Assembly: GCA_964631935.1 (NCBI GenBank)
Contig: CAZWAV010000001.1
Coordinates: 4,979-68,978 of the forward strand
Origin: an uncultured Candidatus Saccharibacteria bacterium
Lineage (GTDB): Bacteria > Patescibacteriota > Minisyncoccia > Phycocordibacterales > UBA9973
Direction: 5' to 3'
Length of the DNA: 64,000 nucleotides
The notes beneath the pieces were generated by a model. The model was not told the origin of the DNA, ran no database searches, and was given only the letters and a program-made list of their open reading frames with translations. This document shows positions 1-64,000 of this stretch, one piece after another. Numbering within the stretch: position 1 is the first letter of the stretch; each line of letters begins with the position of its first letter. The translations under genes were made by a program, and so were the position numbers.

Positions 1-47
1 AGGACTAAGAATACTGACATCGGTTTGGCGGAGCATAACCGCTAACT

Positions 48-635
48 ATGAATAAACAAAAAATAAGACAGTTCCTACAGTCATTTGTTGCTATTCCAAT
101 GTTGGCAGTAACAACACCAATACTTGGGGTAACACCATTACCAATATCAACTGTAGCCATTAGTCAGAATATAGCTGCGATTGAAGCTCCTGTGATAACA
201 ACACAAGAAGCTGAAGCTCGCAAAAAACACGCAGAAGAAATAGATTCATTCCTTGAATCAAGAAATGCTCCACTTGCCGGCTACGGAGAAAAGTTCGTAG
301 AGGAAGCAGAGCAAAATGGTCTAGACTATCGTTTGCTTCCAGCTATTGCGGTCCGTGAGACTGGTGCTGGAAAAGAGCCATGTAAGAACCCAAAAGCTCC
401 AAACAACAATTTCGGTTGGGCATCATGTAAAAAAGGCTTTAGTTCAGTTGATGAATCAATTGAGCATATAGCCAAAACATTAAGTGGTAATAACCCAAAA
501 GTTAAGCACTACAAAGATGGCATGACGACTGAACAGATTCTAAAGAAATACAATCCTGATTCTATAATACCTGGCTACTCTAAGCAGGTTATCAAAATCA
601 TGAAAATGATTGATGATAGAGAAGATATAGCTTAA
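48..635 (+). CDS. Secreted peptidoglycan hydrolase-like protein (glucosaminidase/FlgJ-type domain)
   Basis: N-terminal signal peptide. Central segment LLPAIAVRETGAGK...NNNFGW resembles the glucosaminidase (PF01832-like) core. Followed by a bidirectional terminator. Confidence 0.5.
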   Translation: MNKQKIRQFLQSFVAIPMLAVTTPILGVTPLPISTVAISQNIAAIEAPVITTQEAEARKKHAEEIDSFLESRNAPLAGYGEKFVEEAEQNGLDYRLLPAIAVRETGAGKEPCKNPKAPNNNFGWASCKKGFSSVDESIEHIAKTLSGNNPKVKHYKDGMTTEQILKKYNPDSIIPGYSKQVIKIMKMIDDREDIA

Positions 636-663
636 TAAAAAATCCCCGAAAGGGGATTTTTTA
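636..663. terminator. Bidirectional rho-independent terminator
   Basis: Stem ATCCCC / loop GAAA / GGGGAT with an A-run before and a T-run after. Sits between convergent ORF 48-635 and dnaE. Confidence 0.8.
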
Positions 664-3600
664 TTATATTCTTTTGAAGCTTTCTATTGTTATGCTTCTT
701 TCGCCATTACGCTCTGAGACTTTACCAGAGAGAGCAATGATAACATCTTTAATTAAGGTATCTTTTGTTGACTCGAATAGTTTAGAAAAAACAACAGCAT
801 CTATGGAGCTTGAAAAGTCTGAAACTTTTATAAATGCCATGCGATCACCCTTTTTTGTTACAACTACACGTATATCGTCAACTATCGCAGCTACTGTTAC
901 AGGCATGCCGACTTTAACCTCTTTATTTCTTATTTTCAAAATTAATGTTCCGAATTTCTCAATTTTCTCTTTATAGCTATCTAATGGATGTCCAGAGATA
1001 TAAAGACCAAGTAAATCTTTTTCCCAAGTTAATTTTTCATTCATTGTCGCTTCTAATTGAGGTACAAGTGTTAATTTAGTCTCTATGCCACCAATTGATC
1101 CAAAAAGTGAATCCTGAGCTGCAACGCCGCGAGATTCTTTATTGAAGGCAAGTAATGTTTCTAAGTTACCTATAACCATATTTCTAGGCGCTAAATCATC
1201 CATAGCCCCAGATTTTGCCAAGGCTTCCACGGACTTCTTGTTTAGATTTTTGTGGTTGATTCTTTCAAAGAAATCAGTTAATGATTTAAAAGGCCCACCT
1301 CTTTTTCTCTCTTCTATAATTGAGTCCGCTATATCAGTACCGAGATTTTTTATAGTATATAGTCCGAATCTTATTGTTCTTCCTTCTGGCTGGTTACTTC
1401 CGACGATAACAGTGAACCCTCCAAAACTTTCATTAACGTTTGGTGGTAATACATTAATATTCATCTTTTGACATTCATGGACAATTTCAGCAACCTTTTC
1501 AACATCCCCTGATTCCGCTGTCATAATAGCGGTCATATATTCTACTGGAAAATTCGCCTTCATGTATGCTGTTTGATAGGCTACTCGCCCATAGCTTGCT
1601 GAGTGGGCCTTATTGAAACCATAAGCAGCGAAAGGTTCTATCTGGTTCCACAATTCAGTAGCTTTCTTCTTTGGCCATTTACTATGCTCTACAGCACCAT
1701 TTATAAAGTGGTCTTTTTGTTCGGCCATCTCTTTAGGTATTTTTTTACCAACAGCTTTACGGAATTTATCTGCTTCACCCCAGCTATAACCTGAAATATT
1801 AATTGCAATCAAAAGAAGATCATCTTGGTAAACAAGGACACCGTATGTCTGTTTAAGAATTGGTTCAAGGGCTGGATCTAGGTATTTTATAAGCTTGGCA
1901 TTGTGTTTACGCTCAATATAAAGAGGGATAAATTGCATTGGTCCGGGACGATAAAGCGCGACCATGGCGTTTATATCGTGTATGGTTGTAGCCTTTAGTT
2001 CTCTTAGGTAGTGTGTAATACCCGAGCCATTTAATTGGAAAAGACCCATTGTCTCTCCACGAGCCAACATCTCAAATGTCTTCTTGTCGTCTAGTGGAAT
2101 TTTATCTAAATCAACATCTTTATCTAAAATAGTTTTTACGAGTGATACTGCGTCAGCTAATATCGCCAAATTTCTTATTCCCAAGAAGTCGAATTTAGGT
2201 AGACCCGCATCTTCAATACTATACATATCGTATTGAGTGATAATATTTCCACCCTTAGGGTCAAATTGAATAGGTGAGAATTCATAAAGTGGCCTCGGAG
2301 CTATCACAATCCCAGCAGCGTGTACTGAGATATGTCTGACGCACCCTTCCATTTTTTTTGCTAGATCTATTATCTTTTTTGTATCTGGCTCTTTTTCATA
2401 AGCCTCTTTTAATTCAGGTACTATTTCAAATGCATGATCAATAGTCATGGGCATACCTTGAGAACCAAGAGGAATCATACTAGATATACGATCACCGACA
2501 GTGTATGGGTAGCCCAAGGCGCGAGCCACATCTCTGACTGAGCCTTTAGCCATCATAGTTCCAAAAGTACCGATCTGAGCTACTTTATCCTCACCGTATT
2601 TTTCTTTAGCATATGCAATGATTTCATCGCGTCTGTTATCAGCATAGTCCATGTCTATATCAGGCAATGATGGACGCTCAGGGTTTAGGAAACGTTCAAA
2701 AGGTAGTTTGTATTCAAGTGGATCAACATTTGTAATACCCAACAAATAGGTAGTTAATGATCCTGCGACACTTCCTCGAATATTTGTCAGTATTCCATGC
2801 TCACGTGCGTAACGAAGAAGGTCACCAACGACCAGGAAATAGGTCGGGTAACCTTTTTGTTTTATTATTCCTAATTCATATTCCAACCTATCTAAATATT
2901 CTTTAGATTGTGGAAGTTCTCGAAAAGTAAATCCATTATAAGCCTGCTCTCGAAGCATATTATCTCCGGTCGTACCTTCTGGAATAGGAAAATCAGGGAA
3001 GTATGCTTTACCAAGTTCTAGGTCGTATTCTTCACACATATCAGATACTACACGACTATTATCAACAGCTTCTGGTACATCTTTAAAATATTCTCTTGCT
3101 GTCTTCTCATCTATAAGAGAAAAGTCATCATCTGAGAATTCAAACTTACCAGTGTCTTTACCTTCGGCTCCAGTGTTTACCTGCAGTAGTGTGTGGTGAG
3201 CTTCATGATCATCACGGCAAGGGTAATGTGAATCTTGAGTTGCGACAGTAGGAATACCATGTTTTTTTGCAAGTTCTACAAGTGCAGTGCGGAGTTCAGC
3301 ATCCCCCTCGATGTGCGGATGAGATTGGATTTCTATAAAATAATTCTCTTTACCAAATGCTTCTTGGTGATCTTTAATAAGTTCATCTGCACGTTCCATG
3401 TTGCCAGCAAGTACAGCGCGCGAGAGCATCCCACCCATACACCCCGAAAGACATATTATTCCCTCACCATATTCTTTCAGTAATTCTATATCTACACGAG
3501 GCTTGTAATAATACCCTTCAAGGTTTGCCTTTGTGACTAACTTCATCAAATTCTTGTAACCTATTTTATTTTTCGCTAATAAAATCAAGTGGTAGCGTTT

Positions 3601-3855
3601 ATTATCTATACCCGGTTCTTTGTCTGTATGCTTACGTTCAGCTACATATACCTCACATCCAATTATTGGTTTAATACCAGCCTTCTGACATTCTTTATAG
3701 AACTCAATTGCTCCATACATATTTCCGTGGTCAGTAACGGCAATTGCAGGCATACCGTGCTCTTTTGCAATACGGACAATATCTTCAATTTTGGACAATC
3801 CATCAAGCAGGGAATAGTGGGAATGGGTGTGGAGGTGGATAAACTTGGAATTCAT
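664..3855 (-). CDS. dnaE: DNA polymerase III alpha subunit (compact, 1063 aa)
   Basis: PHP domain at the N-terminus (HLHTHSHYSLLDG...). Polymerase core and OB fold are present throughout the ORF. Confidence 0.95.
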   Translation of the reverse strand: MNSKFIHLHTHSHYSLLDGLSKIEDIVRIAKEHGMPAIAVTDHGNMYGAIEFYKECQKAGIKPIIGCEVYVAERKHTDKEPGIDNKRYHLILLAKNKIGYKNLMKLVTKANLEGYYYKPRVDIELLKEYGEGIICLSGCMGGMLSRAVLAGNMERADELIKDHQEAFGKENYFIEIQSHPHIEGDAELRTALVELAKKHGIPTVATQDSHYPCRDDHEAHHTLLQVNTGAEGKDTGKFEFSDDDFSLIDEKTAREYFKDVPEAVDNSRVVSDMCEEYDLELGKAYFPDFPIPEGTTGDNMLREQAYNGFTFRELPQSKEYLDRLEYELGIIKQKGYPTYFLVVGDLLRYAREHGILTNIRGSVAGSLTTYLLGITNVDPLEYKLPFERFLNPERPSLPDIDMDYADNRRDEIIAYAKEKYGEDKVAQIGTFGTMMAKGSVRDVARALGYPYTVGDRISSMIPLGSQGMPMTIDHAFEIVPELKEAYEKEPDTKKIIDLAKKMEGCVRHISVHAAGIVIAPRPLYEFSPIQFDPKGGNIITQYDMYSIEDAGLPKFDFLGIRNLAILADAVSLVKTILDKDVDLDKIPLDDKKTFEMLARGETMGLFQLNGSGITHYLRELKATTIHDINAMVALYRPGPMQFIPLYIERKHNAKLIKYLDPALEPILKQTYGVLVYQDDLLLIAINISGYSWGEADKFRKAVGKKIPKEMAEQKDHFINGAVEHSKWPKKKATELWNQIEPFAAYGFNKAHSASYGRVAYQTAYMKANFPVEYMTAIMTAESGDVEKVAEIVHECQKMNINVLPPNVNESFGGFTVIVGSNQPEGRTIRFGLYTIKNLGTDIADSIIEERKRGGPFKSLTDFFERINHKNLNKKSVEALAKSGAMDDLAPRNMVIGNLETLLAFNKESRGVAAQDSLFGSIGGIETKLTLVPQLEATMNEKLTWEKDLLGLYISGHPLDSYKEKIEKFGTLILKIRNKEVKVGMPVTVAAIVDDIRVVVTKKGDRMAFIKVSDFSSSIDAVVFSKLFESTKDTLIKDVIIALSGKVSERNGERSITIESFKRI

Positions 3856-3891
3856 TTCCCTAGTATAGCAAATGAGGTATGATAGCTCTAT

Positions 3892-4494
3892 ATGGACAAG
3901 GAGCCTAAAAATCAGCAGTATATCATTGGAATTGACGAAGTAGGTAGAGGTCCAATTGCGGGACCGGTAGCTGTTTGTTCATTTAAGTGTGAACCTAGCT
4001 TCTTTAATTTAATTTCAATTGATATACCACTTCGAGATTCAAAGAAATTAACTAAAAAGCAAAGAGAGAAATGGTTTGAATATTTAAAAGAAGAAAAAGC
4101 AAAAGGTAATTGCGATTTTTCTGTTTCTCTTGTTTCTGCTGAGTGGATTGATAAAGTCGGCATTGTTCGATCTATTACAAAAGCACTCGAAACTTCACTC
4201 CTAAAGGTAACAAAAGATCCAAAAGAAGTCTCAGTCTATCTAGACGGTGGCCTAAAAGCCCCAGAGCAATTTATATACCAAGAAACAATTATCAAAGGCG
4301 ATGAACTTCATCCAGTGATATCGTGTGCATCAATTGTGGCCAAAGTCTCTCGGGATAGTTTGATGGATACATACGCGAAAGAGTATCCAGATTATGGATT
4401 TGAAAATCATTCGGGTTATGGTACAAAAGCCCACTATTATGCCATAAAAAAGTATGGGCAAACCAAGCTCCATAGGAAAAGTTTCCTACACTAG
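3892..4494 (+). CDS. rnhB: Ribonuclease HII
   Basis: IIGIDEVGRGPIAGPVAV N-terminal catalytic motif and typical length. A TATGAT -10 lies 8 nt before the ATG and there is no SD. Confidence 0.9.
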   Translation: MDKEPKNQQYIIGIDEVGRGPIAGPVAVCSFKCEPSFFNLISIDIPLRDSKKLTKKQREKWFEYLKEEKAKGNCDFSVSLVSAEWIDKVGIVRSITKALETSLLKVTKDPKEVSVYLDGGLKAPEQFIYQETIIKGDELHPVISCASIVAKVSRDSLMDTYAKEYPDYGFENHSGYGTKAHYYAIKKYGQTKLHRKSFLH

Positions 4495-5006
4495 AAGAAT
4501 AAGTGATATATAAAACTCACTATAGGGTCTATTTCTGGACCATAAACTATTGCCCCGCCTAGAGCCCCGGTTATAGTAATAGTCACAAGTCCTATCAATG
4601 CAAGAATTATGGGTAAATACCCACTAAGTATTTTTTGAGCAATGTTTACTTTTATGTTCCAAATTTTTGAGAACTTACTAGATCTTAGCTTTTGATCAAA
4701 TTCTGATTTACTTATCCAGGACACAAGATAGACGATAGCTAAAAATCCAAAAATCCAAGTAGAAGCTGATGCAAAAGTTGAGTGCGTTTCTATAAGCGGA
4801 CGTAAATCTTTATTGGCTAAATTCTCAGCACTTTCCCCAGTATTAAGAGCCAGAAAGGCAGATATCGTACCAGTGATGACAAGAATTGCTTTTACGTAAA
4901 ACCAATAAGCCGTCTCCTTTATTTTTTTAAATCTTAGCAATTCAGCTATAGCGTAAATTGTCATTAAAGCTATAGGAAAGTGTACAAAAATTGGATGTAT
5001 ATTCAT
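4491..5006 (-). CDS. Integral membrane protein (DUF2231-like)
   Basis: Four predicted TM helices. Start HPIFVHFPIAL is typical of DUF2231. Confidence 0.4.
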   Translation of the reverse strand: MNIHPIFVHFPIALMTIYAIAELLRFKKIKETAYWFYVKAILVITGTISAFLALNTGESAENLANKDLRPLIETHSTFASASTWIFGFLAIVYLVSWISKSEFDQKLRSSKFSKIWNIKVNIAQKILSGYLPIILALIGLVTITITGALGGAIVYGPEIDPIVSFIYHLFF

Positions 5007-5018
5007 GAACTAATTATA

Positions 5019-7601
5019 CTACTTTCCATAGTTCTTTTCTAACCATTTTTTTATCTTCTTTTTATCATCTTTAAGCCACGTTGCATTTGAGTAAATACGC
5101 TCGTATGCTTGCTCGAGTGTCCGCTCCGCTCCTGGAGCACTATTTTTCTTAAAGAATTTCTTGGCCTCAACAGCATCTTTTACTTTAGTATGAGTTCCGA
5201 GCGGAGATAGTAGTCGTGAAAGAAAGTGACCACCTTCACCGTAATTTTTTAGGATTACTTTCCAATTACTTTTTACAAATTTCCAAGTTAGCTCACGACC
5301 ATAAGAATTATTCCAAGTAGCTGTCATTAAATGTGGGGCATCTTGGTTTCTAATTGAGCCTGATAGTGTGTAGTTCAAGGTCTTTTTTAGTAACTTCTCA
5401 TTTTTAAAAGCAGTCAATGCTCTGGCGTATCGATCCTTTTCCTCATGCATTTCTGTAATTTTATGTAGGTGTTCAAATTCTTCCCAGTCTTTTACGTTGC
5501 CGTTTTGAGCAACAATAGAGTATATGACACTTCTAAGATCTGCTTCTATTGGATTTTTTTTCTTATCTTTAAATTTTTCTTGAGCTTTCTTTATTATAAT
5601 TTTATCTCCATAAAATCCTGCCTGTGAAAGAGCAAGTGAACGCAGAAATGTAGAGGAGTGATCTTCGCCACTAATCTTTTCCCAACCCATTTTTTGGGCA
5701 AGTGGGCTAAATAACGACAAAACATACTTATTGTAGATAGATGTATACTTTTCTTCCGAAATAATATTTTTTATTTTATTAACACCAGAAGCTATTTCAG
5801 CCCATACTATATACTCTGTCTCATTTTTATAAGAAAGAGAAAATTCCATTGCATCAGCGCTCGATATATACCCACCTTCTGCTAGTGCAAATAAATCGCG
5901 AATAATACCTAACCGGTCATGCAATGATATTTTTCCTTCTTTTATATCTTGTCTAAGGTGTTCAAGTGTTTCTTTGTCATATAATACTCTTGCTAATGAT
6001 TTCTCTCCCTTATTTATTTTACCAATTGATGTTCCAATTAGAGGAGAAGAATTTTTTGTAATTAATGTCTTTAATACCTCATTATTACTTTCGTATGAGA
6101 ATGGAATTTGCCATAGAGTTTTATCCTTAGTTTCTTTTGCTGAAATACGACTTGCAAAAAATCTCTCTTGGGAAATCTTGTATATATTTTTACTTTTACT
6201 TAAAGATAAAAGTGGATAGCCGGTTTTCTGAGTCCAATTCTGCATAATTTTTGACACTGGTTTTTTGCTAGTTTTTTCAAATGAGTGCCAAAGGTCTACT
6301 GTTTGTGTGTTTTTATAACTATGCTTCTTTAAATAGTGCTGTAAACCTAATCTAAAAGCATCCTCTCCTATATAGGAAGCAAGCATCCTTATAACAGTTG
6401 CTCCTTTTGCATAAGAGACCATGTCAAAAATTTCATTTATTTCATCAGGGTGATGTACTGTAACTTCAATAGGGTGAGAATTTTTTAATGAATCAAGTCT
6501 TAGTGCTGCTGCTACATCTGCTGTTAAGAATTGATCCCATACTTTCCACTCCGGGAATATGTGGTCAACAGCTAAGTATTCTATATATGATGCAAATCCT
6601 TCATTAAGCCAAAGATCAGTCCACCATTCCATTGTTACCAAGTTCCCGAACCATTGATGAGCAAGTTCATGGGCAATCACAAGCGCTACCCATTGTTTAT
6701 TCGAAAGAGATGAATTTTCCTCATCAACCAGTATGGCTGTCTCTCTATAGGTTACAGCCCCCCAGTTTTCCATTGCACCAGATTCAAAATCTGGTATTGC
6801 AATCATATCAAGCACAGGAAGTGGGTAGGGAATATCGAAATATTTATTATAAAATTCAAGAGATCGTATTGCCACATCAAGTGCAAATTTTGCCTGATGT
6901 TTCTTGCCTACAGTTGTAAACACTCGTACCTGGGTCTTATCTTTTGTGTATCCCTCCACGTATTCAAACTCACCAATAATAAAGGCAAGTAAATATGTAG
7001 ACATTCGAGGAGTTGAAGCAAATTCAATGACCTTATAACCACCTTCATGTTCCTTAATACTTGAGGGCATCGTATTTGATATGGCTGTATGACTACCAGG
7101 TACAATGAGAGATACATCAAAGATTGCTTTTTGTGCTGGTTCATCAAAGCAGGGGAATGCACGCCTCGCATCTGTAGCCTCAAATTGTGTTGTTGCTAAG
7201 TGTTTCTGCTCACCATTTAGTGTATACCTGCTACGATAAAATCCTCGGAGTGTTTCATTTATAATTCCTTCAAATACGATAGAGAGTTTTGCCTTACCTT
7301 TTTTAATTGGAGATTTAAATGTGAATGTCGCTGTCTCGGCTTTGATATCATAAGAAATAATACTTGCAAATTGGTTATCTTTATTTTGGATTATTTCGAC
7401 CGTCTCAATTTTTATATCTTTAGAGTGTAGAGTTATTTCTTTTATCGGCTTGTCTATGGTCAGAGTTATAATCTCTTTACCTGAAAACGTAAAGGCTTCC
7501 AAATCTGGTTTGAGAGTCAAATTATATCGCTCTGGTTTTATGTGTGGAACGAGCCGAACGGATTTTATGTTCTTTTTGTTTAGTGGTTGTTTCTGAGTCA
7601 T
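5019..7601 (-). CDS. pepN: Aminopeptidase N, M1 family zinc metallopeptidase
   Basis: GAMEN motif followed by HELAHQWFGN...LWLNEGFA (HEXXH-18-E). Confidence 0.9.
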   Translation of the reverse strand: MTQKQPLNKKNIKSVRLVPHIKPERYNLTLKPDLEAFTFSGKEIITLTIDKPIKEITLHSKDIKIETVEIIQNKDNQFASIISYDIKAETATFTFKSPIKKGKAKLSIVFEGIINETLRGFYRSRYTLNGEQKHLATTQFEATDARRAFPCFDEPAQKAIFDVSLIVPGSHTAISNTMPSSIKEHEGGYKVIEFASTPRMSTYLLAFIIGEFEYVEGYTKDKTQVRVFTTVGKKHQAKFALDVAIRSLEFYNKYFDIPYPLPVLDMIAIPDFESGAMENWGAVTYRETAILVDEENSSLSNKQWVALVIAHELAHQWFGNLVTMEWWTDLWLNEGFASYIEYLAVDHIFPEWKVWDQFLTADVAAALRLDSLKNSHPIEVTVHHPDEINEIFDMVSYAKGATVIRMLASYIGEDAFRLGLQHYLKKHSYKNTQTVDLWHSFEKTSKKPVSKIMQNWTQKTGYPLLSLSKSKNIYKISQERFFASRISAKETKDKTLWQIPFSYESNNEVLKTLITKNSSPLIGTSIGKINKGEKSLARVLYDKETLEHLRQDIKEGKISLHDRLGIIRDLFALAEGGYISSADAMEFSLSYKNETEYIVWAEIASGVNKIKNIISEEKYTSIYNKYVLSLFSPLAQKMGWEKISGEDHSSTFLRSLALSQAGFYGDKIIIKKAQEKFKDKKKNPIEADLRSVIYSIVAQNGNVKDWEEFEHLHKITEMHEEKDRYARALTAFKNEKLLKKTLNYTLSGSIRNQDAPHLMTATWNNSYGRELTWKFVKSNWKVILKNYGEGGHFLSRLLSPLGTHTKVKDAVEAKKFFKKNSAPGAERTLEQAYERIYSNATWLKDDKKKIKKWLEKNYGK

Positions 7602-7604
7602 ATA

Positions 7605-8825
7605 TTATTTTGTTGCCTGTTCTATTCGCTCAAGAGCTACAATAAATGCTGTTCGACGAATATCAGTTTTCAATTCAGTAGATCTTTTCCATATTATTTC
7701 TGTTTCCTCATCCATTATCTTTTTTAATTTTTTAAACACTTCCTCTTCGGTCCAGTGTTCACCTTTTAGGTTCTGCTCCCATTCAAAAGTTGAAACTGTT
7801 ACTCCGCCAGCATTCGCTAAAATGTCTGGAATAACAGGAATGTTTTTTGAGAAAAGTATATCATCGGCTTCTGGTGTAGTTGGGCCATTGGCAAGCTCGA
7901 CAACAAGCTTTGCTTTTATGTTATTTGCATTCGCTTCTGTAATTTGATTTTCAAGTGCAGCAGGAATAAGTATATCGCACTCCAAGAGAAGAAGATCTTC
8001 ATTGGTAATCATCTTTGATCCAGGGAATCCAGAAATTTGCCCGTTCTCTTTTTTGTATTCATTTAAAAGTTTTATATCAATACCGTCCTCTTTTAATATT
8101 GCTCCTTTTGAGTCGGATATAGCGATAATAGTGTGACCGTGCTTCGAAAGTATTTCTGCTGCATTACCACCGACATTTCCAAATCCTTGAATTACTATTT
8201 TGCATGAGTCAGGCATTGCCATCTTTTCCCTTATAGAATCAAATACATAAAACCCTCCGAGGCCTGTTGCTGGTCCGCGACCTTCTGACCCTCCGACTTC
8301 AATAGGCTTACCTGTAATAACAGCATTGGTTTTATCACCTGTAATTTTTGCATATTCATCTACCATCCAAGACATTATCTCAGGTGTTGTGTTTACATCA
8401 GGTGCTGGTACGTCGACTTGTGGACCAATGACAGGTGCCATAAGCTTAATCCATCCACGAGACAATCGCTCAAGTTCGCCCTTAGATAATTTTTTTGGAT
8501 CTACTGTAATACCACCCTTTCCTCCACCCATAGGAATGTTTGCAACAGCACACTTAAGTGCCATCCAAAAGGCGAGAGCTTTAACCTCATTTATGTCAGT
8601 ATCTTGATGGTATCTTATTCCACCTTTGTACGGCCCCCGAGCATTGTTGTATTGAACTCTATATCCCTCAAATATAGACAGTGAACCGTCATCCATAGTT
8701 ACAGGTATGGATATTCTAATTTCACGATTAGGTTGGTGAAGACGAGACAGGAATTCTTTGCTGAATTGCTTCACTTTCGTAGCTCTTTCTAGTTGTGATA
8801 GGGCATTTTCGAATGGATTATTCAT
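7605..8825 (-). CDS. gdhA: Glutamate dehydrogenase (Glu/Leu/Phe/Val dehydrogenase family)
   Basis: PMGGGKGG catalytic lysine region and a C-terminal NAD(P)-binding GFGNVG motif. Confidence 0.9.
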   Translation of the reverse strand: MNNPFENALSQLERATKVKQFSKEFLSRLHQPNREIRISIPVTMDDGSLSIFEGYRVQYNNARGPYKGGIRYHQDTDINEVKALAFWMALKCAVANIPMGGGKGGITVDPKKLSKGELERLSRGWIKLMAPVIGPQVDVPAPDVNTTPEIMSWMVDEYAKITGDKTNAVITGKPIEVGGSEGRGPATGLGGFYVFDSIREKMAMPDSCKIVIQGFGNVGGNAAEILSKHGHTIIAISDSKGAILKEDGIDIKLLNEYKKENGQISGFPGSKMITNEDLLLLECDILIPAALENQITEANANNIKAKLVVELANGPTTPEADDILFSKNIPVIPDILANAGGVTVSTFEWEQNLKGEHWTEEEVFKKLKKIMDEETEIIWKRSTELKTDIRRTAFIVALERIEQATK

Positions 8826-8935
8826 AATTTGTGTATTATTATTTTAATACTTTTTATTATACTCTTTTTGTCTGGCAACATATAATTTTGGTTATTAGCC
8901 TTATAATATAAGCTTAATAGGGGATGTAATAGCCC

Positions 8936-8965
8936 TTGACAAGATACATATATCTATGCTATAAT
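8936..8965 (+). promoter_or_regulatory. Consensus sigma70 promoter (TTGACA-18-TATAAT), -10 ending 6 nt before the ATG (leaderless transcript predicted)
   Basis: TTGACA at 8936-8941 and TATAAT at 8960-8965. ATG at 8972. No SD. Confidence 0.6.
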
Positions 8966-8971
8966 ACTCGC

Positions 8972-9472
8972 ATGAATATGAAAACAACAAAAAACTTAAT
9001 AATCTTATCAGCCTTTGTTTTTGGGCTCTTAGGTGCTAATAATGCGCTTGCTTATGTTCCAGGTGTCTGGGATCCAGCGCCACGTGTATATAACAATGAA
9101 CCAGCTTTCTATAAAGTGCCTGTTACTTACGATGCACCAGTAGTTCCTCAGACTACAACAACTTCTACGACTTCTACTACAACAACACCAAAGAAGACAG
9201 TAGCTACGAATACTTCTACAACTAAAAGTACTACTACAACAACAAATGTTAACGATGCTCGTGAGTTGAAACCAATTGTTACAGAAGATGCTTACAACAA
9301 TAATAATAATGGTCTAACAGCACTTTCACTTGCAGGCTCTGGTGGCTTTATGCCAAGTTCAGTATGGCAGTGGTTGATGGTGATATTGTTAATACTAGTG
9401 ATTATTATAATCGCTCGCATGCTAGGAAAGTCTCACTCTCATCATGAAGTTCACACTGTAACAGCACACTAA
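8972..9472 (+). CDS. Small Thr-rich surface protein with C-terminal sorting-signal-like tail (LAGSG motif, TM, basic tail)
   Basis: Signal peptide, a T/S-rich stalk, then ...SLAGSGG followed by a hydrophobic helix and ARMLGKSHSHH. The ORF-track start at 8936 lies inside the promoter, so the start is reassigned to ATG 8972. Confidence 0.5.
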   Translation: MNMKTTKNLIILSAFVFGLLGANNALAYVPGVWDPAPRVYNNEPAFYKVPVTYDAPVVPQTTTTSTTSTTTTPKKTVATNTSTTKSTTTTTNVNDARELKPIVTEDAYNNNNNGLTALSLAGSGGFMPSSVWQWLMVILLILVIIIIARMLGKSHSHHEVHTVTAH

Positions 9473-9487
9473 TTTTAGTATAAAATA

Positions 9488-9516
9488 TAAAAAGCACCCT
9501 ATCGGGTGCTTTTTAT
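9488..9516 (+). terminator. Rho-independent terminator
   Basis: AGCACCC-TATC-GGGTGCT hairpin followed by a T-run. Confidence 0.8.
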
Positions 9517-9600
9517 TATCCCCATAAAATCAAGAGATATATATATACATTAAATAACCAATATTGTATAATTATGTTATTAATACTAAAAAATAAAATC

Positions 9601-12600
9601 ATGAAAATGAAAAAACTTCATCAGCATCTTTCGGATAATTTGTCCTGGTACAAGCATTGGCATGAGACAGGTTTTCATAAAATTATACATTACGGTATAT
9701 TAGGGTTCGCCATCTTGTTTACCGTCGGAACCATTCTGTCTGCTACTACTGCAAGCGCCGTTGGAACCATATACTATGTATCGGCCTCTGGTTCAGACTC
9801 AAATAATGGTACTTCTATTTCTACCCCATGGCAAACAATCGCAAAGGTAAATGCCACCACATTTGTCGCTGGTGATAAAATACTCTTTAATTCTGGTGAT
9901 ACATTTACTGGGACTATCATTCCCTCTGCATCAGGGACATCCACTAATCCTATTACATATGGTGCGTATGGAAGTGGGGCAAAGCCGGTGATTACGGGGT
10001 TTGTAAATGTTTCAGGTTGGACAAGTTTAGGAGGGAATAAATGGGAGAGTGCGGCTCTTTCATCTGCATTTCCAGATATAAATATTTTGTCAGTTAATGG
10101 TGGTAATTATGCAAAAGGCCGAACTCCTGATACTGGATATTGGCCATCAACGAGTGCTACATATACCAAGAGTTCTAATGTTGGTACCATCACCGATACT
10201 GCTAATTTAAATGCAAGTTCAATCAATTGGAAAGATGCACAGGTGGTATTTCGAAGTCAGCGATGGGTTCTCGACAAAGCAACAATTACTGCTGCAAGTA
10301 CTAATAAGATAACTTTTAATGGTGAACCATCAACCACTCCTGGTTGGGGATATTTTATTCAGAATGACCCAAGGACACTCAATCTTGTTAATGAATGGAG
10401 TTATAATCCGACATCAAAACAAATAACTATCTATAGTACTTCGACACCAACGAACGTGAAAGCTCCAGCTATTGATGTGGCAGTAAATCTTAATAGTAAA
10501 GATTATATAACATTTGACGGTATTGATTTTACTGGATTTAATTCAACTGGTATTAATACAACTTCCAAAACTGGGATTACTGTAACAAACTCCGCTTTTA
10601 ATTTTATCGGCATTGATGCTATTTATGCATATCCAAATTCTATTAATTTAAAAGTTACTAATAATACTTTTAATGAGATAAATAGCAGAGGTATTCATGG
10701 TGGCTCTTCTGATAATGCTTTTATTTCGAATAACACCTTAAACAAAATTGGAAATCTTGCTGGGATGGGAAGTAATGGTGATGACAGCTATACTGGTATT
10801 ATATCTATGGGTGATAATGGTATTGTGTCTTTTAATTCAATTACCAATGCTGGTTATGTCGGTATTCGTTGGGATGGAAAAAGTAGTCAGATATTAAAAA
10901 ACTTTGTTGATACTACCAATTATATAAAAGATGATGGAGGAGGTATCTATTCATACCCACAACAAGATGGTACTGCGTACACAACAAGGTATCACGGTTT
11001 TCAGAGAACTGTCGCGAACAACATTGTTATGAATTCAATTGGTGCTGTTGCTGGTGGTGAACCTTCTAGTTCATACAGTCAAGGTGAAGGAATTTATGCT
11101 GATGGATTGAGTCCAAATATTAATTTTACAAATAATACTATTTACAAAGCAAAACTCGGGTTATTTATTAATGGGGGCCATGAAATAACCGCTTCTGGAA
11201 ATACTGTTTATGATACAGAGAGAGGAATAAACTTCATGGCAATCCCTGATAAAAATGGAGTGCAACAGCGTGCCCACGACGTAAGCTTACAAAGCAACAT
11301 TCTTGTAGCCAGAGAATCTTCTTTATATACAGAGTATCCAATATATCTTGAGTTAAAGGCTCCAACTCTCGCAACATGGATGGATGGATTCCTCGCAAAT
11401 AATAATGTGTATGCACGTGTCAGACCAGCCAATGATCCAAAGCTAATATGGCTTGATGTGAGTGGTCCTGCCGATGTATTTAAGTCACTTTCAGAATGGA
11501 GGTTATTTTCAAGTCAAGACTCAAATGCAACTGAATCTCCAGTGGCGTTAACAACATCAACCAATTTACGCTTTGAATATAATGCGTCATCAGCTCCTAA
11601 AGTCGTCTCCCTTACTGAAAAATATGTCGATATGAAAAACGTCGACCAGACTTGCACACTCACTATCCCAGCATGGAGCTCTGTGGTGATGATTAAAACA
11701 GGAACGACTTGTACTTCTAATGGTGACCCAACCCCTCCCTCAACCTCCCTCACATCCCCAACAACAGGTACAACAGTCCTCGGTACCACACAACAAGTAG
11801 CAGCTAATGCTACAGATAATGTAGGTGTCACTAAAGTAGAGTTCTACATAGATGGTACAACTACATTACTAAACTGTACTCCAAACCCAGACACTACATC
11901 ACCATATCTATGTATCTGGAACACTACAACAGTCTCAAACGGTACTCACACAATTACATCTAAAGCCTATGATGCTGCTGGTAACTCAGCTATATCATCT
12001 GTTGTTAGTGTGAATGTGCAGAATGTAGTAACTGATACTACTGCTCCAGTCTTTACACCAACAGGAGCTCTATCGTCACCATCAGCAAACCTTTCAGTTC
12101 CTGTGGGAACATCATACGACATCACTGCTCACGCAACAGACAATGTAGGAATGGCAAAAGTTGAATTCTATAAAGATGGAGTTCTCATCAATACTCAAAC
12201 ATCAGGTCCTAACTCGGACTTCACTTACTCATGGAATACAATAGGTCTAACTGTAGGTTCTACTCACTCATGGACAGCAAAAGCGTACGATACAGCAAGT
12301 CCTGCTAATGTATCAACTACTACAGCTAGAGTGATTACTATTGGAGCTGGAGCAGATACTACACCTCCAACAGCATCTATTACCAATGCAGGAGGATACT
12401 ACAAAGGCGGTACCCGCATGACTCTCAAAGCTACATCCTCAGATAATGTCGGAGTTACGAAAACTGAATTTTATGTAAATGATGTTAAAAAATGCACAGA
12501 CACAACATCACCATATACATGCTCATGGTCTATGCCGTCATCAACAACTGTCACTTCATATGTAATCAAAGCTAAAGCATATGATGCAGCAGGGAATGTT

Positions 12601-13218
12601 GGAACCTCAGCAGATGTGAAGATGACAAATAGGAAGATAGCAGAATTATCTGTGTTAGCTGATGCGGGACCTAATCAAACAATCACACTACCAACTAATT
12701 CAGTAACTCTAACTGGTAGTTATTCAACAAACACGTTAACTACAACAACTACCTGGTCTAAAGTCTCAGGATCAGGTACTATCACTTCTCCTACATCTAC
12801 TACAACTACTGTTACAGGTCTTACTGCTGGAACATCTGTATTTCAGTTTACTGTTGATAATGGAGCTGGTTTTACTACCAGTGCTACTGTGACGGTGGTA
12901 GTGAATGTAGCGGTAAATACAGTTGTGTTCTCTTTTTCTGCTCCACAAGATCCTACAAAACTAGGACCACTTCCAAATGAAAATAGTGGTACCGTGACAA
13001 CAATACAGGTTAATGCGAGCGGTACAAATCCAATAACAAAAGTTGATTTCTATGTAGATGGTAATTTAGTAGGGACAGACAATACTTCAAATCCATTCGG
13101 AACTGTCTGGGATACCACTACTGTGTCTAATGGAGCCCACTTATTTACAGCTAAAGCTACTGATAACTTAGGTAATACGGGCACATCTGCTGCTATAAGT
13201 GTCACTATTAGTAACTAA
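9601..13218 (+). CDS. Large cell-surface protein: N-terminal membrane anchor, right-handed beta-helix (pectate-lyase-like) region, four or more Ig-like (Big) domains
   Basis: N-terminal TM segment. NxxGxxxG-type parallel beta-helix repeats span 10,500-11,200. Repeated ...VTKVEFYIDGT / VAKVEFYKDGV / VTKTEFYVNDV / ITKVDFYVDGN Ig-like modules follow. An extended -10 (TGTATAAT) lies at 9565-9572. Start placed at ATG 9601. Confidence 0.6.
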   Translation: MKMKKLHQHLSDNLSWYKHWHETGFHKIIHYGILGFAILFTVGTILSATTASAVGTIYYVSASGSDSNNGTSISTPWQTIAKVNATTFVAGDKILFNSGDTFTGTIIPSASGTSTNPITYGAYGSGAKPVITGFVNVSGWTSLGGNKWESAALSSAFPDINILSVNGGNYAKGRTPDTGYWPSTSATYTKSSNVGTITDTANLNASSINWKDAQVVFRSQRWVLDKATITAASTNKITFNGEPSTTPGWGYFIQNDPRTLNLVNEWSYNPTSKQITIYSTSTPTNVKAPAIDVAVNLNSKDYITFDGIDFTGFNSTGINTTSKTGITVTNSAFNFIGIDAIYAYPNSINLKVTNNTFNEINSRGIHGGSSDNAFISNNTLNKIGNLAGMGSNGDDSYTGIISMGDNGIVSFNSITNAGYVGIRWDGKSSQILKNFVDTTNYIKDDGGGIYSYPQQDGTAYTTRYHGFQRTVANNIVMNSIGAVAGGEPSSSYSQGEGIYADGLSPNINFTNNTIYKAKLGLFINGGHEITASGNTVYDTERGINFMAIPDKNGVQQRAHDVSLQSNILVARESSLYTEYPIYLELKAPTLATWMDGFLANNNVYARVRPANDPKLIWLDVSGPADVFKSLSEWRLFSSQDSNATESPVALTTSTNLRFEYNASSAPKVVSLTEKYVDMKNVDQTCTLTIPAWSSVVMIKTGTTCTSNGDPTPPSTSLTSPTTGTTVLGTTQQVAANATDNVGVTKVEFYIDGTTTLLNCTPNPDTTSPYLCIWNTTTVSNGTHTITSKAYDAAGNSAISSVVSVNVQNVVTDTTAPVFTPTGALSSPSANLSVPVGTSYDITAHATDNVGMAKVEFYKDGVLINTQTSGPNSDFTYSWNTIGLTVGSTHSWTAKAYDTASPANVSTTTARVITIGAGADTTPPTASITNAGGYYKGGTRMTLKATSSDNVGVTKTEFYVNDVKKCTDTTSPYTCSWSMPSSTTVTSYVIKAKAYDAAGNVGTSADVKMTNRKIAELSVLADAGPNQTITLPTNSVTLTGSYSTNTLTTTTTWSKVSGSGTITSPTSTTTTVTGLTAGTSVFQFTVDNGAGFTTSATVTVVVNVAVNTVVFSFSAPQDPTKLGPLPNENSGTVTTIQVNASGTNPITKVDFYVDGNLVGTDNTSNPFGTVWDTTTVSNGAHLFTAKATDNLGNTGTSAAISVTISN

Positions 13219-13236
13219 ATAAAAGTCTTTAAATAA

Positions 13237-13272
13237 GGCATAAAAAGCACCCTTAAGGGTGCTTTTTATGCC
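13237..13272 (+). terminator. Rho-independent terminator (16-bp stem)
   Basis: GGCATAAAAAGCACCC-TTAA-GGGTGCTTTTTATGCC. Confidence 0.85.
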
Positions 13273-13297
13273 TATAATAAAGGGTAATATATGCCTA

Positions 13298-13326
13298 TTG
13301 ACAAAATGACTTATATGGTATATAAT
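13298..13326 (+). promoter_or_regulatory. Perfect consensus sigma70 promoter TTGACA-17-TATAAT
   Basis: TTGACA at 13298-13303 and TATAAT at 13321-13326. Lies ~140 nt upstream of the lipoprotein gene. Confidence 0.55.
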
Positions 13327-13466
13327 ACCCAGAGTAATAGTTCATTGACAGGTTTCTTGTTTTTAGTAAAAAATTTATATGACAACTCCCGCTTTATTTA
13401 TAAAAAGTTGGTGTCGTCATATAAATTTTTAAAATTTTTCTAAAACTAAAAACAAAACAAAACAAA

Positions 13467-14132
13467 ATGAAAAAGTTAACAAACCTCATGGCGGTAATAG
13501 CCATAATCGTATCTTCATCAATTTTCACTTCATGCAAAAAAGCAAGTGCAGAAATCGATGAAACACCGGCAGATTTTAACAGTACTAAAACAGCGGTTCA
13601 AAAAGCCAATGACACAAAGACTGAATTACCTGCAAAATACGAAAACTACCTGGATCAAAACATGACAAATGTAAATGCTGGCCAGAACAAATGCAACATC
13701 CCAGCTCCCGTACAATGGGGCCAGGGCGGTGAAATTACAGCCTGGTTGCAATCAAGCCTGACAATCAATGCGAATTCTTACTACAGTTACTTTCCTCAGC
13801 CAATGGTAAATATACCTGCCTTAGGTAAATTCCAGGTTAAGTATTGTAAAAATGGTGTTTGGAAGGTTGCCAAAACGACTAAAGTAATTTGGCCAGGATC
13901 TGACTTATATGACTTCGGTAGTATGACCATAACAGGCTTAACCATAGATTATGGAACACAGTTCTACATGGAAAGCTGGGGATTGAGCATCTGTCTCAAT
14001 ACAAGTCATATAGCAGAAACTTTCGGACCATACTATGCTGGCAATACAGCTATCACAGAAAAATGGATCGGAACACATGCTGTTGATGGATCGTTGTTGG
14101 ATAAACAGGGTAAGCAAATAAATATGCAATAA
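13467..14132 (+). CDS. Lipoprotein (lipobox ...IFTSC), unknown function
   Basis: Signal peptide ending in a lipobox Cys. Gene body is visibly GC-richer, with more G/C third positions than its neighbours. Isolated by strong terminators on both sides. Confidence 0.5.
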   Translation: MKKLTNLMAVIAIIVSSSIFTSCKKASAEIDETPADFNSTKTAVQKANDTKTELPAKYENYLDQNMTNVNAGQNKCNIPAPVQWGQGGEITAWLQSSLTINANSYYSYFPQPMVNIPALGKFQVKYCKNGVWKVAKTTKVIWPGSDLYDFGSMTITGLTIDYGTQFYMESWGLSICLNTSHIAETFGPYYAGNTAITEKWIGTHAVDGSLLDKQGKQINMQ

Positions 14133-14182
14133 TGAAACCGGAGCTGTTCTAACCTTTTCATTGAAACCACACCTAATTAAAA

Positions 14183-14221
14183 TAAAAACTGTACGAGAGT
14201 AAATCTTGTACAGTTTTTTTA
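14183..14221. terminator. Bidirectional terminator
   Basis: ACTGTACGAG / CTTGTACAGT stem flanked by an A-run and a T-run, between convergent genes. Confidence 0.75.
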
Positions 14222-14238
14222 TTTTATATTACTTACTT

Positions 14239-14883
14239 TTAAGTAGAGAAAGCACCTATTAAAGCGGCGGTTACGTTTAGTATTGTGTGGCTTATGCCCA
14301 TCCAGAGAAAATTACGATAATGGTAATAGATGAAAGCAAAGCCCAGTCCACCAATAAAACATATTAGGATGAATTGCCAACTAAACATACAGTGCATTGT
14401 CGTAAAGCACATAGTATTGGCGATAATTACGTCACGCTCTGACTTTAAGTACTTATTTAGAAATTTAATTAGAAATGTCCTATAACTTAAAACTTGAGCA
14501 AAACACAATGGAATGACAAAAAGGCGAAAGCTCAATTTATCAAGGATACCCACATCTGTCTTTAAGTTAAAAAAACCTTTTGCAATCAGAAGGAATGCTA
14601 TCCCTGCCAAAGTAAAAGTAGCATACACTACTATAGTCTCTAAGTCTGTATTTTTTCTCTCATAATTCCAATCAAAGCCTTTTTTATTTAGCCATCCTTC
14701 TTTGGCCATAAATAGCACACACAGAGATGTGCATACTGATAAAACAATAAGATTTGTATCAGGACTATGGGGGATAGTGCGTGTCCAGACAGCCAGTGGT
14801 GCTAAATAAAATATGATGATTAGAAAAGATACGTCAAACAGCATCTGGCCGTTTAGATCTCGGGTTAGTATTTTATTTTTCAT
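14239..14883 (-). CDS. Polytopic membrane protein, possible CPBP-family intramembrane protease
   Basis: Multiple TM helices. C-terminal FTTMH ... HTILN pattern (FxxxH and HxxxN motifs) is present, but motif 1 (EExxxR) is not clear. Confidence 0.35.
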   Translation of the reverse strand: MKNKILTRDLNGQMLFDVSFLIIIFYLAPLAVWTRTIPHSPDTNLIVLSVCTSLCVLFMAKEGWLNKKGFDWNYERKNTDLETIVVYATFTLAGIAFLLIAKGFFNLKTDVGILDKLSFRLFVIPLCFAQVLSYRTFLIKFLNKYLKSERDVIIANTMCFTTMHCMFSWQFILICFIGGLGFAFIYYHYRNFLWMGISHTILNVTAALIGAFST

Positions 14884-15015
14884 ATAGGGGTTGTTTGAGG
14901 TGGACACAAAAGACTTTCTAAATCTTCTCTGTTCACCCCACAATCCAATTTAAAAGAGCAATGTACTAGGTTACATTATAATATATATACTATTCCGTCA
15001 ATGAGATTATACCTA

Positions 15016-15318
15016 TTATTTTACTAACAGATTTTTTCCGTATACAGACATTGCGTCTAAGACTTTCTCTAACTTTGCGCCCTTTTTTGTAATAGAATAA
15101 TAAAGATTATTTTTCTCAATAATATTTTCACTCTCTAGATGTTTGATTTTATTTGTCAGTGTTCTTGTGCTGATGCCCTCTAATGATCTCTCGAGATCAG
15201 AGAATCTCATTTCATTTTTTAATAAGTCGCGGATTATAAGCATAGTCCATGGGTCAGACAATAGGCTAGCTACTTGAGCAATAGGGCAGTCCATATGGTT
15301 CTTCTTGTTCATAGACAA
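15016..15318 (-). CDS. HxlR-family winged-helix transcriptional regulator
   Basis: CPIAQVASLLSDPWTMLIIRDL...FSDLERSL..ISTRTLTNKIKHLE matches the HxlR HTH. Confidence 0.8.
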   Translation of the reverse strand: MSMNKKNHMDCPIAQVASLLSDPWTMLIIRDLLKNEMRFSDLERSLEGISTRTLTNKIKHLESENIIEKNNLYYSITKKGAKLEKVLDAMSVYGKNLLVK

Positions 15319-15341
15319 AGATTATCATATGTGCTTTAACA

Positions 15342-15357
15342 TGTAAAGTACTTTACA
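15342..15357. promoter_or_regulatory. Perfect 16-bp palindrome TGTAAAGTACTTTACA (plus an extra GTAAAGT direct repeat) in the hxlR / yceI divergent region: candidate HxlR operator
   Basis: Read directly from sequence. Sits between divergent genes 15016-15318(-) and 15412-15942(+). Confidence 0.5.
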
Positions 15358-15411
15358 AAGTAAAGTAAATAGTTTAGAATGAAAATATTATAAAATAACA
15401 ATAAGAATTAT

Positions 15412-15942
15412 ATGATTAAATGGAATATAGATAACGCTCACTCAGAGATAGGCTTTAAGGTAAAGCACCTTGTTATATCTACTGTCCGTGGCAAGTTTAC
15501 GGCTTTTGAAGGGTCTATTACAGGAGAAGATGAAGATCTTACAAAGTCTAATATTACTTTTTCTGCTGACACAGAAAGCATAAATACAAATAACGAGATG
15601 AGAGATAATCACTTAAGGTCTGCTGAATTTTTCGATACAGCAAAATTCCCAAAATTATCTTTTAAATCTAAAAGTATATCGAAAAAGAATGACACAGAGT
15701 TTACTGTAATAGGAGATCTAACTATGCGCGGAGTAACCAAGGAGATAACTTTGAATGCTGTCTTTAATGGTGCTACTATTGACCACTACGGTGGACATGT
15801 TAAGAGTTTTGATATTATAGGGAACCTTAGTCGTGAAGCTTTTGGCTTGACCTGGAATGCTACACTTGAGACTGGTGGATTTGCCGTTTCGGATGAAGTA
15901 AAGTTAGATATTATTGCTGAATTTAAAGAAGCAAAAGAGTAG
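15412..15942 (+). CDS. YceI-like periplasmic/polyisoprenoid-binding family protein
   Basis: N-terminal WNIDNAHSEIGFKVKHLVISTVRGKF is the YceI family signature. Confidence 0.8.
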   Translation: MIKWNIDNAHSEIGFKVKHLVISTVRGKFTAFEGSITGEDEDLTKSNITFSADTESINTNNEMRDNHLRSAEFFDTAKFPKLSFKSKSISKKNDTEFTVIGDLTMRGVTKEITLNAVFNGATIDHYGGHVKSFDIIGNLSREAFGLTWNATLETGGFAVSDEVKLDIIAEFKEAKE

Positions 15943-15947
15943 TAAAT

Positions 15948-15976
15948 TAAAACACCCCTTATGGGGTGTTTTAATT
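15948..15976 (+). terminator. Rho-independent terminator
   Basis: AAACACCCC-TTAT-GGGGTGTTT hairpin followed by a T-run. Confidence 0.8.
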
Positions 15977-16011
15977 TAGATATAATCTAGAGATTTTGCT
16001 AAAATAATCTT

Positions 16012-16263
16012 ATGACACAAAAAGTAGTATCTGACGGTACAATACATAAATTACCGGCTGATCTCAAAGAAGCTATTGTCTCTAACGATAAGGTGCTAGC
16101 CTTGTGGGAAGATATCACACCTCTTGCACGCAATGAGTGGATTTGCTGGGTTATCTCTGGCAAAAAATCCGAGACGAGGGATATTCGCATAAAGAAAGCT
16201 ATTTCAAAAATGAAAGGGGAAATGCGCCGACCATGTTGCTGGGCAGGGTGTACCCACCGCTAA
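16012..16263 (+). CDS. YdeI/OmpD-associated family small protein
   Basis: Pattern ...LPADLKEAIVSNDKVLALWEDITPLARNEWICWV...KKAISKMK is typical of YdeI/DUF1801-like proteins. Confidence 0.55.
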   Translation: MTQKVVSDGTIHKLPADLKEAIVSNDKVLALWEDITPLARNEWICWVISGKKSETRDIRIKKAISKMKGEMRRPCCWAGCTHR

Positions 16264-16273
16264 TGGCATAAAT

Positions 16274-16306
16274 AAAAAACCGAACCATCTAGTGATTCGG
16301 GTTTAT
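16274..16306. terminator. Terminator hairpin (imperfect)
   Basis: AAACCGAA ... TTCGGGTTT with flanking A and T runs. Confidence 0.6.
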
Positions 16307-16325
16307 AAATATTATATAATCTTGT

Positions 16326-16697
16326 TTAGTTGAAAATTTCCTTAGAAAATTTATCTAAGCAATAAGGTTTCTGACAATAACGCATATCATCCGGGAAACC
16401 CATTTCCTTTAATTTTTCCTGATACACTACTGTATGCAAAATAATTTCTGTTTTTGATGTATCGATAATTTCGCTAATTTTGTTGAATAGTTTAAGGCCT
16501 GCTCCATCGATACGATCAAACTTAACCAAAGGTTCAAAAATTATTTTTAATATACATTGCTCTTGTAATAGGCGAATAATATCTTTCTTGTTTGTTTCGA
16601 TAAAAACTTCTACATCGCTATGTTCCAATTCTAATAATTCTTTAAAATTATCTTGATAATTTTCATCGTGATCAATAATTAAAATTTTCTTCTCCAT
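16326..16697 (-). CDS. Stand-alone receiver (CheY-like) domain protein
   Basis: KILIIDHDE at the N-terminus, a central D in ...FDRIDGAG, and a conserved KP near the C-terminus. Confidence 0.4.
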   Translation of the reverse strand: MEKKILIIDHDENYQDNFKELLELEHSDVEVFIETNKKDIIRLLQEQCILKIIFEPLVKFDRIDGAGLKLFNKISEIIDTSKTEIILHTVVYQEKLKEMGFPDDMRYCQKPYCLDKFSKEIFN

Positions 16698-16822
16698 ATT
16701 TCCTGTTTTTTTGGTTTAGCATAAAAGACTTTTAAATAAATCTTCTTTGCTAAACCAAAAACCTATATAAAATAACTAATGTTACAAGCATGATAACATA
16801 TTACACGGTTTTGTCAAAATTA

Positions 16823-16851
16823 CCCCGAACTTAGTAGGATATTCGAATGAG
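16823..16851 (-). repeat. Cassette repeat copy A (partial: tRNA-Asn-3'-like module only)
   Basis: CCCCGAACTTAGTAGGATATTCGAATGAG matches the distal module of copies C, D and E. Confidence 0.6.
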
Positions 16852-16873
16852 TATAATATTAACTAACAAATAG

Positions 16874-17602
16874 TTACTTTATAGTTTTTACCGAGTTAAT
16901 TAAAATTTCTTTATTATTTCTGACATAATTAAAACTGGCTTTACCTTGGATGTGTCCATCTTCATAAGTCATTGTTCCAGTTTTCATTGATGGGTTTACG
17001 TTTACTAAAGTTACATACCATGAACCACCTAAAACAGGTTTTTCTGGCGCAATAGTTTTAATATTGTCTCTGATATATTTTTCAACGACAATTTTATCAT
17101 CAAGTGCCTCACAATCTGTTTGTGACATTTGAAATCCAGGTGTGATCTTGGTGGCATCTTTATATACATATACTCCATCTCCTTTGTCTATCATTTCACC
17201 AAACAAAGCGACAGCACTACCTTCCCCAAATTCAATTTTCAATTGCTCTGTTACGTGCATTCCTTCTCCCAGTGACTCCCACAAAACATCTGCAATACGA
17301 CCACTAATCTTGGGATCCATTTTACCAACTGTTCCGTTAAATTTCCCAATCTTGCTATCCTTTTCGGCTGGAAGATTTTGATATTCGCCAATTACTTTAT
17401 CACCTAAAATACTCATTTTAAGCCATGCACGGTCAGTAAGGCCACTTGAAGTTTCTTTAGAGTATTGATAACACATATCAGTAGTTTCTGTTTTTGAAGG
17501 GTTTTGGGCTACTTCTTCTTGCTCTTTATTCCTTGAAAGAAAAACAAAGATCAAGATTATAACAACAATAGAGATAACTATGTAAGTTAATATTTTTTTC
17601 AT
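16874..17602 (-). CDS. Cassette gene 1: membrane-anchored extracytoplasmic protein, unknown function
   Basis: N-terminal TM anchor followed by a soluble domain. Flanked by repeat copies A and B. Confidence 0.5.
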   Translation of the reverse strand: MKKILTYIVISIVVIILIFVFLSRNKEQEEVAQNPSKTETTDMCYQYSKETSSGLTDRAWLKMSILGDKVIGEYQNLPAEKDSKIGKFNGTVGKMDPKISGRIADVLWESLGEGMHVTEQLKIEFGEGSAVALFGEMIDKGDGVYVYKDATKITPGFQMSQTDCEALDDKIVVEKYIRDNIKTIAPEKPVLGGSWYVTLVNVNPSMKTGTMTYEDGHIQGKASFNYVRNNKEILINSVKTIK

Positions 17603-17614
17603 ATATAAACTATA

Positions 17615-17708
17615 TCATTAGTCTTGAACTTATACTAAGGCAACAAAAATAACCACTATAAAATAAGCTTCAAAAAAGTGTCTAGAACTTTGGATAATGT
17701 TCTAATGG
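17615..17708 (-). repeat. Cassette repeat copy B (degenerate full-length)
   Basis: TCATTAGTCTTGAACTTATACTAAGGCAACAAAAATAACC ... GTCTAGAACTTTGGATAATGTTCTAATGG is collinear with the other copies. Confidence 0.55.
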
Positions 17709-17726
17709 CAATAATATTTTGACTAA

Positions 17727-18107
17727 TTAAAATTCAACTATTGGTTTGAATCCTCCGCACACGAAACGCTTCATATCGACTGGCATTGTAGAAGAGTCGA
17801 AATCTTTTATACTTGGATCACTCATTACTTTTTTGTTCACTTGATCTCTGTGTGCACGAGATTTATATACGATCCAGGAGAAAACAACAGTCTCATCAGC
17901 CTTAAGATTTGCAAGCTTAATAAATCCTTTCTGTGGCATTCCTTTCTTTACCCTTAGATCATCTCCTATGCATTCAAAATATTCTAACGCGCCATTTTTC
18001 TTCCACATCTTAGCTCCCCATTCTGCCATCTTCTTGTAAGCGGCTAAATCTTTCTTTTTTATAGGTATCACAAAACCATCAACATATTTTTTACTTTTTG
18101 TATTCAT
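17727..18107 (-). CDS. Cassette gene 2: DUF1428 family protein
   Basis: YVDGFVIPIKKKDLAAYKKMAEWGAKMWKKNGALEYFECIGDD matches the DUF1428 N-terminus. Confidence 0.6.
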   Translation of the reverse strand: MNTKSKKYVDGFVIPIKKKDLAAYKKMAEWGAKMWKKNGALEYFECIGDDLRVKKGMPQKGFIKLANLKADETVVFSWIVYKSRAHRDQVNKKVMSDPSIKDFDSSTMPVDMKRFVCGGFKPIVEF

Positions 18108-18147
18108 TTTATTTTGATAAAATTAATAATAACACCTGCTAATTTTA

Positions 18148-18238
18148 TCATAGGTTCGAAGTTCCTAAAATGGTAACAAAAAAATCATCATATTTCTAAG
18201 TTGATTTTTATATGCTCCGAACTTGGGATGATGTTCGG
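18148..18238 (-). repeat. Cassette repeat copy C (full)
   Basis: TCATAGGTTCGAAGTTCC...GGTAACAAAAAAATCATC-loop-GTTGATTTTT...GCTCCGAACTTGGGATGATGTTCGG. Confidence 0.75.
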
Positions 18239-18244
18239 CAGAAT

Positions 18245-18937
18245 CTAAGGTAGACATTGCTGGTAGATTGCAAAAATATCAGTTCCCAATATATCAAAAT
18301 AAGCTGTGTAACCAAATTCTGCGGTTGAATTATCTACTTGTGGTTGAATCTTAGATATAAAATCTGATGTATTTTGCAGGCTAGGACCTACACTGCTGCC
18401 ATTAGCATTCTGAATTCCACAATCATAAACTCTAGTGTTGTTAACCACTTTTAAATTCCTTATTTTAGGATTATTATTAATGAAAAATCCTCCTGTACTA
18501 TCAACACCAGGGATCCATTCTTTATTAAGAGTTAAAATATCAACTGCAAATATCCACTTATTATCCTCTCTTTTTATTGATTTTATTGCGCCTGGCTGTT
18601 TAATAAAACTTTCTTTATCAAATGACACTACAAAACCAGCGTCATTTTTTTTCGCCCACTCACTTATATTTGTACCATCAGCAAATTGAGCATCTTCAAA
18701 CCTTGATGTAGTATCAATACCAGCATCTTCAATTGCTTTAAGTTCTTCTTGGGACAGTTGGTCAGGTAATAATTTTTTTTCTTTAGAAGTAGAGTCTTGT
18801 ACTTGTGATAATTCTACTTTAGTTCCCAAGATCATATTAACCACTTTAGGCACCCACATTTTTTGAGTCGCTAATAAACCTAAACCTATAACAATTAAAA
18901 CAAGAAGAAAAATTCTAATAAATTTTATCAAATTCAT
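18245..18937 (-). CDS. Cassette gene 3: membrane-anchored secreted protein, unknown function
   Basis: N-terminal TM anchor followed by an extracytoplasmic domain. Confidence 0.5.
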   Translation of the reverse strand: MNLIKFIRIFLLVLIVIGLGLLATQKMWVPKVVNMILGTKVELSQVQDSTSKEKKLLPDQLSQEELKAIEDAGIDTTSRFEDAQFADGTNISEWAKKNDAGFVVSFDKESFIKQPGAIKSIKREDNKWIFAVDILTLNKEWIPGVDSTGGFFINNNPKIRNLKVVNNTRVYDCGIQNANGSSVGPSLQNTSDFISKIQPQVDNSTAEFGYTAYFDILGTDIFAIYQQCLP

Positions 18938-18949
18938 ATATAAATAATA

Positions 18950-19037
18950 TCATAGGTTCGAACTTCTACTAAGGTAACAAAAAATCACCTTATTTTTAAA
19001 GTGATTTTCTAGTGCTCCGAACCTGGGACGATGTTCA
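18950..19037 (-). repeat. Cassette repeat copy D (full)
   Basis: Collinear with copies C, E and G. Hairpin AAAATCAC / GTGATTTT. Confidence 0.75.
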
Positions 19038-19047
19038 AATTTATTTA

Positions 19048-19572
19048 TTATCGTCTTAGTAAAGCATCTACTGCAGCATCAAGGTTATCAAAAACATCTG
19101 ATTGATCCTTTTTACATTGGTCATATTTTGTATCACCTGGTCCACCATATCCTCCGCAGTTTGACCAACTTAGATTGAATTTTGTATTTCTGGTAGCGCT
19201 GTAGTTTTCAGTTACATACGTATATTCTCCACCCCAATGACCAGCACCACCATCAACAAAACTCGTAATGCAATACTTCCTGCCATTAATTATTTTTTCA
19301 GTTTTTGTTGCTTGAGGAGATTTAGAATCTGGTTCACAAATAAATGGGGTGTAGGGGGCTGGGGAGTTGTGAATTGCTGGTGGCCATGTTTGCGAGCTAA
19401 TATAGCCTCGATTTATAGCACCTGAGACAGTAGACAATATATTATTCTCATTAGTAGTTGTTTGATTTGTTGAACTAGGTAAAACAACTGTTCTTCGTTC
19501 GGGTTTCAATTGCAAATATCCTAATATTCCGACAATGAGTACTAAAAACACAATTATAATATTTTTATTCAT
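19048..19572 (-). CDS. Cassette gene 4: membrane-anchored secreted Cys-containing protein, unknown function
   Basis: N-terminal TM anchor. Six Cys residues in the mature part. Confidence 0.5.
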   Translation of the reverse strand: MNKNIIIVFLVLIVGILGYLQLKPERRTVVLPSSTNQTTTNENNILSTVSGAINRGYISSQTWPPAIHNSPAPYTPFICEPDSKSPQATKTEKIINGRKYCITSFVDGGAGHWGGEYTYVTENYSATRNTKFNLSWSNCGGYGGPGDTKYDQCKKDQSDVFDNLDAAVDALLRR

Positions 19573-19584
19573 GCATAAATTCTA

Positions 19585-19678
19585 TCATAGGTTCGAACTT
19601 CCACTAAGGTAACAAAAAATCACCCTATTTCTAAGGTGATTTTTATATGCTCCGAATTTGGGATGATGTTCGAATGAG
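19585..19678 (-). repeat. Cassette repeat copy E (full, with compensatory CC/GG change in hairpin)
   Basis: AAAAATCACC-CTATTTCTAA-GGTGATTTTT hairpin has a 10-bp stem. The covarying stem bases relative to copies D and G indicate selection on structure. Confidence 0.75.
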
Positions 19679-19710
19679 TTTACTTTATAGATAATAATGT
19701 AAAACAAAAA

Positions 19711-19743
19711 TACAGCTATGCTCCTTTGGGGGTATAGCTGTAT
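19711..19743 (-). terminator. Terminator of cassette gene 5
   Basis: ACAGCTAT...ATAGCTGT hairpin followed by a T-run on the minus strand. Confidence 0.55.
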
Positions 19744-19761
19744 TGTAGTGAATAAATCTCT

Positions 19762-19971
19762 TTACTGCGTGGGGGGCTCTGGGCCAAAATATTGAGTCCA
19801 TTCTTCCCTGGTACAATTGGGGCATTCGTGAAGGTGTGTTTTTCCACGACATGAATTGTCATGTTCCCATACATGACCACAATTATCACACTTGTGTCTG
19901 TGAAAACCATCAGGGCTTTCATAATTTACGGCGGATGATTGTGATTGAGGCAGTGTTTGATTGTTTGGCAT
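19762..19971 (-). CDS. Cassette gene 5: small zinc-ribbon-like protein (two CxxC pairs)
   Basis: HKCDNCGHVWEH...HECPNCTREEW. Preferred over the overlapping 19716-19922 ORF, which is in another frame. Confidence 0.4.
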   Translation of the reverse strand: MPNNQTLPQSQSSAVNYESPDGFHRHKCDNCGHVWEHDNSCRGKTHLHECPNCTREEWTQYFGPEPPTQ

Positions 19972-20116
19972 CTTTGATCGTTTTATTGTGTAAGAGTTAT
20001 TGATTCACCTCCACTCCCCAATAGAAGCAGAGAAGAATCAACAAAATTCACAATAAATAATCTCAAAGAACTACCATTGCTTGTACAATAGCATAAATAT
20101 ATTAATTTGTCAAATT

Positions 20117-20146
20117 GCTCCGTATCTGGGAGGATGTTCGAATGAG
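20117..20146 (-). repeat. Cassette repeat copy F (partial: tRNA-3'-like module)
   Basis: GCTCCGTATCTGGGAGGATGTTCGAATGAG. Confidence 0.6.
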
Positions 20147-20162
20147 CATTATAGAGTAAATA

Positions 20163-21131
20163 TTATACGCCAATTTTCGGTTCCCAATTTTTTACACTTG
20201 TATGTAGTATTTTCAGTTTAGAAAGCCAATTTATAACAAAGAAAAATTGCTTAATAAAAATTAAGAAAATAACTGTAGATAATAAATTGAAAAGTAAATG
20301 CATATTGGCAATTTGTTGAGTCACGTTACCTCCGAATCTGATAATTAAACTAGTAAGCATTGGTAAAAATGGATAAATTATTATTACTCCAATCACATTA
20401 AATAGAAAGTGGGCTAATGCTGTTTTCTTTGCTTCTATTTGCATCGGTATAGTAGCTAGAAGTGCCGTCGAAGTAGTTCCAATGTTTGCACCCAGCATTA
20501 ATCCTATACCTTGAGGCAAGCTGATTAAGCCTGAAATGGATAAAGCCAGAATCAGCCCCCCTGTGACACTACTTGATTGAAATATTGTTGTAATGAGTAT
20601 TCCTACAATAATAGCTATAGGAATATTAGTTATCTTTGATATTGCATTTAATATATCTGGGTTATCGGTAAGTGGTGCTACTACTTGTGTTATCAGAGAA
20701 ATACAAAAGAAAACTAACCCAAAATAAAAAACAGACTTACCATAAATACTATATTTCTTTCCAAATTTTAGAAGTAAGAAACCAAATATAATGATAAAAG
20801 GCGCAATTGCTGTGACATTAAATGCAATTAACTGAGAAGTAATAGTGGTTCCAATATTTGCGCCAAAAACAATACTCAGACTTTCATAAAAAGTAATAAT
20901 ACCAGCATTTACAAGTCCAACAGTCATCACAGTTGTTGCGGTACTCGATTGAATGATTGAGGTTACAGCCGTCCCAGTAAGAGTTCCTATTATTGGATTT
21001 TTAGTTAAACGTTTTAAAAGAGTTTTTAACCTAACACCTGCAACTTGTTCAATCTGCCTGCTAAATTTGTTTATACTAAATATAAAAATAAGCACTAAGG
21101 CTACAACAGTGACAGTAATTTGAAATATCAT
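20163..21131 (-). CDS. Cassette gene 6: Na+/phosphate cotransporter family (PF02690-like) membrane protein
   Basis: Two internal repeats carrying QSSTATT / QSSSVTG and GANIGTT signatures. Confidence 0.75.
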   Translation of the reverse strand: MIFQITVTVVALVLIFIFSINKFSRQIEQVAGVRLKTLLKRLTKNPIIGTLTGTAVTSIIQSSTATTVMTVGLVNAGIITFYESLSIVFGANIGTTITSQLIAFNVTAIAPFIIIFGFLLLKFGKKYSIYGKSVFYFGLVFFCISLITQVVAPLTDNPDILNAISKITNIPIAIIVGILITTIFQSSSVTGGLILALSISGLISLPQGIGLMLGANIGTTSTALLATIPMQIEAKKTALAHFLFNVIGVIIIYPFLPMLTSLIIRFGGNVTQQIANMHLLFNLLSTVIFLIFIKQFFFVINWLSKLKILHTSVKNWEPKIGV

Positions 21132-21143
21132 TTATACATTATA

Positions 21144-21206
21144 TCAAAGGTTCGAACTTCTACTAAGGTAACAAAAAATCACCTTATTTCTAAAGTGATT
21201 TTTCGA
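21144..21206 (-). repeat. Cassette repeat copy G (proximal module plus hairpin, fused directly to the genuine tRNA-Asn 3' end)
   Basis: TCAAAGGTTCGAACTTCTACTAAGGTAACAAAAAATCACC...GTGATTTTT, then the tRNA. The hairpin also serves as the tRNA terminator. Confidence 0.75.
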
Positions 21207-21208
21207 GG

Positions 21209-21280
21209 CTCCGGAGGCAGGGATCGAACCTGCGACCAATCGATTAACAGTCGATTGCTCTACCGCTGAGCTACTCCGGA
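21209..21280 (-). tRNA. tRNA-Asn (anticodon GTT)
   Basis: Manual fold: acceptor TCCGGAG/CTCCGGA, D-arm GCTCAGCGGTAGAGC, anticodon loop CTGTTAA, T-arm GGTTCGATCC. Confidence 0.85.
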
Positions 21281-21283
21281 ATT

Positions 21284-21411
21284 TGTATTCGGAAGTAGCT
21301 AAGCGGAACCGCTGGTCACAAATATTTTTCTGTTGAAAAATTTCGCGACCCCGACTCGGCACCTACGTGCCTGCGCCTTTGAAATGCTAGGCATTTCAAC
21401 TACTCCGGAAT
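21284..21411 (-). ncRNA. GC-rich structured ~125-nt element co-transcribed 5' of tRNA-Asn (function unknown)
   Basis: The first 11 nt (TTCCGGAGTAG) are identical to the tRNA 5' end. Internal hairpins are TTGAAATGC/GCATTTCAA, GGCAC/GTGCC and AGCG/CGCT. A closing helix joins the 5' and 3' ends. GC content is well above that of the flanks. Confidence 0.35.
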
Positions 21412-21417
21412 CTTCAA

Positions 21418-21446
21418 ATACTAACAAAAAACCACCAAAAAAGCAA
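21418..21446 (-). promoter_or_regulatory. Promoter for structured element + tRNA-Asn (TTGCTT-17-TAGTAT)
   Basis: Minus-strand hexamers with a 17-nt spacer. The predicted TSS coincides with the first nucleotide of the structured element. Confidence 0.45.
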
Positions 21447-21477
21447 AACTGCATACTAACCCTATAAGGCAACTTTC

Positions 21478-21486
21478 TGCTATAAT
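21478..21486 (+). promoter_or_regulatory. Extended -10 (TGCTATAAT) for hpf
   Basis: Read directly from sequence. Lies 31 nt upstream of the hpf ATG. Confidence 0.45.
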
Positions 21487-21516
21487 ATATATTATTAGCT
21501 AAGCTTGTAAAAAATT

Positions 21517-21900
21517 ATGAACATAAATATTAAAGCGACGAATATGGAGTTAACTGGTGCGATTAGTGATTATGTGAACAAGCGTTTGGCTTCACTTGAA
21601 AAGTTTTCTAAAAATACAGAAATCACTGGCTATGTAGAAGTAGGTAAGACGACAAACCACCACAAACAAGGTGATGTGTTCAAAGCTGAACTTGATATAA
21701 ACATAAATGGTGATAAATTCTTTGCAATGTCAGAACAAAGTGATTTGTATGCTGCTATTGATGATGCAAAAGAAGAAATTTCTAGAAAGATTAAAAATAA
21801 CAAAGATCGCAAGCAGACTCTATTTAAAAGGGGAGCATCTAGTGTAAAGAAGATGATAAAAGGTATTTCAAAAAGAAACCCTTTCACTTCTAAATACTAG
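21517..21900 (+). CDS. hpf: Ribosome hibernation promoting factor (RaiA/YfiA family)
   Basis: MNINIKATNMELTGAISDYVNKRLASLEKF matches the HPF N-terminus. Confidence 0.85.
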   Translation: MNINIKATNMELTGAISDYVNKRLASLEKFSKNTEITGYVEVGKTTNHHKQGDVFKAELDININGDKFFAMSEQSDLYAAIDDAKEEISRKIKNNKDRKQTLFKRGASSVKKMIKGISKRNPFTSKY

Positions 21901-22739
21901 TGTGTAAAATCTGAATAACTTATTTCTTTCTTACCTTCTGGAATGACTCGTTCAATAATGAATGAGTCATTTTCGTATTTTGCCTTCTTTATTTTTATTC
22001 TGATCTTTTTGCCATCTTTTTCTACAAAGAAATATGTGCCTGGCCAATCTGCGAAAGCGCGATATTTATTGAAATTTGTCATGGCATCAGAATTTAAATC
22101 AAGAAGTCCATCTTCCTTTTTTAATTTTTTACAAAAAGTCGCCAAGCTCTCATCTTGAGGTGTTAGTGTTATGTTCCTTTCAAATATTTTTGGTAGGGTG
22201 TCTCTTAGTAGTTCTCCACCTATAATAGTTAATCTCTTCAATAGATCAGTTTTTGTCTCACTGCTATCTATGCCCAGTTCTTTCTCTACTATTATGGGCC
22301 CGCTATCTAGTTTGAATGCCATTTGTTGAATACTCACACCTGTTACAGTGTCCCCGTGTAGCAAGGCTTCTTCCACCGGTGATGCACCTCTGTATTTAGG
22401 TAATAGGGAATAGTGAATATTTATCGTACCTAGGTGTGGCGTATTAATTAATTCTTCAGGAATGATTTTGCCATAAGCGATAACGATAGACAAATCTACA
22501 TCAAATTTTTTTAGCTCATCTATAAATTCCTGGTTTATTTTTTCTGGCTTAAGACATACGATATTGTGATTCTTTGCCCAGATGCTTACAGGAGTCTCCT
22601 GTGTGTGCATACCACGGCCGGCTTGCCTATCTGGAGATGTAACTATAACTTTCGGTATGTAACCACCATTAAATAGAATATCGAGCGTATTGCTTGCGAC
22701 ATCTGGAGTACCAAAAAATGCGAAGGTATCTTTATTCAT
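21897..22739 (-). CDS. fmt: Methionyl-tRNA formyltransferase
   Basis: FFGTPDVA...NIHYSLLPKYRGASPVEEALL motifs. Start moved to MNKDTF to avoid overlapping def. Confidence 0.9.
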   Translation of the reverse strand: MNKDTFAFFGTPDVASNTLDILFNGGYIPKVIVTSPDRQAGRGMHTQETPVSIWAKNHNIVCLKPEKINQEFIDELKKFDVDLSIVIAYGKIIPEELINTPHLGTINIHYSLLPKYRGASPVEEALLHGDTVTGVSIQQMAFKLDSGPIIVEKELGIDSSETKTDLLKRLTIIGGELLRDTLPKIFERNITLTPQDESLATFCKKLKKEDGLLDLNSDAMTNFNKYRAFADWPGTYFFVEKDGKKIRIKIKKAKYENDSFIIERVIPEGKKEISYSDFTH

Positions 22740-22740
22740 A

Positions 22741-23304
22741 TTATTTAAATTCTTCTTCTGGGGTAGATTCGTGTATATCTTTCGCCTTATCGATGAAGAG
22801 TATCCCATCTAAATGATCAGTCTCATGTTGGAATATGTGGGCAAGTAAACCACTACCATCTCTAATAAACTTCTTACCATGCTCATCGTAGGCTTCCATA
22901 GTAGCCTTTGTAGCCCGACGAACCTTGCCATAGAGTGGCCGGACAGATAGACAACCTTCTGCCATCATTTTCTTGTCCTTTGAAATCTTTTTGAACACAG
23001 GATTTATAAATACTAGATCTGGATGGTGTTTCTTTAATGAGTCGATACCTTCAACTTTCACGTACTCATCTTTCTTTTGTCCGCGGATAAAATCTTCTTC
23101 GAAGATTCTTCCTGAAACCAAGAATATACGCAAAGACACACCTATCTGTGGAGCAGCTATTGCTACACCATCATCCTGAGAGTGAAGTGCTTCTGCCATT
23201 TGTTTTAATACTTTCTGAATACTACTTTTTGTTATATCAGCAACAGGAACCGCTTTAGCGATTTTGCGCAATGTCGGATTTCCATTTTGGACGATTTCAG
23301 TCAT
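22741..23304 (-). CDS. def: Peptide deformylase
   Basis: IAAPQIG, EGCLS and HETDHL motifs. Operon partner of fmt. Confidence 0.9.
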   Translation of the reverse strand: MTEIVQNGNPTLRKIAKAVPVADITKSSIQKVLKQMAEALHSQDDGVAIAAPQIGVSLRIFLVSGRIFEEDFIRGQKKDEYVKVEGIDSLKKHHPDLVFINPVFKKISKDKKMMAEGCLSVRPLYGKVRRATKATMEAYDEHGKKFIRDGSGLLAHIFQHETDHLDGILFIDKAKDIHESTPEEEFK

Positions 23305-23305
23305 A

Positions 23306-24607
23306 TTATTTTAATTCTTTTATGTACTCTAGAAGCTTTGTCAATTTTACTGTCTCTTGAGATCTATTTGTCATATCGCGGAAGATGACCGAATTTTCCA
23401 TAGCTTCTTTCTGTCCGAATATTATTGCATAGTGCATACCAAGTTTCTCGGCGATAGCAAGCTGAGCTCCTAGATTATCTTTTGATATTGATTGAGCTAT
23501 AGGCACTTTACCTTTTCGAAGTATTTCGATCACGTTAAGTGATTTTAATTTCGCATCAAAGCCAAGCTGAATAAAGTAAACTTTCGGCTTCTTCAGTATT
23601 CTTGGGCAGAGCTTCTTGTACCATGAAGATTCTACGACACGGTCTACGCCGATACTTACTCCCATGGCTGGAATGTCTTTCTTTGATCCTAATTGTTTGC
23701 CTAAGTAATCATATCTACCACCACCAGCGATAGTAAGTGGTGTACCTTCCTCGCCACCATTCTCCTCAATGATTTCAAATACTGTACGAGTGTAATAAGA
23801 GAGACCACGAACAAGATTCTTGTTTATTGAATACGGTACTTCCATCTGCTCCAAATACTCAAGGACTTCTTTGAAGTGTTTCTTGCAAGCGGAGCATAGA
23901 TAAGAAAGTGAATCAGGGGCTCCGAGATTTATCTCAATTGTTTTTTCTTCCTTTGAATCAAGAATGCGAAGGGGGTTAGTCTTTAGTCTTTCACGATCGA
24001 CTGCTGGAAGGGAACTTAGGTGTTTCTTGTAATAATTTGTTAATTCTTTTAAGTAAGAACCTCGGCACTCTTTGTCGCCTATAGAGTTTATGCTAACAGA
24101 AAGATTTGTTGCACCAGCTTCTTCAAGGATTGCAAGTGTAGTCTTGATAATAAGAGCATCAATAATACTTTTCTCACTACCAAGAGATTCAAGTCCGAAT
24201 TGATAGAACTGGCGGTATCTACCACGTTGAGGTTTGTCGTGTCTAAAAAATGGACCATAGTAATACATCATTACCGGTTGGGGTAGTGATTGCATACCGT
24301 GCTCTATATAAGCACGCATTACACCTGCAGTGTTCTCTGGCCTGATTGCTAGATGGTCACCACCTTTTGTCTTAAGAGTGTACATCTCTTTATCTATAGC
24401 ATCGGTACCTACACCTATAGCTGTAGTGAAAGTACCTTCGTGTTCCAGTATAGGAGTCTCTATTGGTCGAAAGCCATAATACACCGCTATCTCTTGAGCT
24501 TTCTCAAAGAATCCTTGGAATTGATAATATTGCTCGTCGACAATGTCACGCATGCCTTTAACAGATGCTAGAGGTTCTTTGTTTCCTTTTTTCTTTTCTG
24601 TGCTCAT
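23306..24607 (-). CDS. hisS: Histidine--tRNA ligase
   Basis: Class II motifs, with AGGGRYDYL near the C-terminus. Confidence 0.9.
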   Translation of the reverse strand: MSTEKKKGNKEPLASVKGMRDIVDEQYYQFQGFFEKAQEIAVYYGFRPIETPILEHEGTFTTAIGVGTDAIDKEMYTLKTKGGDHLAIRPENTAGVMRAYIEHGMQSLPQPVMMYYYGPFFRHDKPQRGRYRQFYQFGLESLGSEKSIIDALIIKTTLAILEEAGATNLSVSINSIGDKECRGSYLKELTNYYKKHLSSLPAVDRERLKTNPLRILDSKEEKTIEINLGAPDSLSYLCSACKKHFKEVLEYLEQMEVPYSINKNLVRGLSYYTRTVFEIIEENGGEEGTPLTIAGGGRYDYLGKQLGSKKDIPAMGVSIGVDRVVESSWYKKLCPRILKKPKVYFIQLGFDAKLKSLNVIEILRKGKVPIAQSISKDNLGAQLAIAEKLGMHYAIIFGQKEAMENSVIFRDMTNRSQETVKLTKLLEYIKELK

Positions 24608-24608
24608 A

Positions 24609-25199
24609 TTATTTGGTCTCTATAACTTTACCTGGTAAATAGGATATATCTTTAAATGGTAACAGCCGGAAATACGCACGGCCAACCATAAGCTTTCGAG
24701 GGAGCATCCCCCATATGCGTGAGTCTGAACTTCGATTTCGATTATCTCCCATTACGAAATATTCTTCATTGCCCGTTGTATAATCACCAGTGGTACTAAA
24801 TTGTTCATCTATGTAATCTTCTTTTAAGGTGAAACCTTCCGGATGTGCTTGATTTGTGATTGTAACTATGCCGGTCTTAATACTAACTTTTTCATTTGGT
24901 AATCCAATGATGCGCTTAATAAAAAATCTTGATGGATCATTTGGATATCGGAATATAACTACATCTCCACGATGAGGACCGTTTACGATGTAAGAAATTT
25001 CATCAACTATAAGGTACTGACCGTCGTCGAAAGTAGGGAACATTGATTCTCCACTAACAACGAATGGCTGAGCTATGAACATGCGGATGGGTACGACGAT
25101 AGCAAGGGCGATAACAGCAAACTTTAATAGATCCCAAGCACTCTCTGCGTGCTTCTGGATCTTGGCTCTCATGGGTGAAACTGGCTTGTTGTTTTCCAT
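24609..25199 (-). CDS. lepB: Signal peptidase I
   Basis: GESMFPTF (Ser box) and GDNRNRSSDSRIWG. Confidence 0.85.
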   Translation of the reverse strand: MENNKPVSPMRAKIQKHAESAWDLLKFAVIALAIVVPIRMFIAQPFVVSGESMFPTFDDGQYLIVDEISYIVNGPHRGDVVIFRYPNDPSRFFIKRIIGLPNEKVSIKTGIVTITNQAHPEGFTLKEDYIDEQFSTTGDYTTGNEEYFVMGDNRNRSSDSRIWGMLPRKLMVGRAYFRLLPFKDISYLPGKVIETK

Positions 25200-25374
25200 A
25201 TAGCCATTATTCTATCATACAAAGAGTATTGACAGAATAGGGAAATATGTTGTGTGGTGTAATTTGGCTGTTCGGAATAAATCTTTTCAAGAAAAAATGT
25301 CTGGCCGAGCTTCCAAAAGAATTAGGCGAGGATATCCGAGGACTTTTTTGTTGATAAGATTTATGTAGAAATAA

Positions 25375-25383
25375 TGTTATAAT
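25375..25383 (+). promoter_or_regulatory. Extended -10 (TGTTATAAT) ending 7 nt before the pth ATG (leaderless)
   Basis: Read directly from sequence. Confidence 0.5.
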
Positions 25384-25390
25384 CAAAAAT

Positions 25391-25975
25391 ATGTTAATCG
25401 TTGGACTTGGAAATCCTGGAAAGGAATATGAGAAAACTCGCCACAATAGTGGGCGAATTATTTTAGAACATATAGCAAAAGCGAACGACTTCGGAGATTG
25501 GAAGAATGATATGAAATTAAAATCACTTCGTGCGAAAGGTGAAATCGACGGAAAAAAATTTGATTTCCTCCTCCCTGAAACTTTTATGAATAATTCTGGG
25601 CAAGCCGTCGCTCCGCTCATAGATGGTCCAAAGAAATTGAAAAATCTAGTCGTTATTTATGATGACCTTGATATTCCCGTTGGGAGCCTGAAAGTGTCTT
25701 TCAATAAAAGTTCTGGTGGACACAATGGACTCGAGTCAATCATAAAGAAAGTAAAATCTCGTGAGTTCGTTCGCATTCGTGTCGGCGTCTCACCTCACAC
25801 TCCTACTGGCAAAATCAAAAAACCAAAAGGGGAAGATGCAGTTCTGAAATTCCTCCTCGGGACTTTCAAGGAAGATGAACTTAAAATCCTCAAAAAGCAA
25901 TCAAAAGAAATTGCAGAAATAATCGTCTGTATCGCAAACGAAGGAAAAGATAAAGCTATGACTTTATATAATTAA
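25391..25975 (+). CDS. pth: Peptidyl-tRNA hydrolase
   Basis: MLIVGLGNPGKEYEKTRHNSG. Confidence 0.9.
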   Translation: MLIVGLGNPGKEYEKTRHNSGRIILEHIAKANDFGDWKNDMKLKSLRAKGEIDGKKFDFLLPETFMNNSGQAVAPLIDGPKKLKNLVVIYDDLDIPVGSLKVSFNKSSGGHNGLESIIKKVKSREFVRIRVGVSPHTPTGKIKKPKGEDAVLKFLLGTFKEDELKILKKQSKEIAEIIVCIANEGKDKAMTLYN

Positions 25976-26000
25976 AAAATCCCCATATGGGGATTTTTTA
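25974..26000. terminator. Bidirectional terminator
   Basis: AAAAATCCCC-ATAT-GGGGATTTTT. Confidence 0.85.
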
Positions 26001-26015
26001 ATGACAGCACTACTT

Positions 26016-27149
26016 TTACTCAGCTTTCTTTCCTGCTTCTAGGAAGACAAGAGTCATACGCTGATCTTTTGGTTCAAAGAGTGTGACTTGGAAGTCATAC
26101 TTCTTGCCCATCTCAAGAGTCTTCTTTAGTTTCTCTTCAGAACCGAAGCTTGAGTTGTGGACCAAACCTGCAACACCTTGCTTTATAGATACAAGTGCGC
26201 CGTGCTTGTTGAACTTGATGACTACACCAGAGACGATATCGCCTTTCTTGAGTGTGTTTTCAAATTCATGCCATGGATTTTCTTTCAATGCTTTCACTGA
26301 GAGAGAAATCTTACCATCTTTTACTTCAATGATTTTTGCTTTTACTTTGTCGCCAACTTTGAACATTGTTCGTGGATCTTCTACAAGACCCCAATCGATC
26401 TCAGAGATGTGCACTAGACCTTCAAGACCTTCTTCTATCTTAAGGAAGATTCCGAAGTCCACAATTCCAGCAACTGTACACTCTAACTCATCACCAACTG
26501 AATACTTACCGATAATTTCCTGGCGTTCTTCTGGATTATTGTCTTTTTCAGAGAATATAAGTTTGCCTTCTTTTGGAAGGGCAGAAATCATCACTACATT
26601 GATACGCTTACCAACGAGCATTTTCAAAGCCTTCAAGATTTTATCCTTATCTGAATCTTCTACGCGAGGGTAGTGCTCACTCTTAAGCTGACTTGCAGGA
26701 AGGAATCCAGCGATACCTTGCCATTCAAGTATAAGTCCACCCTTGTTTGCTTCTTTGACTGTAAGTTCAAGGGGAGTTTTTGACTTTATTGCTTTATCAG
26801 CTTCACTCCAGATGAGTGCTTGCTTTGCTTCTTTAAGAGAAAGTTCGATATAACCTTCGTCGTTATCTATAGATACGACTTTCGCTTTAACGACATCACC
26901 GATATTTACTTTCTTTATAATGTCTTTCGCATTGATGAACTCACGTCCGTAAATAATACCTGTACCAAATGGTGCAAGATCAATATATACAGATGACTTT
27001 GCAATTGATATAACTGGACCTTCAACTAGTGAATCCACTTGTGGAGGAAGTTCAGCTTTATCAAGCATCTTGCCGATACTCGAGAGCTCTATCTTTGCAT
27101 GTTCTGCAATACTATCTACCACACTTTTCTCTTCTTCTGTCTTTTTCAT
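26016..27149 (-). CDS. rpsA: 30S ribosomal protein S1 (short four-S1-domain form)
   Basis: Repeated S1 OB folds, e.g. VGDVVKAKVVSID..GYIELSLK and KVGDKVKAKIIEVKDGKISLSVK. Confidence 0.85.
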   Translation of the reverse strand: MKKTEEEKSVVDSIAEHAKIELSSIGKMLDKAELPPQVDSLVEGPVISIAKSSVYIDLAPFGTGIIYGREFINAKDIIKKVNIGDVVKAKVVSIDNDEGYIELSLKEAKQALIWSEADKAIKSKTPLELTVKEANKGGLILEWQGIAGFLPASQLKSEHYPRVEDSDKDKILKALKMLVGKRINVVMISALPKEGKLIFSEKDNNPEERQEIIGKYSVGDELECTVAGIVDFGIFLKIEEGLEGLVHISEIDWGLVEDPRTMFKVGDKVKAKIIEVKDGKISLSVKALKENPWHEFENTLKKGDIVSGVVIKFNKHGALVSIKQGVAGLVHNSSFGSEEKLKKTLEMGKKYDFQVTLFEPKDQRMTLVFLEAGKKAE

Positions 27150-27159
27150 AAATTTTGTA

Positions 27160-27186
27160 TTAAAAAAACCGCACTATTTGCGGCGC
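27160..27186 (-). promoter_or_regulatory. Terminator-like hairpin + U7 located 12 nt upstream of the rpsA start codon (possible leader attenuator)
   Basis: Minus strand: GCGCCGCAAATAGTGCGG TTTTTTT AATACAAAATTT ATG. Confidence 0.35.
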
Positions 27187-27307
27187 AGGATGAGAGTCTT
27201 TTGAAATATTGGCCTTCCAATTACGTCATCAGGGTTAATCTCAAGCTGGGCTTATAATCTGCTTACTCTACTACGTTTTTATTACTTTTGCAATAGAAAG
27301 TAGGGGA

Positions 27308-27336
27308 TTGACATACGTGTCATTTTAATGTACACT
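27308..27336 (+). promoter_or_regulatory. sigma70-like promoter TTGACA-17-TACACT
   Basis: Read directly from sequence. Upstream of the 27449 gene. Confidence 0.5.
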
Positions 27337-27448
27337 ATGAGCCATTATTAGTTCCTCGACAAATGTTTTATTGTCGGTATCTTTCATTTTTTCCGCAATA
27401 TATTTGTAGGTAAAATGAAGGATATCTTCAAAACTTAAAACAATAAAC

Positions 27449-29092
27449 ATGAAAAAGGTAATCTACCTATCTCTGCTCTCACTGATTACAGTCAGGGTAA
27501 GTTCTCAAATACCAGTCAAAATTTGGACATTTTCTAATGTTTCAGGAACTGCTACAAGAGTACTCACTCGTTTACCGAGCAATCTAAACAAAGCGGTGGT
27601 TGCTGATCAAGCAGCCGGGTTAATCGAATTGGTTGATGTAACAACATCGACAGTTACAAAAACACCAATCGTTGGTCTTAATGCAACTACAGATTTTGCA
27701 TTAGGGACTCACAAGTCTCCAAATGCTACAGCTGACACGCTTGTTGGCTCATTTGCTTCTGGTGGTTCGAATTACATTTTTGCCCCGATAAATATCGCTG
27801 GTACAAGTGCAAGTATAGACACCAGATGGAGTATTTCTGGAAACAATGGGCGAGCTTATCATTCGATTTTACTTTTACCTTCTGGTAATAGGCAAGTCTA
27901 TTTCGATAAGAATCCTGCTTTTGCAAGTAGTCCGTTTGACTGCTATGTTAATGGAATTCAGATAACGGGCCATTTTGCAGAATTAACCCCTTCGGGTGGG
28001 GTGATTCAAACACAGTGTGAACCGAGTATTTTGGTTCCACCGGTGGTCCCGCCTATTCCAATGGTTAACGAACCGTTTTATCTGTTGTCCGGTGATATAT
28101 TTTACCCCGGATCATTTACAACAGTAAATGGAGTAGCTTCAGGTAAGGCATTCAAGCTTAGCGCTGATGGTACAGTTGTTACCCCCTTAAGCCTAAGTAA
28201 TTCTAATCAAGCCAATGTCTACACAGCAGGTGGCAGGATTGGGACTAATGGAGTTACTTATATTGCCTATAGTTCAGGAGTGCTGGGAACCCCATTGATA
28301 ACTTTTGATGAAAATACCAACACATTCGGATCTGTGGGAGCGCCACTTGTGTATCAAAATCCACAAAGTGCTCCATTTGAAAAGAATGGAAAAATGTACG
28401 TGACCGGTTCAACACCTATTTCAGCTTCAACAGGAAGCACAATATTGGCTCTAGACATGGTGACTTCTACTTGGGAGGATAATGATAATGGGCTATGGAT
28501 TAACGGTTATGCTGCAAACCAGACTGTGACCCAGATATTTTTTGGTGTTACAGGAGATTGTGGATTTATTTTCGGTAATATGGGTCAAAATACTGGTACT
28601 CTCGCGAGCAATGTATCATTTCAAGCTGCAATGTGCCCGCCAGTTGTTCTTGCTTTCGGTATGGAATTAAAGTTTGTACGTAAAAATGATTTCGAAATCA
28701 CATTACATTTTACAAATGTGGATCAGAGTACAGTTTTACAGAAAAGTACTAACGGAGTTAATTTCATAGACTTACCAAATGCTTTAGGGGTAAACAGTGA
28801 AGGTAATGTAAAAGTAGGGAATATCACAACAGGAGATTCTTATTTCAGATTAAGATCAGTCAACACTTACTCAAATATTGTAAGGGTTGCATCATCAAAA
28901 GATAACATCACTGTTATGGGTTTGAATGTTTATTTCCCCAATGGTAATACATTGGAAGTTTACAACACGTTGGGTCAAAAAGTTGCTATATACAAAAACG
29001 GCAACGCGATCCTAACACAAAAGGGTATTTTAATTTTAGCTTCTATTTCACCTAACGGGGAAAGAGAAATTAAGAAAGTATTTATCCAATAA
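27449..29092 (+). CDS. Secreted protein with T9SS-type C-terminal sorting domain look-alike
   Basis: Signal peptide. The last ~75 aa (...LNVYFPNGNTLEVYNTLGQKVAIYKNGNAILTQKGILILASISPNGEREIKKVFIQ) resemble the Por_Secre_tail/TIGR04183 pattern. Confidence 0.5.
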   Translation: MKKVIYLSLLSLITVRVSSQIPVKIWTFSNVSGTATRVLTRLPSNLNKAVVADQAAGLIELVDVTTSTVTKTPIVGLNATTDFALGTHKSPNATADTLVGSFASGGSNYIFAPINIAGTSASIDTRWSISGNNGRAYHSILLLPSGNRQVYFDKNPAFASSPFDCYVNGIQITGHFAELTPSGGVIQTQCEPSILVPPVVPPIPMVNEPFYLLSGDIFYPGSFTTVNGVASGKAFKLSADGTVVTPLSLSNSNQANVYTAGGRIGTNGVTYIAYSSGVLGTPLITFDENTNTFGSVGAPLVYQNPQSAPFEKNGKMYVTGSTPISASTGSTILALDMVTSTWEDNDNGLWINGYAANQTVTQIFFGVTGDCGFIFGNMGQNTGTLASNVSFQAAMCPPVVLAFGMELKFVRKNDFEITLHFTNVDQSTVLQKSTNGVNFIDLPNALGVNSEGNVKVGNITTGDSYFRLRSVNTYSNIVRVASSKDNITVMGLNVYFPNGNTLEVYNTLGQKVAIYKNGNAILTQKGILILASISPNGEREIKKVFIQ

Positions 29093-29114
29093 AAATTTAA
29101 AGTTTAAAATAATA

Positions 29115-29148
29115 CCAGCTTCCTTGAAAAAGGGAGCTGTTTTTTTAT
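29115..29148 (+). terminator. Rho-independent terminator
   Basis: CAGCTTCC...GGGAGCTG followed by T7. Confidence 0.75.
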
Positions 29149-29271
29149 TTATAATCTGACAAAAATAACCCCTTGACTTTCTCTTATAAATTTGGTACAG
29201 TATGCACCTCATAGTAATGATATTGATTTATCACGGCTTTAATTATTAACAAGTTAAGTATTTACAAACAA

Positions 29272-30390
29272 ATGACAAAAAAGATTTTTTCATACGTTTT
29301 AGTTTTTGCTTTTGCATTTTTTATAAGTGCACAGACAATTCCTAAAATAGTTCGCGCAAGCCTTGCATTACCACAATGCCAAGACGGTTTAGATAACGAT
29401 TCTGATGGAGTTATAGATAACTTAGACCCACAGTGTCACACAGATGGCGATGCTTCTAATGCATTTTCATATGACGCAAATATCGACAATGAAGCTGCGC
29501 CTCCAGGTGGTGGTCTTGCATTACCACAATGCCAAGATGGTTTAGATAACGATTCTGATGGAGTTATAGATAACTTAGATCCACAGTGTCACACAGATGG
29601 CGATGCTTCTAATGCATTTTCATATGACGCAAATATCGACAATGAAGCTTCACCAGTAATAATAACTAGCGGAGGTGGAGGAGGAGGTGGACATCATCTA
29701 TGTTCTGATACATTAGATAATGACAGTGATGGAGTTGTCGATTCAGCTGATCCAGGATGTCATAGTGATGGCGATCCTACTAACACTGCTTCATATAACC
29801 CATTCGATGATAGTGAATTAAACACAAATACTGTAACTACAGCTCCAGTGCCACAAGTTCTGGGTGCTACTACTGGTCCAGTAGAATGTGGTGGTCTTAC
29901 AGGCCGACCATGTTCATTACAGAAGACAGGTGGTACAGAAGTATCTCAAAGAACTCTATTAAACAGAAAGGCAAATGCTATTGCAATGAGTGAACACAAT
30001 GAACTAATTATTCCAAAGCTAGGAATAGACAAAAATGTTCTCTACTATCAATCAACTGACTCTCTATTTAAGGAAGCAATGCTCCTACCTTGGACATCTA
30101 CGCCAGATAAAGGTGGTAACACTGTTCTTGTCGGACATGCTTACTACCTTAGAAATAATATTTACTCTAAGTCTACATTTTATGAACTAGATAAAATGTC
30201 TGCTGGCGACGAAATTACGATGTACTGGAAAGGAGTAAAATACACATACATAGTAAAAGAAATGAAGAAAGTGACTCCAGACCAAATAGATATTGAAAGT
30301 CCTACAACAACACCGACTCTCACTATTTATTCTTGTGGACGATTCACGAATCTTACAAGAACAGTAGTTGTAGCTACTCTTAAGGCCTAA
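29272..30390 (+). CDS. Secreted sortase-domain protein with N-terminal Cys/Asp-rich Ca-binding-like repeats
   Basis: Signal peptide. Three repeats of QCxDGxDNDSDGVxDxxDPxCH. The C-terminal domain carries NTVLVGHAYY...GDEITMYWKGVKYTYIV...TLTIYSCGRF...R, matching the sortase His, TLxTC-like Cys and Arg. Confidence 0.6.
   Translation: MTKKIFSYVLVFAFAFFISAQTIPKIVRASLALPQCQDGLDNDSDGVIDNLDPQCHTDGDASNAFSYDANIDNEAAPPGGGLALPQCQDGLDNDSDGVIDNLDPQCHTDGDASNAFSYDANIDNEASPVIITSGGGGGGGHHLCSDTLDNDSDGVVDSADPGCHSDGDPTNTASYNPFDDSELNTNTVTTAPVPQVLGATTGPVECGGLTGRPCSLQKTGGTEVSQRTLLNRKANAIAMSEHNELIIPKLGIDKNVLYYQSTDSLFKEAMLLPWTSTPDKGGNTVLVGHAYYLRNNIYSKSTFYELDKMSAGDEITMYWKGVKYTYIVKEMKKVTPDQIDIESPTTTPTLTIYSCGRFTNLTRTVVVATLKA
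29362..29650 (+). repeat. Near-identical in-frame tandem duplication (2 x 136 bp, period 153 bp, 3 mismatches) inside the sortase-domain gene
   Basis: Unit 1 at 29362-29497 and unit 2 at 29515-29650 were compared base by base. Confidence 0.9.
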
Positions 30391-30403
30391 ATCTAACATT
30401 AAT

Positions 30404-30427
30404 AAAACCCCTCATTTGAGGGGTTTT
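30404..30427 (+). terminator. Rho-independent terminator
   Basis: AAAACCCCTCA-TT-TGAGGGGTTTT. Confidence 0.8.
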
Positions 30428-30488
30428 ATTAATGTGTAAAAAGTATTTAGACCCTTTTAATTTTGGTTAAATTTGTTATAATAGTCTC

Positions 30489-31115
30489 ATGATTATTACA
30501 TATCTCGGTAAGCAATTCTTCAAAATACAGCAAGGGGAGTTAGTTATCGCATTTAACCCTATTAGCAAAGATTCAAAATCAAAAGACTTGGTGTCACGAT
30601 TCGGTGCTGCTATTGCTTTGTCGACCACTAATCACCCAGACTACAATGGTATCGATATGCTTTCTCATGGAGAGACAGTCCCATTTGAAATAAATGGCCC
30701 AGGAGACTATGAAGTTAAAGACATTTTCATAAAAGGTATTTTAAATGAAACAACTATCGGAGGAAAGAAGTACATCAATACTATATACTCACTATCTATA
30801 GAAGGTATATCAATATGTTTCCTCGGTGCTGTGTCTCAAGGGAAACTTTCCGCTGAAGTGTATGGACAAATTGAATCACCTGATATTTTATTTGTTCCTG
30901 TTGGTAATAATGACTTACTTAACCCATCAGAAGCTTATAAGCTTGCAGTTTCTCTTGAGCCGAAAATTATTATTCCTATGGAGTATGATCAAGCTACACT
31001 TAAGGCATTTCTAAAAGAAGGAGGTCAAGAGAAAGTTACACCAGTAGAAAAGCTAACAATCAAAGCTAAAGAGCTAATAGGTCGCCAAGGTGATATAATA
31101 GTATTGTCCTCATAA
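30489..31115 (+). CDS. MBL-fold (UPF0173-like) protein with degenerate metal-binding motif
   Basis: MIITYLGKQFF...ISICFLG...ILFVPVG...IIIPMEY follows the MBL beta-sheet pattern, but the HxHxDH motif is replaced by TTNHPDY. Confidence 0.4.
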   Translation: MIITYLGKQFFKIQQGELVIAFNPISKDSKSKDLVSRFGAAIALSTTNHPDYNGIDMLSHGETVPFEINGPGDYEVKDIFIKGILNETTIGGKKYINTIYSLSIEGISICFLGAVSQGKLSAEVYGQIESPDILFVPVGNNDLLNPSEAYKLAVSLEPKIIIPMEYDQATLKAFLKEGGQEKVTPVEKLTIKAKELIGRQGDIIVLSS

Positions 31116-31120
31116 TATTT

Positions 31121-31447
31121 ATGAATGAATATATTAAAAAGTTACAATCAAAACCAGAAGATGTTCGTAAAAGAATATTAGTAGGTTCACTTATTGGATC
31201 AATGGCTTTTGTGGCGCTTGTCTGGGGTTATAATTTAAGCGATAGATTTAATGGCGAGAAAGCACCTGAACAAGTTGCAACTTCAGAGTCTAATATAAAA
31301 CCATTTGAACTTTTTACAAATTCTATAGGGAATACATATAAAAATATTACAGCGAGCGTGGGTAATATTTTTTCCAAAAAAGAAGTTGCAACTGGTGGAG
31401 ATAAGCAGATAGACCTTATCGTAGTAGAGCATTCAGAAACCCAATAA
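31121..31447 (+). CDS. Small membrane protein, unknown function
   Basis: Single TM helix. Translationally coupled to gyrA. Confidence 0.4.
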
Positions 31448-31448
31448 T

Positions 31449-33896
31449 ATGGCAAAAGAAGAACCGATAAAAAAAGAACATGTAAATGTTGTTTCAGTAA
31501 ATATTAGCTCTGAAATGAAAGAATCATTCATCGACTACGCGATGTCTGTTATTACTGATCGTGCATTACCAGATGTTCGTGACGGATTGAAGCCTGTGCA
31601 TAGACGCATACTCTATGCGATGAATGAAATGGGGCTAAATTATAGTAGTCGCTTTCGTAAGTCTGCGACAGTAGTGGGTGACGTGCTAGGTAAATATCAT
31701 CCACACGGAGATGTTGCCGTTTATGACTCTATGGTTGGTATGGCTCAAGATTTTTCTTATCGCTATCCATTAATATTTGGCCAAGGAAACTTCGGATCAA
31801 TAGATGGTGACGGTGCTGCGGCCATGCGTTATACAGAAGCGAAAATGTCTCGCCTCTCATCTTATCTACTTCTTGATCTTGAGAAAGAGACAGTGGATTT
31901 TCGTCCGAACTATGATCAGACTCGCAAGGAGCCTATTGTTCTCCCAACTGCAGTTCCAAGCTTGTTACTCAATGGAACTCTTGGTATTGCTGTTGGTATG
32001 GCGACAAATATCCCACCTCACAACTTGGCTGAGACTATTGATGCAACTATACATCTTATAGAAAACAAAGATGCTACAACAGAAGATTTAATGGAATTTA
32101 TTAAAGGACCCGACTTTCCGATGGGTGGTGTTGTGTATGGCCAAGCAGATTTACTTCATGCATATTCTACTGGTCGTGGAGGTGTAGTGACTCGTGGTGA
32201 AGCAGAAATAATCGAGCAGAAGACTGGTACGTTCCAAATCATCATTACTTCTATTCCGTATCGTGTAAACAAATCTGCATTGATTGAATCTATTGCAGCT
32301 CTTGTGCAAGAAAAGAAACTCGAAGGCATCAAAGGTCTTCGTGATGAATCAGCAAAGGATATCCGCATAGCTATTGATTTAAAAGCAGGAGTATTTCCTC
32401 AAAAAGTTTTAAATTATATATATAAACATACTCAACTTGAACAATCTTTCAATTTTAATATTGTTGCCCTTGTTGATGGGGTACCCCAGACATTATCTCT
32501 CAAGAGTCTACTTTCTGAGTTTATAGGTCACCGTGTTGTAGTTGTGCGTCGTCGTACTGAATATGATCTGCGTCGTGCTAAAGAACGCGAGCATATATTG
32601 CTTGGTCTTAAAAAAGCGCTAGATCATATTGATCGAGTTATCTCTATAATCCGTGCATCTAAAGACACTGCAATTGCAAAGGTAAACTTGATGAAAGAAT
32701 TTAAATTCTCCGATCTTCAGGCGACAGCTATTCTAGATATGAAGCTAGCAAAGCTTGCTGGTCTTGAACGTAAAAACGTAGAGCTCGAATTAAAAGAAAA
32801 ACAAGAACTAATTAAAGAATTGGAAGCATTACTTGCAAGTCCTAAAAAAATGCTAGGAGTCATTTCTGATGAACTAAAGGCAATAAGAGAAAAAAATGCC
32901 GACGAGCGTCGCACTCGCATAATCAAGGGTGGCGTTAAAGCTATTAATGAAGAAGACCTTATTCCAGAGAAAGAATCAGTGCTTGTATTCACAAAGGGTG
33001 GATATGTAAAGCGTACAGATCCTGGTGAATATCGCGCTCAGCGTCGTGGTGGTGTGGGAGTCATAGATATAGAAACGAAAGATGAAGATTTCGTGACAAT
33101 GCTTGCAGGAGCCAATACCCACAGTGATTTACTTTTCTTTACCAATCGTGGTAAAGCATACCAGATAAAGATGTATGATATTCCAGAAGGTAAGCGCGCG
33201 ACAAAGGGTAAATCAATAATGAACTTTATTTCTCTTGAATCAGATGAGAAGGTTACTTCAATACTTCCTATTGGTAAAGAAGAAAAGAAAACAGTAGAAA
33301 GCTTGATGATGGTCACAACACAGGGTGTAGTGAAGAAAGTCTCAGCTGAGAGCTTTAAAGATGTACGTCGAAGTGGCCTTATTGCTATTTCACTTGGCAA
33401 AGACGATGAACTCCAAGCAGTACTTCCAATAACAAAAGGTGATGATGTAATGCTCGCAACTACTCTTGGTCAATCTATAAGATTCAAAGAATCAGATGTT
33501 CGTGAAATGGGGCGCTCCGCAGGGGGAGTACGTGCCATTAAGCTTGGCAAAGGAGATGTGGTAATCGGAGTAGATCGTATACCAAAAGGCGAGACAAGTC
33601 TGGCATTCCTCTCACTTTCTTCAAATGGCCTAGGTAAGAAGACTAATATAAAAGAATACAAAACACAAAATCGTGGTGGCTCAGGCATAAAGACAGCAAA
33701 AGTTACACCAAAGACTGGTAAGCTTATCGTGGCTAAAATTGTCGGAGATGAAAACGAGATCATTGCAGTATCACAGAAAGGCCAAGTCATACGTGTAGAT
33801 CTCAAATCAATTCCTACTTCTGGTCGCCAGACTCAAGGTGTAACTATTATGAAGCTCCGACCCGGGGATTCGATTGCATCAATTACTTGTTTATAA
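31449..33896 (+). CDS. gyrA: DNA gyrase subunit A
   Basis: [23 protein letters not shown], active-site AAAMRYTEA, and C-terminal beta-pinwheel repeats. Confidence 0.95.
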
Positions 33897-33902
33897 GATA
33901 AG

Positions 33903-33950
33903 TTAACGTAATAAAAAATACCTCTTATTGGGGTATTTTTTATTACGTTA
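33903..33950 (+). terminator. Terminator embedded in a perfect 19-bp inverted repeat
   Basis: TAACGTAATAAAAAATACC-tcttattgg-GGTATTTTTTATTACGTTA. Confidence 0.75.
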
Positions 33951-33966
33951 TGTTATAATTAAACAT

Positions 33967-34494
33967 ATGTTTTCAAACCCAGAACAAAATATTGCATCTC
34001 TTTCTTTAAAGGAAGGTATGCGTGTTGCTGACTTAGGCGCTGGAACTGGGTTCTATTCTATAGAGGCAAGTAAAAGAGTCGGTCATACTGGTAAAGTCTA
34101 TGCTGTTGAAGTTCAGAAAGACATGGTTAAGAAACTAGAAAGCGAACTAAAAGAAAAAGGAATTAAAAATGTCGATTGTATTTGGGGTGACATAGAAAAA
34201 TCAGGTGGTACTAAAATTGCAGATGGGAGTATTGATGCTGTGGTACTTTCTAATATTTTGTTTCAAGTTTCTGATAAACTTGGTCTTATAGATGAAGCAA
34301 AAAGAATATTAAAAAAAGGCGGTAAGGTTTTATTGGTAGATTGGATGGAGTCATATGGAGGTATGGGTCCAGCACCTCATCATGTAGTTACAGAGAAAGT
34401 GGCACAAGAACTTTTCGATAAAAGAGGTTTTAAAACACTAGAAAATATTTCTTCCTCCGACCATCATTATGGTATAATTTTTACACATGAATAA
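33967..34494 (+). CDS. Class I SAM-dependent methyltransferase
   Basis: VADLGAGTGFYSIEA motif I followed by an acidic motif II (VLLVDW). Confidence 0.7.
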   Translation: MFSNPEQNIASLSLKEGMRVADLGAGTGFYSIEASKRVGHTGKVYAVEVQKDMVKKLESELKEKGIKNVDCIWGDIEKSGGTKIADGSIDAVVLSNILFQVSDKLGLIDEAKRILKKGGKVLLVDWMESYGGMGPAPHHVVTEKVAQELFDKRGFKTLENISSSDHHYGIIFTHE

Positions 34495-35794
34495 TTTCCA
34501 GACAATTTTAGTTTCTGTATTCTTGGCTTTCTTTGTATTTGCTGTCTTGATATTCTCTGGACTCTTAAAAATTGGTAATTCTTCAAATAAAGATACTTCT
34601 AAGCCAGTAGGTAAAGTTGTTATTTGGGGCACTTTTCCGAATACACCTGAATTTTCTAAGGTCTTTGAAGATACGAATAGTGCTAATCTAGACCTGACTA
34701 TTAGTTATAAAAAACAATCAGAATCAACATATAAGCAGTCTCTTATAGAGGCATTTGCTTCTGGTAAGGGGCCTGATTTATTTATAATAACCCCAGACAT
34801 GGTACAGAAGTTTGGTGATTTTATATATAAAGTGCCATATACTAGCTATGCACAGAAGACATTCCAGGATGCATTTATAGATGGAGCGAATGTTTATCTT
34901 TCAAGTGATGGAGTCATAGGTTTTCCAATCGCAGTGGACCCTATGGTGCTTTATTACAATAAGGATATTTTTTCTAATGAAGGCATCGTTTCTCCACCAC
35001 AATATTGGGATGATCTTTTCGGTTTGAGTAGTAGATTAACAAAGAAGAAAGATGATGGAACGATACTACAGAGCATGATAGCTCTTGGAAGATTTGATAA
35101 TATAAAACACTCGAAGGATATATTGGCAACATTACTTCTCCAAAGCAACAATCCTATTATAGAAAGAAGCTCTACTGGCTATGTATCAGTTCTTGATGAA
35201 AATGCGCAAGCTCTCCCAGTATCTCCAATAGAACAAATACTTAAATTTTTCATAGAATTTTCTAATCCATCCGACAATGCTTATTCATGGAATCGTTCGC
35301 TATCGAATTCTATGGATATGTTTACAGGAGGTAAACTCGCTATGTATATAGGGCGTGCCAGTGAGTTATTTAATATTGAATCAACAAATCCAAATTTAAG
35401 TTTTGATGTCACAAATATACTCCAGACACGAGGTACAAATATAAAACGTACATATGGAAATATTTATGCAATTGCTGTAAATAAAAAGTCTACCAACTTA
35501 ACTGCGGCTTTCGGTGTAGCTGGAATTCTTAGTACGGGCGATACAGCCAAGAATCTTGCCGTAGCACTTTCTCTACCTCCTGCATCAAAGACTTTACTTG
35601 CCACAAAACCAGCTGATCCATATCTTTTCACTTTCTTTAATTCAGCCATAGTTTCTCGCACATGGCTTGATCCTGATAGTACGCAGAGTGATGCTATCTT
35701 TGGGGAGTTAATCCAAAACGTCTTATCCAGTAAATTATCAATGGGTGATGCTATAGGTAAAGCTCAAGGCCAGCTTGATTCTATAAATAAATAA
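34487..35794 (+). CDS. Membrane-anchored extracellular solute-binding-protein-like protein (SBP family 1-like)
   Basis: N-terminal TM. VVIWGTF...GPDLFII...DPMVLYYNKDIF resembles MalE-type SBPs. No permease is adjacent. Confidence 0.45.
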   Translation: MNNFQTILVSVFLAFFVFAVLIFSGLLKIGNSSNKDTSKPVGKVVIWGTFPNTPEFSKVFEDTNSANLDLTISYKKQSESTYKQSLIEAFASGKGPDLFIITPDMVQKFGDFIYKVPYTSYAQKTFQDAFIDGANVYLSSDGVIGFPIAVDPMVLYYNKDIFSNEGIVSPPQYWDDLFGLSSRLTKKKDDGTILQSMIALGRFDNIKHSKDILATLLLQSNNPIIERSSTGYVSVLDENAQALPVSPIEQILKFFIEFSNPSDNAYSWNRSLSNSMDMFTGGKLAMYIGRASELFNIESTNPNLSFDVTNILQTRGTNIKRTYGNIYAIAVNKKSTNLTAAFGVAGILSTGDTAKNLAVALSLPPASKTLLATKPADPYLFTFFNSAIVSRTWLDPDSTQSDAIFGELIQNVLSSKLSMGDAIGKAQGQLDSINK

Positions 35795-35795
35795 T

Positions 35796-36266
35796 ATGAA
35801 AAAAAATATATCAATATCTATAATACTCCTCACAATACTGTTTGCCCCGTTTATTGGTACAAAGTTAGCCTACGTAGAAGCAAAGCCTATTGTTCCTGAT
35901 TGTGGAACCCTCTCTACTCCTACTGATAGTAGTGGTAATCCAAAAAAAGATTCTGCAGGTAACATAATCACACAAAAAGTCATAACTAATCCTTGTGATT
36001 TCGATGATTTAATGGATTTGATAAACAACCTCATTAACTTCTTGCTATTCGTTATTGCTACACCCCTCGTGGCAATCATACTTTGCTATGTAGGATTTAA
36101 ATTGCTTACTTCAGGGGGTAATTCAGAAGGTATGACTAAAGCCAAAACTATACTAAAGAATGTTATTTTTGGTTATATAATAGCTCTTATTGCATGGCTG
36201 CTTATAAAGACCATACTTACAACTGTAGGTATTGATCCAAAGGATGCTTTCCTTATTGAATTCTAA
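35796..36266 (+). CDS. VirB2/TrbC-like pilin paralog 1
   Basis: Signal peptide, a short variable domain with 2 Cys, then hydrophobic helix - charged loop (SGGNSEGMTKAK) - hydrophobic helix. Confidence 0.5.
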   Translation: MKKNISISIILLTILFAPFIGTKLAYVEAKPIVPDCGTLSTPTDSSGNPKKDSAGNIITQKVITNPCDFDDLMDLINNLINFLLFVIATPLVAIILCYVGFKLLTSGGNSEGMTKAKTILKNVIFGYIIALIAWLLIKTILTTVGIDPKDAFLIEF

Positions 36267-36297
36267 TTATCAACTAAATGTTATATAATAATCTCAT

Positions 36298-36819
36298 ATG
36301 AATATTTTCAGAGTAAAAGGTAAAAAATTAGTCTTAGAAATTACAAAATATCTTTTTGTCTTCTTGGTAGCTTTTGTTTTAATTAGACCAGTTTTTGCTG
36401 ATCCTTGTACGGGTCAAGACAATACTGGAACTCCTACTCCTTATGGTTGTACTTCTACAATTGATAATACCCAACAGAATAGTTCTACAATTGACAACAC
36501 AAAACCCAATACAGATACTGGTATAAAAATTAATTCAGGAATAAAAAACCCACTTGGTAATGGCTTTGGTTCTGACATTCCAACTTTCCTAGAATCAGTT
36601 TTAAATTTCTTTCTCCTAATAGGTATACCTATTATTACTTTGGCGATAATATACTGTGGTTTCCTTTTTGTTACAGCACAAGGCAATTCTGAGAAATTGA
36701 AAAAGGCCAAGCAAGCATTACTCTACACTATAGTTGGCGCAGCTCTATTACTTGGCTCTCTGGTTATAACTCGTGCCATTCAAGGTACAGTCGATGAAAT
36801 TAAAACTAACAATAAATAA
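36298..36819 (+). CDS. VirB2/TrbC-like pilin paralog 2
   Basis: Same TM-loop-TM C-terminal module (…CGFLFVTAQGNSEKLKKAKQALLYTIVGAALLLG…). Confidence 0.5.
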   Translation: MNIFRVKGKKLVLEITKYLFVFLVAFVLIRPVFADPCTGQDNTGTPTPYGCTSTIDNTQQNSSTIDNTKPNTDTGIKINSGIKNPLGNGFGSDIPTFLESVLNFFLLIGIPIITLAIIYCGFLFVTAQGNSEKLKKAKQALLYTIVGAALLLGSLVITRAIQGTVDEIKTNNK

Positions 36820-36822
36820 TTT

Positions 36823-37125
36823 ATGGATATTTGTAAAACAGCAGAGACAAAATTAGATAGCATTGGGCATATATTTAACTGGGCAAGTTGTACGCTTATT
36901 AAGTTTGTTGTGCCTCTACTTTTTTCTCTTGCGACAGTAGGGTTTATCTGGGGTATCATTCAATATTTCTTAAACCCCGATAATGAAGAAAAGCGTAAAA
37001 AAGGGAAGAGTTATATGATTTGGGGATTGATTGCTCTGTTTGTGATGGTGAGTATGTGGGGACTGGTTGGAGTACTGACGAAGACCTTCGGCATCCAGAC
37101 ACTTATTCCCCAGCTTTCACAGTAG
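36823..37125 (+). CDS. VirB2/TrbC-like pilin paralog 3
   Basis: …FIWGIIQYFLNPDNEEKRKKGKSYMIWGLIALFVMVSMWG…. Confidence 0.5.
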   Translation: MDICKTAETKLDSIGHIFNWASCTLIKFVVPLLFSLATVGFIWGIIQYFLNPDNEEKRKKGKSYMIWGLIALFVMVSMWGLVGVLTKTFGIQTLIPQLSQ

Positions 37126-37253
37126 GGTATTGTAATTTGTTAGTTCTTTTATGATATAATAGAGGGGTAAATAAGTAGATAGTACATTACCTGCGGTCGC
37201 AAGGTAATGACAAATTATTATAAGAGTTTTTTATTAATTAATTTAGTTAACTT

Positions 37254-37610
37254 ATGAAGAAAATTATTGCATTCGGTTTAGCGTTCGGCGTAACTCCATT
37301 CTTGGCTCTTGCCGCAGATGCGTTCAGTATTATTACAAAGATAAATCAAATACTTTCTCTCGTTATTCCAGTTTTGATTACTCTTGCTGTTGTTTACTTT
37401 ATCTGGGGTATTATCCAATACACTCTTTCTACAGATGAAGAAAAGAAAAAGAAAGCTCGTGGGATGATCATCAATGGTCTTATCGGTCTATTTATAATCG
37501 TTGCTTTCTGGGGTATCATCAGACTTGTTACAAATACATTTGGTGTTGGTCCTGAACAACTAAACTCAAACGCTATACCTTGTATCCCTGGCCCTGGTGT
37601 TCCTTGCTAG
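37254..37610 (+). CDS. VirB2/TrbC-like pilin paralog 4
   Basis: …FIWGIIQYTLSTDEEKKKKARGMIINGLIGLFIIVAFWG…. Confidence 0.5.
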   Translation: MKKIIAFGLAFGVTPFLALAADAFSIITKINQILSLVIPVLITLAVVYFIWGIIQYTLSTDEEKKKKARGMIINGLIGLFIIVAFWGIIRLVTNTFGVGPEQLNSNAIPCIPGPGVPC

Positions 37611-37633
37611 TACTAGTCTACAACTAATAATAT

Positions 37634-39469
37634 ATGAGTTTTAATATTGTCCCAGTCGCAGAGGCAGATGTCCTTACGCTCGTTAAGAGTATTGATAAGG
37701 TTATTATTAACCCCATCATAATCTTCTTATTCGCTGTCGCGATGGTCTACTTCCTCTACGGCGTGGCACAATATCTATTAGCCTCAGATAATGAAGAAGT
37801 CCGAAGCAAAAGCAAATCTCACATGATGTGGGGTGTAATCGGGCTTTTTATTATGGTTGCCGTATTCGGCATCATGAGGATACTCCTAAATACATTCGGA
37901 GAAACTAAAATCCAAGTTAATAGTAACGGCGACTTTAATGTCACAGGTACAACTCTAAACGATACCCCTGTTGCCAATAATCCTGGTACGGGTGGAGATT
38001 TGTTTAAGCCTGGTTCGGTAGATGTGAGTACAAATACTGACTCTCCTGCTCTAGGATCTAATCAGTACATAACAAGTCCATTCCCAATGTATGAAGCACA
38101 TGCTACAACTTGTTGGAGTAACATATCTTATAGCAAAGCAGGAACTGAATTTAATGCTCTTGAATTAGTCAAAGCTAATGCCAAAACTAGATACTTGTCT
38201 GCTAGTGGTATGACAAGCTTGCAAGCTGATAAGTTGGGCTATCCAAAAGCTTTTGAGACAAAAGTTCTATACGATAAAACAGGGAAGATATATTATGCCT
38301 GGCTTGATTCTAGAGCACCTATAGGTACTGGGACCATGACTGATTGTAATTTGAAAGTTCTAGCTCCAGCCCCTACACTCCCCGCATCTATAGTATTCTC
38401 TCAGTCTGATGTTAGTAGTGCAACTGATACAGCAAACCTACCTCAAGATGTATATACAAGTAGTCCATTCCCAACTTTCGAAGCAAAGCCTGCGGTGTGT
38501 TGGAATAATGGCAACAGTCCATTCCTAGCTAAAGGTAGTACTGAGTTCAATGCTCTAGAATTGGTTAAAGCAAATGCACGTAAGAAATATTTGTCGGATA
38601 ATAATATTTCCGTTACAGATAGTACAAAAGCAAATTACCCTGTGATTTTTGAATCAAAAGTTCTCTATGATAAAAAGGCCAAGATTTATTACGCATGGCT
38701 TGATTCTCGCGCACCTATAGGAACAGGGAAGATGACTGACTGTAATTTGAAAGTAGTTACACCTGCTCGTGCGGTACCTGATTCAATAGTTTTTTCCCAA
38801 GTTGATGCAACAGGAGGAGTGTTAAACCTTAGTGGTTCAACTACAGACAATAATATTGCGGATTACACAAAGAGCCCATTCAAGCAGAAATATATTCCCA
38901 ATAATCTTTGCTGGCGTGAGCAAATATACAATAAAGCAAATACTGAATTTGAAGCATCAAGCCAGGTAAAGTTTAACGCACGTTTAGATTATCTTAGTGC
39001 TAGTCATTTGACTGAGAGTACAGCCCCACAGAACTTGCCTACAGTTTATGGATCATTTACTGCCTATGACAAGGTAAACAAAGTCTACTATGTATGGCTC
39101 GATGTCCGAGCTCCTATAGGAGCAGGTAGTAAGGCATCTGACTGTAACTTGGCCCCTGATGGTGCGCCTATCACTCTACAAGAGCCTACAGCTCGAAGTG
39201 CCAAGCCAAACCCTCTATCTGCAAAAGCACAAACGTCAAAAGATTCGAATGACTCATATTATAGAGTTATTGATTCGGGGGCTGACAACAACTATTTCGT
39301 CGCTCGCAATATTGCTATAAATAATGCTCTTATTCAAATAGCTAAACTAAAAGGTCTAGATAGTATTACTGATATAACATCAAAGACTATAGTAGAAGAG
39401 AAGTACTATCCTCAAGATCCTTATACTCTCAACTTTGACTATTGGGTAGCTATAGAATCTCCTAAATAG
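37634..39469 (+). CDS. VirB2/TrbC-like pilin paralog 5 with long C-terminal extension of three ~110-aa Cys-pair repeats
   Basis: N-terminal pilin module (…FLYGVAQYLLASDNEEVRSKSKSHMMWGVIGLFIMVAVFG…). Followed by 3 divergent repeats, each with SPFP..E...CW......TEF.A.ELVKANA..YLS....YD...KIYYAWLDSRAPIGTG.MTDCNLKV. Confidence 0.5.
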   Translation: MSFNIVPVAEADVLTLVKSIDKVIINPIIIFLFAVAMVYFLYGVAQYLLASDNEEVRSKSKSHMMWGVIGLFIMVAVFGIMRILLNTFGETKIQVNSNGDFNVTGTTLNDTPVANNPGTGGDLFKPGSVDVSTNTDSPALGSNQYITSPFPMYEAHATTCWSNISYSKAGTEFNALELVKANAKTRYLSASGMTSLQADKLGYPKAFETKVLYDKTGKIYYAWLDSRAPIGTGTMTDCNLKVLAPAPTLPASIVFSQSDVSSATDTANLPQDVYTSSPFPTFEAKPAVCWNNGNSPFLAKGSTEFNALELVKANARKKYLSDNNISVTDSTKANYPVIFESKVLYDKKAKIYYAWLDSRAPIGTGKMTDCNLKVVTPARAVPDSIVFSQVDATGGVLNLSGSTTDNNIADYTKSPFKQKYIPNNLCWREQIYNKANTEFEASSQVKFNARLDYLSASHLTESTAPQNLPTVYGSFTAYDKVNKVYYVWLDVRAPIGAGSKASDCNLAPDGAPITLQEPTARSAKPNPLSAKAQTSKDSNDSYYRVIDSGADNNYFVARNIAINNALIQIAKLKGLDSITDITSKTIVEEKYYPQDPYTLNFDYWVAIESPK

Positions 39470-39474
39470 GTAAA

Positions 39475-39508
39475 AGAAAACGCCCAGTATAAACGGGGCG
39501 TTTTTGTT
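39475..39508. terminator. Bidirectional terminator
   Basis: AAAACGCCC...GGGGCGTTTTT. Confidence 0.8.
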
Positions 39509-39524
39509 TTAATTGAGAACAATT

Positions 39525-40520
39525 TTATCTAGTTTTTAAGATCTTAGCAACTTCTTTAACAAGTTTGGAGAGATCACCATCAAAACTGAATTGTTTCTTG
39601 TCGATTGTTTTTTTAACAATCTCAAGAATTACTTCTGCAGCTTGAAGCTGTTCACTCTCACTTCCGCTAGGCATAACATATTCACCAACACTTTTTACTC
39701 GTTTCTTCAATGCGTCAGCAGCTATATCCTTAGCTTCTTGTTTAAGAGCTTCAATAACCTTAAGAGCTAATGCTTCATAATAAGCTGGATCTAGTTCTGT
39801 GTCACCTATAGTTATATTTAATACAATATAAGGATAATTCTGGCTTTCACAAAATCTGTTTATCCTCTCAGACAATTCGTGTTCCATGTCATGAATAGTT
39901 GTACCCTTATCACTATCAAGCGCACTTGGTTCAAGCGTTCCCACTTTATGAATAAAGAATTCATCTGTGCACCTCATAATTTCCGCCTTGATAGTTTCAA
40001 GACCACCTTCAATGGTGAGTATTTTAGCTCCTTCCTGGTCATTATCTCTTTTGATCATGATTCTGATGTCTCTTATCCACGCTTTTATTTTTTTAAGAGT
40101 GATAAGAGTGGGAGTTGTCGGCATTACCAAAGGAATTCTTCGTAAATCCAAAGTAGTACCCATTTGAGTAAACAATGGATCAACCCAGGCAATACGCTGT
40201 TTTACTGTCCCAACTGGACGACCAGATAATTCTGATATGACTATTGTTTCTGTCAGTACGCTACCTTTGCGTCCGCCTAGATAGATGTAAACGATACAGA
40301 TAATCATACAGATAATTAATGACAATAATACTGGAACATCAACTATGTCATTCTCAATTGAGCCAATAAAGAGCAATAACCTTACAATGAAGATTACTGA
40401 ACCAATAACCATAATCAATAGTGGTAGTAGCTTAAGCTTGTAAGCGGTAAAAAACAGGTTTGCTATAGTTACCATTACAAATATACCCACTAAAATCCAA
40501 AGATTTGAAATAACTGACAT
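39525..40520 (-). CDS. SPFH/band-7 (stomatin/HflK-like) domain membrane protein
   Basis: Two N-terminal TM helices, then an SPFH core and a coiled-coil tail. Start placed at MSVISNLW. Confidence 0.65.
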   Translation of the reverse strand: MSVISNLWILVGIFVMVTIANLFFTAYKLKLLPLLIMVIGSVIFIVRLLLFIGSIENDIVDVPVLLSLIICMIICIVYIYLGGRKGSVLTETIVISELSGRPVGTVKQRIAWVDPLFTQMGTTLDLRRIPLVMPTTPTLITLKKIKAWIRDIRIMIKRDNDQEGAKILTIEGGLETIKAEIMRCTDEFFIHKVGTLEPSALDSDKGTTIHDMEHELSERINRFCESQNYPYIVLNITIGDTELDPAYYEALALKVIEALKQEAKDIAADALKKRVKSVGEYVMPSGSESEQLQAAEVILEIVKKTIDKKQFSFDGDLSKLVKEVAKILKTR

Positions 40521-40536
40521 TTTTTTAAGTTTTGAG

Positions 40537-40977
40537 TTAAAGATCAATAGTGCAATCTTTTTTGGATTCACACCTACCAATTTTAACGGTGATTGAATGA
40601 TCACTTTTATTTACAAAAGTGATGTGAGTTGAGATAGATGAGTCACATGGACCAGAAATACAATGTCCTTTCATGGTTGCAAGTGTTCCTTGAGAATTGT
40701 ATCTCTCAATTTTGTCGCTTGACCACATAGGAATGTAATCGTAGGTTAATTTTACTCTTACTGTTTTACCTGCTCCTACTTTGAATTTAAGTATGTCCCC
40801 ATATGGGGTTTCTCTTAAATCATAAGTTCTTGCTCTATTGTTCCAAAGTATAGTAGCAATCGCAAGGACCACAACTCCTAAAATCAAAAGTATTACGGTA
40901 AGTATTACTTTTGAATTTCTGGGTGTTGGTAGGGTTGGAGGTATTGGTGTCGAATGAGAGTGAGATGATGTTGTCAT
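40537..40977 (-). CDS. Small membrane-anchored beta-rich protein, possible NfeD-like partner of the SPFH protein
   Basis: One TM plus a ~100-aa C-terminal domain. Lies directly upstream of the SPFH gene, which is the usual NfeD-SPFH arrangement. Confidence 0.3.
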   Translation of the reverse strand: MTTSSHSHSTPIPPTLPTPRNSKVILTVILLILGVVVLAIATILWNNRARTYDLRETPYGDILKFKVGAGKTVRVKLTYDYIPMWSSDKIERYNSQGTLATMKGHCISGPCDSSISTHITFVNKSDHSITVKIGRCESKKDCTIDL

Positions 40978-41238
40978 TGTTGTCTTTTTTTGGTTAATAA
41001 AATTTAAGTTAGTTTAGAGAACGTCCCTAGCCTTCCCAAAAGGGAAGACTAGAATTGTTCTCTAAACAACCTATAACCAAATTTTTTCAAAGAACTAACT
41101 TACTCTTCACATAATAGCATATATAAACAGAAAAGTCAAGTAGTAGAAACCAATTATATACTTACAATACAAGGCTAAAATAGCTGAAATAGTTGTCTTT
41201 TTCAGTAAAAATGTTATACTCATCCCGTCAGTAGTTTA

Positions 41239-41310
41239 GGCCTTATCGTCTAACGGTTAGGACATCGGCTTTTCAAGCCGGTAATCCGGGTTCGATTCCC
41301 GGTAGGGTCA
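41239..41310 (+). tRNA. tRNA-Glu (anticodon TTC)
   Basis: Manual fold: acceptor GGCCTTA/TAGGGTC (with G-U pairs), anticodon loop TTTTCAA, T-arm CCGGGTTCGATTCCCGG. Confidence 0.8.
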
Positions 41311-41313
41311 CAA

Positions 41314-41346
41314 TACAAAAAGCCACAGAAATGTGGCTTTTTGTAT
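41314..41346 (+). terminator. Rho-independent terminator after tRNA-Glu
   Basis: ACAAAAAGCCACA-gaaa-TGTGGCTTTTTGT. Confidence 0.8.
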
Positions 41347-41386
41347 ATACATATACCGCTTAGACCCTTTGTGCTAAACTGTAAAT

Positions 41387-42046
41387 ATGACAGATCCAGA
41401 ATTTCATACAAGTGAGAATCCAAAAGAACAAGCATCAGAGTATATCACTAATGTTTTAAAAGACCACTTAATTAAAGGTGAGAAAGTTTTATGGCTAGTA
41501 CCTGGAGGCTCAGCTATTGCTGTGGCGGTTATGATATCAAAAGAGTTACAAGATTTTGATTGTAAAAATTTAACTATATCACTTACAGATGAGAGATATG
41601 GAGAAATTGGACACAATGACTCAAGCTGGTATCAGTTAGAAAAAGCCGGTTTTAGTGTTCCTGGAGCACAACTTTATCCTGTCCTTCAAGGCAAAAATAT
41701 AGAAGAAACTGTGGGAGAGTATAATAATACGTTAAAGAATTTTATAGATGAAGCAGATTTTATTATAGGCCTTTTTGGTATTGGTGCTGATGGACACACG
41801 GCTGGAATACTTCCAGGGAGCCCTGCTGTAGAATCTTCTGATTTGGCGTTTGGATATCAAGGAGGGAATTATTATCGAATTACAGTTACACCTACAATTA
41901 TCCCTTTTATAGATGAGGTTGTCGTATATGCGACAGGAGAAGAAAAGAAAGAGACTTTAGAAAAACTGAAAGGTGATAATACTTTCCTTGAACAGCCAGC
42001 GCAGTGTCTTAAACAGGCAGGTAAGTTTATTATTTTTAATAATTAA
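41387..42046 (+). CDS. pgl: 6-phosphogluconolactonase
   Basis: LVPGGSAIAV motif and length. Operon with gnd and zwf. Confidence 0.7.
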   Translation: MTDPEFHTSENPKEQASEYITNVLKDHLIKGEKVLWLVPGGSAIAVAVMISKELQDFDCKNLTISLTDERYGEIGHNDSSWYQLEKAGFSVPGAQLYPVLQGKNIEETVGEYNNTLKNFIDEADFIIGLFGIGADGHTAGILPGSPAVESSDLAFGYQGGNYYRITVTPTIIPFIDEVVVYATGEEKKETLEKLKGDNTFLEQPAQCLKQAGKFIIFNN

Positions 42047-42051
42047 ATCAT

Positions 42052-42960
42052 ATGAAAAAAATCGCAATTTCTGGTCTTGGTAAAATGGGTATGCAAATAG
42101 CTCGTAAGTTAGCAGAGGATGGTTTTGAAGTTATAGCTCATAATAGGAGTACACCTGCTATTGATGAAGCTGTGTCGTATGGAGCGAAGCCTGCACATAC
42201 AAAAGAAGAAGTCGTGAAAGCTTTTGAAGGTGAGCAACTTGTATTATGGTTGATGGTTCCTTCGGATGTTGTTGACGCTACTCTCGATGAATGGCTCGCT
42301 TTAATTCCCAAAGGGAGCATTATTATAGATGGAGGGAATTCTGACTTCAGACTTACCAAAGAAAGATCAAAAAAAGTTACAGATCAGGGTTCATATATGT
42401 TCGATGTCGGCACGAGTGGTGGTGTCTGGGGCTATCAAAATGGCTTTTCAATGATGGCAGGTGGTGACAAAGATCAATTTAAAAATATAGAGAAAATATT
42501 ACAGACACTTGCAAAGCCAACTGGCGCATATCACTACTTTGGCGAAAGTGGCTCTGGTCATTTTGTGAAAATGACACATAATGCTATTGAGTACGGTATG
42601 ATGGAAAGTTTGGCCGAAGGCTATAATTTACTTAAAAATGGTCCATACAAAAATATAGACCTTGCTGCTGCAGGTGAAGTCTGGCAACACCACAGTGTTG
42701 TTACTTCATGGCTCAATGAATTATCGCGTGATATTTTGAAAGAAAACCCTGAACTGGGTGGCATAGAGGGCACAGTTGCAGAGTCAGGGGAAGCTCGCTG
42801 GATGCTAGAAGTCGCAAAAGATTACAAAATACCCACTCCTTCAATCCAAGCCTCATTTGATGTAAGATTAGATTCTCAAAAGGGAAATGTTAATTTCGCT
42901 ACAAAGTTACTTGCCGCCATGCGGAATGCTTTCGGTGGGCATAAGATAAATAATGGATAA
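42052..42960 (+). CDS. gnd: 6-phosphogluconate dehydrogenase (decarboxylating), short form
   Basis: N-terminal Rossmann fold (IAISGLGKMGMQIARKLAEDG) and 6PGDH catalytic region. Confidence 0.8.
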   Translation: MKKIAISGLGKMGMQIARKLAEDGFEVIAHNRSTPAIDEAVSYGAKPAHTKEEVVKAFEGEQLVLWLMVPSDVVDATLDEWLALIPKGSIIIDGGNSDFRLTKERSKKVTDQGSYMFDVGTSGGVWGYQNGFSMMAGGDKDQFKNIEKILQTLAKPTGAYHYFGESGSGHFVKMTHNAIEYGMMESLAEGYNLLKNGPYKNIDLAAAGEVWQHHSVVTSWLNELSRDILKENPELGGIEGTVAESGEARWMLEVAKDYKIPTPSIQASFDVRLDSQKGNVNFATKLLAAMRNAFGGHKINNG

Positions 42961-44233
42961 TAAACCGACTATTTTAATTGTCGTAGGTATTACAGGAGAT
43001 CTATCGACCCGAAAGGTATTGCCAGCAATAAGTAATTTAATAGAATCAGGTAAGGTGCCTGATGATTTTGTGGTTCTTGGTGTTACTAGAAAACCGGAAG
43101 TTGATGTTGATAAGTTACTTTTGAATGTGGAGTTTAAGGATGGGATAAAAAATCATTTGAAGTTTTTCCAGATGGATTTAGATAGTGACGATGAATATTT
43201 ACGCCTAAATGAGAAATTAAAAGAAATTGAAGGCATGTTTAGTTCACCCTCACAACATCTCTTTTATCTTTCTGTCCCACCGCAGGTATCGTTGTTTGTC
43301 ATAGAGAAACTCGGTCTGGCTGGCTTCGCCAAAGAGGGTACTACAAAGATCTTATTAGAAAAACCATTTGGTGTAAATTTGGAATCTGCGAAGGGTTTTG
43401 TAAAACAGATAAGTAGGTATTTTGATGAAAAACAAGTTTACAGGATTGATCACTACCTTGCCAAACCAATGACACAAGAGGTAATTTCTTTTCGAGACAA
43501 TGATTTAACCTTCAAAGATTATTGGAATAATAGCTCTATTGAGCGAATTGAAATTATAGCTAGTGAATCCATCGGTATTGAAGGCCGGATATCTTTTTAT
43601 GAACAGACAGGTGCATTAATCGACTTAGTCCAAAGTCATTTATTACAATTGGCAGCTATTATGCTGATGGATATAAATAAAGATGATCTTTCAAAGAGAA
43701 AACTACAAGCCTTAAAAAACCTTAATATACCTTCTGATAAACCTATCACAAACTATGTACATCGTGGCCAATACACTAAATATAAAAATGAGGTCAATAA
43801 TAATGGTAGTAAAATTGAAACTTATGTATCTATAACTCTAGAGTCTAATAATCCTAAATGGATAGGTGTACCAATAAATATAATGACAGGTAAGATGCTA
43901 GATAAGAAGGCAACTGAGATTGTTATTTATTATAAAAAAAATCTTGGCCCAGATAAATTGATATTTAGAATTCAACCCGATGAAGGTATTACATTTCCTT
44001 CTTGGTCTTTAAAATCTGATTTTAATTATTCAATCAATCACAATACTAAAATTCCAGAAGCATATGAAAATGTTTTAACTGGTTCATTTAAATCTGACCA
44101 TAGTATTTTTGTTTCTAGCGAAGAAGTACTCGAATCATGGCGTATTATCGCGCCTATTCAAGAGGCTTGGAAGAAATCTAATGACGATTTGTTTATTTAC
44201 GAAGAGGGAAGTAATCCTTACTATTTAAAATAA
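42953..44233 (+). CDS. zwf: Glucose-6-phosphate 1-dehydrogenase
   Basis: GITGDLSTRK (NADP site) and RIDHYLAKP active-site motif. Confidence 0.85.
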   Translation: MDNKPTILIVVGITGDLSTRKVLPAISNLIESGKVPDDFVVLGVTRKPEVDVDKLLLNVEFKDGIKNHLKFFQMDLDSDDEYLRLNEKLKEIEGMFSSPSQHLFYLSVPPQVSLFVIEKLGLAGFAKEGTTKILLEKPFGVNLESAKGFVKQISRYFDEKQVYRIDHYLAKPMTQEVISFRDNDLTFKDYWNNSSIERIEIIASESIGIEGRISFYEQTGALIDLVQSHLLQLAAIMLMDINKDDLSKRKLQALKNLNIPSDKPITNYVHRGQYTKYKNEVNNNGSKIETYVSITLESNNPKWIGVPINIMTGKMLDKKATEIVIYYKKNLGPDKLIFRIQPDEGITFPSWSLKSDFNYSINHNTKIPEAYENVLTGSFKSDHSIFVSSEEVLESWRIIAPIQEAWKKSNDDLFIYEEGSNPYYLK

Positions 44234-44265
44234 AAATCCAGCAGACTTAGTCTGCTGGATAATTT
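44232..44265. terminator. Bidirectional terminator
   Basis: ATCCAGCAGAC-TTAG-TCTGCTGGAT. Confidence 0.7.
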
Positions 44266-44281
44266 AAGCGATAGCTTTTGC

Positions 44282-44758
44282 TTACGCTGTTTTAACTTTT
44301 CTCCTTCTGGGGTGCATTTTGAATTGCTTTCTTGACATGTAAACAACTTTTGCGAGAACTCTCTTAATTCCAGTCCTCCTTTTTGTTTTTCCGGCTGTTG
44401 CCTGTTGTTTTGGAATGTTTTGCCCTAAATTCTCTGAGGATAGTAACTTTACTTTCACTGGTAAGGTTGAAGTTTTTTTCATAAGTTGTTGTCCGCTTAT
44501 AACAGCGACACCAAACAATACAATAAATGCTTCTGCTAACGTCACTAAATGTGGCTGATTCCAATACTTATAGCCAAAGGCACAAAGAATAAGGAACACC
44601 AGTAATCCCATCATCGGAATTGGTAATTTAAAGTAATCTCCAAAAGATCCTTTAAGGGAAAAGTCTTCCTTTTGTATAGAAATACCATTTTCTTTGGTAT
44701 TTGAAACAAGAGATTCTGAGCTTGATGACCCAGTTTGAAGGTTTTCTTTTTTGTTCAC
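44282..44758 (-). CDS. Small membrane protein with basic C-terminal tail, unknown function
   Basis: Two TM helices. Lys/Arg-rich C-terminus. Confidence 0.4.
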   Translation of the reverse strand: MNKKENLQTGSSSSESLVSNTKENGISIQKEDFSLKGSFGDYFKLPIPMMGLLVFLILCAFGYKYWNQPHLVTLAEAFIVLFGVAVISGQQLMKKTSTLPVKVKLLSSENLGQNIPKQQATAGKTKRRTGIKRVLAKVVYMSRKQFKMHPRRRKVKTA

Positions 44759-44941
44759 GGTTGTAAGTTTTTAGGATGAAAAAAACAAATTAAAATAAAT
44801 CATTAATTACAATATTAGCATATAAAGATATTTTGTCAAATATGCCAAAATAGTACCTTTAAGTGCTATAATATTTTCACTGATTGTTGATTTTTGCTTT
44901 AAAATAAGGTATTCTCGATCGGTATAGGCCTGAATCTGAAG

Positions 44942-45028
44942 GGAAGCGTGGCTGAGTGGTTGAAAGCACCGCTCTCGAAAAGCGGAATATGGGAAACCGT
45001 ATCGTGAGTTCAAATCTCACCGCTTCCG
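44942..45028 (+). tRNA. tRNA-Ser (anticodon CGA), long variable arm
   Basis: Acceptor GGAAGCG/CGCTTCC, anticodon loop CTCGAAA, extended variable arm, T-arm GTGAGTTCAAATCTCAC. Confidence 0.8.
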
Positions 45029-45114
45029 CAAAAAATTAATGCGCGGTTAGCTGTTTTGGTGGAAAAAGAACCTTGGCTATGGCAATTGTATTTAAGTTAT
45101 GAAGAAGTTATTAT

Positions 45115-45187
45115 GCGCGGTTAGCTCAGTTGGTAGAGCGACCCCTTGACGTGGGGTAGGTCAGAGGTTCGACTCCTCTATCGCGCA
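45115..45187 (+). tRNA. tRNA-Val (anticodon GAC)
   Basis: Acceptor GCGCGGT/ATCGCGC, anticodon loop TTGACGT, T-arm AGAGGTTCGACTCCTCT. Confidence 0.8.
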
Positions 45188-45192
45188 CACAT

Positions 45193-45948
45193 ATGAATAC
45201 ACAGTTTATAATCCTCGCTGCAGGTAAGGGTAAAAGAATGGAATCTGATGATCCCAAGGCTTTAACACCATTACGTAACAAACCATTTTTGAAACACATA
45301 ATGGACACTATTTCTCTTGTCGACCAAGAGGCTAAGCCAGTCATCGTAGTAGGTCACAAAAAGGAAAGAATCTTTGAAGTCCTAGGTACGAATCATAATT
45401 ATGCTCACCAAGAAGAACAATTGGGTACAGGCCATGCAGTATTATCTGCAAGGGAAAATGTGAACAAAGATCATAAAATGATCATGATACTATCTACTGA
45501 TCAGCCTCTAGTATCAAAAGAAACTATTGAAAAAATTATTTCCACACATAAAGAAAAAATGCCCGCTATAACGATAGGTACGGTGGTGTTGCCAGACTTT
45601 GAAGACTGGAGAGGAGGTATGATGCATTTCGGTAGAATTATTCGTGATGCAAATGGCCAGGTTTTAAAAAATATTGAATACAAAGATGCAAGCGAAGAAG
45701 AGAGACAAATTACAGAAGTTAACCCAGCGCTGTATGCTTTCGATAGTGAATGGTTGTGGAATAATATAGATAAATTAAAAAATGAAAATGCTCAAGGGGA
45801 ATACTATCTTACAGATCTTATCCGTCTTGCTCGTGAACAAGGGGAGAGGGTAGAGGCTGTACCTGTGGCAAATATCATAGAAGGACTCCAGCCCAACTCT
45901 AAAGCTGAACTTGAGGCACTTGAAAGAGTACTAGAAAAAGAATCTTAA
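45193..45948 (+). CDS. Sugar-phosphate nucleotidyltransferase (GlmU N-terminal-like domain only)
   Basis: [10 protein letters not shown]...PKALTPL..KPFLKH signature. Starts 5 nt after tRNA-Val. Confidence 0.65.
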
Positions 45949-45967
45949 TTGTGTAAATTGGCATATT

Positions 45968-45996
45968 AAAAGCCCAGAATTAATCCTGGGCTTTTA
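45968..45996 (+). terminator. Rho-independent terminator
   Basis: AAAGCCCAG-aattaatc-CTGGGCTTTT. Confidence 0.8.
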
Positions 45997-46016
45997 TTCG
46001 TTTTCCATACTTAATT

Positions 46017-46550
46017 TCAAAATATTGATACAAAGCCTGCATCAATAGCTTGCTGTACTGAAAAGAATTTCAGCATATCGCCCTTCATTTCTTTTTTGGG
46101 AATTTTGTAGTCAGCGGGGTAGTAAAATTTACCACCTGCAGGAGCTACAAATAGCACAGGCTCATCTTCTTCTTTAACAAATACATAAGCTGTTTTTTTT
46201 GTGGCACTTGAGCCTTCTGAAAAATCAGGTTTACCAGTGTCTGAACTTTGGCTTGCAAATTCAAAAAATTTGCAAAAGTTTCCAATTTGATTGCCTTCCA
46301 ACATTTTTGGCATGATTACACCTTCACCGGCACCAAAGGCTTTTTTTGCTTCTACTTTTGAGCAGTCGGTCATATTATGGAATCTGCCTACTATGCTATT
46401 ACCTGGGGAGGTTATAACACAACGATTAATGCAGTTTTCACAAATACGCCGCTCGCTTCCTTCGGTTATTGCAATGATAGGGTTCATTCCTAAAAAGGCT
46501 CTGTCGCCTCTGAGGGTGTAAGTTACAAACGATTTTTTACTCTTCTTCAT
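46017..46550 (-). CDS. Hypothetical Cys-containing protein
   Basis: ORF with a CENCINRC cluster. No confident family assignment. Confidence 0.35.
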   Translation of the reverse strand: MKKSKKSFVTYTLRGDRAFLGMNPIIAITEGSERRICENCINRCVITSPGNSIVGRFHNMTDCSKVEAKKAFGAGEGVIMPKMLEGNQIGNFCKFFEFASQSSDTGKPDFSEGSSATKKTAYVFVKEEDEPVLFVAPAGGKFYYPADYKIPKKEMKGDMLKFFSVQQAIDAGFVSIF

Positions 46551-46665
46551 AAACAGGGGGTTTAAGTGTTAAAAATTACAAATTAGCTCTTATTGTACCA
46601 AGTTTAAGCGTAAATGTCAATATGAGCAATTCTAAAATAGGCTCTAGGGGAGCCTATTTTAGAAT

Positions 46666-47601
46666 TTATTTATTTTTATGGAGCCAGATATAAGCATCCT
46701 CTAGAGCTTTAACAGCATCACCACTTGCGATATTGTTCTGGTGGTATCTACCATTTGTACAGTCGCCGGCAGCCCAGATACCTTGCTCTGAAGTCATCTG
46801 AGTCATAGGGTCTACGACAATCTTGTTGAACTCATCTATAGTCACGACCCCTCTCATGAATTCTGTGTTCGGGATTTGGCCTACTTCTACAAATATTCCT
46901 GTTGTAGGTATTGTATGTTCTTCACCTGTGATTTTATCTTTGTAAGTAAGTGAATTTACAAATTGATCACCATCTACTCTTAGAATATCTGCATTAGTTA
47001 TGGCTTTAAATTTCGGGTTCTCTAATATTTTCTTAACAGTTATTTCATCAGCTCGGAATTCAGCGCTCCGGTGAACCATAGTGACACTTTTACAATATGC
47101 GAGTAGTTGTGCGGCCGTCTCGAATCCTGCATTACCTCCACCAATGACTAAGACATCTTGATCGGCGAATAGTGGTCCATCACAAGACGCACAGTAGGTG
47201 ATACCTTTGTGTTCAAATTTGTCTGCATTTAGAGCTTCGAGCTTTCGTCTACTACTACCAGTAGCAACAAGCAGACCTCTTGATTCGTAAGTCTTACCAG
47301 ACTCAGTTGTGATTGTAATAATCATGCCATCTTTTTTAACAGCAGTGACTTTTTCACCTTCAATGATGTCTAAATATTGACCTTTATAGTAGAGAATATG
47401 TTTCTTTAAGTTTTCGCCAAGATCTGCACCCTTTATCTCAGGAGTACCGATCCAGTTATATATAAGCTCAGATACTATAGATTGGCCACCGAACTCTCCT
47501 GTAATTATGGCAGTTTTAAGTTGTTTGCGTGCAGAATACACAGCCGCTGCCGCGCCTGCTGGTCCTCCACCAATAATAATTAAATCATACATAAGTACCA
47601 T
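46666..47601 (-). CDS. trxB: Thioredoxin-disulfide reductase
   Basis: GGGPAGAAAAVY FAD site and redox-active CASC. Confidence 0.85.
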   Translation of the reverse strand: MVLMYDLIIIGGGPAGAAAAVYSARKQLKTAIITGEFGGQSIVSELIYNWIGTPEIKGADLGENLKKHILYYKGQYLDIIEGEKVTAVKKDGMIITITTESGKTYESRGLLVATGSSRRKLEALNADKFEHKGITYCASCDGPLFADQDVLVIGGGNAGFETAAQLLAYCKSVTMVHRSAEFRADEITVKKILENPKFKAITNADILRVDGDQFVNSLTYKDKITGEEHTIPTTGIFVEVGQIPNTEFMRGVVTIDEFNKIVVDPMTQMTSEQGIWAAGDCTNGRYHQNNIASGDAVKALEDAYIWLHKNK

Positions 47602-47623
47602 TATAACATATGTGTCTAGTATT

Positions 47624-47660
47624 AAAAAAACCGAGACCTTTTTAATTGTCTCGGTTTTCT
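47624..47660 (-). terminator. Terminator downstream of ftsZ
   Basis: AACCGAGAC...GTCTCGGTT with flanking A/T runs. Confidence 0.7.
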
Positions 47661-47666
47661 TAATAA

Positions 47667-48842
47667 CTATTTCTTTCTTCTTAAGAATGCTGGGACAGTA
47701 CTCCAGTCATCTGTATCATCTATAAATAAATCATTTTCTTTAGGCTCGTTCTTCTTTACATACTCAGTCGCACCATTTTTTACTGTTTCTTTATTTACGG
47801 CCTGAACTATCTCTTCTTTCGTGGCTGTAGCTATTGTTGGCTCTCCAACTCTTTGGCTACTTTGAAAAAGAGAACGGCGAGGAATATCAGTAGGGAATCC
47901 AGTAGCGATAACAGTGACTTTCATTTCACCCTTCTTTAGCTTCTCATCGCGAATTGTACCAAATATTACTTTTGCTTCTTTGTCTATTGATTCTGTGATT
48001 ACCTTTGCTGCCTCGCTAATTTCATGGATTGTAAGATCGTCTCCACCTGAAATTGCAAAGAGTACTCCCTTTGCTCCTGAGATTGAAAGATCAAGAAGAG
48101 GAGAGTTAATAGCAGCAAGGGCTGCTTTCTCTGCACGGCCTTCACCAGCAGCGATACCTACACCCATGAGCGCACTTCCCGCATCATGCATAACAGCTCT
48201 AATGTCAGCGAAGTCTACGTTAACCATACCTGGAGTAGTGATTAGCTCAGAAATACCTTCGACAGCTTGCTTGAGGACTTCATCACACATTGAGAAAGCT
48301 TGTCTGAATCCAACTTCCTTACCAGAAATGATTATAAGACGATCATTTGGAATTACTAGAATTGCATCAACTTCTTGTTCAAGAAGAGCTAGGCCTTCTT
48401 CGGCAAGCTTCATGCGTTGATTACCTTCAAATGAGAATGGTTTTGTAACGATAGCGACAGTAAGTATACCTTGCTCTTTTGCTGCTTGAGCAACAATTGG
48501 AGCTGCTCCTGTGCCTGTACCTCCGCCCATACCACAAGCAATGAAAACCATGTCAGCGCCTTTGATGACATCTTGTATTTCTGCTTTTGTTTCTTCAGCT
48601 GCACGCTTACCAATTTCTGGATTCATGCCGGCACCTAGACCTTTTGTGAGATTTTTACCCAAGTGAACCTTCTTTTCTGCAAGAGAGTTGTGTAAGTCTT
48701 GAGTATCTGTGTTCATAACGATGAACTCCACCCCTCGCACTTTGGAGCTTATCATGTGATTGAGAGCATTTTTTCCTGAACCACCTATACCGATGACTTT
48801 AATTCGGGCGAATGATTCGATTTCAGGGTTAATTTTAGGCAT
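47667..48842 (-). CDS. ftsZ: Cell division GTPase FtsZ
   Basis: [13 protein letters not shown] tubulin signature. Confidence 0.95.
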
Positions 48843-48936
48843 ATATTATATATAGAAATCTAGGGTTATTAATAAATCTGCGTACCTACATAATAGCAGA
48901 TATTTAATAAAAGCAAATGTTTGACAAAGCTATATT

Positions 48937-50112
48937 TTATGGCAAAAGTTGAGACAAAAGTGATTTGAAAAATCCTTTTACTTGCTTAACATTGTCTCCA
49001 ATGCCGATATTTATATTACTATTTGAATTTCCGTCACCAGAAGAAAGGGCTAAGCCAAAAGCTGTATACCAAGATGAGTCGCGAATCTTTAATTTATTAT
49101 TTATTGTGCTATCCACTGGACCCGTACGACAAGGAAGTTTTAATTCTCTCTTTGCTATGTCTTCGATGTTTGCAACATGTGAGCCACCACCAGTAATAAT
49201 AATACCAGCTGGTAATAATTCATTACGACGAAGTCTCTTTAGATGATTACTGACAAGCTCAAAGATATCAGAAAGGCGAGCCTCAATAATCTCATCTATT
49301 TTTTTCTTTGGATAGTCTCCGCCAATGACAGAGCCCAACTTTATACTCTCAGCTTCTTCAAGGGCGATACGGAATCCAAGAGCAACGTCCTTTGTAATGT
49401 CCATACTACCAATCGAGAATACTTGCATGGACATCAGTAGATTGTTCTCAAAGACTGCAATGGAAACTGTTTCGGCTCCGATATCAAGTAAGGCACAGCC
49501 CGCAGCTTTTTGCTTTACCCCTAAGAGTATTAGAGAGCTTGCAAGAGGGGATGCGATGACGTCTTGAGCTTCAATGTCAGCTAAAGCGAGCGCTGTAATA
49601 AGATCTTCTATGTTTTGCTTTAGGCATGTTATAAAAAGAGTCTTTACTTCAAGCTTCACACCCTTCATACCTTCTGGTCGCGCGTGGAGATCCTTACCAT
49701 CGAGCTTGTAACCGACAGGAATGATATGAATTATTTTCTTATTTAAAATTTCTAAGTTTTCTTCGCTATCAGCAAGAGCTTTAGAAATATCGAGCTGGGT
49801 CACTTCTTGATCAGCACGAGAAATAATAACTGAACCAGTCGATACTGTAGACCCGAGGCTTATACCACCGATAGATATATAGGCGCGTTTGATCTTTGAA
49901 CCTAATGTCTTCTCGGCTTGTTTTACTGCCTCTTTAATACTTTTTGAAACGTGTTCAGTATTTGTAATATAACCGAGGCGCATGCCCGCTGTTTGCGATT
50001 GGCCTGTAGCAATAGTATATGGTGAATCGTCTTCTTTATTGTAACCAACTACAACCACGCGAGTTGTATGCGTGCCTACATCAATACCACAAGTGTAATT
50101 AGTTTTAGCCAT
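48937..50112 (-). CDS. ftsA: Cell division protein FtsA
   Basis: Actin-fold N-terminus CGIDVGTHTTRVVVVGY. Adjacent to ftsZ. Confidence 0.9.
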   Translation of the reverse strand: MAKTNYTCGIDVGTHTTRVVVVGYNKEDDSPYTIATGQSQTAGMRLGYITNTEHVSKSIKEAVKQAEKTLGSKIKRAYISIGGISLGSTVSTGSVIISRADQEVTQLDISKALADSEENLEILNKKIIHIIPVGYKLDGKDLHARPEGMKGVKLEVKTLFITCLKQNIEDLITALALADIEAQDVIASPLASSLILLGVKQKAAGCALLDIGAETVSIAVFENNLLMSMQVFSIGSMDITKDVALGFRIALEEAESIKLGSVIGGDYPKKKIDEIIEARLSDIFELVSNHLKRLRRNELLPAGIIITGGGSHVANIEDIAKRELKLPCRTGPVDSTINNKLKIRDSSWYTAFGLALSSGDGNSNSNINIGIGDNVKQVKGFFKSLLSQLLP

Positions 50113-50132
50113 TGGGAGTTTTATGAAGGGGA

Positions 50133-50519
50133 TTACTGAAATATCTTGAGATACTTCTTCTCTTCTCTCTCCATTGTACTACTATGTTCGAAACCTTTCA
50201 AATGTAGGCATCCGTGGATAAATAAATATTTTAGGAATTTTGGATATGTCATATCAAAAAGTGGTGCGTCGCTTTTTACTTTAGTAGCATCAAAAGTAAT
50301 TTCTCCAGAATTTTGAGATAAAGAAAAAGAAAGTACATTTGTCGTACTATCTTTACCTCGGTAAAGTTTGTTTATTTTCTTCTGCTCTACTTTAGATAAG
50401 AAGCTAACCGATAGATCGTATGTAGGTCCTAAAATTTTGTCTTTCATAGATGCAAAAGGCAAGCGTGGAAGCTTGCCTTTTGTCTTGTTTGTTATGTTGC
50501 AAAGATTTGAACCTTCCAT
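50133..50519 (-). CDS. ybeY: rRNA maturation endoribonuclease YbeY
   Basis: HGCLHLKGFEH zinc-binding motif. Confidence 0.85.
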   Translation of the reverse strand: MEGSNLCNITNKTKGKLPRLPFASMKDKILGPTYDLSVSFLSKVEQKKINKLYRGKDSTTNVLSFSLSQNSGEITFDATKVKSDAPLFDMTYPKFLKYLFIHGCLHLKGFEHSSTMEREEKKYLKIFQ

Positions 50520-50522
50520 ATC

Positions 50523-50771
50523 TTAACGACGTCCTCGCTTTACTACTTCTTGTGCTTTACCCATTTTCAAAAGTTTCTCATGATTCTTTCGGCGAGTGAT
50601 ACGCTTGAGAGTAGCGTGCTTTGTTTTAAGTTTTGATAGAGGGCGCTCATTGTAACGCTTACTCTTTACCTTCTGGATGATTCCAGACTCCTGAACCTTG
50701 CGTGAAAAACGACGAACTAGGTTCATATTGCTTTCGTTTGTATTTTTCTTGACCTCGATGACTGTTATCAT
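50523..50771 (-). CDS. rpsU: 30S ribosomal protein S21
   Basis: IEVKKNTNESNMNLVRRFSRKVQESGII...KRYNERP matches the S21 family pattern. Confidence 0.75.
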   Translation of the reverse strand: MITVIEVKKNTNESNMNLVRRFSRKVQESGIIQKVKSKRYNERPLSKLKTKHATLKRITRRKNHEKLLKMGKAQEVVKRGRR

Positions 50772-50825
50772 ATGTAGGGCTTATAGTATCATATCTTTTG
50801 ATTAGAGGCAAGAAGTCGGAATATA

Positions 50826-50868
50826 AAATAAAAAATAGCCCACTTCGCTTTACGCTAGGTGGACTATT
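50826..50868 (-). terminator. Terminator downstream of the LysM gene
   Basis: Imperfect 15-bp hairpin followed by a T-run on the minus strand. Confidence 0.55.
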
Positions 50869-50896
50869 TGCGATCTACATGAAAATTACTTAATTA

Positions 50897-51949
50897 CTAA
50901 GCAGTTTTTTCTTCAATTGCCAGTATGTCTTTGGCATGACCATTTGCAGAGAATGATATTGGTGTGGCTGAAAAGAACATCTCAACCTTAACATTATCTA
51001 TACCTGTTATTGTCATTTTTCCGCTTCCTTTGGTTTCCAGAACTTTTGCCATAGCATTTACCATTTGTAGCATTGTCGGTTCTGTTAATTTGGGGTCAGC
51101 TTTTTTCTCTTCAGTAGTTGTTGGCTGTGGCCTTAATACTGGAGCTGTAGCATCTGCAATGAATTGAATGTTTTGACCGGTAAAATAATTACCCATCCTA
51201 ACATCATTCCCACATCCCTGAAGGAAATAAACATATTGGTCAGTGCCGTTTATGTTTACTATGCCACGATAAGCAGATTGGTTTGTAAATGTTCTCCTTT
51301 GTGGAGTCACATTACCAGCATAGAATACTTCCAGGTTATTACCACTCAGCATTCCTCTTTGTACTTCACGTACTTGAAGGTTTGGATTGTTGAATTGCCT
51401 GTTAGCAACTTCGTTTGTATAAGCAAATGCATTTTCATCTGTTAAACCATTCCGTCTCATTGCTGGTCCTGATGTTACCGGGTCTTTTTTTGCTTCATCT
51501 GATTTCTTTTTTAATCCTTGCCTAACAGCAAAGAAAAGAGCGATAAGTGCAAGAGAGATCAAAATAAGTAAAACCATTCCAGGGCTCATGATTAGTGCCC
51601 CTTCTGAAATAGGTGGTGGAATTTTTTTTGCTTCTGCGTCTGCGGGGGTTTGATCTTTAGGAAATTGAATTACCGGGCCATGTGCATTTATTAAGGCAGA
51701 AATTTTACTTTTCAAAATTTTCCATTGGCTATCACCGTTTTCTACGGTAATAATTTTTTGTGTACCATCCTGAAATAGGAAGGTTAAAGTCTGGCCAATC
51801 TGAATCTTGTTGGGATCAATAATCCCGTTACTTAAATTTGCTTCCTTGCTTTTGTTGATGGTATTTGCAATTTCAGCGGGGGAAAGTTCCTGGCATATTG
51901 AAGCCAGAGTGATGCATACAGCAAGTATGCTTAACATTACTTTTTTCAT
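50897..51949 (-). CDS. LysM-domain membrane protein
   Basis: Signal peptide plus LysM (…DPNKIQIGQTL…). Mid-protein TM helix followed by a C-terminal domain. Confidence 0.55.
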   Translation of the reverse strand: MKKVMLSILAVCITLASICQELSPAEIANTINKSKEANLSNGIIDPNKIQIGQTLTFLFQDGTQKIITVENGDSQWKILKSKISALINAHGPVIQFPKDQTPADAEAKKIPPPISEGALIMSPGMVLLILISLALIALFFAVRQGLKKKSDEAKKDPVTSGPAMRRNGLTDENAFAYTNEVANRQFNNPNLQVREVQRGMLSGNNLEVFYAGNVTPQRRTFTNQSAYRGIVNINGTDQYVYFLQGCGNDVRMGNYFTGQNIQFIADATAPVLRPQPTTTEEKKADPKLTEPTMLQMVNAMAKVLETKGSGKMTITGIDNVKVEMFFSATPISFSANGHAKDILAIEEKTA

Positions 51950-52103
51950 GTTTTGTTTTGTTTTAAATGAAGAATTATTGATTAGTGAGCTCTTGATGAC
52001 TCATATTGATATAAGTCTAAAAGGGCGCACTAATCTGTTTAGGGGTATTCTAGCATAAAACACTTGACTTGTCAAGTAAGAATAGGTTTATAATACTAAG
52101 CTT

Positions 52104-54056
52104 TTAAAGCAAATCCTCTGGGTCTACGTTTATAGAGAACGATGGAGGAAGCGAGAATAATATCTCAGCGAGATTTGAAGGCACAGGTTCTTTGTCTGTT
52201 GTTGGAAGTTGCCAAAGGCTCGGATTAACCTTTATGACTGTATTTGTTATGTATTGGCCTTTGACTTTACCAATAAATGCTGAAAATATTTGAGGCTCAT
52301 AGGCGCTTAGTGTGTGATCCAAATATCTACGAGCCTTATCTGTCTCGGCGGCAGTACCCGTGAATGTGATTTTTATTAATCGCTTGAATGGTGGATAGCC
52401 GAATGCTTTACGTTCTTTTAAGTCTTCTCTATATAGAGGTAGAACATTACCACTTAAAATATATTGGAGGATTTGATTTTCAGGAAGCCGGGTTTGAATT
52501 ACTAAGTTACGAGTAGTTATAGAATGTAATTTCTCAATGATGTGTAAAATTTTCTGTGTAATATTGAAGCTTGGTATTGAAAGTAAACCATCAAGAGAAA
52601 TAATTGCACTATGAGTGACTTCGCTATGAAGATATGAGAATGCCATTTCTGTACCAATTAGGATACTACCTGGCTTTTTAGAAAATGAATTAATAGCAAG
52701 TCTGGCTTCCTTGTCTGTTGGAGTCGACTCCTTATCTATTTGTACAATATGAGCTTTAGGAAATAAATCTTTTACTTCTTCGTAGACCCTGTCTGTACCT
52801 ATGCCAAGTGGAGTCAGATTCCAACTATGGCATTCTGGGCATTTGATTTCAGTGGATTCTTTGCGTCCGCATTTATTACACATAAAGATTCTTGTCTGTG
52901 CGATCTTTGTTGCATTGCGCTGCTTCGCCCCATAGAGAACCATAGGGGCTGAACATGTCGGACAAAGCAGTGTATGTCCACAATCGTGACATACAGTAAC
53001 TCCCGCCAGGCCTTTTCTTATAGAGAATAAAAATATTGATTCATCGTGAGAGATAGCGTACTCGATCATTTTCTTTGTTTTGTCTGAGAGGACTGTAAAT
53101 TTCTTTGAACCTTTTTCGTCTAACTCTTCTTTCATATCTACAACCATTTGGCGCTCGGCTTTTGGAAGCCTGAAATGTGGCGCATGAATTTCCCCGAGAA
53201 TACCTTCCTCGTGTCTATTTAGAGTATCAGGGCGAAGCAATGTGTCACCAAAGATTAATTTTGATTTTTGTATTGAAGAGAGAACTTCTATAAAACTACG
53301 AACATCGAGATAAGGTTTCCTTAATTGCTTATACGAATCTGAGCTCTCATGCTCAAGGATTATAGTTTTGGTGTCGGGTCGAGGAATTGATAAGAACATG
53401 CCAGTGCCTATGATAAGTACTGGGTGCTCTGTGTTAATGACACTATTGTAATTACTGATCAATGCCTTCTTGGTCATGTCTCCATGAAAAGCGAATGCAT
53501 ACTGATCAATACCTTTACTAAGAGCATTTTTCCATTCCTCTATATCGTAACGAGTGGGGACACAGATAAAGACTGATTGCTTTTTGGCGAATGCTTCGCG
53601 GATGAGCGTACGATAGAAAGCTATACGATCAGGAATAAGTGCTTGGAAAATTAATTTTTCATGTTTTATATTTTCTATTTTTTCTGAGGCTTCTATTTCC
53701 TTTGATTCTTTGAGTTCTCGTATATTGTCTAGAAACACAGAAGGCAACATTGCGCTGATGATATTACCAGTCGAGCTAACTGCGTAATCTTTCATACGAG
53801 AGCATGCAATAAAAAATTCTTTTGTGAAAGGGGAGGCACCTTTTATTCCAATAATTTTTTTTAGTTGATATTCAGCTTTTTTTAGATCAGACTTTCGAGA
53901 TCGCGCATCTTCTATGTTTATGACAATAGCGTCAGCCGTCTTGGACCTTATGGGTATAGTAACAATAGTGCCTAGTGGTATATCAGATGCTGAGAAATAT
54001 GATAGATACTCCTTTTGCAGGCCTTTCTTTATAGGGGTGACAGTAGCTATATACAT
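52104..54056 (-). CDS. priA: Primosomal protein N' (PriA) homolog, Walker A apparently degenerate
   Basis: N-terminal 3'BD-like region. Cys4 zinc fingers (CHDCGHTLLCPTC...CNKCG...CPECH). ILEHESSDSYKQ corresponds to the DEEH box. No GxxGxGKT was found at the expected position (QALIPDRIAFY). Confidence 0.75.
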   Translation of the reverse strand: MYIATVTPIKKGLQKEYLSYFSASDIPLGTIVTIPIRSKTADAIVINIEDARSRKSDLKKAEYQLKKIIGIKGASPFTKEFFIACSRMKDYAVSSTGNIISAMLPSVFLDNIRELKESKEIEASEKIENIKHEKLIFQALIPDRIAFYRTLIREAFAKKQSVFICVPTRYDIEEWKNALSKGIDQYAFAFHGDMTKKALISNYNSVINTEHPVLIIGTGMFLSIPRPDTKTIILEHESSDSYKQLRKPYLDVRSFIEVLSSIQKSKLIFGDTLLRPDTLNRHEEGILGEIHAPHFRLPKAERQMVVDMKEELDEKGSKKFTVLSDKTKKMIEYAISHDESIFLFSIRKGLAGVTVCHDCGHTLLCPTCSAPMVLYGAKQRNATKIAQTRIFMCNKCGRKESTEIKCPECHSWNLTPLGIGTDRVYEEVKDLFPKAHIVQIDKESTPTDKEARLAINSFSKKPGSILIGTEMAFSYLHSEVTHSAIISLDGLLSIPSFNITQKILHIIEKLHSITTRNLVIQTRLPENQILQYILSGNVLPLYREDLKERKAFGYPPFKRLIKITFTGTAAETDKARRYLDHTLSAYEPQIFSAFIGKVKGQYITNTVIKVNPSLWQLPTTDKEPVPSNLAEILFSLPPSFSINVDPEDLL

Positions 54057-54101
54057 ACCTTTATCCTAGCACAACTTCTGTGCTATAGTAGCTCTATATA
54101 T

Positions 54102-55115
54102 ATGGCTATATTTTCTAAAAAATTGGGTATTGATTTGGGCACAGCCAATACCCTAGTATATCTTCCTGGTAAGGGCATTATTCTAAATGAACCTTCTGTT
54201 GTTGCTGTTTCGGAACAGGACAATACTATTTTAGCTATTGGCATCGAAGCAAAAGAAATGATTGGTAAAACTCCAGAGAGTATTGTAGTTTACCGCCCAA
54301 TGAAAGATGGAGTGATCGCAGACTATAGAGTAACTGAAGCAATGCTTAGGTATTTTATTTCAAAGGCGCTTGGTAAATATAATTTATTCAAACCAGATGT
54401 AATGGTCTCAGTTCCTGCAGGTATTACTTCGACAGAGCGACGTGCAGTTGTAGAGGCAGCTGTGCGCGCCGGAGCAAAAAATGCATACGTAGTGAAAGAA
54501 CCAATCCTTGCTGCTATCGGTGCGGGAATTCCTATTCATGAATCGAAAGGCCACATGGTTATGGATATCGGTGGAGGTACAACAGACATAGCAGTTATTT
54601 CACTTGGAGGAATCGTATCTTCGACTTCAGTAAAATGTGCTGGCGATAAAATTGATCAAGCCATCGCTGACTATATAAAGAAGACATTCAATCTTGCTAT
54701 CGGAGATAAAACGGCCGAAGCGATAAAGGTGAAGATAGGCGCAGCCGTGCCACTTGAAGAAGAGCTTACTATCACTATTAAAGGGCGTGACTTTATCCAA
54801 GGACTTCCACGTACTGCACAAATTTCTACAAATGAAGTTGTACGAGCAATTGATAAAGAATTACGCACAATGATAAGTGCAATTAAGGATGTGCTATCGC
54901 TTACCCCACCAGAACTCGCTGCTGATATTATTGATGATGGTATAATCATGACAGGTGGATCATCTCAACTTAGGAACCTGTCTGATCTTATATATCGACG
55001 TACTGGAGTCAAAGCTTATGTTGCCGATGAGCCACTACTATGTGTTGCCAAAGGTACAGGTGAAGCACTAAATCATTTAGAAACTTATAAAAAAACAATT
55101 TTAAGCAAACGATAA
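54102..55115 (+). CDS. mreB: Rod shape-determining protein MreB
   Basis: LGIDLGTANTLVY actin-fold start. Start set at MAIFSKK. Confidence 0.9.
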   Translation: MAIFSKKLGIDLGTANTLVYLPGKGIILNEPSVVAVSEQDNTILAIGIEAKEMIGKTPESIVVYRPMKDGVIADYRVTEAMLRYFISKALGKYNLFKPDVMVSVPAGITSTERRAVVEAAVRAGAKNAYVVKEPILAAIGAGIPIHESKGHMVMDIGGGTTDIAVISLGGIVSSTSVKCAGDKIDQAIADYIKKTFNLAIGDKTAEAIKVKIGAAVPLEEELTITIKGRDFIQGLPRTAQISTNEVVRAIDKELRTMISAIKDVLSLTPPELAADIIDDGIIMTGGSSQLRNLSDLIYRRTGVKAYVADEPLLCVAKGTGEALNHLETYKKTILSKR

Positions 55116-55116
55116 T

Positions 55117-56226
55117 ATGCGCCATATCAAATCTCTCTCTAAAAGAATTGCACTTATTCTTTTTTGCTGTTTTGCGGCCATAGGTGTAGTCTTCTCTGGA
55201 GTTTATGTGGCTATGCGATTTCACCTAACTGACGTTGCTGGTAGTATAGATTCTCGCAATGCTTTCTTTAATATAAAAAATAAAGGACTCTCAGGTATAT
55301 CTAGTATTTATGCAAATAGTTCTAAACCAGGAGTTCTAAGCCCTGTCGCAGAATGTCAGATAATGGCTATTTCCTCAGTCCTACCAGACAATGGGAAAGT
55401 AATACTAGATACCTATACAGCTACTAAGTCACCGATAATTGTAGAGAAAATGATACGTGCGGTAGATATTGTGACAAACAACAATTCGTTCCTTCAAGAT
55501 AGAATGAAGAAATGTAATGTTTTTACAAACACACTTGCAAGTGTAGGTAATATAACAGCCTCTAATCAGACAATATTTGCATGGGTTATGTCTCCTGAGT
55601 GGGCTGCTCTACGCGATGCATTGATAAAAGATAAAGATATAATACAAAAGGCAAGTATGGACTCTGGTGTGCCTGCTCGTACTATAGTGTCGAGTGTTAT
55701 TTCAGAACAATTTAGATTCTTTACTGCTAATCGTGAATCTTTCAAGAAATATTTTGAACCTTTAAAAATTCTTGGCAATGGAACAAAATTCTCATATGGT
55801 GTAGCTGGTGTAAAAGCTGAGACCGCAGAAGCTATTGAAAATAATTTAAAAAATTCTACAAGTCCTTTCTATCTTGGTTCTGATTATGAAAATATTTTTA
55901 CTTATAGTACTGAAGATGTGGCTAACGAAAGATTAATGAGGTTAACTGATCCAAAGAATCACTACTATTCATATTTCTATACTGGAATATTCCTGAAAGA
56001 GATTATGCACCAGTGGGAAGTTGCTGGTTATCCGATATCAGATCGTCCTGAAGTGCTGGCTACACTATTTAATCTAGGTTTTAATAAATCTGTACCAAAA
56101 GAAAACCCTGAAGTAGGAGGATCTACTATTACGATAAATGATCGTGACTATACTTTCGGAGGTTTATCTTATGAATTCTATTATTCTGGTGAGCTTTCTG
56201 ATATTTTTCCAATTGGAGTAGAATAA
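55117..56226 (+). CDS. Membrane-anchored hypothetical protein (occupies the mreC position after mreB but is not MreC-like)
   Basis: N-terminal TM. No recognisable motifs. Confidence 0.4.
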   Translation: MRHIKSLSKRIALILFCCFAAIGVVFSGVYVAMRFHLTDVAGSIDSRNAFFNIKNKGLSGISSIYANSSKPGVLSPVAECQIMAISSVLPDNGKVILDTYTATKSPIIVEKMIRAVDIVTNNNSFLQDRMKKCNVFTNTLASVGNITASNQTIFAWVMSPEWAALRDALIKDKDIIQKASMDSGVPARTIVSSVISEQFRFFTANRESFKKYFEPLKILGNGTKFSYGVAGVKAETAEAIENNLKNSTSPFYLGSDYENIFTYSTEDVANERLMRLTDPKNHYYSYFYTGIFLKEIMHQWEVAGYPISDRPEVLATLFNLGFNKSVPKENPEVGGSTITINDRDYTFGGLSYEFYYSGELSDIFPIGVE

Positions 56227-56230
56227 ATAC

Positions 56231-56929
56231 ATGAGCTTTATAAAAGATTTATTCCCTGAGAATCTGTACCATAGCTATATAGTAGAAGGTGATCCAGACA
56301 CTACTGTCTTTCCTTTGCGAGAAGCATTAGAAGATAGGGGAGATATTGAAGCAAGAAGTGCTGATGTGCTTTGTCAGATATATGATTCATTCACTATAGA
56401 TGATAGTAAAAAAATAAAAGAATGGCATAGCGAAAAGGCTATAGAGGGTACGAAGAGAGTTTGTATTATTGGAGCCAAGTTTATTAACCATGACGCAGAG
56501 AGGACTTTGCTTAAAATGATTGAAGAGCCCAAGGAAGGCACACATTTCTTTATTGTTGTACCGAATTCACTTGTGTTGCTCGATACTATACTATCCAGAG
56601 CTCATGTAATTAGAGTAGACGAAGTATCTAATCCTCTTTTTAAAAAGAGTACTGAAGAATTTTTTAAATCAAAGCCTAAAGATAGGATTGAATTAGTGGC
56701 AGAAATTATAGAAGAGCATAAAGATAGTGTCGGGAGTGGTGGCTTGAGGTTTAGTGCAATAAGACTTGTAAATGATCTTGAAAAAATAGTGTACGAACAA
56801 TTTAAAAATGATAAAAATAATCCAGAAATTAAATTTAAATTAGGGGAGTTGGCTAAAGCTCGAGACTATCTATCTCTTCCAGGTGCGTCGGTGAAGATGA
56901 TTTTAGAACATATTTCCCTTGTGCTATAA
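56231..56929 (+). CDS. holB: DNA polymerase III delta' (clamp-loader) -like protein without P-loop
   Basis: LLKMIEEPKEGTHFFIVVPNSLVLLDTILSRAHV matches the LKxLEEPP / SRC clamp-loader motifs. Confidence 0.55.
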   Translation: MSFIKDLFPENLYHSYIVEGDPDTTVFPLREALEDRGDIEARSADVLCQIYDSFTIDDSKKIKEWHSEKAIEGTKRVCIIGAKFINHDAERTLLKMIEEPKEGTHFFIVVPNSLVLLDTILSRAHVIRVDEVSNPLFKKSTEEFFKSKPKDRIELVAEIIEEHKDSVGSGGLRFSAIRLVNDLEKIVYEQFKNDKNNPEIKFKLGELAKARDYLSLPGASVKMILEHISLVL

Positions 56930-56938
56930 TAAAAACCT

Positions 56939-57475
56939 ATGGCTTACAATACGAATGATTTCAAAACAAAATTAAAAAAAGTTGAGGAATGGCTCTCAAA
57001 AGAATATTCTCAGGTGCACACAGGGCGCGCTACTCCTATGGTGCTAGATAGTGTCATGGTGGAAAGCTATGGTTCCCACATGCCTATCAAGAACGTGGCT
57101 GGCGTATCTATAGAAGATCCAAAGACTCTTCGTGTCGCTCCGTGGGATAAGAATCAAATAAAAGATATAGAGACAGCGATTATGGCAGCGAATCTCGGGC
57201 TTTCTGTAGTGTCTGATAGTGATGGAGTAAGAGTTATCTTCCCAATGCTTACTACCGAGAATAGAGCGAAGCTCGCAAAGATACTGAAAGAAAAGCTTGA
57301 GGATGCTCGTATAAGTGTCCGCCAAGAGCGAGGTGATGAGATGAGTAAACTAGAAGACCTAAGTGAAGATGAGAAAAAGCGCGCAAAAGATGACGTCCAA
57401 AAATGTGTAGATGAATCAAATCAAAACCTCGAAGCAATATTTGCTAAAAAGGAAGCAGAGGTAATGAATCAATAA
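56939..57475 (+). CDS. frr: Ribosome recycling factor
   Basis: Full-length RRF pattern (…SVMVESYGSHMPIKNVAGVSIEDPKTLRVAPWDK…). Confidence 0.9.
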   Translation: MAYNTNDFKTKLKKVEEWLSKEYSQVHTGRATPMVLDSVMVESYGSHMPIKNVAGVSIEDPKTLRVAPWDKNQIKDIETAIMAANLGLSVVSDSDGVRVIFPMLTTENRAKLAKILKEKLEDARISVRQERGDEMSKLEDLSEDEKKRAKDDVQKCVDESNQNLEAIFAKKEAEVMNQ

Positions 57476-57478
57476 AAT

Positions 57479-58051
57479 ATGATTGAATCTTCATTTAATA
57501 AACATGAACAATTTAACCCAAAAGTAGAATTGGCGACAGTAGATGACTGGGAAGAATGTAAAAGATTACGACTATTAGAAGTTACTGGTGAAGATGCAAA
57601 AATGTTTGGCGCTGGACCAAAAGAAGTCTCTGTAGAGGAGAATAGAACGAAAGAAGATTGGCAATATGCATTATCAAGTAATGATATGTTATTCGTGTTA
57701 TCTAAGAACGGTTCTAAATCTGTGGGCTTAGGTCGCGCTATAAAAGAAAAAGGAAAGGAAGGAGTGTGGCGTTTGGGTTGGGGTTATACTGAAAAAGATT
57801 TTCGAAATAAAGGTTTTGGAACAAAAAATTCAATGTTACGACTTAAGGAGTTATTAAAAAGAGGAGCGAAGGAAGCGATGCTTTATGTAAAATCTGACAA
57901 TAAAGATTCTTTTCGTGTTCAAGAATCTCTGGGTTTTAAAATAGTCAAAGTTTATCCACCACTTATTGCGGGTGAAGCAGAAGATTGCTTAATGATGCTA
58001 GATTTAACTAATCCTGATGTTATTAAAAAGATAAATGATTTTGTGATATAA
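57479..58051 (+). CDS. GNAT family N-acetyltransferase
   Basis: RNKGFGTKNSMLRLKELL acetyl-CoA-binding motif A. Confidence 0.7.
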   Translation: MIESSFNKHEQFNPKVELATVDDWEECKRLRLLEVTGEDAKMFGAGPKEVSVEENRTKEDWQYALSSNDMLFVLSKNGSKSVGLGRAIKEKGKEGVWRLGWGYTEKDFRNKGFGTKNSMLRLKELLKRGAKEAMLYVKSDNKDSFRVQESLGFKIVKVYPPLIAGEAEDCLMMLDLTNPDVIKKINDFVI

Positions 58052-58064
58052 TATAAAAACCTAA

Positions 58065-59159
58065 ATGAATATAATAATTTTCTTAGTAATACTATTAGTG
58101 CTTGTTGTGTCCCATGAGTTTGGGCATTTTATTGTTGCAAAGAAATCTGGAATACGTGTAGATGAATTTTCTTTTGGTTTTCCTCCAAAACTTTTTGGAA
58201 TTAAGAGAGGGGAGACAAGGTACAACTTCAATGCACTACCATTTGGTGGTTATGTAAAGATCTTTGGTGAGAATCCGGATGAAGAATCCATGAATGGTCC
58301 AGATAAAAATAGAAGTTTTGTAAATAAGCCGAAATATATCCAAGCCGCAGTGTTATTTGCAGGGGTGGCTATGAACTTCCTAGTAGCTTGGCTGCTTCTT
58401 TCTGTAGGCTTTATGTCTGGTCTCCCTACTTCTGTCGGAGCTGAACCAAAAGGTTCTATATTACAGAATCAAGCTCTGACTGTTACAAGTACAACACCAA
58501 ATTCTCCTGCAGAAAAAGCTGGAATAAAAACGGGAGATAAGATTACACATCTTGAAGTAAAAGGAGATGGTACTGATACACCATCAACAACAAGTGTTCA
58601 ATACTTTGTAAAAAAGCACAGTGAAGAGCCAATACAAGTCTCTCTTATAAGAGGCAAAGAAGCCAAGCAAGTAACTGTGACTCCAGAAATAAATAAAGAA
58701 AGCAATGTACCAATGATTGGTATTAGTATGGATATTATAGGTACGCTTAAACTACCAGTCCATAAAGCTCTCTGGGAAGGATTAAAATTATCTTGGAATC
58801 TAGTTGTTGCTACTGTATCTGGTTTCTACACTTTGATTCATGATGGTCTGACAGGGCATGGAAATCTATCTGCTGTAACTGGGCCAATAGGAATTGTTGG
58901 AGTCGTAGGGGATGCAGCGCAATTTGGATTTATATATCTGCTTTCATTTACTGCTCTTATTTCTATAAACCTTGCAGTCATAAATCTAATCCCGTTTCCA
59001 GCACTCGATGGGGGACGATTACTATTTCTTCTTATAGAGAAAATAAAAGGTTCACGCATTAAGCCGAAAATTGCAAATACTGCAAACGTCATCGGCTTCT
59101 CACTCCTTATGATTCTCATGGCCGTGATAACTTATCACGATATAGTTAAACTACTATAG
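58065..59159 (+). CDS. rseP: RIP zinc metalloprotease RseP (site-2 protease)
   Basis: HEFGHF in TM1, a PDZ domain, and LDGG in the C-terminal TM. Confidence 0.85.
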   Translation: MNIIIFLVILLVLVVSHEFGHFIVAKKSGIRVDEFSFGFPPKLFGIKRGETRYNFNALPFGGYVKIFGENPDEESMNGPDKNRSFVNKPKYIQAAVLFAGVAMNFLVAWLLLSVGFMSGLPTSVGAEPKGSILQNQALTVTSTTPNSPAEKAGIKTGDKITHLEVKGDGTDTPSTTSVQYFVKKHSEEPIQVSLIRGKEAKQVTVTPEINKESNVPMIGISMDIIGTLKLPVHKALWEGLKLSWNLVVATVSGFYTLIHDGLTGHGNLSAVTGPIGIVGVVGDAAQFGFIYLLSFTALISINLAVINLIPFPALDGGRLLFLLIEKIKGSRIKPKIANTANVIGFSLLMILMAVITYHDIVKLL

Positions 59160-59204
59160 AGTATTTTACATTATCCAAAATCTATGATATATTAAAAGCA
59201 CATT

Positions 59205-59227
59205 CGCCCGCAGGCGTTTTATTTTTT
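59205..59227 (+). terminator. Terminator-like hairpin between rseP and typA
   Basis: CGCCCGCAGGCG followed by TTTTATTTTTT. Confidence 0.6.
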
Positions 59228-59248
59228 ACTCAAATTAATCAACTTATT

Positions 59249-61066
59249 ATGAAACCAACAGAAATCCGAAATATCGCTATTATTGCTCACGTGGACCACG
59301 GCAAGACAACTCTTACTGATGAGCTCATGAAGCAGTGTGGTATGAATGATACTGGTGCAACTATGGACTCAAACGCTCTTGAACAAGAGCGTGGTATCAC
59401 CATCTACTCCAAAAATACATCTGTTAATTATAAAGGTACAAAGATAAATATTGTGGATACACCAGGTCACTCGGATTTCGGATCTGAAGTTGAGCGTGTG
59501 CTCCGCGCGATCGACTCCGTTCTCCTACTTGTAGATGCGCAAGAAGGACCTATGCCTCAAACACGTTTCGTTCTAAAGAAATCTCTTGAACTAGGGTTAA
59601 AACCAATTGTCGTTATTAATAAAATCGATAAACCAGCCGCAAACCCTGCACGTGTTCATGATGAGATATTAGAATTATTTATCGAGCTCGGTGCTACAAA
59701 TGACCAGATAGATTTCAAGACTATCTACGCTATTGGGCGTCAAGGTATTGCTAAGCTTCAACTTTCCGATGAATCTAAAGATCTAACTCCACTTCTAGAT
59801 TTAGTACTGCAAGAAGTAAAAGAAGCCTCAGTTAATCCGGATAAGCCTTTCCAAGCCCAAGTATTTAACCTAGGTTATGATAACTTTTTAGGCCGCTTGG
59901 CTATTGCTCGTGCATATGCAGGATCAATTAAAACTGGATCAAACATTATTGTTAAAGACGATAAAGGAAACTCTCGTAATACTCGCATTACAAAAATGTT
60001 TACCTTCGAAGGTATTGCTCGTAAAGAAGTAGATGTTCTCAATACAGGAGATATCGCTATTATCGCAGGTATTCCAGATGTATTTATCGGTGAGACTATA
60101 TGTGACGTGGCAACGACAGAAGCTCTGCCGTCTATTGCTATTGATGAGCCAACAATCTCTCTTAACTTCTTAGTCAACGATTCACCATTTGCTGGACGCG
60201 AAGGTAAATTCGTAACATCTCGTCAAATTCGTGAACGCCTAGAAAAAGAACTTGAGATAAATGTAGGACTTAAAATAAATTTTGATGGAACAGATCAAGA
60301 AGAAATGCAAGAAGGATATCTTGTCTATGGACGCGGCGAATTACATATTGCTGTATTGCTTGAGAATATGCGACGAGAAGGGTATGAACTTCAAGTTTCT
60401 CAACCTCACGTTATTATAAAAGAAGAAAATGGTAAAAAACTTGAACCTTACGAAGAGGTGACTATTGATGTACGTAATGAATTCTCTGGAGCTGTTATCG
60501 AGAAGCTTACTGCTCGCCGTGGAATGATTACTAGTATGCAAGAAAAAGAAGGCATCACTCGTATGCTTATAGAAATGCCTACAAGAGGTTTGCTCGGATA
60601 CCGAGGACAGTTCGTAGTAGATACAAAAGGTGAAGGGCTCCTTGCTTCTAGATTCATAGGATTTAAAGATTACGCAGGTGAAATAAAGAAACGTGATGTC
60701 GGATCAATGACATCTATGGTTACAGGTAAGGTAGTAGCATTCTCTTTGTGGACACTTCAAGAGCGTGGAATACTTTATGTTGAGCACGGCGATGAAGTCT
60801 ATGAAGGTATGGTGGTGGGTAACGTGACAAAGGGTGATGAAATGTCTGTAAACCCAACAAAGGGTAAGCAACTATCAAATATGCGCTCATCTGGTACTGA
60901 TGAAGCTGTGAACGTGAAGCCCCCATACAAACTCTCAATTGAGCGTGCCCTAGAAGTGATGGCAGATGACGAATACCTTGAAATTACACCCAAAAATGTC
61001 CGTTTACGCAAGAAATTCCTTACTGAACAAGAACGATCAAAGAACAAATCGTCAAGTAAAAAGTAG
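59249..61066 (+). CDS. typA: Translational GTPase TypA/BipA
   Basis: AHVDHGKTTL and DTPGH G-motifs. EF-G-like domain order. Confidence 0.9.
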   Translation: MKPTEIRNIAIIAHVDHGKTTLTDELMKQCGMNDTGATMDSNALEQERGITIYSKNTSVNYKGTKINIVDTPGHSDFGSEVERVLRAIDSVLLLVDAQEGPMPQTRFVLKKSLELGLKPIVVINKIDKPAANPARVHDEILELFIELGATNDQIDFKTIYAIGRQGIAKLQLSDESKDLTPLLDLVLQEVKEASVNPDKPFQAQVFNLGYDNFLGRLAIARAYAGSIKTGSNIIVKDDKGNSRNTRITKMFTFEGIARKEVDVLNTGDIAIIAGIPDVFIGETICDVATTEALPSIAIDEPTISLNFLVNDSPFAGREGKFVTSRQIRERLEKELEINVGLKINFDGTDQEEMQEGYLVYGRGELHIAVLLENMRREGYELQVSQPHVIIKEENGKKLEPYEEVTIDVRNEFSGAVIEKLTARRGMITSMQEKEGITRMLIEMPTRGLLGYRGQFVVDTKGEGLLASRFIGFKDYAGEIKKRDVGSMTSMVTGKVVAFSLWTLQERGILYVEHGDEVYEGMVVGNVTKGDEMSVNPTKGKQLSNMRSSGTDEAVNVKPPYKLSIERALEVMADDEYLEITPKNVRLRKKFLTEQERSKNKSSSKK

Positions 61067-61104
61067 TATTTAGTCCTATTTTATATAAGAAATAGGTGAG
61101 TAGT

Positions 61105-61133
61105 TGACTTTATTTAATAGTAGTGATATTATG
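61105..61133 (+). promoter_or_regulatory. sigma70-like promoter TTGACT-17-TATTAT
   Basis: Read directly from sequence. Lies 40 nt upstream of the 61173 gene. Confidence 0.45.
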
Positions 61134-61172
61134 AAATTGTAGAAAATAATTATAACATTAACTTTTATTCAA

Positions 61173-62204
61173 ATGGCTAACACTATTACATTTAAACCAA
61201 AACAAGTTACCAAGCGTATGCTCTCAAATCTGCCAGAACGAGCTTACGAAGTGGTCACAAACCGTTTTGGACTTACGGACGACGCACAAAGAAAAACTCT
61301 TGAAGCCATTGGTAAAAAATATGGTATTACTCGTGAGCGTGTTCGTCAGATTGAGAATGCGGCACTGACTCTAATACGGAAATCATCAGCTTTCAAAGAC
61401 GAGAAAGGAGTTTTCGAAGAACTAAAGAAGCTAATCCATACTCTCGGTGCCGTTGTTTCTGAACATGAACTTTTGAATCACATTTCAAAAGATAAACTTA
61501 CTCAGAATCATATCCATCTATATCTTACTCTTGGTGATGACTTTACTAAACACAAAGAAGACGATGATTTTAAGACTCGTTGGAGTGTAGATAGTGATGT
61601 AGCAGAAGAAGTTCACAAGTCACTAAAAAATCTTTATTCAAATTTATCTGACGATGAGCTAGTTCCAGAGAGTGAGATTGTTGCTCGATTCCTCGATGAA
61701 GTAAAAGCTCTCTCTACTCAATACAAAAATGAAGAGATTGCAAAGCGCTGGCTTTCAATGTCAAAGAACATTAGCCGTAATCCTCTTGGTGAATGGGGTA
61801 AATCTACATCTTCTAGTATCAAGACTCGCGGTATCAAGGATTATGCATTCTTAATGATGCGTAAACATGGTTCACCTATGCACTTCCGTGAAGTAGCAAA
61901 AGCAGTTACTAATACTTTCGACAAGAAATGCCACACTGCTACTTGTCACAATGAACTTATTAAAGACTCACGATTTGTTCTCGTAGGACGTGGCATATAC
62001 GCTCTGTCTGAATGGGGATACAAATCAGGTGTAGTTCGTGATGTAATAAAAGAACTTCTAAAAAAGAACGGTCCAATGTCAAAAGAAGATATAGTAGACC
62101 AAGTTATGAAGGAGAGATATCTAAAGAAAAACACTATTCTCGTTAATCTTCAAAATTCTAAGTATTTCAAGAAAAACAAAAGTGGATTATATAGCGCTGT
62201 ATAA
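61173..62204 (+). CDS. DNA-binding protein: N-terminal sigma-70 region-4-like HTH plus C-terminal HARE-HTH-like domain(s)
   Basis: TLEAIGKKYGITRERVRQIENAALTLIRK (region-4.2-like). C-terminal …MHFREVAKAV…RFVLVGRGIYALSEWGY (HARE-HTH-like). Confidence 0.4.
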   Translation: MANTITFKPKQVTKRMLSNLPERAYEVVTNRFGLTDDAQRKTLEAIGKKYGITRERVRQIENAALTLIRKSSAFKDEKGVFEELKKLIHTLGAVVSEHELLNHISKDKLTQNHIHLYLTLGDDFTKHKEDDDFKTRWSVDSDVAEEVHKSLKNLYSNLSDDELVPESEIVARFLDEVKALSTQYKNEEIAKRWLSMSKNISRNPLGEWGKSTSSSIKTRGIKDYAFLMMRKHGSPMHFREVAKAVTNTFDKKCHTATCHNELIKDSRFVLVGRGIYALSEWGYKSGVVRDVIKELLKKNGPMSKEDIVDQVMKERYLKKNTILVNLQNSKYFKKNKSGLYSAV

Positions 62205-62206
62205 AT

Positions 62207-62243
62207 AAAAGAAACCTCTCATTTGTTGAGAGGTTTCTTTTTG
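62207..62243 (+). terminator. Rho-independent terminator
   Basis: AAAGAAACCTCTC-atttgttg-AGAGGTTTCTTTTT. Confidence 0.8.
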
Positions 62244-62407
62244 ATATGGTATAATAATCGTATGTATCAACGTGGAATCATAAATATTCTCTTGATTGTT
62301 ATAGGTCTTGTTATAGTTTGTATTTTAATTGGTGTTTTTGCTGGGTCTTCGTCAAGACAGACAGAGACAACAACCACTACTACTTATGGTAATTAATTTT
62401 TAATCCT

Positions 62408-63703
62408 ATGGTTTCAGAATTCTTTGCAACCCACAACTTTAATCTAATCCAAATCCTACTTGTAACGATAGGTTACCTGATGCCGATTCCTCTTTCTATA
62501 GCAGCTCTACGGCTATGGCATCACTACAGACAAGAGCGCTTTATAATGGGTATTAAATGGGTCCTTCTTGAAGTCCAAGTTCCTCGTGATGTAATAAAGA
62601 GTCCTGCAGCTATGGAACTTATTTTTTCTAATGCTTTTTATCATAAAAGTATGAAAGGATTTTGGGAGCAATATATTCAAGGAGCGCCATGGTTTTGGTT
62701 TTCTCTTGAGATGGTTTCTATAGATGGAAAGGTGCACTTCTTTATACGTACACCTACTCGTATGCGAGATCTTGTAGAGACACAAATATATGCCCAGTAC
62801 CCCCAAGCTAAGGTCGTCGAAGTTGATGACTATACACTTCATGTGCCTCAATACAAAAAACATGGAGATTGGAATATGTGGGGATGCGAATTTAACAAAA
62901 TGAAAGAAGATTTTCTTCCTATTCGTACGTATAGAGACATGGAAGAAATGGATAGTGGTACTAAGGAAGAATACAAGATTGACCCAATCACTCCTATAAT
63001 AGAATTTTTAGGATCTCTTCCTCGTGGCCAACAAGTCTGGATACAAATAGTAATAAGACAAAATATTAAAACCTACCACAGTCATCATACTGGTAAGCAT
63101 ATTAATTTTTACGATGCAACATTTGAATTCATTGAACAAATGCTTCTGCCCTATACTCGTGTTCAGAAAAATGATAATGGAGACACTATGGGTATGGATA
63201 TGCGTACTCCTGATCCACTCAAAAATCAAGTTAAAATTATGGTTGAGAACGCTAGTTTAATACACTTCGACTGTGGTATTCGTGTTGTTACTCTCTCAGA
63301 CAAGAGACTTTGTAGTGAAGAGCAATTTATGAATCTCAGACGTAATGTACGTTTAATTTGGCGTCAATTTGCTCAACCTAATATCAATGAGTTAAACCGT
63401 ATTAATTCAACACAGTTCGATGCGCCATGGTCTGATCCGACTGGACTTGCTCTTACAAAATACAAAAAGCGTACATTGGATTTTTATCGAATGAGGACAT
63501 TTTTTCATCCACCAATTCAGTATTCTATAGAATATCCAAAAATATTGTCAGCTTTTTTTCCATCTGGATCTCCAAAAATTTTCGTCATGTCTACTCGCGA
63601 ACTTGCAACAATTTTCCATTTCCCTGGTATGGTATCGGAAACCCCAAGCTTTAAACGTATCGAATCAAAAATTGCGAAACCTCCTTCAAATTTGCCATTA
63701 TAA
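62408..63703 (+). CDS. Membrane-anchored hypothetical protein (431 aa)
   Basis: N-terminal TM. No recognisable family. Confidence 0.4.
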   Translation: MVSEFFATHNFNLIQILLVTIGYLMPIPLSIAALRLWHHYRQERFIMGIKWVLLEVQVPRDVIKSPAAMELIFSNAFYHKSMKGFWEQYIQGAPWFWFSLEMVSIDGKVHFFIRTPTRMRDLVETQIYAQYPQAKVVEVDDYTLHVPQYKKHGDWNMWGCEFNKMKEDFLPIRTYRDMEEMDSGTKEEYKIDPITPIIEFLGSLPRGQQVWIQIVIRQNIKTYHSHHTGKHINFYDATFEFIEQMLLPYTRVQKNDNGDTMGMDMRTPDPLKNQVKIMVENASLIHFDCGIRVVTLSDKRLCSEEQFMNLRRNVRLIWRQFAQPNINELNRINSTQFDAPWSDPTGLALTKYKKRTLDFYRMRTFFHPPIQYSIEYPKILSAFFPSGSPKIFVMSTRELATIFHFPGMVSETPSFKRIESKIAKPPSNLPL

Positions 63704-63706
63704 TAT

Positions 63707-64000
63707 ATGGATGATAATTCTCTGGAACAACAACCCAAATCATCTCGTAGGCACGTCTTGGTGTATTCGTTTTTTGCCCTATGCTTTATATGTATAGCAA
63801 TATATTCTTTGTTATCAGCTCCAACTTTTAATAGAAGTCTTCTAAATGGACAAGTAGTTGCTATACACGTCGCTCACAATGAATCACTTGACGAGATAGC
63901 AAATGAATTAGAAAATAAAAAGATTATTAAGAGAGCTTTTGTTTTGAAATTACTTGTAGAATTATTAGGTGCTTCCCATAAAGTCCCAAGAGGTGATTAT
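63707..64000 (+). CDS. mltG: Endolytic murein transglycosylase MltG/YceG (N-terminal fragment; continues beyond the window)
   Basis: TM helix, then …VVAIHVAHNESLDEIANELENKKIIKRAFVLKLLVELLGASHKVPRGDY, matching the YceG pattern up to the conserved GxY. Confidence 0.5.
   Translation, partial: MDDNSLEQQPKSSRRHVLVYSFFALCFICIAIYSLLSAPTFNRSLLNGQVVAIHVAHNESLDEIANELENKKIIKRAFVLKLLVELLGASHKVPRGDY

Follow-up and report, generated by a model that had tools for sequence, protein, structure and literature searches.

The window, as we call the whole 64,000-nt stretch of DNA that was analysed, carries a short gene running from an ATG at 8972 to a stop codon at 9470-9472, whose product of 166 aa we refer to as the stalk protein. 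The initial annotation gave a length of 167 aa, in which the stop codon had been counted, and placed the start at 8936; an in-frame TTG does lie there, but it falls on the -35 box of the promoter, and the real start is the ATG. Since no stop codon intervenes, a 178-aa open reading frame had been called from this TTG. The identical 166-aa gene was independently called on JGI and Logan contigs, JGI 3300045313 and SRR12404947 being among the samples in which this genome occurs, and an exact look-up of three start variants in the cluster collection found none of them, which we read as an indexing gap.

The protein has the layout described in the initial annotation, a signal peptide, a Thr/Ser-rich stalk, the motif SLAGSGG, a hydrophobic segment and a basic tail. 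Its signal peptide reads MNMKTTKNLIILSAFVFGLLGANNALA, followed by Y; the stalk reads QTTTTSTTSTTTTPKK...TTKSTTTTT and the C-terminal part ...LTALSLAGSGGFMPSSVWQW-LMVILLILVIIIIA-RMLGKSHSHHEVHTVTAH. The coordinates of all features are collected in Table 1.

Table 1. Features of the stalk-protein gene and its flanks, in window coordinates.
Feature	Position	Strand	Basis
Near-palindromic block GCCTTATAATATAAGC, family consensus CCTTAT-N-AAGG	8898..8913	.	Upstream-region alignment
-35 hexamer TTGACA	8936..8941	+	Sequence reading, scan; identical in 42/42 distinct homologous loci
Extended -10 TGcTATAAT, 18 nt past -35	8957..8965	+	Sequence reading, scan
ATG start codon, A = predicted +1	8972..8974	+	6-nt gap to -10
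Sec-type signal peptide, aa 1-27 (predicted)	8972..9052	+	Homologue alignment; AlphaFold2 helix, residues 3-25
Mature N-terminal Pro-rich segment YVPGVWDPAPRV..PAFYKVP..YDAPVVP, aa 28-59	9053..9148	+	Alignment
Low-complexity stalk rich in Thr/Ser/Asn, aa 60-112, of variable length and sequence	9149..9307	+	Alignment
Juxtamembrane motif NGLTALSLAGSGGFMPSSV, aa 113-131	9308..9364	+	Alignment
TM helix WQWLMVILLILVIIIIA, aa 132-148	9365..9415	+	Alignment; AlphaFold2 helix 131-152, pLDDT ~82
Cytoplasmic tail RMLGKSHSHHEVHTVTAH, aa 149-166, ends H-x4-H	9416..9469	+	Alignment
Intrinsic terminator hairpin AAAAAGCACCC-tatc-GGGTGCTTTTT and U-run	9487..9516	.	Scan, RNA fold

The N-terminus aligns to the MN/MK-x-K-T-x-KNLI of the homologues and continues with the Lys-rich n-region and hydrophobic core of a signal peptide that closes with A-L-A before the Tyr. 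Ala27 is invariant in the alignment, and the -3/-1 rule predicts cleavage after this residue (A-L-A). The Pro-rich segment that would form the mature N-terminus is kept in closer relatives only and is modelled as disordered by AlphaFold2, its place being taken by other Tyr/Asn/Gln-rich sequences in distant members. In the stalk, which is the least conserved region of the protein, pLDDT stays below 50 (AlphaFold2), and a tandem-repeat analysis of the underlying DNA detected no tandem repeat. The AlphaFold2 model of the 166-aa protein, computed with an alignment of 37 sequences, contained no fold: it consists of the signal-peptide helix and the TM helix only, the remainder being disordered (mean pLDDT 58). 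Searched against Pfam and NCBIfam, neither the full protein nor any of 21 C-terminal segments could be assigned to a family; the single Pfam match was a sub-threshold, low-complexity hit to 'Mucin', and the matches of the C-terminal segments to TM models were at chance level.

Upstream of the gene, the initial annotation had described a textbook promoter, TTGACA-18-TATAAT, ending 6 nt before the ATG, and this arrangement proved to be near-invariant across 42 distinct homologous loci. TATAAT occupies 8960-8965 and is preceded by TGc at 8957-8959, which makes it an extended -10 element. Of the 42 loci, 40 retain TATAAT, 41 the TG and 39 the 18-nt spacer, and the ATG follows the -10 box after a gap of 6 nt in 37 and of 7 nt in three. 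The promoter is thus kept in register with the ATG in loci of other genomes, whose proteins are 30-60% identical. The gap itself, ACTCGC in the window, differs in sequence between loci and holds no Shine-Dalgarno motif. In a scan, the promoter was the only one matching at 12/12 positions with a TG between 8700 and 9700, and the perfect pattern TTGACA-N16-19-TATAAT occurred at two sites in the 64 kb, this promoter being one of them, against 0.22 expected. The promoter is therefore more than a chance match. With the 6-nt gap conserved and a Shine-Dalgarno sequence missing, the proposal that the gene gives rise to a leaderless mRNA is strongly supported by sequence, and transcription would start at the A of the ATG at 8972. 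Promoter quality by itself suggests that the gene is highly expressed.

The leaderless layout is not special to the stalk-protein gene; it is usual for genes that come first in their operons, both in the window and across some 40 related genomes. Of the 61 genes of the window, 11 start exactly 6 nt past a -10 box (0.28 expected), and only 5 are preceded by an SD-like sequence. Across 46 related loci (642 kb), a further 46 open reading frames start 6 nt past TGnTAnAAT and 22 start at 7 nt, compared with about one at other distances. In most of the other leaderless genes of the window, an extended -10 (TGn) is not accompanied by a good -35; the stalk-protein gene has both. These widespread -10 boxes 6 nt before starts agree with published work, according to which about half of Parcubacteria have lost the anti-Shine-Dalgarno motif (PMC9297842). 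The arrangement also resembles the leaderless mRNAs of Actinobacteria, Deinococcus and archaea, in which the start codon follows a -10 box by 6-7 nt, transcription begins with the A of the AUG, a Shine-Dalgarno sequence is missing and many genes of a genome are involved; here, in contrast, the host is a Paceibacteria (CPR) genome. Our search of the literature turned up no account of leaderless initiation in Patescibacteria, CPR, Parcubacteria or Saccharibacteria, the loss of the anti-Shine-Dalgarno motif being all that had been reported.

Downstream of the gene, the terminator hairpin folds more stably than any of 200 shuffled sequences (-18.2 kcal/mol, z = -5.75). Promoter and terminator together delimit a monocistronic unit of ~550 nt. 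The near-palindromic block, which precedes the -35 by ~25 nt and sits between the gene and a divergent glutamate dehydrogenase (GDH) gene, was conserved in most of 35 aligned upstream regions and may represent an operator or a shared regulatory site. Among the loci compared, conservation of gene order lies on the upstream side, with PepN and GDH, synteny with PepN being retained in 34 of 44; the downstream side showed none. An Rfam scan of the window returned four tRNAs and nothing else.

Homologue searches recovered 92 proteins, all of 117-266 aa. When 1.84 billion protein representatives were searched with a profile of the C-terminal module, 609 matched at E <= 1e-3, and among the best 150 of these all proteins were 76-329 aa long with the module at their extreme C-terminus. 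The stringent motif was carried by 43 of the species genomes scanned. These proteins form an unnamed family of small, single-copy type I membrane proteins specific to Paceibacteria (Parcubacteria/CPR). Being confined to a subclade, the family does not serve a core function of the phylum.

Conservation within the family, expressed as majority-residue fractions over 37 sequences, is concentrated at the C-terminal end: it reaches 0.85 in the juxtamembrane motif, 0.80 in the TM and 0.59 in the tail, and falls to 0.38 in the stalk. The motif contains seven invariant residues (A117, L118, S119, G122, F126, M127 and P128). Within it, residue 120 is distributed as L26/V7/I2/F1/M1, the 'A' of LAGSG at 121 varies widely (A15/R8/Q4/N4/G3/K3), and the following residues are again nearly fixed (122, G37; 123, S35/N1/T1; 124, G35/N2). 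W134, L142 and I145 are invariant in the TM. The tail, of which SHSHHEVHTVTAH is a peptide, has two invariant residues (R149 and H161) and either K or R at position 153, and it closes with the final His in 36/37 sequences; the tails of distant members still contain His at their end.

These observations are, in our view, rather more probably than otherwise explained by a type I membrane protein that is clade-specific and abundant and keeps its anchor. The near-perfect, invariant sigma-70-type promoter would start the transcript at the A of the ATG, so that the ribosome would initiate on a leaderless mRNA, as would be usual for operon-first genes in these genomes lacking Shine-Dalgarno signals, and the hairpin terminator would close the monocistronic transcript. 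After export, the Sec signal peptide would be taken off after Ala27. The remaining ~140 aa would have their N-terminus outside, with a short Pro-rich tip and a disordered, probably glycosylated stalk rich in Thr/Ser/Asn. The C-terminal module of ~55 aa that defines the family (TALS-phi-x-GSG(G/S)-FMPSS-(I/V)WQW, TM, Arg and a tail ending in H-x4-H) would act as the retained anchor, and its strict conservation would come from docking to a partner, itself conserved, in the membrane or the cytoplasm. The ectodomain, which evolves fast, would then serve as an abundant hydrophilic surface coat or spacer. Both the retention of the anchor and the role as a coat are inferred.

Two features speak against a retained anchor. 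The small-residue GSGG at the membrane surface would also fit a recognition site for a processing enzyme, and a low-complexity stalk before a TM and a basic tail is how wall-anchored proteins are classically built, in a genome that has a sortase.

The first of these features could mean that the module is a recognition or cleavage signal for some other, single-client enzyme, which releases or re-anchors the ectodomain; a rhomboid or rhombosortase-like protease, an archaeosortase-like enzyme or another intramembrane protease would be candidates. The type I topology, the small residues (GSGG) and the helix-breaking Pro-Ser-Ser at the outer end of the TM are all present, and rhomboid substrates as well as GlyGly-CTERM and PGF-CTERM signals combine type I topology with small residues and a helix breaker. 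The module shares with GlyGly-CTERM (rhombosortase) and PGF-CTERM/PEP-CTERM (archaeosortase/exosortase) signals the small residues (G-G or G-F) right before the TM and the basic residue, and with PGF-CTERM glycoproteins the Thr-rich linker preceding the signal, which carries O-glycans in those proteins. The extreme conservation of the motif would suit an enzyme recognition site, and a CPBP-type intramembrane protease is encoded at 14239-14943, 5 kb downstream. Between one and four of 21 members also gave weak matches to PACE-CTERM, JDVT-CTERM, PEF-CTERM or PEFG-CTERM (E 0.002 to 0.1), but these are at chance level and absent from most members. Furthermore, no candidate enzyme is a conserved neighbour of the gene on either side, and no rhombosortase, archaeosortase or exosortase was found among the membrane proteins scanned in these 64 kb of the genome. 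Known CTERM signals tag several proteins per genome, whereas the module tags one, and the conserved, His-containing cytoplasmic tail would be left unexplained. We therefore regard processing by such an enzyme as unlikely. We would also give only a small chance to a more far-reaching version, namely that the 55-aa module (TALS-x-x-GSG-x-FMPSS-x-WQW, TM, Arg, H-x4-H) is a new CPR-specific, single-client sorting signal, read by a processing enzyme or by the unusual Paceibacteria sortase with a non-canonical LxGS↓G specificity, and that these ultra-small cells use it to fix to their envelope a stalk protein that is abundant and mucin-like.

The second feature leads to the proposal of the initial annotation, that the C-terminus is a cell-wall sorting signal; the sortase encoded at 29272-30390 would cut within LAGSG (after Ser123) and link the stalk protein to the wall. 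This open reading frame, ~20 kb from the stalk-protein gene, does encode a true sortase domain (PF04203, E = 7e-21) with the catalytic His, Cys and Arg conserved, the catalytic domain covering aa ~240-372. Sortase and stalk-protein family occur on the same contigs in three close relatives, judging from agreement in the lengths of the longest contigs, and sortases are present in more than half of CPR genomes (PMC6744442). The tripartite layout is real as well: a predicted Sec signal peptide, a Thr-rich, 'wall-spanning' stalk, a short motif, and a hydrophobic segment with a positively charged tail (Arg/Lys) at the extreme C-terminus are also the hallmarks of LPXTG/LAxTG substrates (TIGR01167, PF00746). 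At least one sortase signal found in nature has Ser at P1 (Listeria SrtB, NPKSS).

The sequence of the motif, in contrast, does not follow that of sortase substrates. LAGSG had been described as one substitution away from LAxTG; the family does not show the pentapeptide L-[P/A]-x-T-G or a class variant of it, with P4, P3, P1 and P1' conserved and P2 variable, since Ser replaces Thr at P1 and conservation is out of register, the would-be Pro/Ala position (P3) being variable and the would-be x an invariant Gly. LPXTG-anchor models (TIGR01167, PF00746) matched neither the full-length protein nor any of 21 C-terminal segments, even at E <= 10, a threshold at which HMMER filters may still hide very weak matches. 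The motif is embedded in ~20 conserved residues, and the flanking TALS and FMPSS, as well as the TM and the H-x4-H tail, match or exceed GSG in conservation; such high conservation of TM and tail is unexpected for a sorting signal that is discarded.

The genomic distribution of the motif likewise argues against wall sorting. The absence of the motif from other proteins of the genome is part of what, in the initial annotation, would count against its reading; we found the core motif at one locus per assembly in 43 assemblies, and the profile search recovered the same small family only. No other protein with this layout and motif occurs in the window or in the 46 loci, and among the best 150 of the 609 profile matches the module was never on large surface proteins. 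The other tripartite C-termini of the window and loci belonged to polytopic proteins, T4SS-pilin-like proteins and spurious open reading frames only; an odd one was seen in locus L042 (5091-5654), ending ...TPEGATFLLFMVGLAFIVMVRRRLL.

The stalk protein had also been suggested as the client of this particular sortase. A tblastn search with the window's sortase found no sortase within +-10 kb of the 46 loci, and the sortase family has an invariant LQ[KR]TG of its own. The conserved partner of the sortase is an adjoining secreted protein of 547 aa, and another Patescibacteria sortase adjoins giant proteins ending in LPDTG/LVDTG, a TM and a basic tail. Metagenome contigs, scanned for proteins closely related to the window's sortase, yielded none. 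For comparison, the module peptide reads ALSLAGSGGFMP and the LQKTG peptide of the sortase itself PCSLQKTGGTEV. The sortase-substrate reading is not supported by anything beyond the general layout, and we consider wall sorting of the stalk protein very unlikely.

We also compared the C-terminus with TatA/TatE, as the TM module might itself be the functional unit, a small membrane subunit that oligomerises or becomes part of a membrane machine, as TatA does, and for which the ectodomain is a dispensable spacer. Both have a short N-out/C-in TM starting G-G-x-S-x-W-Q-(L/W)-L-I, then a basic residue and x-L-G, and this stretch (G-G-x-S-x-WQ-LLI...(K/R)-x-L-G) is the source of weak matches of 14 of the 21 C-terminal segments to TatA models (best E = 0.007); the TM sequence is also conserved far past the needs of hydrophobicity. 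The likeness is not significant, however, at ~12 bits against a TatA cut-off of 104 bits. The stalk protein has neither a hinge nor an amphipathic helix, and its TM is C-terminal, following a signal peptide and an exported region of 130 aa, whereas that of TatA is N-terminal. The strong promoter and the stalk would be left unexplained. On score and architecture we rejected this reading, which we consider very improbable. A prepilin-like reading (G↓F, then a hydrophobic helix) was rejected too, because the topology is inverted, the motif coming after a Sec signal and 125 exported residues, and because Glu is lacking at +5.

The stalk protein thus reveals no new class of sortase substrates. The family had previously been unnamed; leaderless starts are of a kind known elsewhere, in Actinobacteria, Deinococcus and archaea. 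For gene calling, the locus shows that leaderless open reading frames may be wrongly extended through their own promoters (P0036; the 178-aa TTG open reading frame). The invariant promoter provides a clean comparative case for leaderless translation initiation in these genomes.

The envelope of Paceibacteria/Parcubacteria is essentially uncharacterised, and the stalk protein is a clade-conserved, single-copy surface protein of these cells that is very probably abundant. With an invariant anchor module and a fast-evolving ectodomain, it would be a good handle on envelope biology, for antibodies or tags directed at uncultured cells, and on contact with the host.

The stalk protein gene lies behind a complete promoter and is followed by a hairpin with a U-run which ends the unit, making the gene monocistronic (Table). 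The initial annotation had given its span as 8936-9472 and its product as 167 aa. The stop codon indeed ends at 9472, but position 8936 belongs to the -35 box, and translation from the ATG yields 166 aa. A TTG at 8936 is also in frame with the ATG and, because no stop codon intervenes between promoter and ATG, the ORF listing reports a 178-aa ORF. ORF finders can thus run the gene through its own promoter (8936-8971), as they also do in the 203-aa version of the homologous protein P0036. The upstream reading frame gives '..LT.x.x.ICYNTxM' in nearly every locus; this conserved 'LT..ICYNT' peptide is an artefact, the translation of the promoter TTGACA...TGCTATAAT.

Table. Features of the stalk protein gene and its product, and of the sortase locus. 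Promoter elements were counted in 42 distinct stretches of upstream DNA; values for protein regions are the fraction of sequences with the majority residue in the family alignment (A1).
Feature	Position	Strand	Detail	Conservation
-35 box, TTGACA	8936-8941		followed by an 18-nt spacer	TTGACA 42/42 loci; 18-nt spacer 39/42 loci
Extended -10 box, TGcTATAAT	8957-8965		6 nt (ACTCGC) to ATG 8972	TATAAT 40/42 loci; TG 41/42 loci; 6-nt gap 37/42 loci; 7-nt gap 3/42 loci
Stalk protein gene	ATG 8972, stop 9470-9472	+	read from sequence	
Signal peptide	residues 1-27			0.58
Mature N-terminal segment	residues 28-59			0.61
Stalk	residues 60-112			0.38
Juxtamembrane motif	residues 113-131			0.85
TM helix	residues 132-148			0.80
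Tail	residues 149-166			0.59
Hairpin and U-run, unit end	9487-9516		-18.2 kcal/mol, z = -5.75	
Secreted protein, 547 aa	27449-29092	+	directly upstream of the sortase	
Sortase	29272-30390		PF04203, E = 7e-21	

The textbook promoter described in the initial annotation, with a -10 box ending 6 nt from the ATG, is read directly in the sequence and is kept almost without change across the 42 loci. It is the sole 12/12 match with TG in 8700-9700, and only one further perfect TTGACA-N16-19-TATAAT site occurs in the 64 kb (G+C ~36-38%), where 0.22 were expected in all. The sequences of spacer and gap are free to vary. Protein identity in the family is just 30-60%, so strong selection must be acting on the hexamers and on their spacing from the ATG. 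A leaderless mRNA has, by definition, its +1 at the A of the ATG, and the 6-nt gap places the canonical +1 at this nucleotide; the proposed leaderless layout is therefore strongly supported, with a transcription start predicted from promoter geometry.

Other elements were observed around this and the second perfect site. A near-palindromic block, GCCTTATAATATAAGC (8898-8913; family consensus CCTTAT-N-AAGG), lies ~25 nt upstream of the -35 box in the intergenic region common with the divergent GDH gene and is kept in most loci. A G-rich run, GGTAGGGG, that many loci share lies immediately 5' of the -35 box. A regulator may act at either of them. The second site, TTGACA-N17-TATAAT at 13298-13326 (+), follows the terminator of a 1,214-aa beta-helix/Big_7 gene. 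It lacks an ATG at +1, and ~134 nt separate it from the lipoprotein-like ORF that comes next, at 13467. This stretch, which gave no Rfam match, may serve as a long leader or encode a small RNA.

We then compared the start of the stalk gene with those of other genes. Using 2,144 control ATGs to derive expected counts, we found a -10-like hexamer ending exactly 6 nt from the annotated start in 11 of the 61 window genes (expected 0.28) and 8 nt before it in 5 (expected 0.34). SD-like sequences preceded only 5/61 genes. In 46 related loci (642 kb, about 40 related genomes), 305 TGnTAnAAT boxes were present and, with the target family left out, an ATG opening an ORF of at least 80 codons stood at 6 nt for 46 of them, at 7 nt for 22, at 8 nt for 10 and at 9 nt for 8, with ~1 at each of the remaining distances between 0 and 30. 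The usual form is an extended TGnTAnAAT without a good -35, and internal operon genes typically start at a TAAT-ATG or AATAAT-ATG junction. The predicted leaderless layout is thus the rule in the window and the related loci rather than a peculiarity of the stalk gene. What sets this gene apart is the perfect -35 added to the extended -10, which suggests very high expression. According to a published survey (PMC9297842), about half of Parcubacteria 16S rRNAs lack the anti-SD motif, and our literature search found no paper on leaderless initiation in Parcubacteria/CPR.

An intergenic repeat of ~60-116 nt was also found in 3-6 copies at 16800-21250 (-), preceding genes 16874-17602, 18245-18937, 19048-19572 and 20163-21131. 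Each copy gives a TGATAnnAT -10 box 6 nt upstream of the ATG. One of the copies shares positions with the 3' part of tRNA-Asn (21207-21280), and a T-arm-like GGTTCGAAC occurs within the repeats. Three of the genes behind them encode small proteins without assigned function with an N-terminal TM.

The layout of the protein, in the main that proposed initially, could be read in the sequence: a signal peptide (MNMKTTKNLIILSAFVFGLLGANNALA, followed by Y), a Pro-rich segment, a Thr-rich stalk, LTALSLAGSGGFMPSSVWQW, a hydrophobic helix and the tail RMLGKSHSHHEVHTVTAH. An AlphaFold2 model based on the family alignment contained helices only at 3-25 (signal peptide) and 131-152 (TM), the remainder being low-confidence coil. 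A search of 5.8 billion proteins returned 92 relatives of 117-266 aa, none meaningfully named, and the stalk protein matched no Pfam or NCBIfam family. The MAGs that hold the homologous loci are of Paceibacteria, Nomurabacteria and Minisyncoccia (CPR/Patescibacteria); the family is unnamed and confined to a Paceibacteria subclade. PepN neighbours it in 34/44 loci and GDH in 22/44, both on the divergent side, and the downstream side is not conserved.

The window itself carries T4SS-pilin-like genes, M1 aminopeptidase, glutamate dehydrogenase, FtsZ/FtsA and similar genes. Four small T4SS-pilin/TrbC-like proteins (PF18895) and a 611-aa protein with the same N-terminal domain are encoded at 35796-39469 (+), downstream of a solute-binding protein, and the same cluster occurs in the related locus L047. 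In a single other locus (L042, 5091-5654), a 187-aa ORF ~300 nt downstream of the family member ends in a PEP-CTERM-like ...GSGVTGQEKTFGADTPEGATFLLFMVGLAFIVMVRRRLL.

Conservation is highest in the C-terminal part. R149 and H161 of the tail never vary, and 36/37 sequences have its final His. Distant members have the entire ectodomain swapped for Tyr/Asn/Gln-rich repeats, and one has an apparent FN3-type (fibronectin type III) segment, judged by eye; all keep the C-terminal module of ~55 aa, from the juxtamembrane motif to the His-containing tail. The stalk protein is probably a coat or spacer with a retained type I membrane anchor, a reading whose descriptive part is well supported and whose role is inferred. 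A leaderless, probably abundant transcript would be made, the product exported by Sec and the signal peptide cut after Ala27, as predicted. The cell surface would then bear a disordered stalk, probably O-glycosylated and topped by a short tip. The module would anchor the protein by docking specifically to a conserved partner in the membrane or cytoplasm, and these contacts would have fixed its sequence. For the H-x4-H C-terminus, binding of a metal or of a partner domain is conceivable.

That the module is instead a dedicated cleavage signal for a non-sortase enzyme is improbable: rhomboid-type or CTERM-type systems do use sites like GSGG-F-M-P-S-S, located where a type I TM meets the outside, but no enzyme is linked to it, the model matches are at chance level and the tail is left unexplained. 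We likewise give little credence to the module being a new sorting signal that is confined to CPR bacteria and serves a single client.

The proposal of the initial annotation, that the stalk protein is a client of the window sortase, fares worse and is very unlikely. The layout fits and the sortase is real, but every further test went against it. LAGSG had been taken as a near-LAxTG motif, yet its conservation is out of register: the would-be conserved Ala/Pro position is variable (A15/R8/Q4/N4/G3/K3), the would-be free 'x' is an invariant Gly, and Ser stands in place of Thr. The conserved block, TALS...GSG.FMPSS.WQW, is far longer than five residues. In a sorting signal, TM and tail are discarded and need only be hydrophobic and basic; here, TM and H-x4-H tail are tightly constrained. 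LPXTG-anchor models matched 0/21 members, even at E <= 10. When one genome per species was scanned for the pattern, 43 different assemblies gave 43 loci, a single client per genome. A module-only profile gave 609 matches at E <= 1e-3 among 1.84 billion protein representatives, of which the best 150 were all of 76-329 aa with the module at the extreme C-terminus, not large surface proteins. The lack of other proteins sharing the motif had been named at the outset as telling against the model, and no other ORF in the window or the 46 loci combined motif and layout. No sortase lay within +-10 kb of the family gene in these loci. The only remaining support is the general design and the finding that a few close relatives have family and sortase on one contig, which is ordinary synteny. 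The stalk protein lies outside every curated sorting-signal family, whose defining features were tested and are absent. A TatA-like membrane subunit is most doubtful, since the weak TatA matches (14/21 members, best E = 0.007) arise from a common GG.S.WQ.LLI pattern and neither scores nor architecture fit.

Better candidate partners exist for the window sortase. In its orthologues, the gene just upstream still encodes a secreted protein of ~550 aa when the surroundings are otherwise different (L047 and L048). The window's copy matches no Pfam family; its C-terminus resembles a T9SS-type beta-sandwich sorting domain (NF033708, E = 0.036, below cut-off), which would be odd in a CPR bacterium. 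The sortase, encoded on the + strand, combines a signal/anchor peptide with three acidic double-disulfide repeats (NF033662). Between the repeats and the catalytic domain, the segment at aa 196-221 reads V-L-G...P-C-x-L-Q-[K/R]-T-G-[G/A] and is invariant in 13/13 aligned orthologues. The sortase itself therefore bears a substrate-like LxxTG motif, which could be a self-substrate or a pseudo-substrate lid. On a different Patescibacteria contig (L049, 324-10082), a small sortase follows two giant surface proteins (1,787 and 1,285 aa) that contain SpaA, SdrD_B and CLIPPER domains. Ahead of a C-terminal TM and basic tail, one has VLGA-LVDTG and the other VLGAD-LPDTG; they are canonical sortase clients in a CPR genome. 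From these examples, the CPR sortase signals seen here keep Thr-Gly.

Gram-positive-style stalk proteins are the closest to the stalk protein in working, from which it differs by its permanent TM anchor. With a predicted mRNA of standard leaderless design, in a clade for which this had, as far as we found, no earlier description, the stalk protein belongs among bitopic surface proteins made from leaderless genes.

Follow-up and report, generated by a model that had tools for sequence, protein, structure and literature searches.

A probable serine-recombinase gene-cassette array at tRNA-Asn in a Patescibacterium

Results

Organization of the locus

A stretch of 64,000 nucleotides (hereafter the window) was analysed around a tRNA-Asn gene, which is followed on the minus strand by a run of co-oriented genes in which every gap is filled by a copy of a repeat. 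Seven copies (A to G) were recognized, with up to three parts: a conserved boundary motif (module 1), an A-run/hairpin/T-run, and a second conserved stretch (module 3) that leads into the promoter of the next gene. The features are, in order from the tRNA:

21207-21280 (-): tRNA-Asn(GTT), detected by ARAGORN and by Rfam (72.7 bits); its 3' end, ...CTCCGGAGC, is the proximal boundary of the array and the integration point.
21132-21206 (-): head of cassette 1 (copy G without the tRNA), with the A-run/hairpin/T-run at 21172-21205, module 3 at 21143-21172 containing the palindrome GTTCGAAC, and the extended -10 TGATATAAT at 21138-21146; the ATG lies 6 nt downstream.
20163-21131 (-): cassette 1 gene, Na/Pi-cotransporter family, 322 aa (Pfam PF02690, Na_Pi_cotrans, E 1.3e-53).
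20114-20166 (-): copy F, module 1 only (nhmmer 43.2 bits); the plus strand reads TTG-LRIWEDVRMSIIE-stop; followed by a TTGACA-17-TATTGT promoter (20085-20113, promoter scan) and a long 5' UTR instead of hairpin plus module 3.
19762-19971 (-): cassette 2 gene, zinc-ribbon miniprotein, 69 aa (weak Pfam hits), with its own terminator hairpin, an inverted repeat at 19704-19749 (-15.0 kcal/mol, z -4.9).
19573-19689 (-): copy E, with module 1 at 19646-19689 (plus strand ATG-LRIWDDVRMSLLYR-stop), the hairpin at about 19615-19644, module 3 at 19584-19613 and the -10 six nt before the ATG.
19048-19572 (-): cassette 3 gene, 174 aa with an N-terminal membrane anchor, no family.
18938-19050 (-): copy D, with module 1 at 19012-19050 (plus strand GTG-LRTWDDVQIYLLSS-stop), a hairpin and module 3 at 18949-18978.
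18245-18937 (-): cassette 4 gene, 230 aa with an N-terminal membrane anchor, no family.
18138-18253 (-): copy C, with module 1 at 18210-18253 (plus strand ATG-LRTWDDVRQNLR-stop), a weakened hairpin and a module 3 variant; here a ~30-nt leader precedes the ATG.
17727-18107 (-): cassette 5 gene, DUF1428, 126 aa (Pfam PF07237, E 5.4e-34).
17603-17716 (-): copy B, with a degenerate module 1, a second hairpin type that no longer folds, a degenerate module 3 and a -10 TATAGT six nt before the ATG.
16874-17602 (-): cassette 6 gene, 242 aa with an N-terminal membrane anchor, no family.
16790-16858 (-): copy A, a degenerate module 1 (16817-16858) followed directly by a TTGACA-16-TATCAT promoter (16790-16817).
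16326-16697 (-): last co-oriented gene, 123 aa, no family, followed by a G+C-rich terminator at 16280-16300.
16012-16263 (+): convergent OmdA gene, the conserved distal border of the array.

As whole repeat units, the copies extend over 21126-21241 (G, in which the true tRNA 3' end takes the place of module 1), about 20114-20166 (F), 19567-19689 (E), 18932-19050 (D), 18138-18253 (C), 17598-17716 (B, full length but degenerate) and 16817-16858 (A), with E, D and C being full copies. The preliminary description of a repeat in every gap of this gene run was thus confirmed.

To test whether copies occur elsewhere in the window, 30-nt and 26-nt consensus patterns were searched with up to three mismatches, giving matches only inside the array, whereas none of 100 shuffled sequences gave any match. 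A profile of module 1 likewise gave four hits in the 64 kb, all in the array. The G+C content is lower across 14-22 kb of the window (0.33-0.34) than in nearly all other 2-kb bins (0.36-0.39, with two bins at 0.35).

The hairpins of copies G, E and D fold strongly (-15.3, -14.3 and -13.3 kcal/mol; z -6.8, -5.1 and -5.0, respectively), whereas that of copy C is weak (-4.6 kcal/mol, z -1.4) and that of copy B does not fold. The stem of copy E had been proposed to carry compensatory changes, but its differences from G and D are two one-sided, pairing-preserving changes and not a double compensatory change. The -10, initially read as TATGAT-like, is TGnTAnnnT, and the ATG follows after exactly 6 nt in copies G, E, D and B, which implies leaderless mRNAs. 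The hairpin plus module 3 corresponds to a terminator plus an extended -10 promoter.

The cargo assignments made beforehand (Na/Pi cotransporter, DUF1428, zinc ribbon) held, and the three membrane-anchored proteins showed no significant similarity to one another. No recombinase, integrase or transposase family was found among the 64 ORFs of the window that were scanned, and a tblastn search with large serine recombinases (LSRs) gave no hit in the window.

Module 1 forms arrays linked to tRNA-Asn in many contigs

To determine if module 1 is a local motif, metagenome contigs were scanned with it, revealing at least 120 contigs with matches, whereas viral contigs gave none. The profile detected 210 hits in 128 loci (the loci and contigs are designated below by L numbers), with co-oriented arrays of 2-8 copies and no locus with mixed strands. 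The 77 segments between copies had a median length of 871 bp and mostly contained one gene each; of their 127 ORFs, 102 were co-oriented with the array, and the ORFs fell into 118 families. Of the 18 tRNAs present on those contigs, 12 were tRNA-Asn, and all 12 lay upstream of the copies on the same strand. The profile score of module 1 falls with distance from the tRNA in the window and in L095, but not in L157 or L159.

The head was also found to be separable from module 1: many boundaries carry module 1 without hairpin or module 3, cassettes with antisense genes or with a TTGACA-type promoter lack the head, and the same head type follows tRNA-Asn in L159, L172, L175 and L177. In the alternative offered in the preliminary description, the array would be a locally amplified promoter/terminator module. 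In such a case, tandem duplication of the tRNA-flanking terminator and promoter would have been followed by gene replacement, with no mobile element involved. The near identity of the heads within the window and their presence after tRNA-Asn in other genomes agree with this reading, but module 1 is shared with at least 120 unrelated contigs and with recombinase genes, the cargo genes are unrelated to one another and relatives differ in cassette content. This reading is contradicted for module 1 and survives only as a description of the heads; as an account of the array it is very unlikely.

Module 1 is the C-terminal coding end of a large serine recombinase gene

When module 1 was read on the opposite strand, it was found to encode (W)LRTWDDVR.., the C-terminal tail of LSRs, with conservation of period 3 that was strongest at codon position 2. 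Full LSRs with Resolvase, Recombinase and Zn_ribbon_recom domains end in this tail in L143, L200 and L203, and so do LSR C-terminal fragments in L052, L119, L202 and L168. In contrast, related LSRs read into tRNA-Asn instead, as in L179, L204, L047 and most of the 120 best homologues out of at least 2657. In L204 and L179 a displaced tail of a second type lies about 10 kb and 9.3 kb away, respectively, followed by hairpin, promoter and gene. The coding signature of module 1 may, however, only reflect its origin in different LSR genes and not present selection.

Module 1 had been taken for a decayed copy of the tRNA 3' end. The resemblance is real but partial, and the alignment needs a 5-nt gap: TTCGA lies 26 nt from the GGAGC end in module 1 but 21 nt in tRNA-Asn. 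This matches the 5-bp inward shift of the zinc-ribbon-domain motif in attB relative to attP described for serine integrases (PMC3783163). Module 1 is better described as the element-side arm of the att site, which doubles as the last ~17 codons of the recombinase gene on the opposite strand.

A role of module 1 as RNA or as a micro-ORF was also considered, either as a tRNA-like 3' UTR element (hairpin CGAAC/GTTCG plus GAGCCA) guiding 3' processing of each cassette mRNA, or as a translated ~15-aa peptide on the opposite strand. In favour of this, it lies in the 3' UTR of every cassette gene just before or after a terminator, it partly resembles a tRNA acceptor/T-arm end, and the window copies start with ATG, GTG or TTG on the opposite strand. 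However, apart from the period-3 conservation, in many contigs no start codon precedes the LRTW frame, no Rfam family matches, and the stem shows non-compensated changes (position 14 is G to A in 10% of copies and position 16 is T to G in 8%), making such a role improbable.

The preliminary description also pointed to a resemblance to an integron array. In a true integron-type array, the ~95-nt unit would be an attC site recombined as folded single-stranded DNA by a tyrosine integrase (IntI) encoded elsewhere. Single, co-oriented and highly diverse genes separated by a structured repeat, the inverted outer TTCGAAC and GTTCGAA with AAC...GTT ends, and the lack of a nearby integrase, as in attC clusters without one, are in agreement with this. 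Against it, the conserved part shows a coding pattern and is the tail of a serine recombinase, modules 1 and 3 are not complementary beyond 7 nt, many boundaries have module 1 alone, the cassettes carry their own promoters, and the recombinases found at array ends are LSRs, with no tyrosine recombinase seen beside any array examined. Thus, membership among integrons fails, and this reading is close to refuted.

Cassette content differs among relatives and apparently within the population

Two observations had been set beforehand as capable of refuting a cassette system, namely the same genes in the same order in related genomes and copies scattered genome-wide upstream of unrelated genes, and neither refuted it. 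Copies are not scattered across the window, and two relatives (L096 and L201) hold different or reordered cassettes between tRNA-Asn and OmdA, which is the conserved distal border in all three. The DUF1428 gene is the only array gene shared with both (tblastn, 75-76% identity), a homologue of the zinc-ribbon gene sits at a different array position in L201, and the hairpin type of copy B (TTTTGAAGCTTAT..TGGTTATTTTTG) occurs in L096.

A contig from the same population (L002) differs from the window from the first base after the tRNA: it reads tRNA..GGAGC followed, where the window has cassette 1, by an LSR C-terminal region that aligns to residues 381-531 of the L143 protein (E 6e-7). L002 could, however, be an assembly join through a shared tRNA between close relatives.

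Shared sequence often stops exactly after GGAGC. This was observed in L186/L200, where one whole cassette is shared and is followed by another cassette in one contig and by an LSR in the other, and also in L135/L153 and L172/L185. Breakpoints are not only at this position, as they also occur at the left edge of module 1 (L083 vs. L151), between the hairpin and module 3 (L083 vs. L193) and just before the ATG (L185 vs. L172), a pattern that fits homologous exchange as well.

Cassette turnover could then be driven by homologous recombination, with module 1 (~45 nt) and the heads (~85 nt) as portable homology patches through which DNA taken up from relatives is swapped in by RecA, the recombinase explaining only where the modules first came from. 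The several breakpoint positions, the near identity of heads within one genome (84-100% among G, E and D; 96% between the L172 and L185 heads), which suggests gene conversion, and the absence of a recombinase from the window agree with this. Nevertheless, it does not explain why arrays always start at tRNA-Asn and are strictly co-oriented, why LSR reading frames cross the boundary in two alternative states, or why many joins fall on the same base after GGAGC although the sequences to the right are unrelated. As the sole explanation it is considered unlikely, but it is compatible with site-specific integration as a second layer.

Discussion

The above results describe a variable array of mostly single-gene cassettes next to tRNA-Asn, of a type found widely in Patescibacteria and for which no describing paper was found. 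The interpretation given in the preliminary description was partly supported. Site-specific integration at the 3' end of tRNA-Asn, cassette-like architecture and cassette turnover were upheld, and the recombinase missing from the window was found elsewhere, although it is an LSR and not IntI. In contrast, module 1 is not a fossil of the host tRNA, the hairpin plus module 3 is not part of one indivisible recombination site, and the system is neither local nor miniature-only, as the same motif bounds elements of about 10 kb.

The closest concepts are tRNA-island elements (tycheposons) and SCCmec arrays. Tycheposons of Prochlorococcus and similar islands (bioRxiv 10.1101/2020.12.28.424599) also integrate at the 3' end of a tRNA, with successive insertions pushing older ones inward, islands littered with repeated att remnants and fragmented integrases, a cargo of adaptive accessory genes, small streamlined host genomes and, in a minority, a large serine recombinase. 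Here, however, the repeats are not partial tRNAs but the recombinase's own tail, the units are mostly single genes each with a standard promoter head, the host phylum is different and a single tRNA (Asn) is used throughout. In SCCmec and SCC composite islands, Ccr large serine recombinases drive integration at the 3' end of the conserved gene rlmH, tandem elements are separated by short direct repeats that carry coding sequence, and many members lack a recombinase (pseudo-SCC), but the repeat encodes the end of the host gene and not of the recombinase, the units are kilobases to tens of kilobases long and the hosts are Firmicutes.

Compared with LSR integrative elements and phage serine integrases (attP x attB), the enzyme has the same three domains, there is a short common core, CGGAGC(CA), the outer motif lies 5 bp closer to the centre on the host side, and a small HTH_17 gene next to the recombinase in L203 and L204 is a candidate directionality factor. 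In contrast, the element-side site lies inside the recombinase's own reading frame, so that the C-terminal tail of the enzyme changes with integration state, and the site is reused many times, giving arrays of up to eight scars, most without any recombinase, whereas canonical serine integrases do not allow repeated entry at an occupied site.

Integrons and attC clusters without an integrase (CALIN) share co-oriented, mostly single-gene cassettes of very diverse function that each end in a conserved site, and often lack a neighbouring recombinase; in L203 the array is followed by the recombinase. They differ in having a tyrosine enzyme, a folded attC instead of a coding-type motif, cassettes without their own promoters, and attI/Pc instead of a tRNA gene as platform. 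Finally, in cis-mobilisable elements (CIMEs) and accretion-mobilisation of ICEs, elements without an integrase but flanked by att sites can be carried out by a neighbouring integrase-bearing element that uses the outer sites, the route inferred below for the cassettes, and in some mycobacteriophages with integration-dependent immunity attP lies inside a gene, so that integration changes the C-terminus of that protein. Those systems use tyrosine integrases, the gene cut by attP is the repressor and not the recombinase, and neither forms arrays of single-gene units.

The explanation that is favoured, with reasonable but not full confidence, is that in this Paceibacteria/Nomurabacteria-type Patescibacterium the 3' end of tRNA-Asn is the attachment site of a family of LSR-carrying integrative elements. 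The data show that the motif is the LSR tail, that the array is linked to tRNA-Asn in many genomes, that both states of the LSR reading frame exist, that the first position is polymorphic within the same population (with the reservation made for L002), that cassettes are shuffled among relatives and that breakpoints fall directly after GGAGC. In contrast, catalysis of these joins by the LSR and the way in which recombinase-less cassettes move are only inferred. No recombinase is present in the window, and no excision or circular junction can be seen without reads. Moreover, canonical serine integrases do not recombine attP with attL, so repeated entry at one tRNA needs either regeneration of the target or a relaxed enzyme. 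Simple decay of large elements does not predict either that the heads sit at a fixed 3-6 nt from GGAGC and end 6 nt before unrelated genes.

In this view, the element-side site lies inside the 3' end of the LSR gene, whose reading frame ends ..(W)LRTWDDVRxxIIEE and a stop in the excised or tandem state. Integration would cross over at or next to ..CGGAGC, fusing the LSR body to the tRNA, to read ..WLRG and a stop or ..LRRQGSNLRPI.. from the antisense tRNA, and leaving the displaced tail, module 1, at the far end of the inserted DNA. Each cassette would consist of a head, a gene and a module 1, the common head being a bidirectional terminator hairpin followed by a -35/GTTCGAAC spacer/TGnTATAAT promoter that fires a leaderless mRNA. 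Recombinase-less cassettes may arrive either by riding with an LSR element that uses a downstream module 1 as an alternative right-hand site and later leaves alone (cis-mobilisation), or in trans, and homologous exchange through the conserved modules may shuffle them further. Every module 1 copy in the array would therefore be the distal scar of something that entered at this site, and the array of the window, without a resident recombinase, would be analogous to an integrase-less attC cluster.

Recurrence of the repeat downstream of tRNA-Asn

The repeats that the preliminary description placed beside tRNA-Asn are real, whereas its reading of them as a tRNA-derived, integron-like capture system was only partly supported. 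Six co-oriented genes follow the tRNA downstream, plus a seventh of 123 aa, and every gap between them holds a copy of the repeat. The features to which the text below refers are as follows.

21207-21280, minus strand: tRNA-Asn(GTT).
21126-21241, minus strand: copy G, the real tRNA end followed by the hairpin and module 3.
21138-21146, 19579-19587, 18944-18952 and 17609-17617, minus strand: extended -10 elements.
20040-20113 and 16700-16817, minus strand: second head type.
19762-19971, minus strand: zinc-ribbon cassette gene, 69 aa.
16708-16761: 24-nt inverted repeat.
21281-21410, minus strand: element next to the tRNA.
35796-37610, plus strand: four tandem small genes.

Copies E, D and C are full, B is a degenerate full copy, and F and A carry module 1 only. 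Consensus patterns allowing up to three mismatches were found nowhere else in the 64 kb and in none of 100 shuffles, so that the copies are not scattered across the window. The hairpins of G, E and D fold at -13 to -15 kcal/mol (z -5 to -7), whereas C is weak and B no longer folds. Searches of Rfam at gathering and permissive thresholds revealed only the tRNA. The array region has lower G+C (0.33-0.34) than nearly all other 2-kb bins (0.36-0.39, with two bins at 0.35).

The cargo proposed in the preliminary description was confirmed as a Na/Pi cotransporter, a DUF1428 protein and a zinc ribbon, and the three membrane-anchored proteins are unrelated. As these three showed no significant similarity, the possibility that they are diverged paralogues from tandem duplication was rejected. 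The zinc-ribbon protein just reaches the Pfam cut-off for the IS91 transposase zinc-binding domain (26.4 against 26.3 bits), probably a generic zinc-ribbon resemblance. None of the 64 window ORFs scanned with Pfam is a recombinase, integrase or transposase, in agreement with the absence of an integrase noted previously. Away from the array, the four tandem small genes at 35796-37610 all match the type IV secretion pilin family (T4SS_pilin/TrbC).

An element of about 130-190 nt lies next to tRNA-Asn in the window (21281-21410) and also in L051 (13090-13240), in L052 (13780-13960), a distant GTDB genome, and in L122 (about 430-590). It starts like the tRNA-Asn 5' end (TTCCGGAGTAG), has an internal hairpin, contains GGGGTCGCGAAA ... 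TTTGTGACC and closes by pairing with its own start. In L122 it ends in a near-perfect tRNA-Asn 3' end followed by a cassette head. It has no Rfam match and could be a structured RNA or a miniature inserted element.

Predicted promoters in the cassette heads

In copies G, E, D and B, the sequence after the T-run reads a -35-like TTAGTA, a 17-nt spacer holding GTTCGAAC, and then TGnTAnnnT, with the start codon following after exactly six bases and no Shine-Dalgarno sequence. This corresponds to an extended -10 promoter placed to give a leaderless mRNA, and the same six-base spacing recurs in heads from unrelated contigs such as L186, L198, L096, L118, L177 and L200, giving a consistent set of predicted leaderless genes in an uncultured phylum. 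These assignments rest on consensus matches only. A generic promoter and terminator scan gave counts no better than shuffles for the region as a whole and missed the A+T-rich hairpins, so direct reading and folding were relied upon instead.

Copies F and A are followed by a second head type, consisting of TTGACA, 16-17 nt, TATnnT and then a long leader. In the window (20040-20113 and 16700-16817) and in L099, L104, L141, L152, L166, L172, L186 and L201, this head reads TTGACA-17-TATGCTAT.. followed by a recurrent leader motif, (G)GTAGTTCTTTGA/AATAT, and a long 5' UTR. As it is shared by cassettes with unrelated genes, it may be a conserved leader RNA. In the leader of the 123-aa gene, downstream of the TTGACA promoter that follows copy A, there is also a 24-nt inverted repeat (16708-16761; 88% complementary, 6-nt loop).

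Module 1 arrays in other genomes and their link to tRNA-Asn

The organism is a Paceibacteria/Nomurabacteria-type Patescibacterium, whose best fmt matches among GTDB genomes are 59-66% identical. In its closest GTDB relatives (L011, L013, L015 and L017) synteny stops at the hibernation-factor gene and there is no tRNA-Asn at that place, so no orthologous array was obtained from them. In contrast, one of the distant genomes, L052, held an exact module-1 match between two tRNA-Asn genes. The second of these (17336-17408) has a 3' acceptor strand (CCACGGA) that does not pair with its 5' strand (TCCGCAG), and looks like a hybrid made by recombination with an element-borne tRNA end of another allele.

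A scan of the metagenome collection with GAACATCNTCCCANNTNCGGAGC returned at least 120 contigs, whereas the viral collection gave none, so nothing ties the motif to known phage contigs. A profile built from these matches found 210 hits in 128 loci, of which 50 hold 2-8 copies (8 in L157, 7 in L168 and 5 within 4.2 kb in L191), without mixed strands in any locus. The 77 segments between successive copies have a median of 871 bp (range 337-5121) and mostly hold one ORF, and 102 of 127 ORFs point the same way as the array. These ORFs fall into 118 families, including NUDIX hydrolases, small kinases, NYN nucleases, GDSL lipases, methyltransferases, nucleotidyltransferases, an AviRa rRNA methylase and a YafQ toxin. 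When the module-1 score was compared with distance from the tRNA across arrays, no general trend with age was apparent.

ARAGORN detected 18 tRNAs on the 120 metagenome contigs. Twelve of them are tRNA-Asn(GTT), and in all twelve the tRNA lies upstream of the module-1 copies on the same strand. The window and L052 add two more cases.

Module 1 as the end of a recombinase gene

Read on the opposite strand, module 1 is (W)-L-R-T-W-D/E-D-V-R, and the flank that was not forced by the search pattern continues as x-[A/S]-[I/L]-[I/L]-E-E. Conservation is highest at second codon positions, with A at -10 in 98% of copies and C at -1 in 94%. In most copies this is a stub of 12-20 codons, and in the window the stubs read ATG-LRIWDDVRMSLLYR-stop, GTG-LRTWDDVQIYLLSS-stop, ATG-LRTWDDVRQNLR-stop and TTG-LRIWEDVRMSIIE-stop. 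In L143 and L200, however, it is the C-terminus of full large serine recombinases (LSRs) with Resolvase, Recombinase and Zn_ribbon_recom domains, and in L052, L119, L202 and L168 it ends C-terminal fragments of such enzymes, which lie inside the arrays. In L203, six co-oriented copies form an array in which the last copy is the tail of an intact recombinase. The three-domain architecture was also found for the recombinases of L203, L204 and L179, but the window itself has no recombinase.

A gene of about 60 aa of the HTH_17 type (excisionase-like) lies directly upstream of the recombinase in L203 (4423-4602), in L204 (9815-9997) and in the P0072 locus, accompanied in the latter two by restriction-modification cargo. 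It is a candidate directionality factor.

The preliminary description had taken module 1 for a fossil of the T-arm and acceptor 3' half of the tRNA. Its reading as a true T-arm was rejected, because the would-be T-stem strands are not complementary. Only about 16 of 21 tRNA positions are matched, with two indels.

A second state of the recombinase reading frame

In L179, L204 and L047, a recombinase of this family lies directly after tRNA-Asn on the opposite strand and reads into the tRNA, ending ..TWLRG-stop. The family has at least 2657 members, and most of the best 120 end ..QP[T/I][W/G]LR[G/R/E], often followed by QGSNLRPI.. or GGRDRTCDQSINSRLLYR, which are translations of antisense tRNA. 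Others end in a free tail, ..GLPxLDTFRTLDWxxIK, and one ends in the module-1 tail. In L204 that second tail type is encoded 10 kb from the tRNA-recombinase junction, and in array orientation it is followed by a hairpin, a promoter and a gene. L179 has the same tail at 9.3 kb, then one small cassette, and then a module-1 copy with hairpin and module 3. Thus, the far end of the L179 element is the second tail type at about 11458 and not the module-1 copy at 11862. Integration therefore splits the recombinase reading frame, in such a way that the body becomes joined to the tRNA and the old tail is left at the far end.

Four junction types were found, though not all for one enzyme lineage.

tRNA joined to head: copy G of the window.
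Module 1 joined to LSR: L200, L203 and L052.
tRNA joined to LSR: L002 (a contig from the window's own population), L179 and L204.
Module 1 or second tail joined to head: copy E of the window, L179 and L204.

All four change partner right after CGGAGC(CA), at the presumed CGGAGCCA core. MAFFT aligned tRNA ends to module 1 with a 5-nt gap, TTCGA lying 21 nt from the GGAGC end in the tRNA and 26 nt in module 1. In serine integrases, the zinc-ribbon-domain motif lies 5 bp nearer the centre in attB than in attP (PMC3783163). The left arms fit this rule, but the right arms show no clear mirror motif unless the hairpin is ignored, so that, being drawn from sequence alone, the match can be read as support at most and not as proof.

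Variation in the window's population and in relatives

Contigs that carry the identical hibernation-factor protein break at or within the repeats. All short-read contigs of this population (L001-L009) end at or within the tRNA-Asn end or within repeat copies. The array is therefore fragmented in ordinary assemblies and is likely to be missing from bins. In L002 (sample 3300045318), the same tRNA is followed from the first base after GGAGC by an opposite-strand ORF ending ..SMMLRRQGSNLRPID-stop, which aligns to the C-terminal 150 residues of the L143 recombinase (E 6e-7) and to a family of fragments that all end ..ML[R/P]G. A chimeric join through the tRNA between close relatives cannot be excluded in this case. 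The window, L001 and L005 have the NaPi cassette head at that point, whereas L003 and L004 stop exactly at the tRNA end. L002 has only the C-terminal region, and a search with this fragment for a full recombinase in the window's population found only short C-terminal fragments.

The relatives L096 and L201 share DUF1428 (75-76% identity) and the convergent OmdA gene (70-75%) with the window, but carry other genes between the tRNA and OmdA. The zinc-ribbon gene lies after DUF1428 in L201 but three cassettes before it in the window. Thus, relatives do not hold the same genes in the same order, whereas the same order in all related genomes had been set beforehand as an outcome that would refute the cassette reading. 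L186 and L200 share one complete cassette (83% over 977 nt, from module 1 to module 1), followed by another cassette in L186 and by a recombinase in L200, and the similarity ends at GGAGC. L135 and L153, as well as L172 and L185 (99.5% identical to the left), also part company exactly there.

Breakpoints were detected in three other places as well: at the left edge of module 1 (L083 vs. L151), between the hairpin and module 3 (L083 vs. L193) and just before the start codon (L185 vs. L172). Homologous exchange among modules therefore clearly contributes. The heads begin a fixed 3-6 nt after GGAGC and the same four kinds of right-hand neighbour follow tRNA-Asn and module 1, and plain decay of 10-kb elements does not predict such tidy single-gene units.

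A further oddity concerns the head, as the hairpin plus GTTCGAACC aligns with the last ~35 codons of the L002/L143-type recombinase (..KYPEFEPKNY..NEKIPSENEIFSMM/LR, where the slash marks the junction). The 3' end of the recombinase therefore supplies a predicted terminator to the tRNA after integration. Alternatively, heads may descend from such ends.

Discussion

The array is not an integron, and the resemblance to one suggested in the preliminary description does not extend to its defining parts. No IntI-type tyrosine recombinase was found among the window ORFs scanned, and the recombinases found at array ends elsewhere are serine recombinases. As judged from sequence and pairing, the unit does not have the features of attC sites, which are imperfect inverted repeats (R''-L''/L'-R') that fold as one hairpin and conserve structure rather than sequence. 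Module 1 is conserved in sequence with a codon-like period, and many boundaries have module 1 alone. The reading of the whole 95-nt unit as one long attC-like hairpin was rejected because only the 7-nt TTCGAAC/GTTCGAA ends pair outside the central hairpin. Finally, instead of promoterless cassettes expressed from a common Pc promoter beside attI, each cassette has its own predicted -35/extended -10 or TTGACA-type promoter directly upstream. The cassette statistics, in contrast, are shared with integrons.

The system works most like tRNA-island elements (tycheposons) and like SCCmec-type arrays made by serine recombinases. As in tycheposon-like islands, there is integration at the 3' end of a tRNA, tandem accumulation of 2-8 scars and remnants of integrases and att repeats. 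However, the repeat is the recombinase tail and not a partial copy of the target tRNA, and most units are single cargo genes rather than elements with replication or packaging modules. The larger elements L204 and L179 carry restriction-modification cargo. No paper describing this arrangement was found in searches on Patescibacteria/CPR with serine recombinases, integrons, attC and tRNA-Asn.

Catalysis of integration and excision by the recombinase is inferred, and so is the way in which cassettes move. The route that needs only canonical reactions would have three steps, in which an integrated element excises with a downstream module 1 as its right-hand site, carries the intervening cassettes to another genome, and later leaves by its own site, restoring the tRNA/head junction plus the new cassettes. 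Action of the recombinase in trans on cassette circles is the more novel alternative.

There is a real chance, although we consider it less likely than not, that the system is a serine-recombinase counterpart of the integron. In this tentative view, Patescibacteria may possess an integron-like gene-cassette platform run by an LSR instead of a tyrosine integrase, with tRNA-Asn serving as the docking site. Single-gene cassettes would each bring a terminator and a leaderless promoter and would each end in a ~45-nt site that completes the recombinase's own reading frame. The C-terminal tail of the enzyme (LRTWDDVR.. against tRNA-derived WLRG/QGSNLRP..) would then report, and possibly control, whether it sits next to a cassette or next to the tRNA, and cassettes would be captured, shuffled and exported through these sites.

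The arrangement in which the recombinase gene is cut and re-completed by its own site is an unusual way to couple enzyme form to integration state, and one that can be tested directly. Module 1 is a ready-made marker for finding these arrays in metagenomes, the recombinases and their short sites are candidate tools for genome engineering, and the heads give a clean set of predicted natural leaderless promoters for an uncultured phylum. Patescibacteria (CPR) have tiny genomes, and little has been described of how they gain accessory genes. A single, easily recognized hot spot is present in at least 120 metagenome contigs, in the relatives L096 and L201 and in the window's own population, and it holds highly diverse small enzymes, transporters and surface proteins. 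It would therefore be a main entry point for gene flow in this group.

Follow-up and report, generated by a model that had tools for sequence, protein, structure and literature searches.

A previously undescribed family of small folded elements in Patescibacteria, with one copy directly upstream of a tRNA-Asn gene

Introduction

Rickettsia palindromic elements (RPE), Correia/NEMIS, BOX and REP/BIME are short, non-coding bacterial repeats that are structured and present in multiple copies. The ends of tRNA genes are in addition the targets of integrases, and the classical att direct repeat starts in the T-loop of the tRNA gene and restores the gene. Patescibacteria have tiny genomes with little spare DNA, and yet a conserved, covarying fold occupies many of their tRNA and tmRNA ends. 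This fold, which could be adopted by an RNA or by single-stranded DNA, is of a kind that is absent from Rfam 15 and is not described in the literature that we searched. Here, we show that a cluster of hairpins located 5' of a tRNA-Asn gene belongs, as one of many copies, to a family of small folded elements in Patescibacteria that had not been described before.

The starting point was the window, by which we mean the whole 64-kb stretch of DNA that was analysed. The original prediction described a GC-rich multi-hairpin element with its own promoter that begins with a copy of the tRNA 5' end, and it considered a released small RNA, a leader controlling tRNA-Asn and a relic of recombination; as a whole, this interpretation is partly supported. 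A single-locus view could not reveal a large, tRNA-linked family.

Results

The element upstream of tRNA-Asn

All features of the element lie on the minus strand, immediately 5' of tRNA-Asn(GTT), in the order promoter, O(-1..10), core, AGCGG, O'(antisense of -1..19), a 6-nt linker and the intact tRNA (Table 1). The next ORF after the element encodes a Na/Pi cotransporter, and the divergent neighbour is raiA/HPF. The predicted hairpin cluster is real, and the three hairpins that had been named (P2, the variable hairpin of P3, and P5) were all found on this strand; the list was, however, incomplete, since it lacked P4, which is the longest hairpin of the element and the best conserved part of the family. 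The region had been called conspicuously GC-rich, and it is indeed enriched, but only modestly (GC 0.47 versus 0.37 for the window). The isolated element of 131 nt has a predicted folding energy of -54.1 kcal/mol compared with -30.8 +/- 3.4 kcal/mol for shuffled sequences (z = -6.8), and none of the 200 shuffles was as good.

Table 1. Features of the tRNA-Asn locus in the window
Feature	Position	Strand	Basis
Promoter-like site: -35 TTGCTT (21446-21441), 17-nt spacer, TGT-extended -10 TAGTAT (21423-21418)	21418..21446	-	read from sequence
O1, sense copy of tRNA-Asn positions -1 to 10, TTCCGGAGTAG	21400..21410	-	exact repeat
P2 hairpin UUGAAAUGC-CUA-GCAUUUCAA, 9 bp (DNA TTGAAATGC-CTA-GCATTTCAA)	21379..21399	-	MFE fold
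P3: 3-bp base helix GGC/GUC, purine-rich internal loop, variable hairpin	21353..21377	-	family core; aligns to model R2
P3 variable hairpin GGCAC-GUAG-GUGCC (DNA GGCAC-GTAG-GTGCC)	21371-21358	-	
P4, 16-bp hairpin GGUCGCGAAAUUUUUC-AACA-GAAAAAUAUUUGUGACC with two conserved G.U pairs and a bulged A	21314..21350	-	MFE fold, alignment
P5 hairpin AGCG-GUUC-CGCU (DNA AGCG-GTTC-CGCT)	21302..21313	-	MFE fold
O', CCGCUUAGCUACUUCCGAA, antisense to tRNA-Asn -1 to 19	21288..21306	-	17/19 standard pairs
Long-range helix	21410-21400 with about 21298-21288	-	one C.C mismatch
Linker UACAAA, between O' and the second 11-mer copy	21282..21287	-	read from sequence
tRNA-Asn(GTT)	21207-21280; with the -1 T of the direct repeat 21207..21281	-	ARAGORN; Rfam tRNA 72.7 bits
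Terminator-like hairpin AAAAAUCACUUUAGAAAUAAGGUGAUUUUUU, 3' of the tRNA	21173..21203	-	read from sequence

The arms of the element derive from the tRNA. The predicted 11-nt copy of the tRNA 5' end is confirmed: the only two exact occurrences of TTCCGGAGTAG in the 64 kb are those at 21410-21400 and 21281-21271. The 5' arm of P5, AGCGG, copies tRNA positions 14-18 and is invariant in all nine tRNA-Asn-type loci, and the 3' arm of P5 is the start of the antisense strand O'. The predicted long-range helix of ~10 bp between the first and the last nucleotides of the element does exist, with one mismatch, but the antisense strand that forms it spans 19 nt, not 10. The gap that separates the element from the repeat opening tRNA-Asn, which is the 6-nt linker in the window, varies from 3 to 12 nt in relatives and has no conserved sequence (this count stops one base short of the 11-mer and gives 5 for the window).

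Related genomes with and without the element

The promoter had been predicted to start transcription exactly at the first nucleotide of the element. The motif is present, and the start predicted from the sequence lies ~7 nt past the -10 box, that is 1-5 nt from the first base of the element. A generic promoter scan did not list TTGCTT-17-TAGTAT; the motif is nevertheless kept at equal distance upstream of either tRNA-Asn or the element in about 10 related genomes. At a distance of 7-8 nt, TTGCTTTTTT..TTTTG(A/T)TAGTAT precedes tRNA-Asn in L015, L014 and L009 and the element in L011 and L030. At the empty sites L015, L014, L008 and L013 the same promoter sits directly on tRNA-Asn without any element, and in L009 a different insert, of 42 nt, is present between the same repeats. 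Relative to the promoter, O1 holds the place that the tRNA 5' end has in the element-free genomes. As judged from these sequence comparisons, the window element is a dispensable insertion bounded by the 11-nt repeat.

At its other end the promoter-element-tRNA unit is closed by the AAAAAUCACUUUAGAAAUAAGGUGAUUUUUU hairpin, which a generic terminator scan did not list and which recurs at cassette junctions further downstream (repeat families D3 and I1). These junctions belong to a cassette array that flanks tRNA-Asn on its other side, varies between strains and has repeats reaching from the T-loop to the 3' end. As to the proposed tie between the element and this array, a model search with filters off detected no further core in the cassette array or its ORF cassettes, and hence no core that the two have in common.

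A family with a conserved, covarying core

P4 served as the pattern anchor for a metagenome scan, and the family comprises more than 120 metagenome contigs, with element lengths of about 110-190 nt. A covariance model built from the tRNA-Asn-type (window-type) copies (R1) gave 95 matches in 80 metagenome loci and finds the canonical copies, which lie at the 3' side of genes, at E = 1e-20 to 1e-5. Conversely, a model built from 25 canonical copies only (R2) matches the window at 21290-21393(-) with 67.5 bits and E = 1e-18, which is its sole real match in the 64 kb; the window thus holds a single copy of the family despite its four tRNA genes. The shared core is a three-way junction of the form ..GAAAG-NCGGAG-[variable hairpin]-CGAGN-CGG-GGUCGCGAGAUUUUUC-loop-GAAAAAUACUUGUGACC, and the window copy has each of its parts: the base helix GNC/GN'C, the purine-rich loop, the variable hairpin and the GGUCGCGA..UGUGACC hairpin with two G.U pairs.

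The alignment of the family argues strongly for this structure. Altogether 92.5% of the cells are paired, compared with 41-48% when the partners are slid, and 40 of the 47 pairs have changed on both sides across the family. For P4, 97.9% of the cells are paired over 94 distinct sequences; its G.U pairs are kept in 88/94 and 71/94 of these, and one of its pairs covaries between G-C and A-U (59:33). The middle pair of the P3 base helix covaries as well (CG 32, AU 25, GC 16), and the stem of the P3 hairpin varies across the family with its pairing retained. P2 is confined to the tRNA-Asn subfamily, in which an A-U pair has become G-C (L077), a G-C pair A-U (L011) and, judged by eye, the outermost U-A pair C-G (L030). 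Independent runs of MAFFT plus RNAalifold gave the same helices. Conservation with compensatory substitutions in related genomes, which had been proposed as a check for the original locus, is thus observed. The sequence and structure of the core are kept across hosts whose HPF proteins are only 61-80% identical. These hosts are Patescibacteria of the Parcubacteria/Paceibacteria type; an exact look-up of eight proteins from the metagenome loci found two on record, one of which is named Parcubacteria/Nomuraibacteriota.

Linkage to tRNA and tmRNA genes

Sixty-nine of the 91 non-overlapping copies (76%) have a tRNA or tmRNA gene no more than 300 nt away, and every one of these 69 shares the strand of that gene. 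Their neighbours represent about 17 tRNA types plus tmRNA. Most copies lie at tRNA or tmRNA 3' ends, where the parts follow one another as tRNA, hairpin, O', core, O, and only 15 of the 69 are upstream; this arrangement is mirrored in the subfamily of the window copy, which occupies the 5' end of tRNA-Asn. The helix enclosing the core shows no conservation and is made locally, of antisense (O') and sense (O) copies of the end of the neighbouring gene, and since the interrupted gene end is present twice the host gene is left intact. In canonical copies O' is antisense to the 3' end of the neighbour over up to 21 nt, and the direct repeat extends over up to 32 nt, from the T-loop to beyond the tRNA end; these arms reproduce the 5' strands of the acceptor and T stems and the 3' strands of the T stem and acceptor, up to the discriminator or CCA. 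The arms are often decayed or partial, and the median match is 8 for the antisense and 6 for the repeat, as against 5 and 5 for mismatched tRNA/element pairs (control 95th percentiles 8 and 7). At the tRNA-Asn-type loci, O1 equals the local tRNA 5' end in six of nine orthologous loci, though its sequence varies among them, so that O1 and O' follow the local acceptor sequence across different genomes; at L030, O1 and O' have changed together and depart from the tRNA sequence.

The direct repeats, which range from about 7 to about 90 nt across the family, are spaced 100-210 nt apart, and no ORF or cargo was found between them. Of the 42 downstream copies, 23 have a terminator-like hairpin between the tRNA and the core, and a promoter match is absent from all 42. 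Copies also occur in the spacers of tRNA operons (L097). One unit of 186 nt is duplicated exactly in tandem (L156), a genome-specific variant of the core is found beside tRNA-Ser, tRNA-Ile and tmRNA with locus-specific arms in each case (L154), and mosaic arrays hold a second conserved module, with differing cores placed between arms of the same kind. Protein genes are affected too. In L105 and L109 a copy follows a topA-like ORF, whose last ~90 nt including the stop codon are duplicated, and in L063 and L085 a copy forms an in-frame insertion of 23 aa in fmt, with co-varying 15-bp arms and without a direct repeat.

Known classes of RNA and mobile element

In the window only tRNA reaches the Rfam 15 gathering thresholds; at E <= 10 the segment 21288-21410 is overlapped only by rows at chance level (9-17 bits), and ten canonical copies gave no Rfam match either. 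In neither the window nor these ten copies is there thus a match to SRP RNA, tmRNA, 6S, T-box, RtT, riboswitches, known ribozymes or group I/II introns, nor to the raiA motif, which was considered because raiA/HPF is the divergent neighbour. At this locus ARAGORN finds tRNA-Asn and no second tRNA or tmRNA gene, in agreement with the earlier statement that the element is not SRP RNA, tmRNA or another tRNA. The inverted ends are suggestive of a retron msr/msd, but the ORF that follows is the cotransporter and not a reverse transcriptase. The genes that accompany guide RNAs (IS110 bridge RNA, TnpB/IscB omega RNA) are absent nearby, and there is no fixed order of guide and scaffold, because the antisense arm precedes the core in the 3' copies and follows it in the window type. 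A riboswitch would be expected consistently in a 5' leader, a position that only the 15 upstream copies occupy, and orthologous leaders without the element exist.

Unlike those of a MITE, the arms differ at every locus, derived as they are from the neighbouring gene, and the flanking repeats have no fixed length. Like elements of the tyrosine-integrase type, the canonical copies have a repeat that restores the tRNA 3' end, whereas the 11-nt repeat of the window is at the 5' end, and neither integrase nor cargo accompanies the short unit. The integron attC consensus R''/R' (RYYYAAC / GTTRRRY) is missing at the ends of the arms, and no integrase is encoded by the ORFs scanned. Searches of viral contigs, phage records and plasmids gave zero matches, which argues against a phage or plasmid origin. 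No transposase or recombinase recurs within 3 kb of the 91 copies, around which the recurring proteins are all products of housekeeping genes with no associated protein gene among them, and no transposase, recombinase or integrase is encoded by the 20 nearest ORFs of the window (within about 20 kb).

Discussion

Our tentative explanation, to which we give a little less than an even chance, is that the family consists of selfish structured insertion elements, and that the window copy is co-transcribed as a leader of tRNA-Asn for RNase P to remove. The family would persist as a mobile or recombining sequence at the DNA level, the candidate routes being recombination via a folded single strand, or homologous exchange in which the duplicated gene end acts as a homology arm. 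Fold-back priming, template switching at the palindromic T-loop and Campbell-type recombination of a circle were considered as mechanisms that might generate the sense-antisense-sense arms. The window copy would be transcribed from the tRNA-Asn promoter as a ~125-nt 5' leader and cut off by RNase P, and its effect on the RNA would be a side effect with at most a modest cost, in that the antisense arm could trap the tRNA 5' end while the upstream copy substitutes for it in the acceptor stem.

This interpretation draws on the combination of family membership, covarying structure, tRNA linkage on a single strand and locus-specific arms with the presence or absence of the element at orthologous sites, the alternative insert, the tandem duplication, the core variant and the mosaic arrays. 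The copies behind the topA-like ORF and inside fmt, the terminator-like hairpins before 3' copies and the presence of only one copy in this 64-kb window point in the same direction. As proposed originally, a tie to recombination at the tRNA end best fits the wider evidence, but the element is not a mere relic, because its core is strongly conserved. Several observations count against an insertion. No transposase or recombinase was found near the copies, which have no viral, phage or plasmid matches, and no mechanism that we know of would copy the target in both sense and antisense form whenever an insertion takes place. Conservation of the core across distant hosts is seen more typically in functional RNAs than in repeat families that are short-lived. 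All 69 linked copies share the strand of the tRNA, as an RNA function would require, and the copies in tRNA operons must be transcribed, given their location in the spacers. Finally, the tracking of the local acceptor by O1 and O' could reflect selection on pairing with the tRNA rather than history.

Because the antisense arm is predicted to capture the tRNA 5' end, a regulatory switch and a released small RNA stay live as rivals. The first, which we regard as doubtful, is a cis-regulatory leader whose core would sense a metabolite, a protein or temperature and thereby set the pairing partner of O'. In folding predictions O' has two possible partners, namely O1 plus AGCGG within the element, or the true tRNA 5' end 6 nt downstream. 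Pairing with the element's own 5' copy would leave the tRNA free for normal cleavage by RNase P, whereas pairing with the real tRNA 5' end would let the upstream copy complete the acceptor stem and give a dead-end product; the switch would in this way tune the yield of mature tRNA-Asn and, in the 3' family, likewise that of read-through transcripts of other tRNAs. The minimum free energy fold of the full precursor is the latter, alternative state (-95.4 versus -82.8 kcal/mol with element and tRNA folded apart), although these energies, like all those given here, are predictions for naked RNA that ignore tRNA tertiary structure, modification and kinetics. In this fold the 19-nt antisense arm is predicted to take the real tRNA 5' end (-24.1 kcal/mol for that hairpin alone) while the upstream copy pairs with the tRNA 3' strand, so that the long-range helix would be replaced by pairing with the tRNA. 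The change of partner is predicted after 10-13 nt of the tRNA have been transcribed.

The alternative fold is favoured in all six evaluable orthologues, by 2 to 18 kcal/mol, its mirror image is found in 11 of 14 canonical 3' copies, and O' matched the tRNA better than the displaced copy in 30 cases versus 13. These predictions lend unexpected support to the earlier suggestion of a leader controlling tRNA-Asn, and together with the tracking of the acceptor and an aptamer-like layout, in which P1 closes a junction of several helices and the junction nucleotides and G.U pairs are conserved, they speak for a switch. Against it, the element is missing from the same promoter-tRNA-Asn unit in close relatives and from the three other tRNA genes of the window, half of the 3' copies are behind terminator-like hairpins, and copies in fmt, behind the topA-like ORF and in tandem or mosaic arrays would be unexpected for a dedicated regulator. 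The joint departure of O1 and O' from the tRNA in L030 does not fit either, and we know of no ligand or protein partner for the core. A bolder version, which we consider unlikely, is that the core is a sensing or protein-binding RNA domain that chooses between two identical strands for completing the tRNA. Depending on the core, RNase P would in the window be presented either with the true 5' end of tRNA-Asn or with a decoy acceptor stem containing the upstream copy, and control of tRNA maturation resembling that by riboswitches would then operate at many tRNA and tmRNA genes of Patescibacteria.

No more probable than that version is a stand-alone small RNA, or RNP component, which would be cut from tRNA transcripts and in which the conserved core is the functional part. 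The tRNA-derived arms would form a minihelix resembling the acceptor and T stems, allowing excision by RNase P and 3' processing enzymes, and in the window cleavage at the tRNA 5' end would free a ~125-nt RNA that adopts the five-helix fold. The stability of the element on its own, the strongly conserved and covarying core, the constant strand, the tRNA-like strands in the arms of 3' copies and the arrays that embed different cores between arms of one kind are as expected for such an RNA. However, the 3' copies have no promoter in front and often a terminator-like hairpin, their arms are often decayed, the element is dispensable in close relatives, and copies occur in coding sequence and lack an associated protein gene.

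By analogy with integron attC and CTX phage attP, the element might also be the folded single-strand recombination site of a cassette system anchored at tRNAs, although this is quite improbable. Paired with each other in single-stranded DNA, O' and O would offer the site in the tRNA gene as a double-stranded copy, and a trans-acting recombinase would swap this copy with the chromosomal site, resulting in tRNA, X, O', core, O. The arrangement O, X, O', core, O would correspond to attI, cassette, inverse core, attC and core site; the fold is strand-specific with G.U (G.T) pairs, the direct repeat resembles classical tRNA/tmRNA integration sites in that it begins in the T-loop and makes the gene whole again, tandem arrays exist, and the strain-variable cassette array borders tRNA-Asn. 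On the other hand, no integrase was found among the ORFs scanned near the copies and in the window, the inserted unit of 100-210 nt is free of cargo, the ORF cassettes of the window lack the core and the fmt copy lacks the direct repeat. Moreover, one element could not move between targets, because the arms are specific to each tRNA.

An intron-like sequence is very improbable. In this reading O1 would be the true exon 1 (positions 1-10), and splicing would take the 125 nt that lead to the second copy out of a tRNA-shaped precursor. Such splicing is not needed, since the tRNA downstream is already complete; the element falls short of the size of a group I or II intron and matches neither, the copies of the 3' family are located outside tRNAs that are themselves intact, and we know of no bacterial enzyme that would excise it. 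In favour of an intron are the position of O1 relative to the promoter, the predicted precursor, which is tRNA-shaped and has O1 in its acceptor stem, the group I intron that L077 carries at 35/36, and the known presence of introns in patescibacterial tRNA-Asn genes (PMC13011429).

If the selfish insertion that we favour is correct, the element has a way to inhabit essential genes without killing them, by duplicating the gene end and hiding the antisense copy in its own stem, and this requires that the mechanism of insertion copy its target in either orientation. Should the element instead be a functional RNA, it would be the first leader or trailer to compete with a tRNA for its own acceptor strand. 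In practical terms, these elements break metagenome assemblies at tRNAs, and they can mislead tRNA annotation and the prediction of islands and att sites in Patescibacteria genomes.

Comparison with known systems

The element resembles RPE and similar repeats, which are also non-coding, multi-copy sequences of about 100-150 nt with stable stem-loops and a patchy distribution among relatives, in a reduced genome, and which can likewise lie in frame in protein genes (as in fmt, L063/L085), beside RNA genes and in modular or mosaic arrays. Compared with the descriptions of those repeats, the present element stands apart in lacking conserved terminal inverted repeats or a fixed target duplication. 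Its closing helix consists of sense and antisense copies of the end of the neighbouring gene, 76% of its copies are beside tRNA or tmRNA genes and always on the same strand, and its core is conserved in sequence and structure across distantly related hosts.

With elements of tyrosine integrases it has in common a T-loop-to-3'-end repeat that keeps the gene intact, the use of tmRNA and protein-gene 3' ends and accretion in tandem at a single tRNA. It differs from them in that the unit of 100-210 nt has no integrase and no cargo, in that it carries an antisense copy of the site and is conserved as a folded, covarying strand, and in the mirror-image version at a tRNA 5' end in the window. The integron attC and CTX attP sites share with it the order of site, cargo, inverse site, variable or structured centre and site, as well as strand specificity, and recognition would in both cases be of a folded single strand. 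However, the element has no R''/R' consensus, no link to IntI or Xer was found, and its centre is conserved and its arms variable, which is the reverse of attC.

As in a riboswitch, T-box or attenuator, a multi-helix junction with conserved nucleotides is closed by a P1 whose 3' strand can pair downstream. The would-be expression platform downstream is, however, a tRNA and not an mRNA, and the element is multi-copy, dispensable, mostly 3' of genes and without a match in Rfam. RtT RNA of E. coli tyrT, like other repeats within tRNA operons, resembles it in being a repeated structured segment of tRNA transcription units that is presumably freed by tRNA processing; the present element matches neither RF00391 nor any other Rfam family, comes from a different phylum and has arms that mimic the end of the tRNA.

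The element 5' of tRNA-Asn

The 131-nt stretch immediately upstream of tRNA-Asn(GTT), on the same strand, folds in isolation into a five-helix junction of -54.1 kcal/mol, as against -30.8 +/- 3.4 kcal/mol for 200 dinucleotide shuffles (z = -6.8). The three hairpins, the long-range helix, the promoter-like motif and the twofold 11-mer that the original prediction had read from the sequence were all confirmed, although the longest hairpin had been overlooked; the GC richness that it called conspicuous exists, but is modest (0.47 vs 0.37 for the window). The 11-mer occurs exactly twice in the whole 64 kb. The order is promoter, a sense copy of the tRNA 5' end (O, positions -1 to 10), the conserved three-way junction (core), AGCGG, which copies tRNA positions 14-18, a 19-nt copy (O') antisense to tRNA positions -1 to 19, a 6-nt linker and the tRNA.

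Features of the element and the adjoining tRNA gene in the window
Feature	Position	Strand	Remark
tRNA-Asn(GTT)	21207-21280	minus	
131-nt element	21281-21411	minus	
Promoter-like TTGCTT/TAGTAT	21446-21418	minus	17-nt spacer
11-mer TTCCGGAGTAG	21410-21400 and 21281-21271	minus	
9-bp hairpin	21399-21379	minus	
Hairpin GGCAC-GUAG-GUGCC	21371-21358	minus	
Longest hairpin	21350-21314	minus	
Hairpin AGCG-GUUC-CGCU	21313-21302	minus	
Long-range helix joining both element ends		minus	one C.C mismatch

The divergent neighbour gene encodes HPF/RaiA, relatives of which carry the names Patescibacteria, Paceibacterota or Nomurabacteria, and orthologues were compared in 80 genome loci anchored on HPF. The element also lies 5' of tRNA-Asn in the comparison loci L011 and L030, and in L077 it precedes a tRNA-Asn broken after position 35. 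In element-free loci the same promoter motif stands 7-8 nt before tRNA-Asn (L015, L014) or 25-50 nt 5' of it (L008, L013). At the corresponding site in L009 (~1079-1140, minus strand) the same two repeats, TTCTGGAGTAG and the tRNA's TTCCGGAGTAG, enclose an unrelated 42-nt insert with a small hairpin (CTGAT-ATG-GATCAG); the insert is either what a deletion left behind or a second type of insert, at position 10/11. Comparison of these loci therefore shows the element to be an insertion flanked by the 11-nt repeat, the upstream copy of which sits, with respect to the promoter, where the tRNA 5' end natively lies.

The cassette array 3' of tRNA-Asn

Downstream of the tRNA (16800-21215, minus strand) about six short cassettes follow one another in an array; successive junctions are 468-858 bp apart, and most cassettes hold a single small ORF of unassigned function. 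DUF1428 (17727-18107) is the only Pfam match inside the array, the last unit of which carries a Na/Pi cotransporter; HxlR (15016-15318) and YceI (15412-15942) lie just outside. A terminator hairpin plus GTTACCTTAGTAGAAGTTCGAACC recurs at up to four junctions, the 3' end of the tRNA itself being counted as one, and a degenerate tRNA-Asn sequence from T-loop to 3' end (TTCGAACATCATCCCAAATTCGGAGCA) recurs at six, a layout resembling tandem integration at the tRNA T-loop. The family core was sought in the array and not found. In L001, which comes from a different sample, the element and the tRNA are the same but another cassette begins immediately after the tRNA 3' end (L001 1-569 against window 20636-21204), and several metagenome contigs (L001-L007) terminate at, or a few bases from, that end; the array thus varies between strains and disrupts assemblies.

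A covarying family at tRNA and tmRNA genes

The original prediction had proposed covariance searches and a search for compensatory substitutions. No Rfam 15 family matched the element down to E <= 10, none matched ten canonical copies (those at tRNA or tmRNA 3' ends), and our literature search found no description of it; compensatory changes are present in every hairpin in an alignment of four full copies. A pattern from the most conserved hairpin matched at least 120 metagenome stretches and none of the viral contigs scanned. A covariance model from tRNA-Asn-type copies (R1) gave 95 matches in 80 metagenome loci, several contigs holding 2-4 copies, among the matches listed. In the alignment fitted to R1 itself, 92.5% of cells are paired, compared with 41-48% with slid partners, both-sided changes occur in 40 of 47 pairs, and two G.U pairs of the main hairpin are retained in 88/94 and 71/94 sequences. 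When 25 canonical copies were aligned independently with MAFFT, RNAalifold gave the same helices, and a model built from these 25 (R2) recovers the window element (67.5 bits, E = 1e-18) as its only real match in the 64 kb. The element is real and strongly structured, and belongs to a new family with covariation.

The family is tightly tied, on the same strand, to tRNA and tmRNA genes. Among the matches listed, 69 of 91 non-overlapping copies lie within 300 nt of such a gene, all 69 on its strand (54 downstream, 15 upstream), and their neighbours comprise about 17 tRNA types and tmRNA; one additional copy lies 3' of a tmRNA detected by Rfam only. In the canonical order the tRNA is followed by a hairpin and then by O', core and O; in 23 of 42 copies that hairpin resembles a terminator, T run included. 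The arms are locus-derived, sense and antisense: O' is antisense to its own tRNA's 3' end, matching as many as 21 nt, and O repeats as many as 32 nt directly, starting in the T-loop and sometimes extending beyond the tRNA end into the trailer. The two direct repeats are spaced 100-210 nt apart, and no ORF was found between them. In the window this layout is mirrored, the copy being placed at the tRNA 5' end.

Predicted folding of the precursor

The fold of the whole precursor differs from that of the isolated element, with a minimum free energy of -95.4 kcal/mol, compared with -82.8 when the parts are folded one by one; the values are predicted by nearest-neighbour folding of naked RNA, and kinetics and proteins lie outside their reach. 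In the predicted structure O' pairs with the real tRNA 5' end in a local hairpin (-24.1 kcal/mol), the upstream copy (O1) pairs with the 3' strand of the acceptor stem, and the anticodon and T arms are unaltered. The alternative fold is predicted in all six evaluable orthologues; of 14 canonical 3' copies, 11 are predicted to adopt its mirror image, and folding of the growing transcript places the partner switch after 10-13 nt of tRNA have emerged. A regulatory switch could be read from this, which we consider unlikely. Across nine tRNA-Asn-type loci the acceptor sequence varies (GGAG, GGGG, GUGG, GGGAG) and in six of them O1 is identical to the 5' end of the adjoining tRNA. In L030 O1 and O' are altered jointly, away from the tRNA sequence; selection, quasi-palindrome template-switch correction or repeated insertion could each produce the pattern.

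The window copy would be co-transcribed from the tRNA-Asn promoter and then removed by RNase P. That it serves as a released small RNA, as the original prediction had suggested, seems to us somewhat more doubtful than a switch; a promoter match was found in 0 of the same 42 copies that were inspected for the terminator-like hairpin.

Insertion-like behaviour

The element is dispensable, forms arrays, and occurs in or behind protein genes. It is present in some relatives and absent from others; in L156 a 186-nt unit is duplicated exactly and in tandem, and in L154 a genome-specific core variant adjoins tRNA-Ser, tRNA-Ile and tmRNA, the arms of each copy matching its own neighbour. Within fmt (methionyl-tRNA formyltransferase), a weak but homologous core lies in frame in L063 (3505-3619, minus strand) and L085 (3485-3595, minus strand), adding about 23 residues absent from the fmt of the window and L077; its 15-bp inverted arms differ between the two loci with complementarity kept. 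Another conserved module, GAAGACCUUGAG..hairpin..GAAAGGUGUACUG..CCUGUAAGG.., also occurs in arrays, flanked by tRNA-derived arms of the same type (L105 ~1520-1660, minus; L139 ~330-400, plus; L124, L093, L089, L135). It often stands in tandem with the core, and the arrays are therefore modular mosaics. The L135 contig, on which the element is present too, has a LOOT RNA at an unrelated position (339-459, minus strand; Rfam RF03000, 82 bits).

The reading we favour, though with less than even confidence, is that the family maintains itself as selfish structured DNA. No recurrent recombinase or transposase was found near family copies, and the 20 ORFs closest to the element in the window include none. 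A folded single-strand recombination site is improbable, and an intron-like sequence very improbable indeed. A group I intron does follow U35 of the L077 tRNA-Asn (98-362, minus strand; Rfam RF00028, 73.8 bits), overlapped by a 115-residue ORF (294-641, minus strand) that extends upstream toward the tRNA 5' half; ARAGORN missed the interrupted gene, and the site equals the 35/36 site published for patescibacterial tRNA-Asn (PMC13011429).

Two family members lie directly 3' of a topA-like zinc-ribbon C-terminus (L105 5018-5154 and L109 3482-3630, both minus strand). Here the final ~90 nt of the ORF, together with its stop codon, are repeated beyond the core; the original and the repeated ORF end have diverged, much like the gene ends duplicated by integrating prophages.
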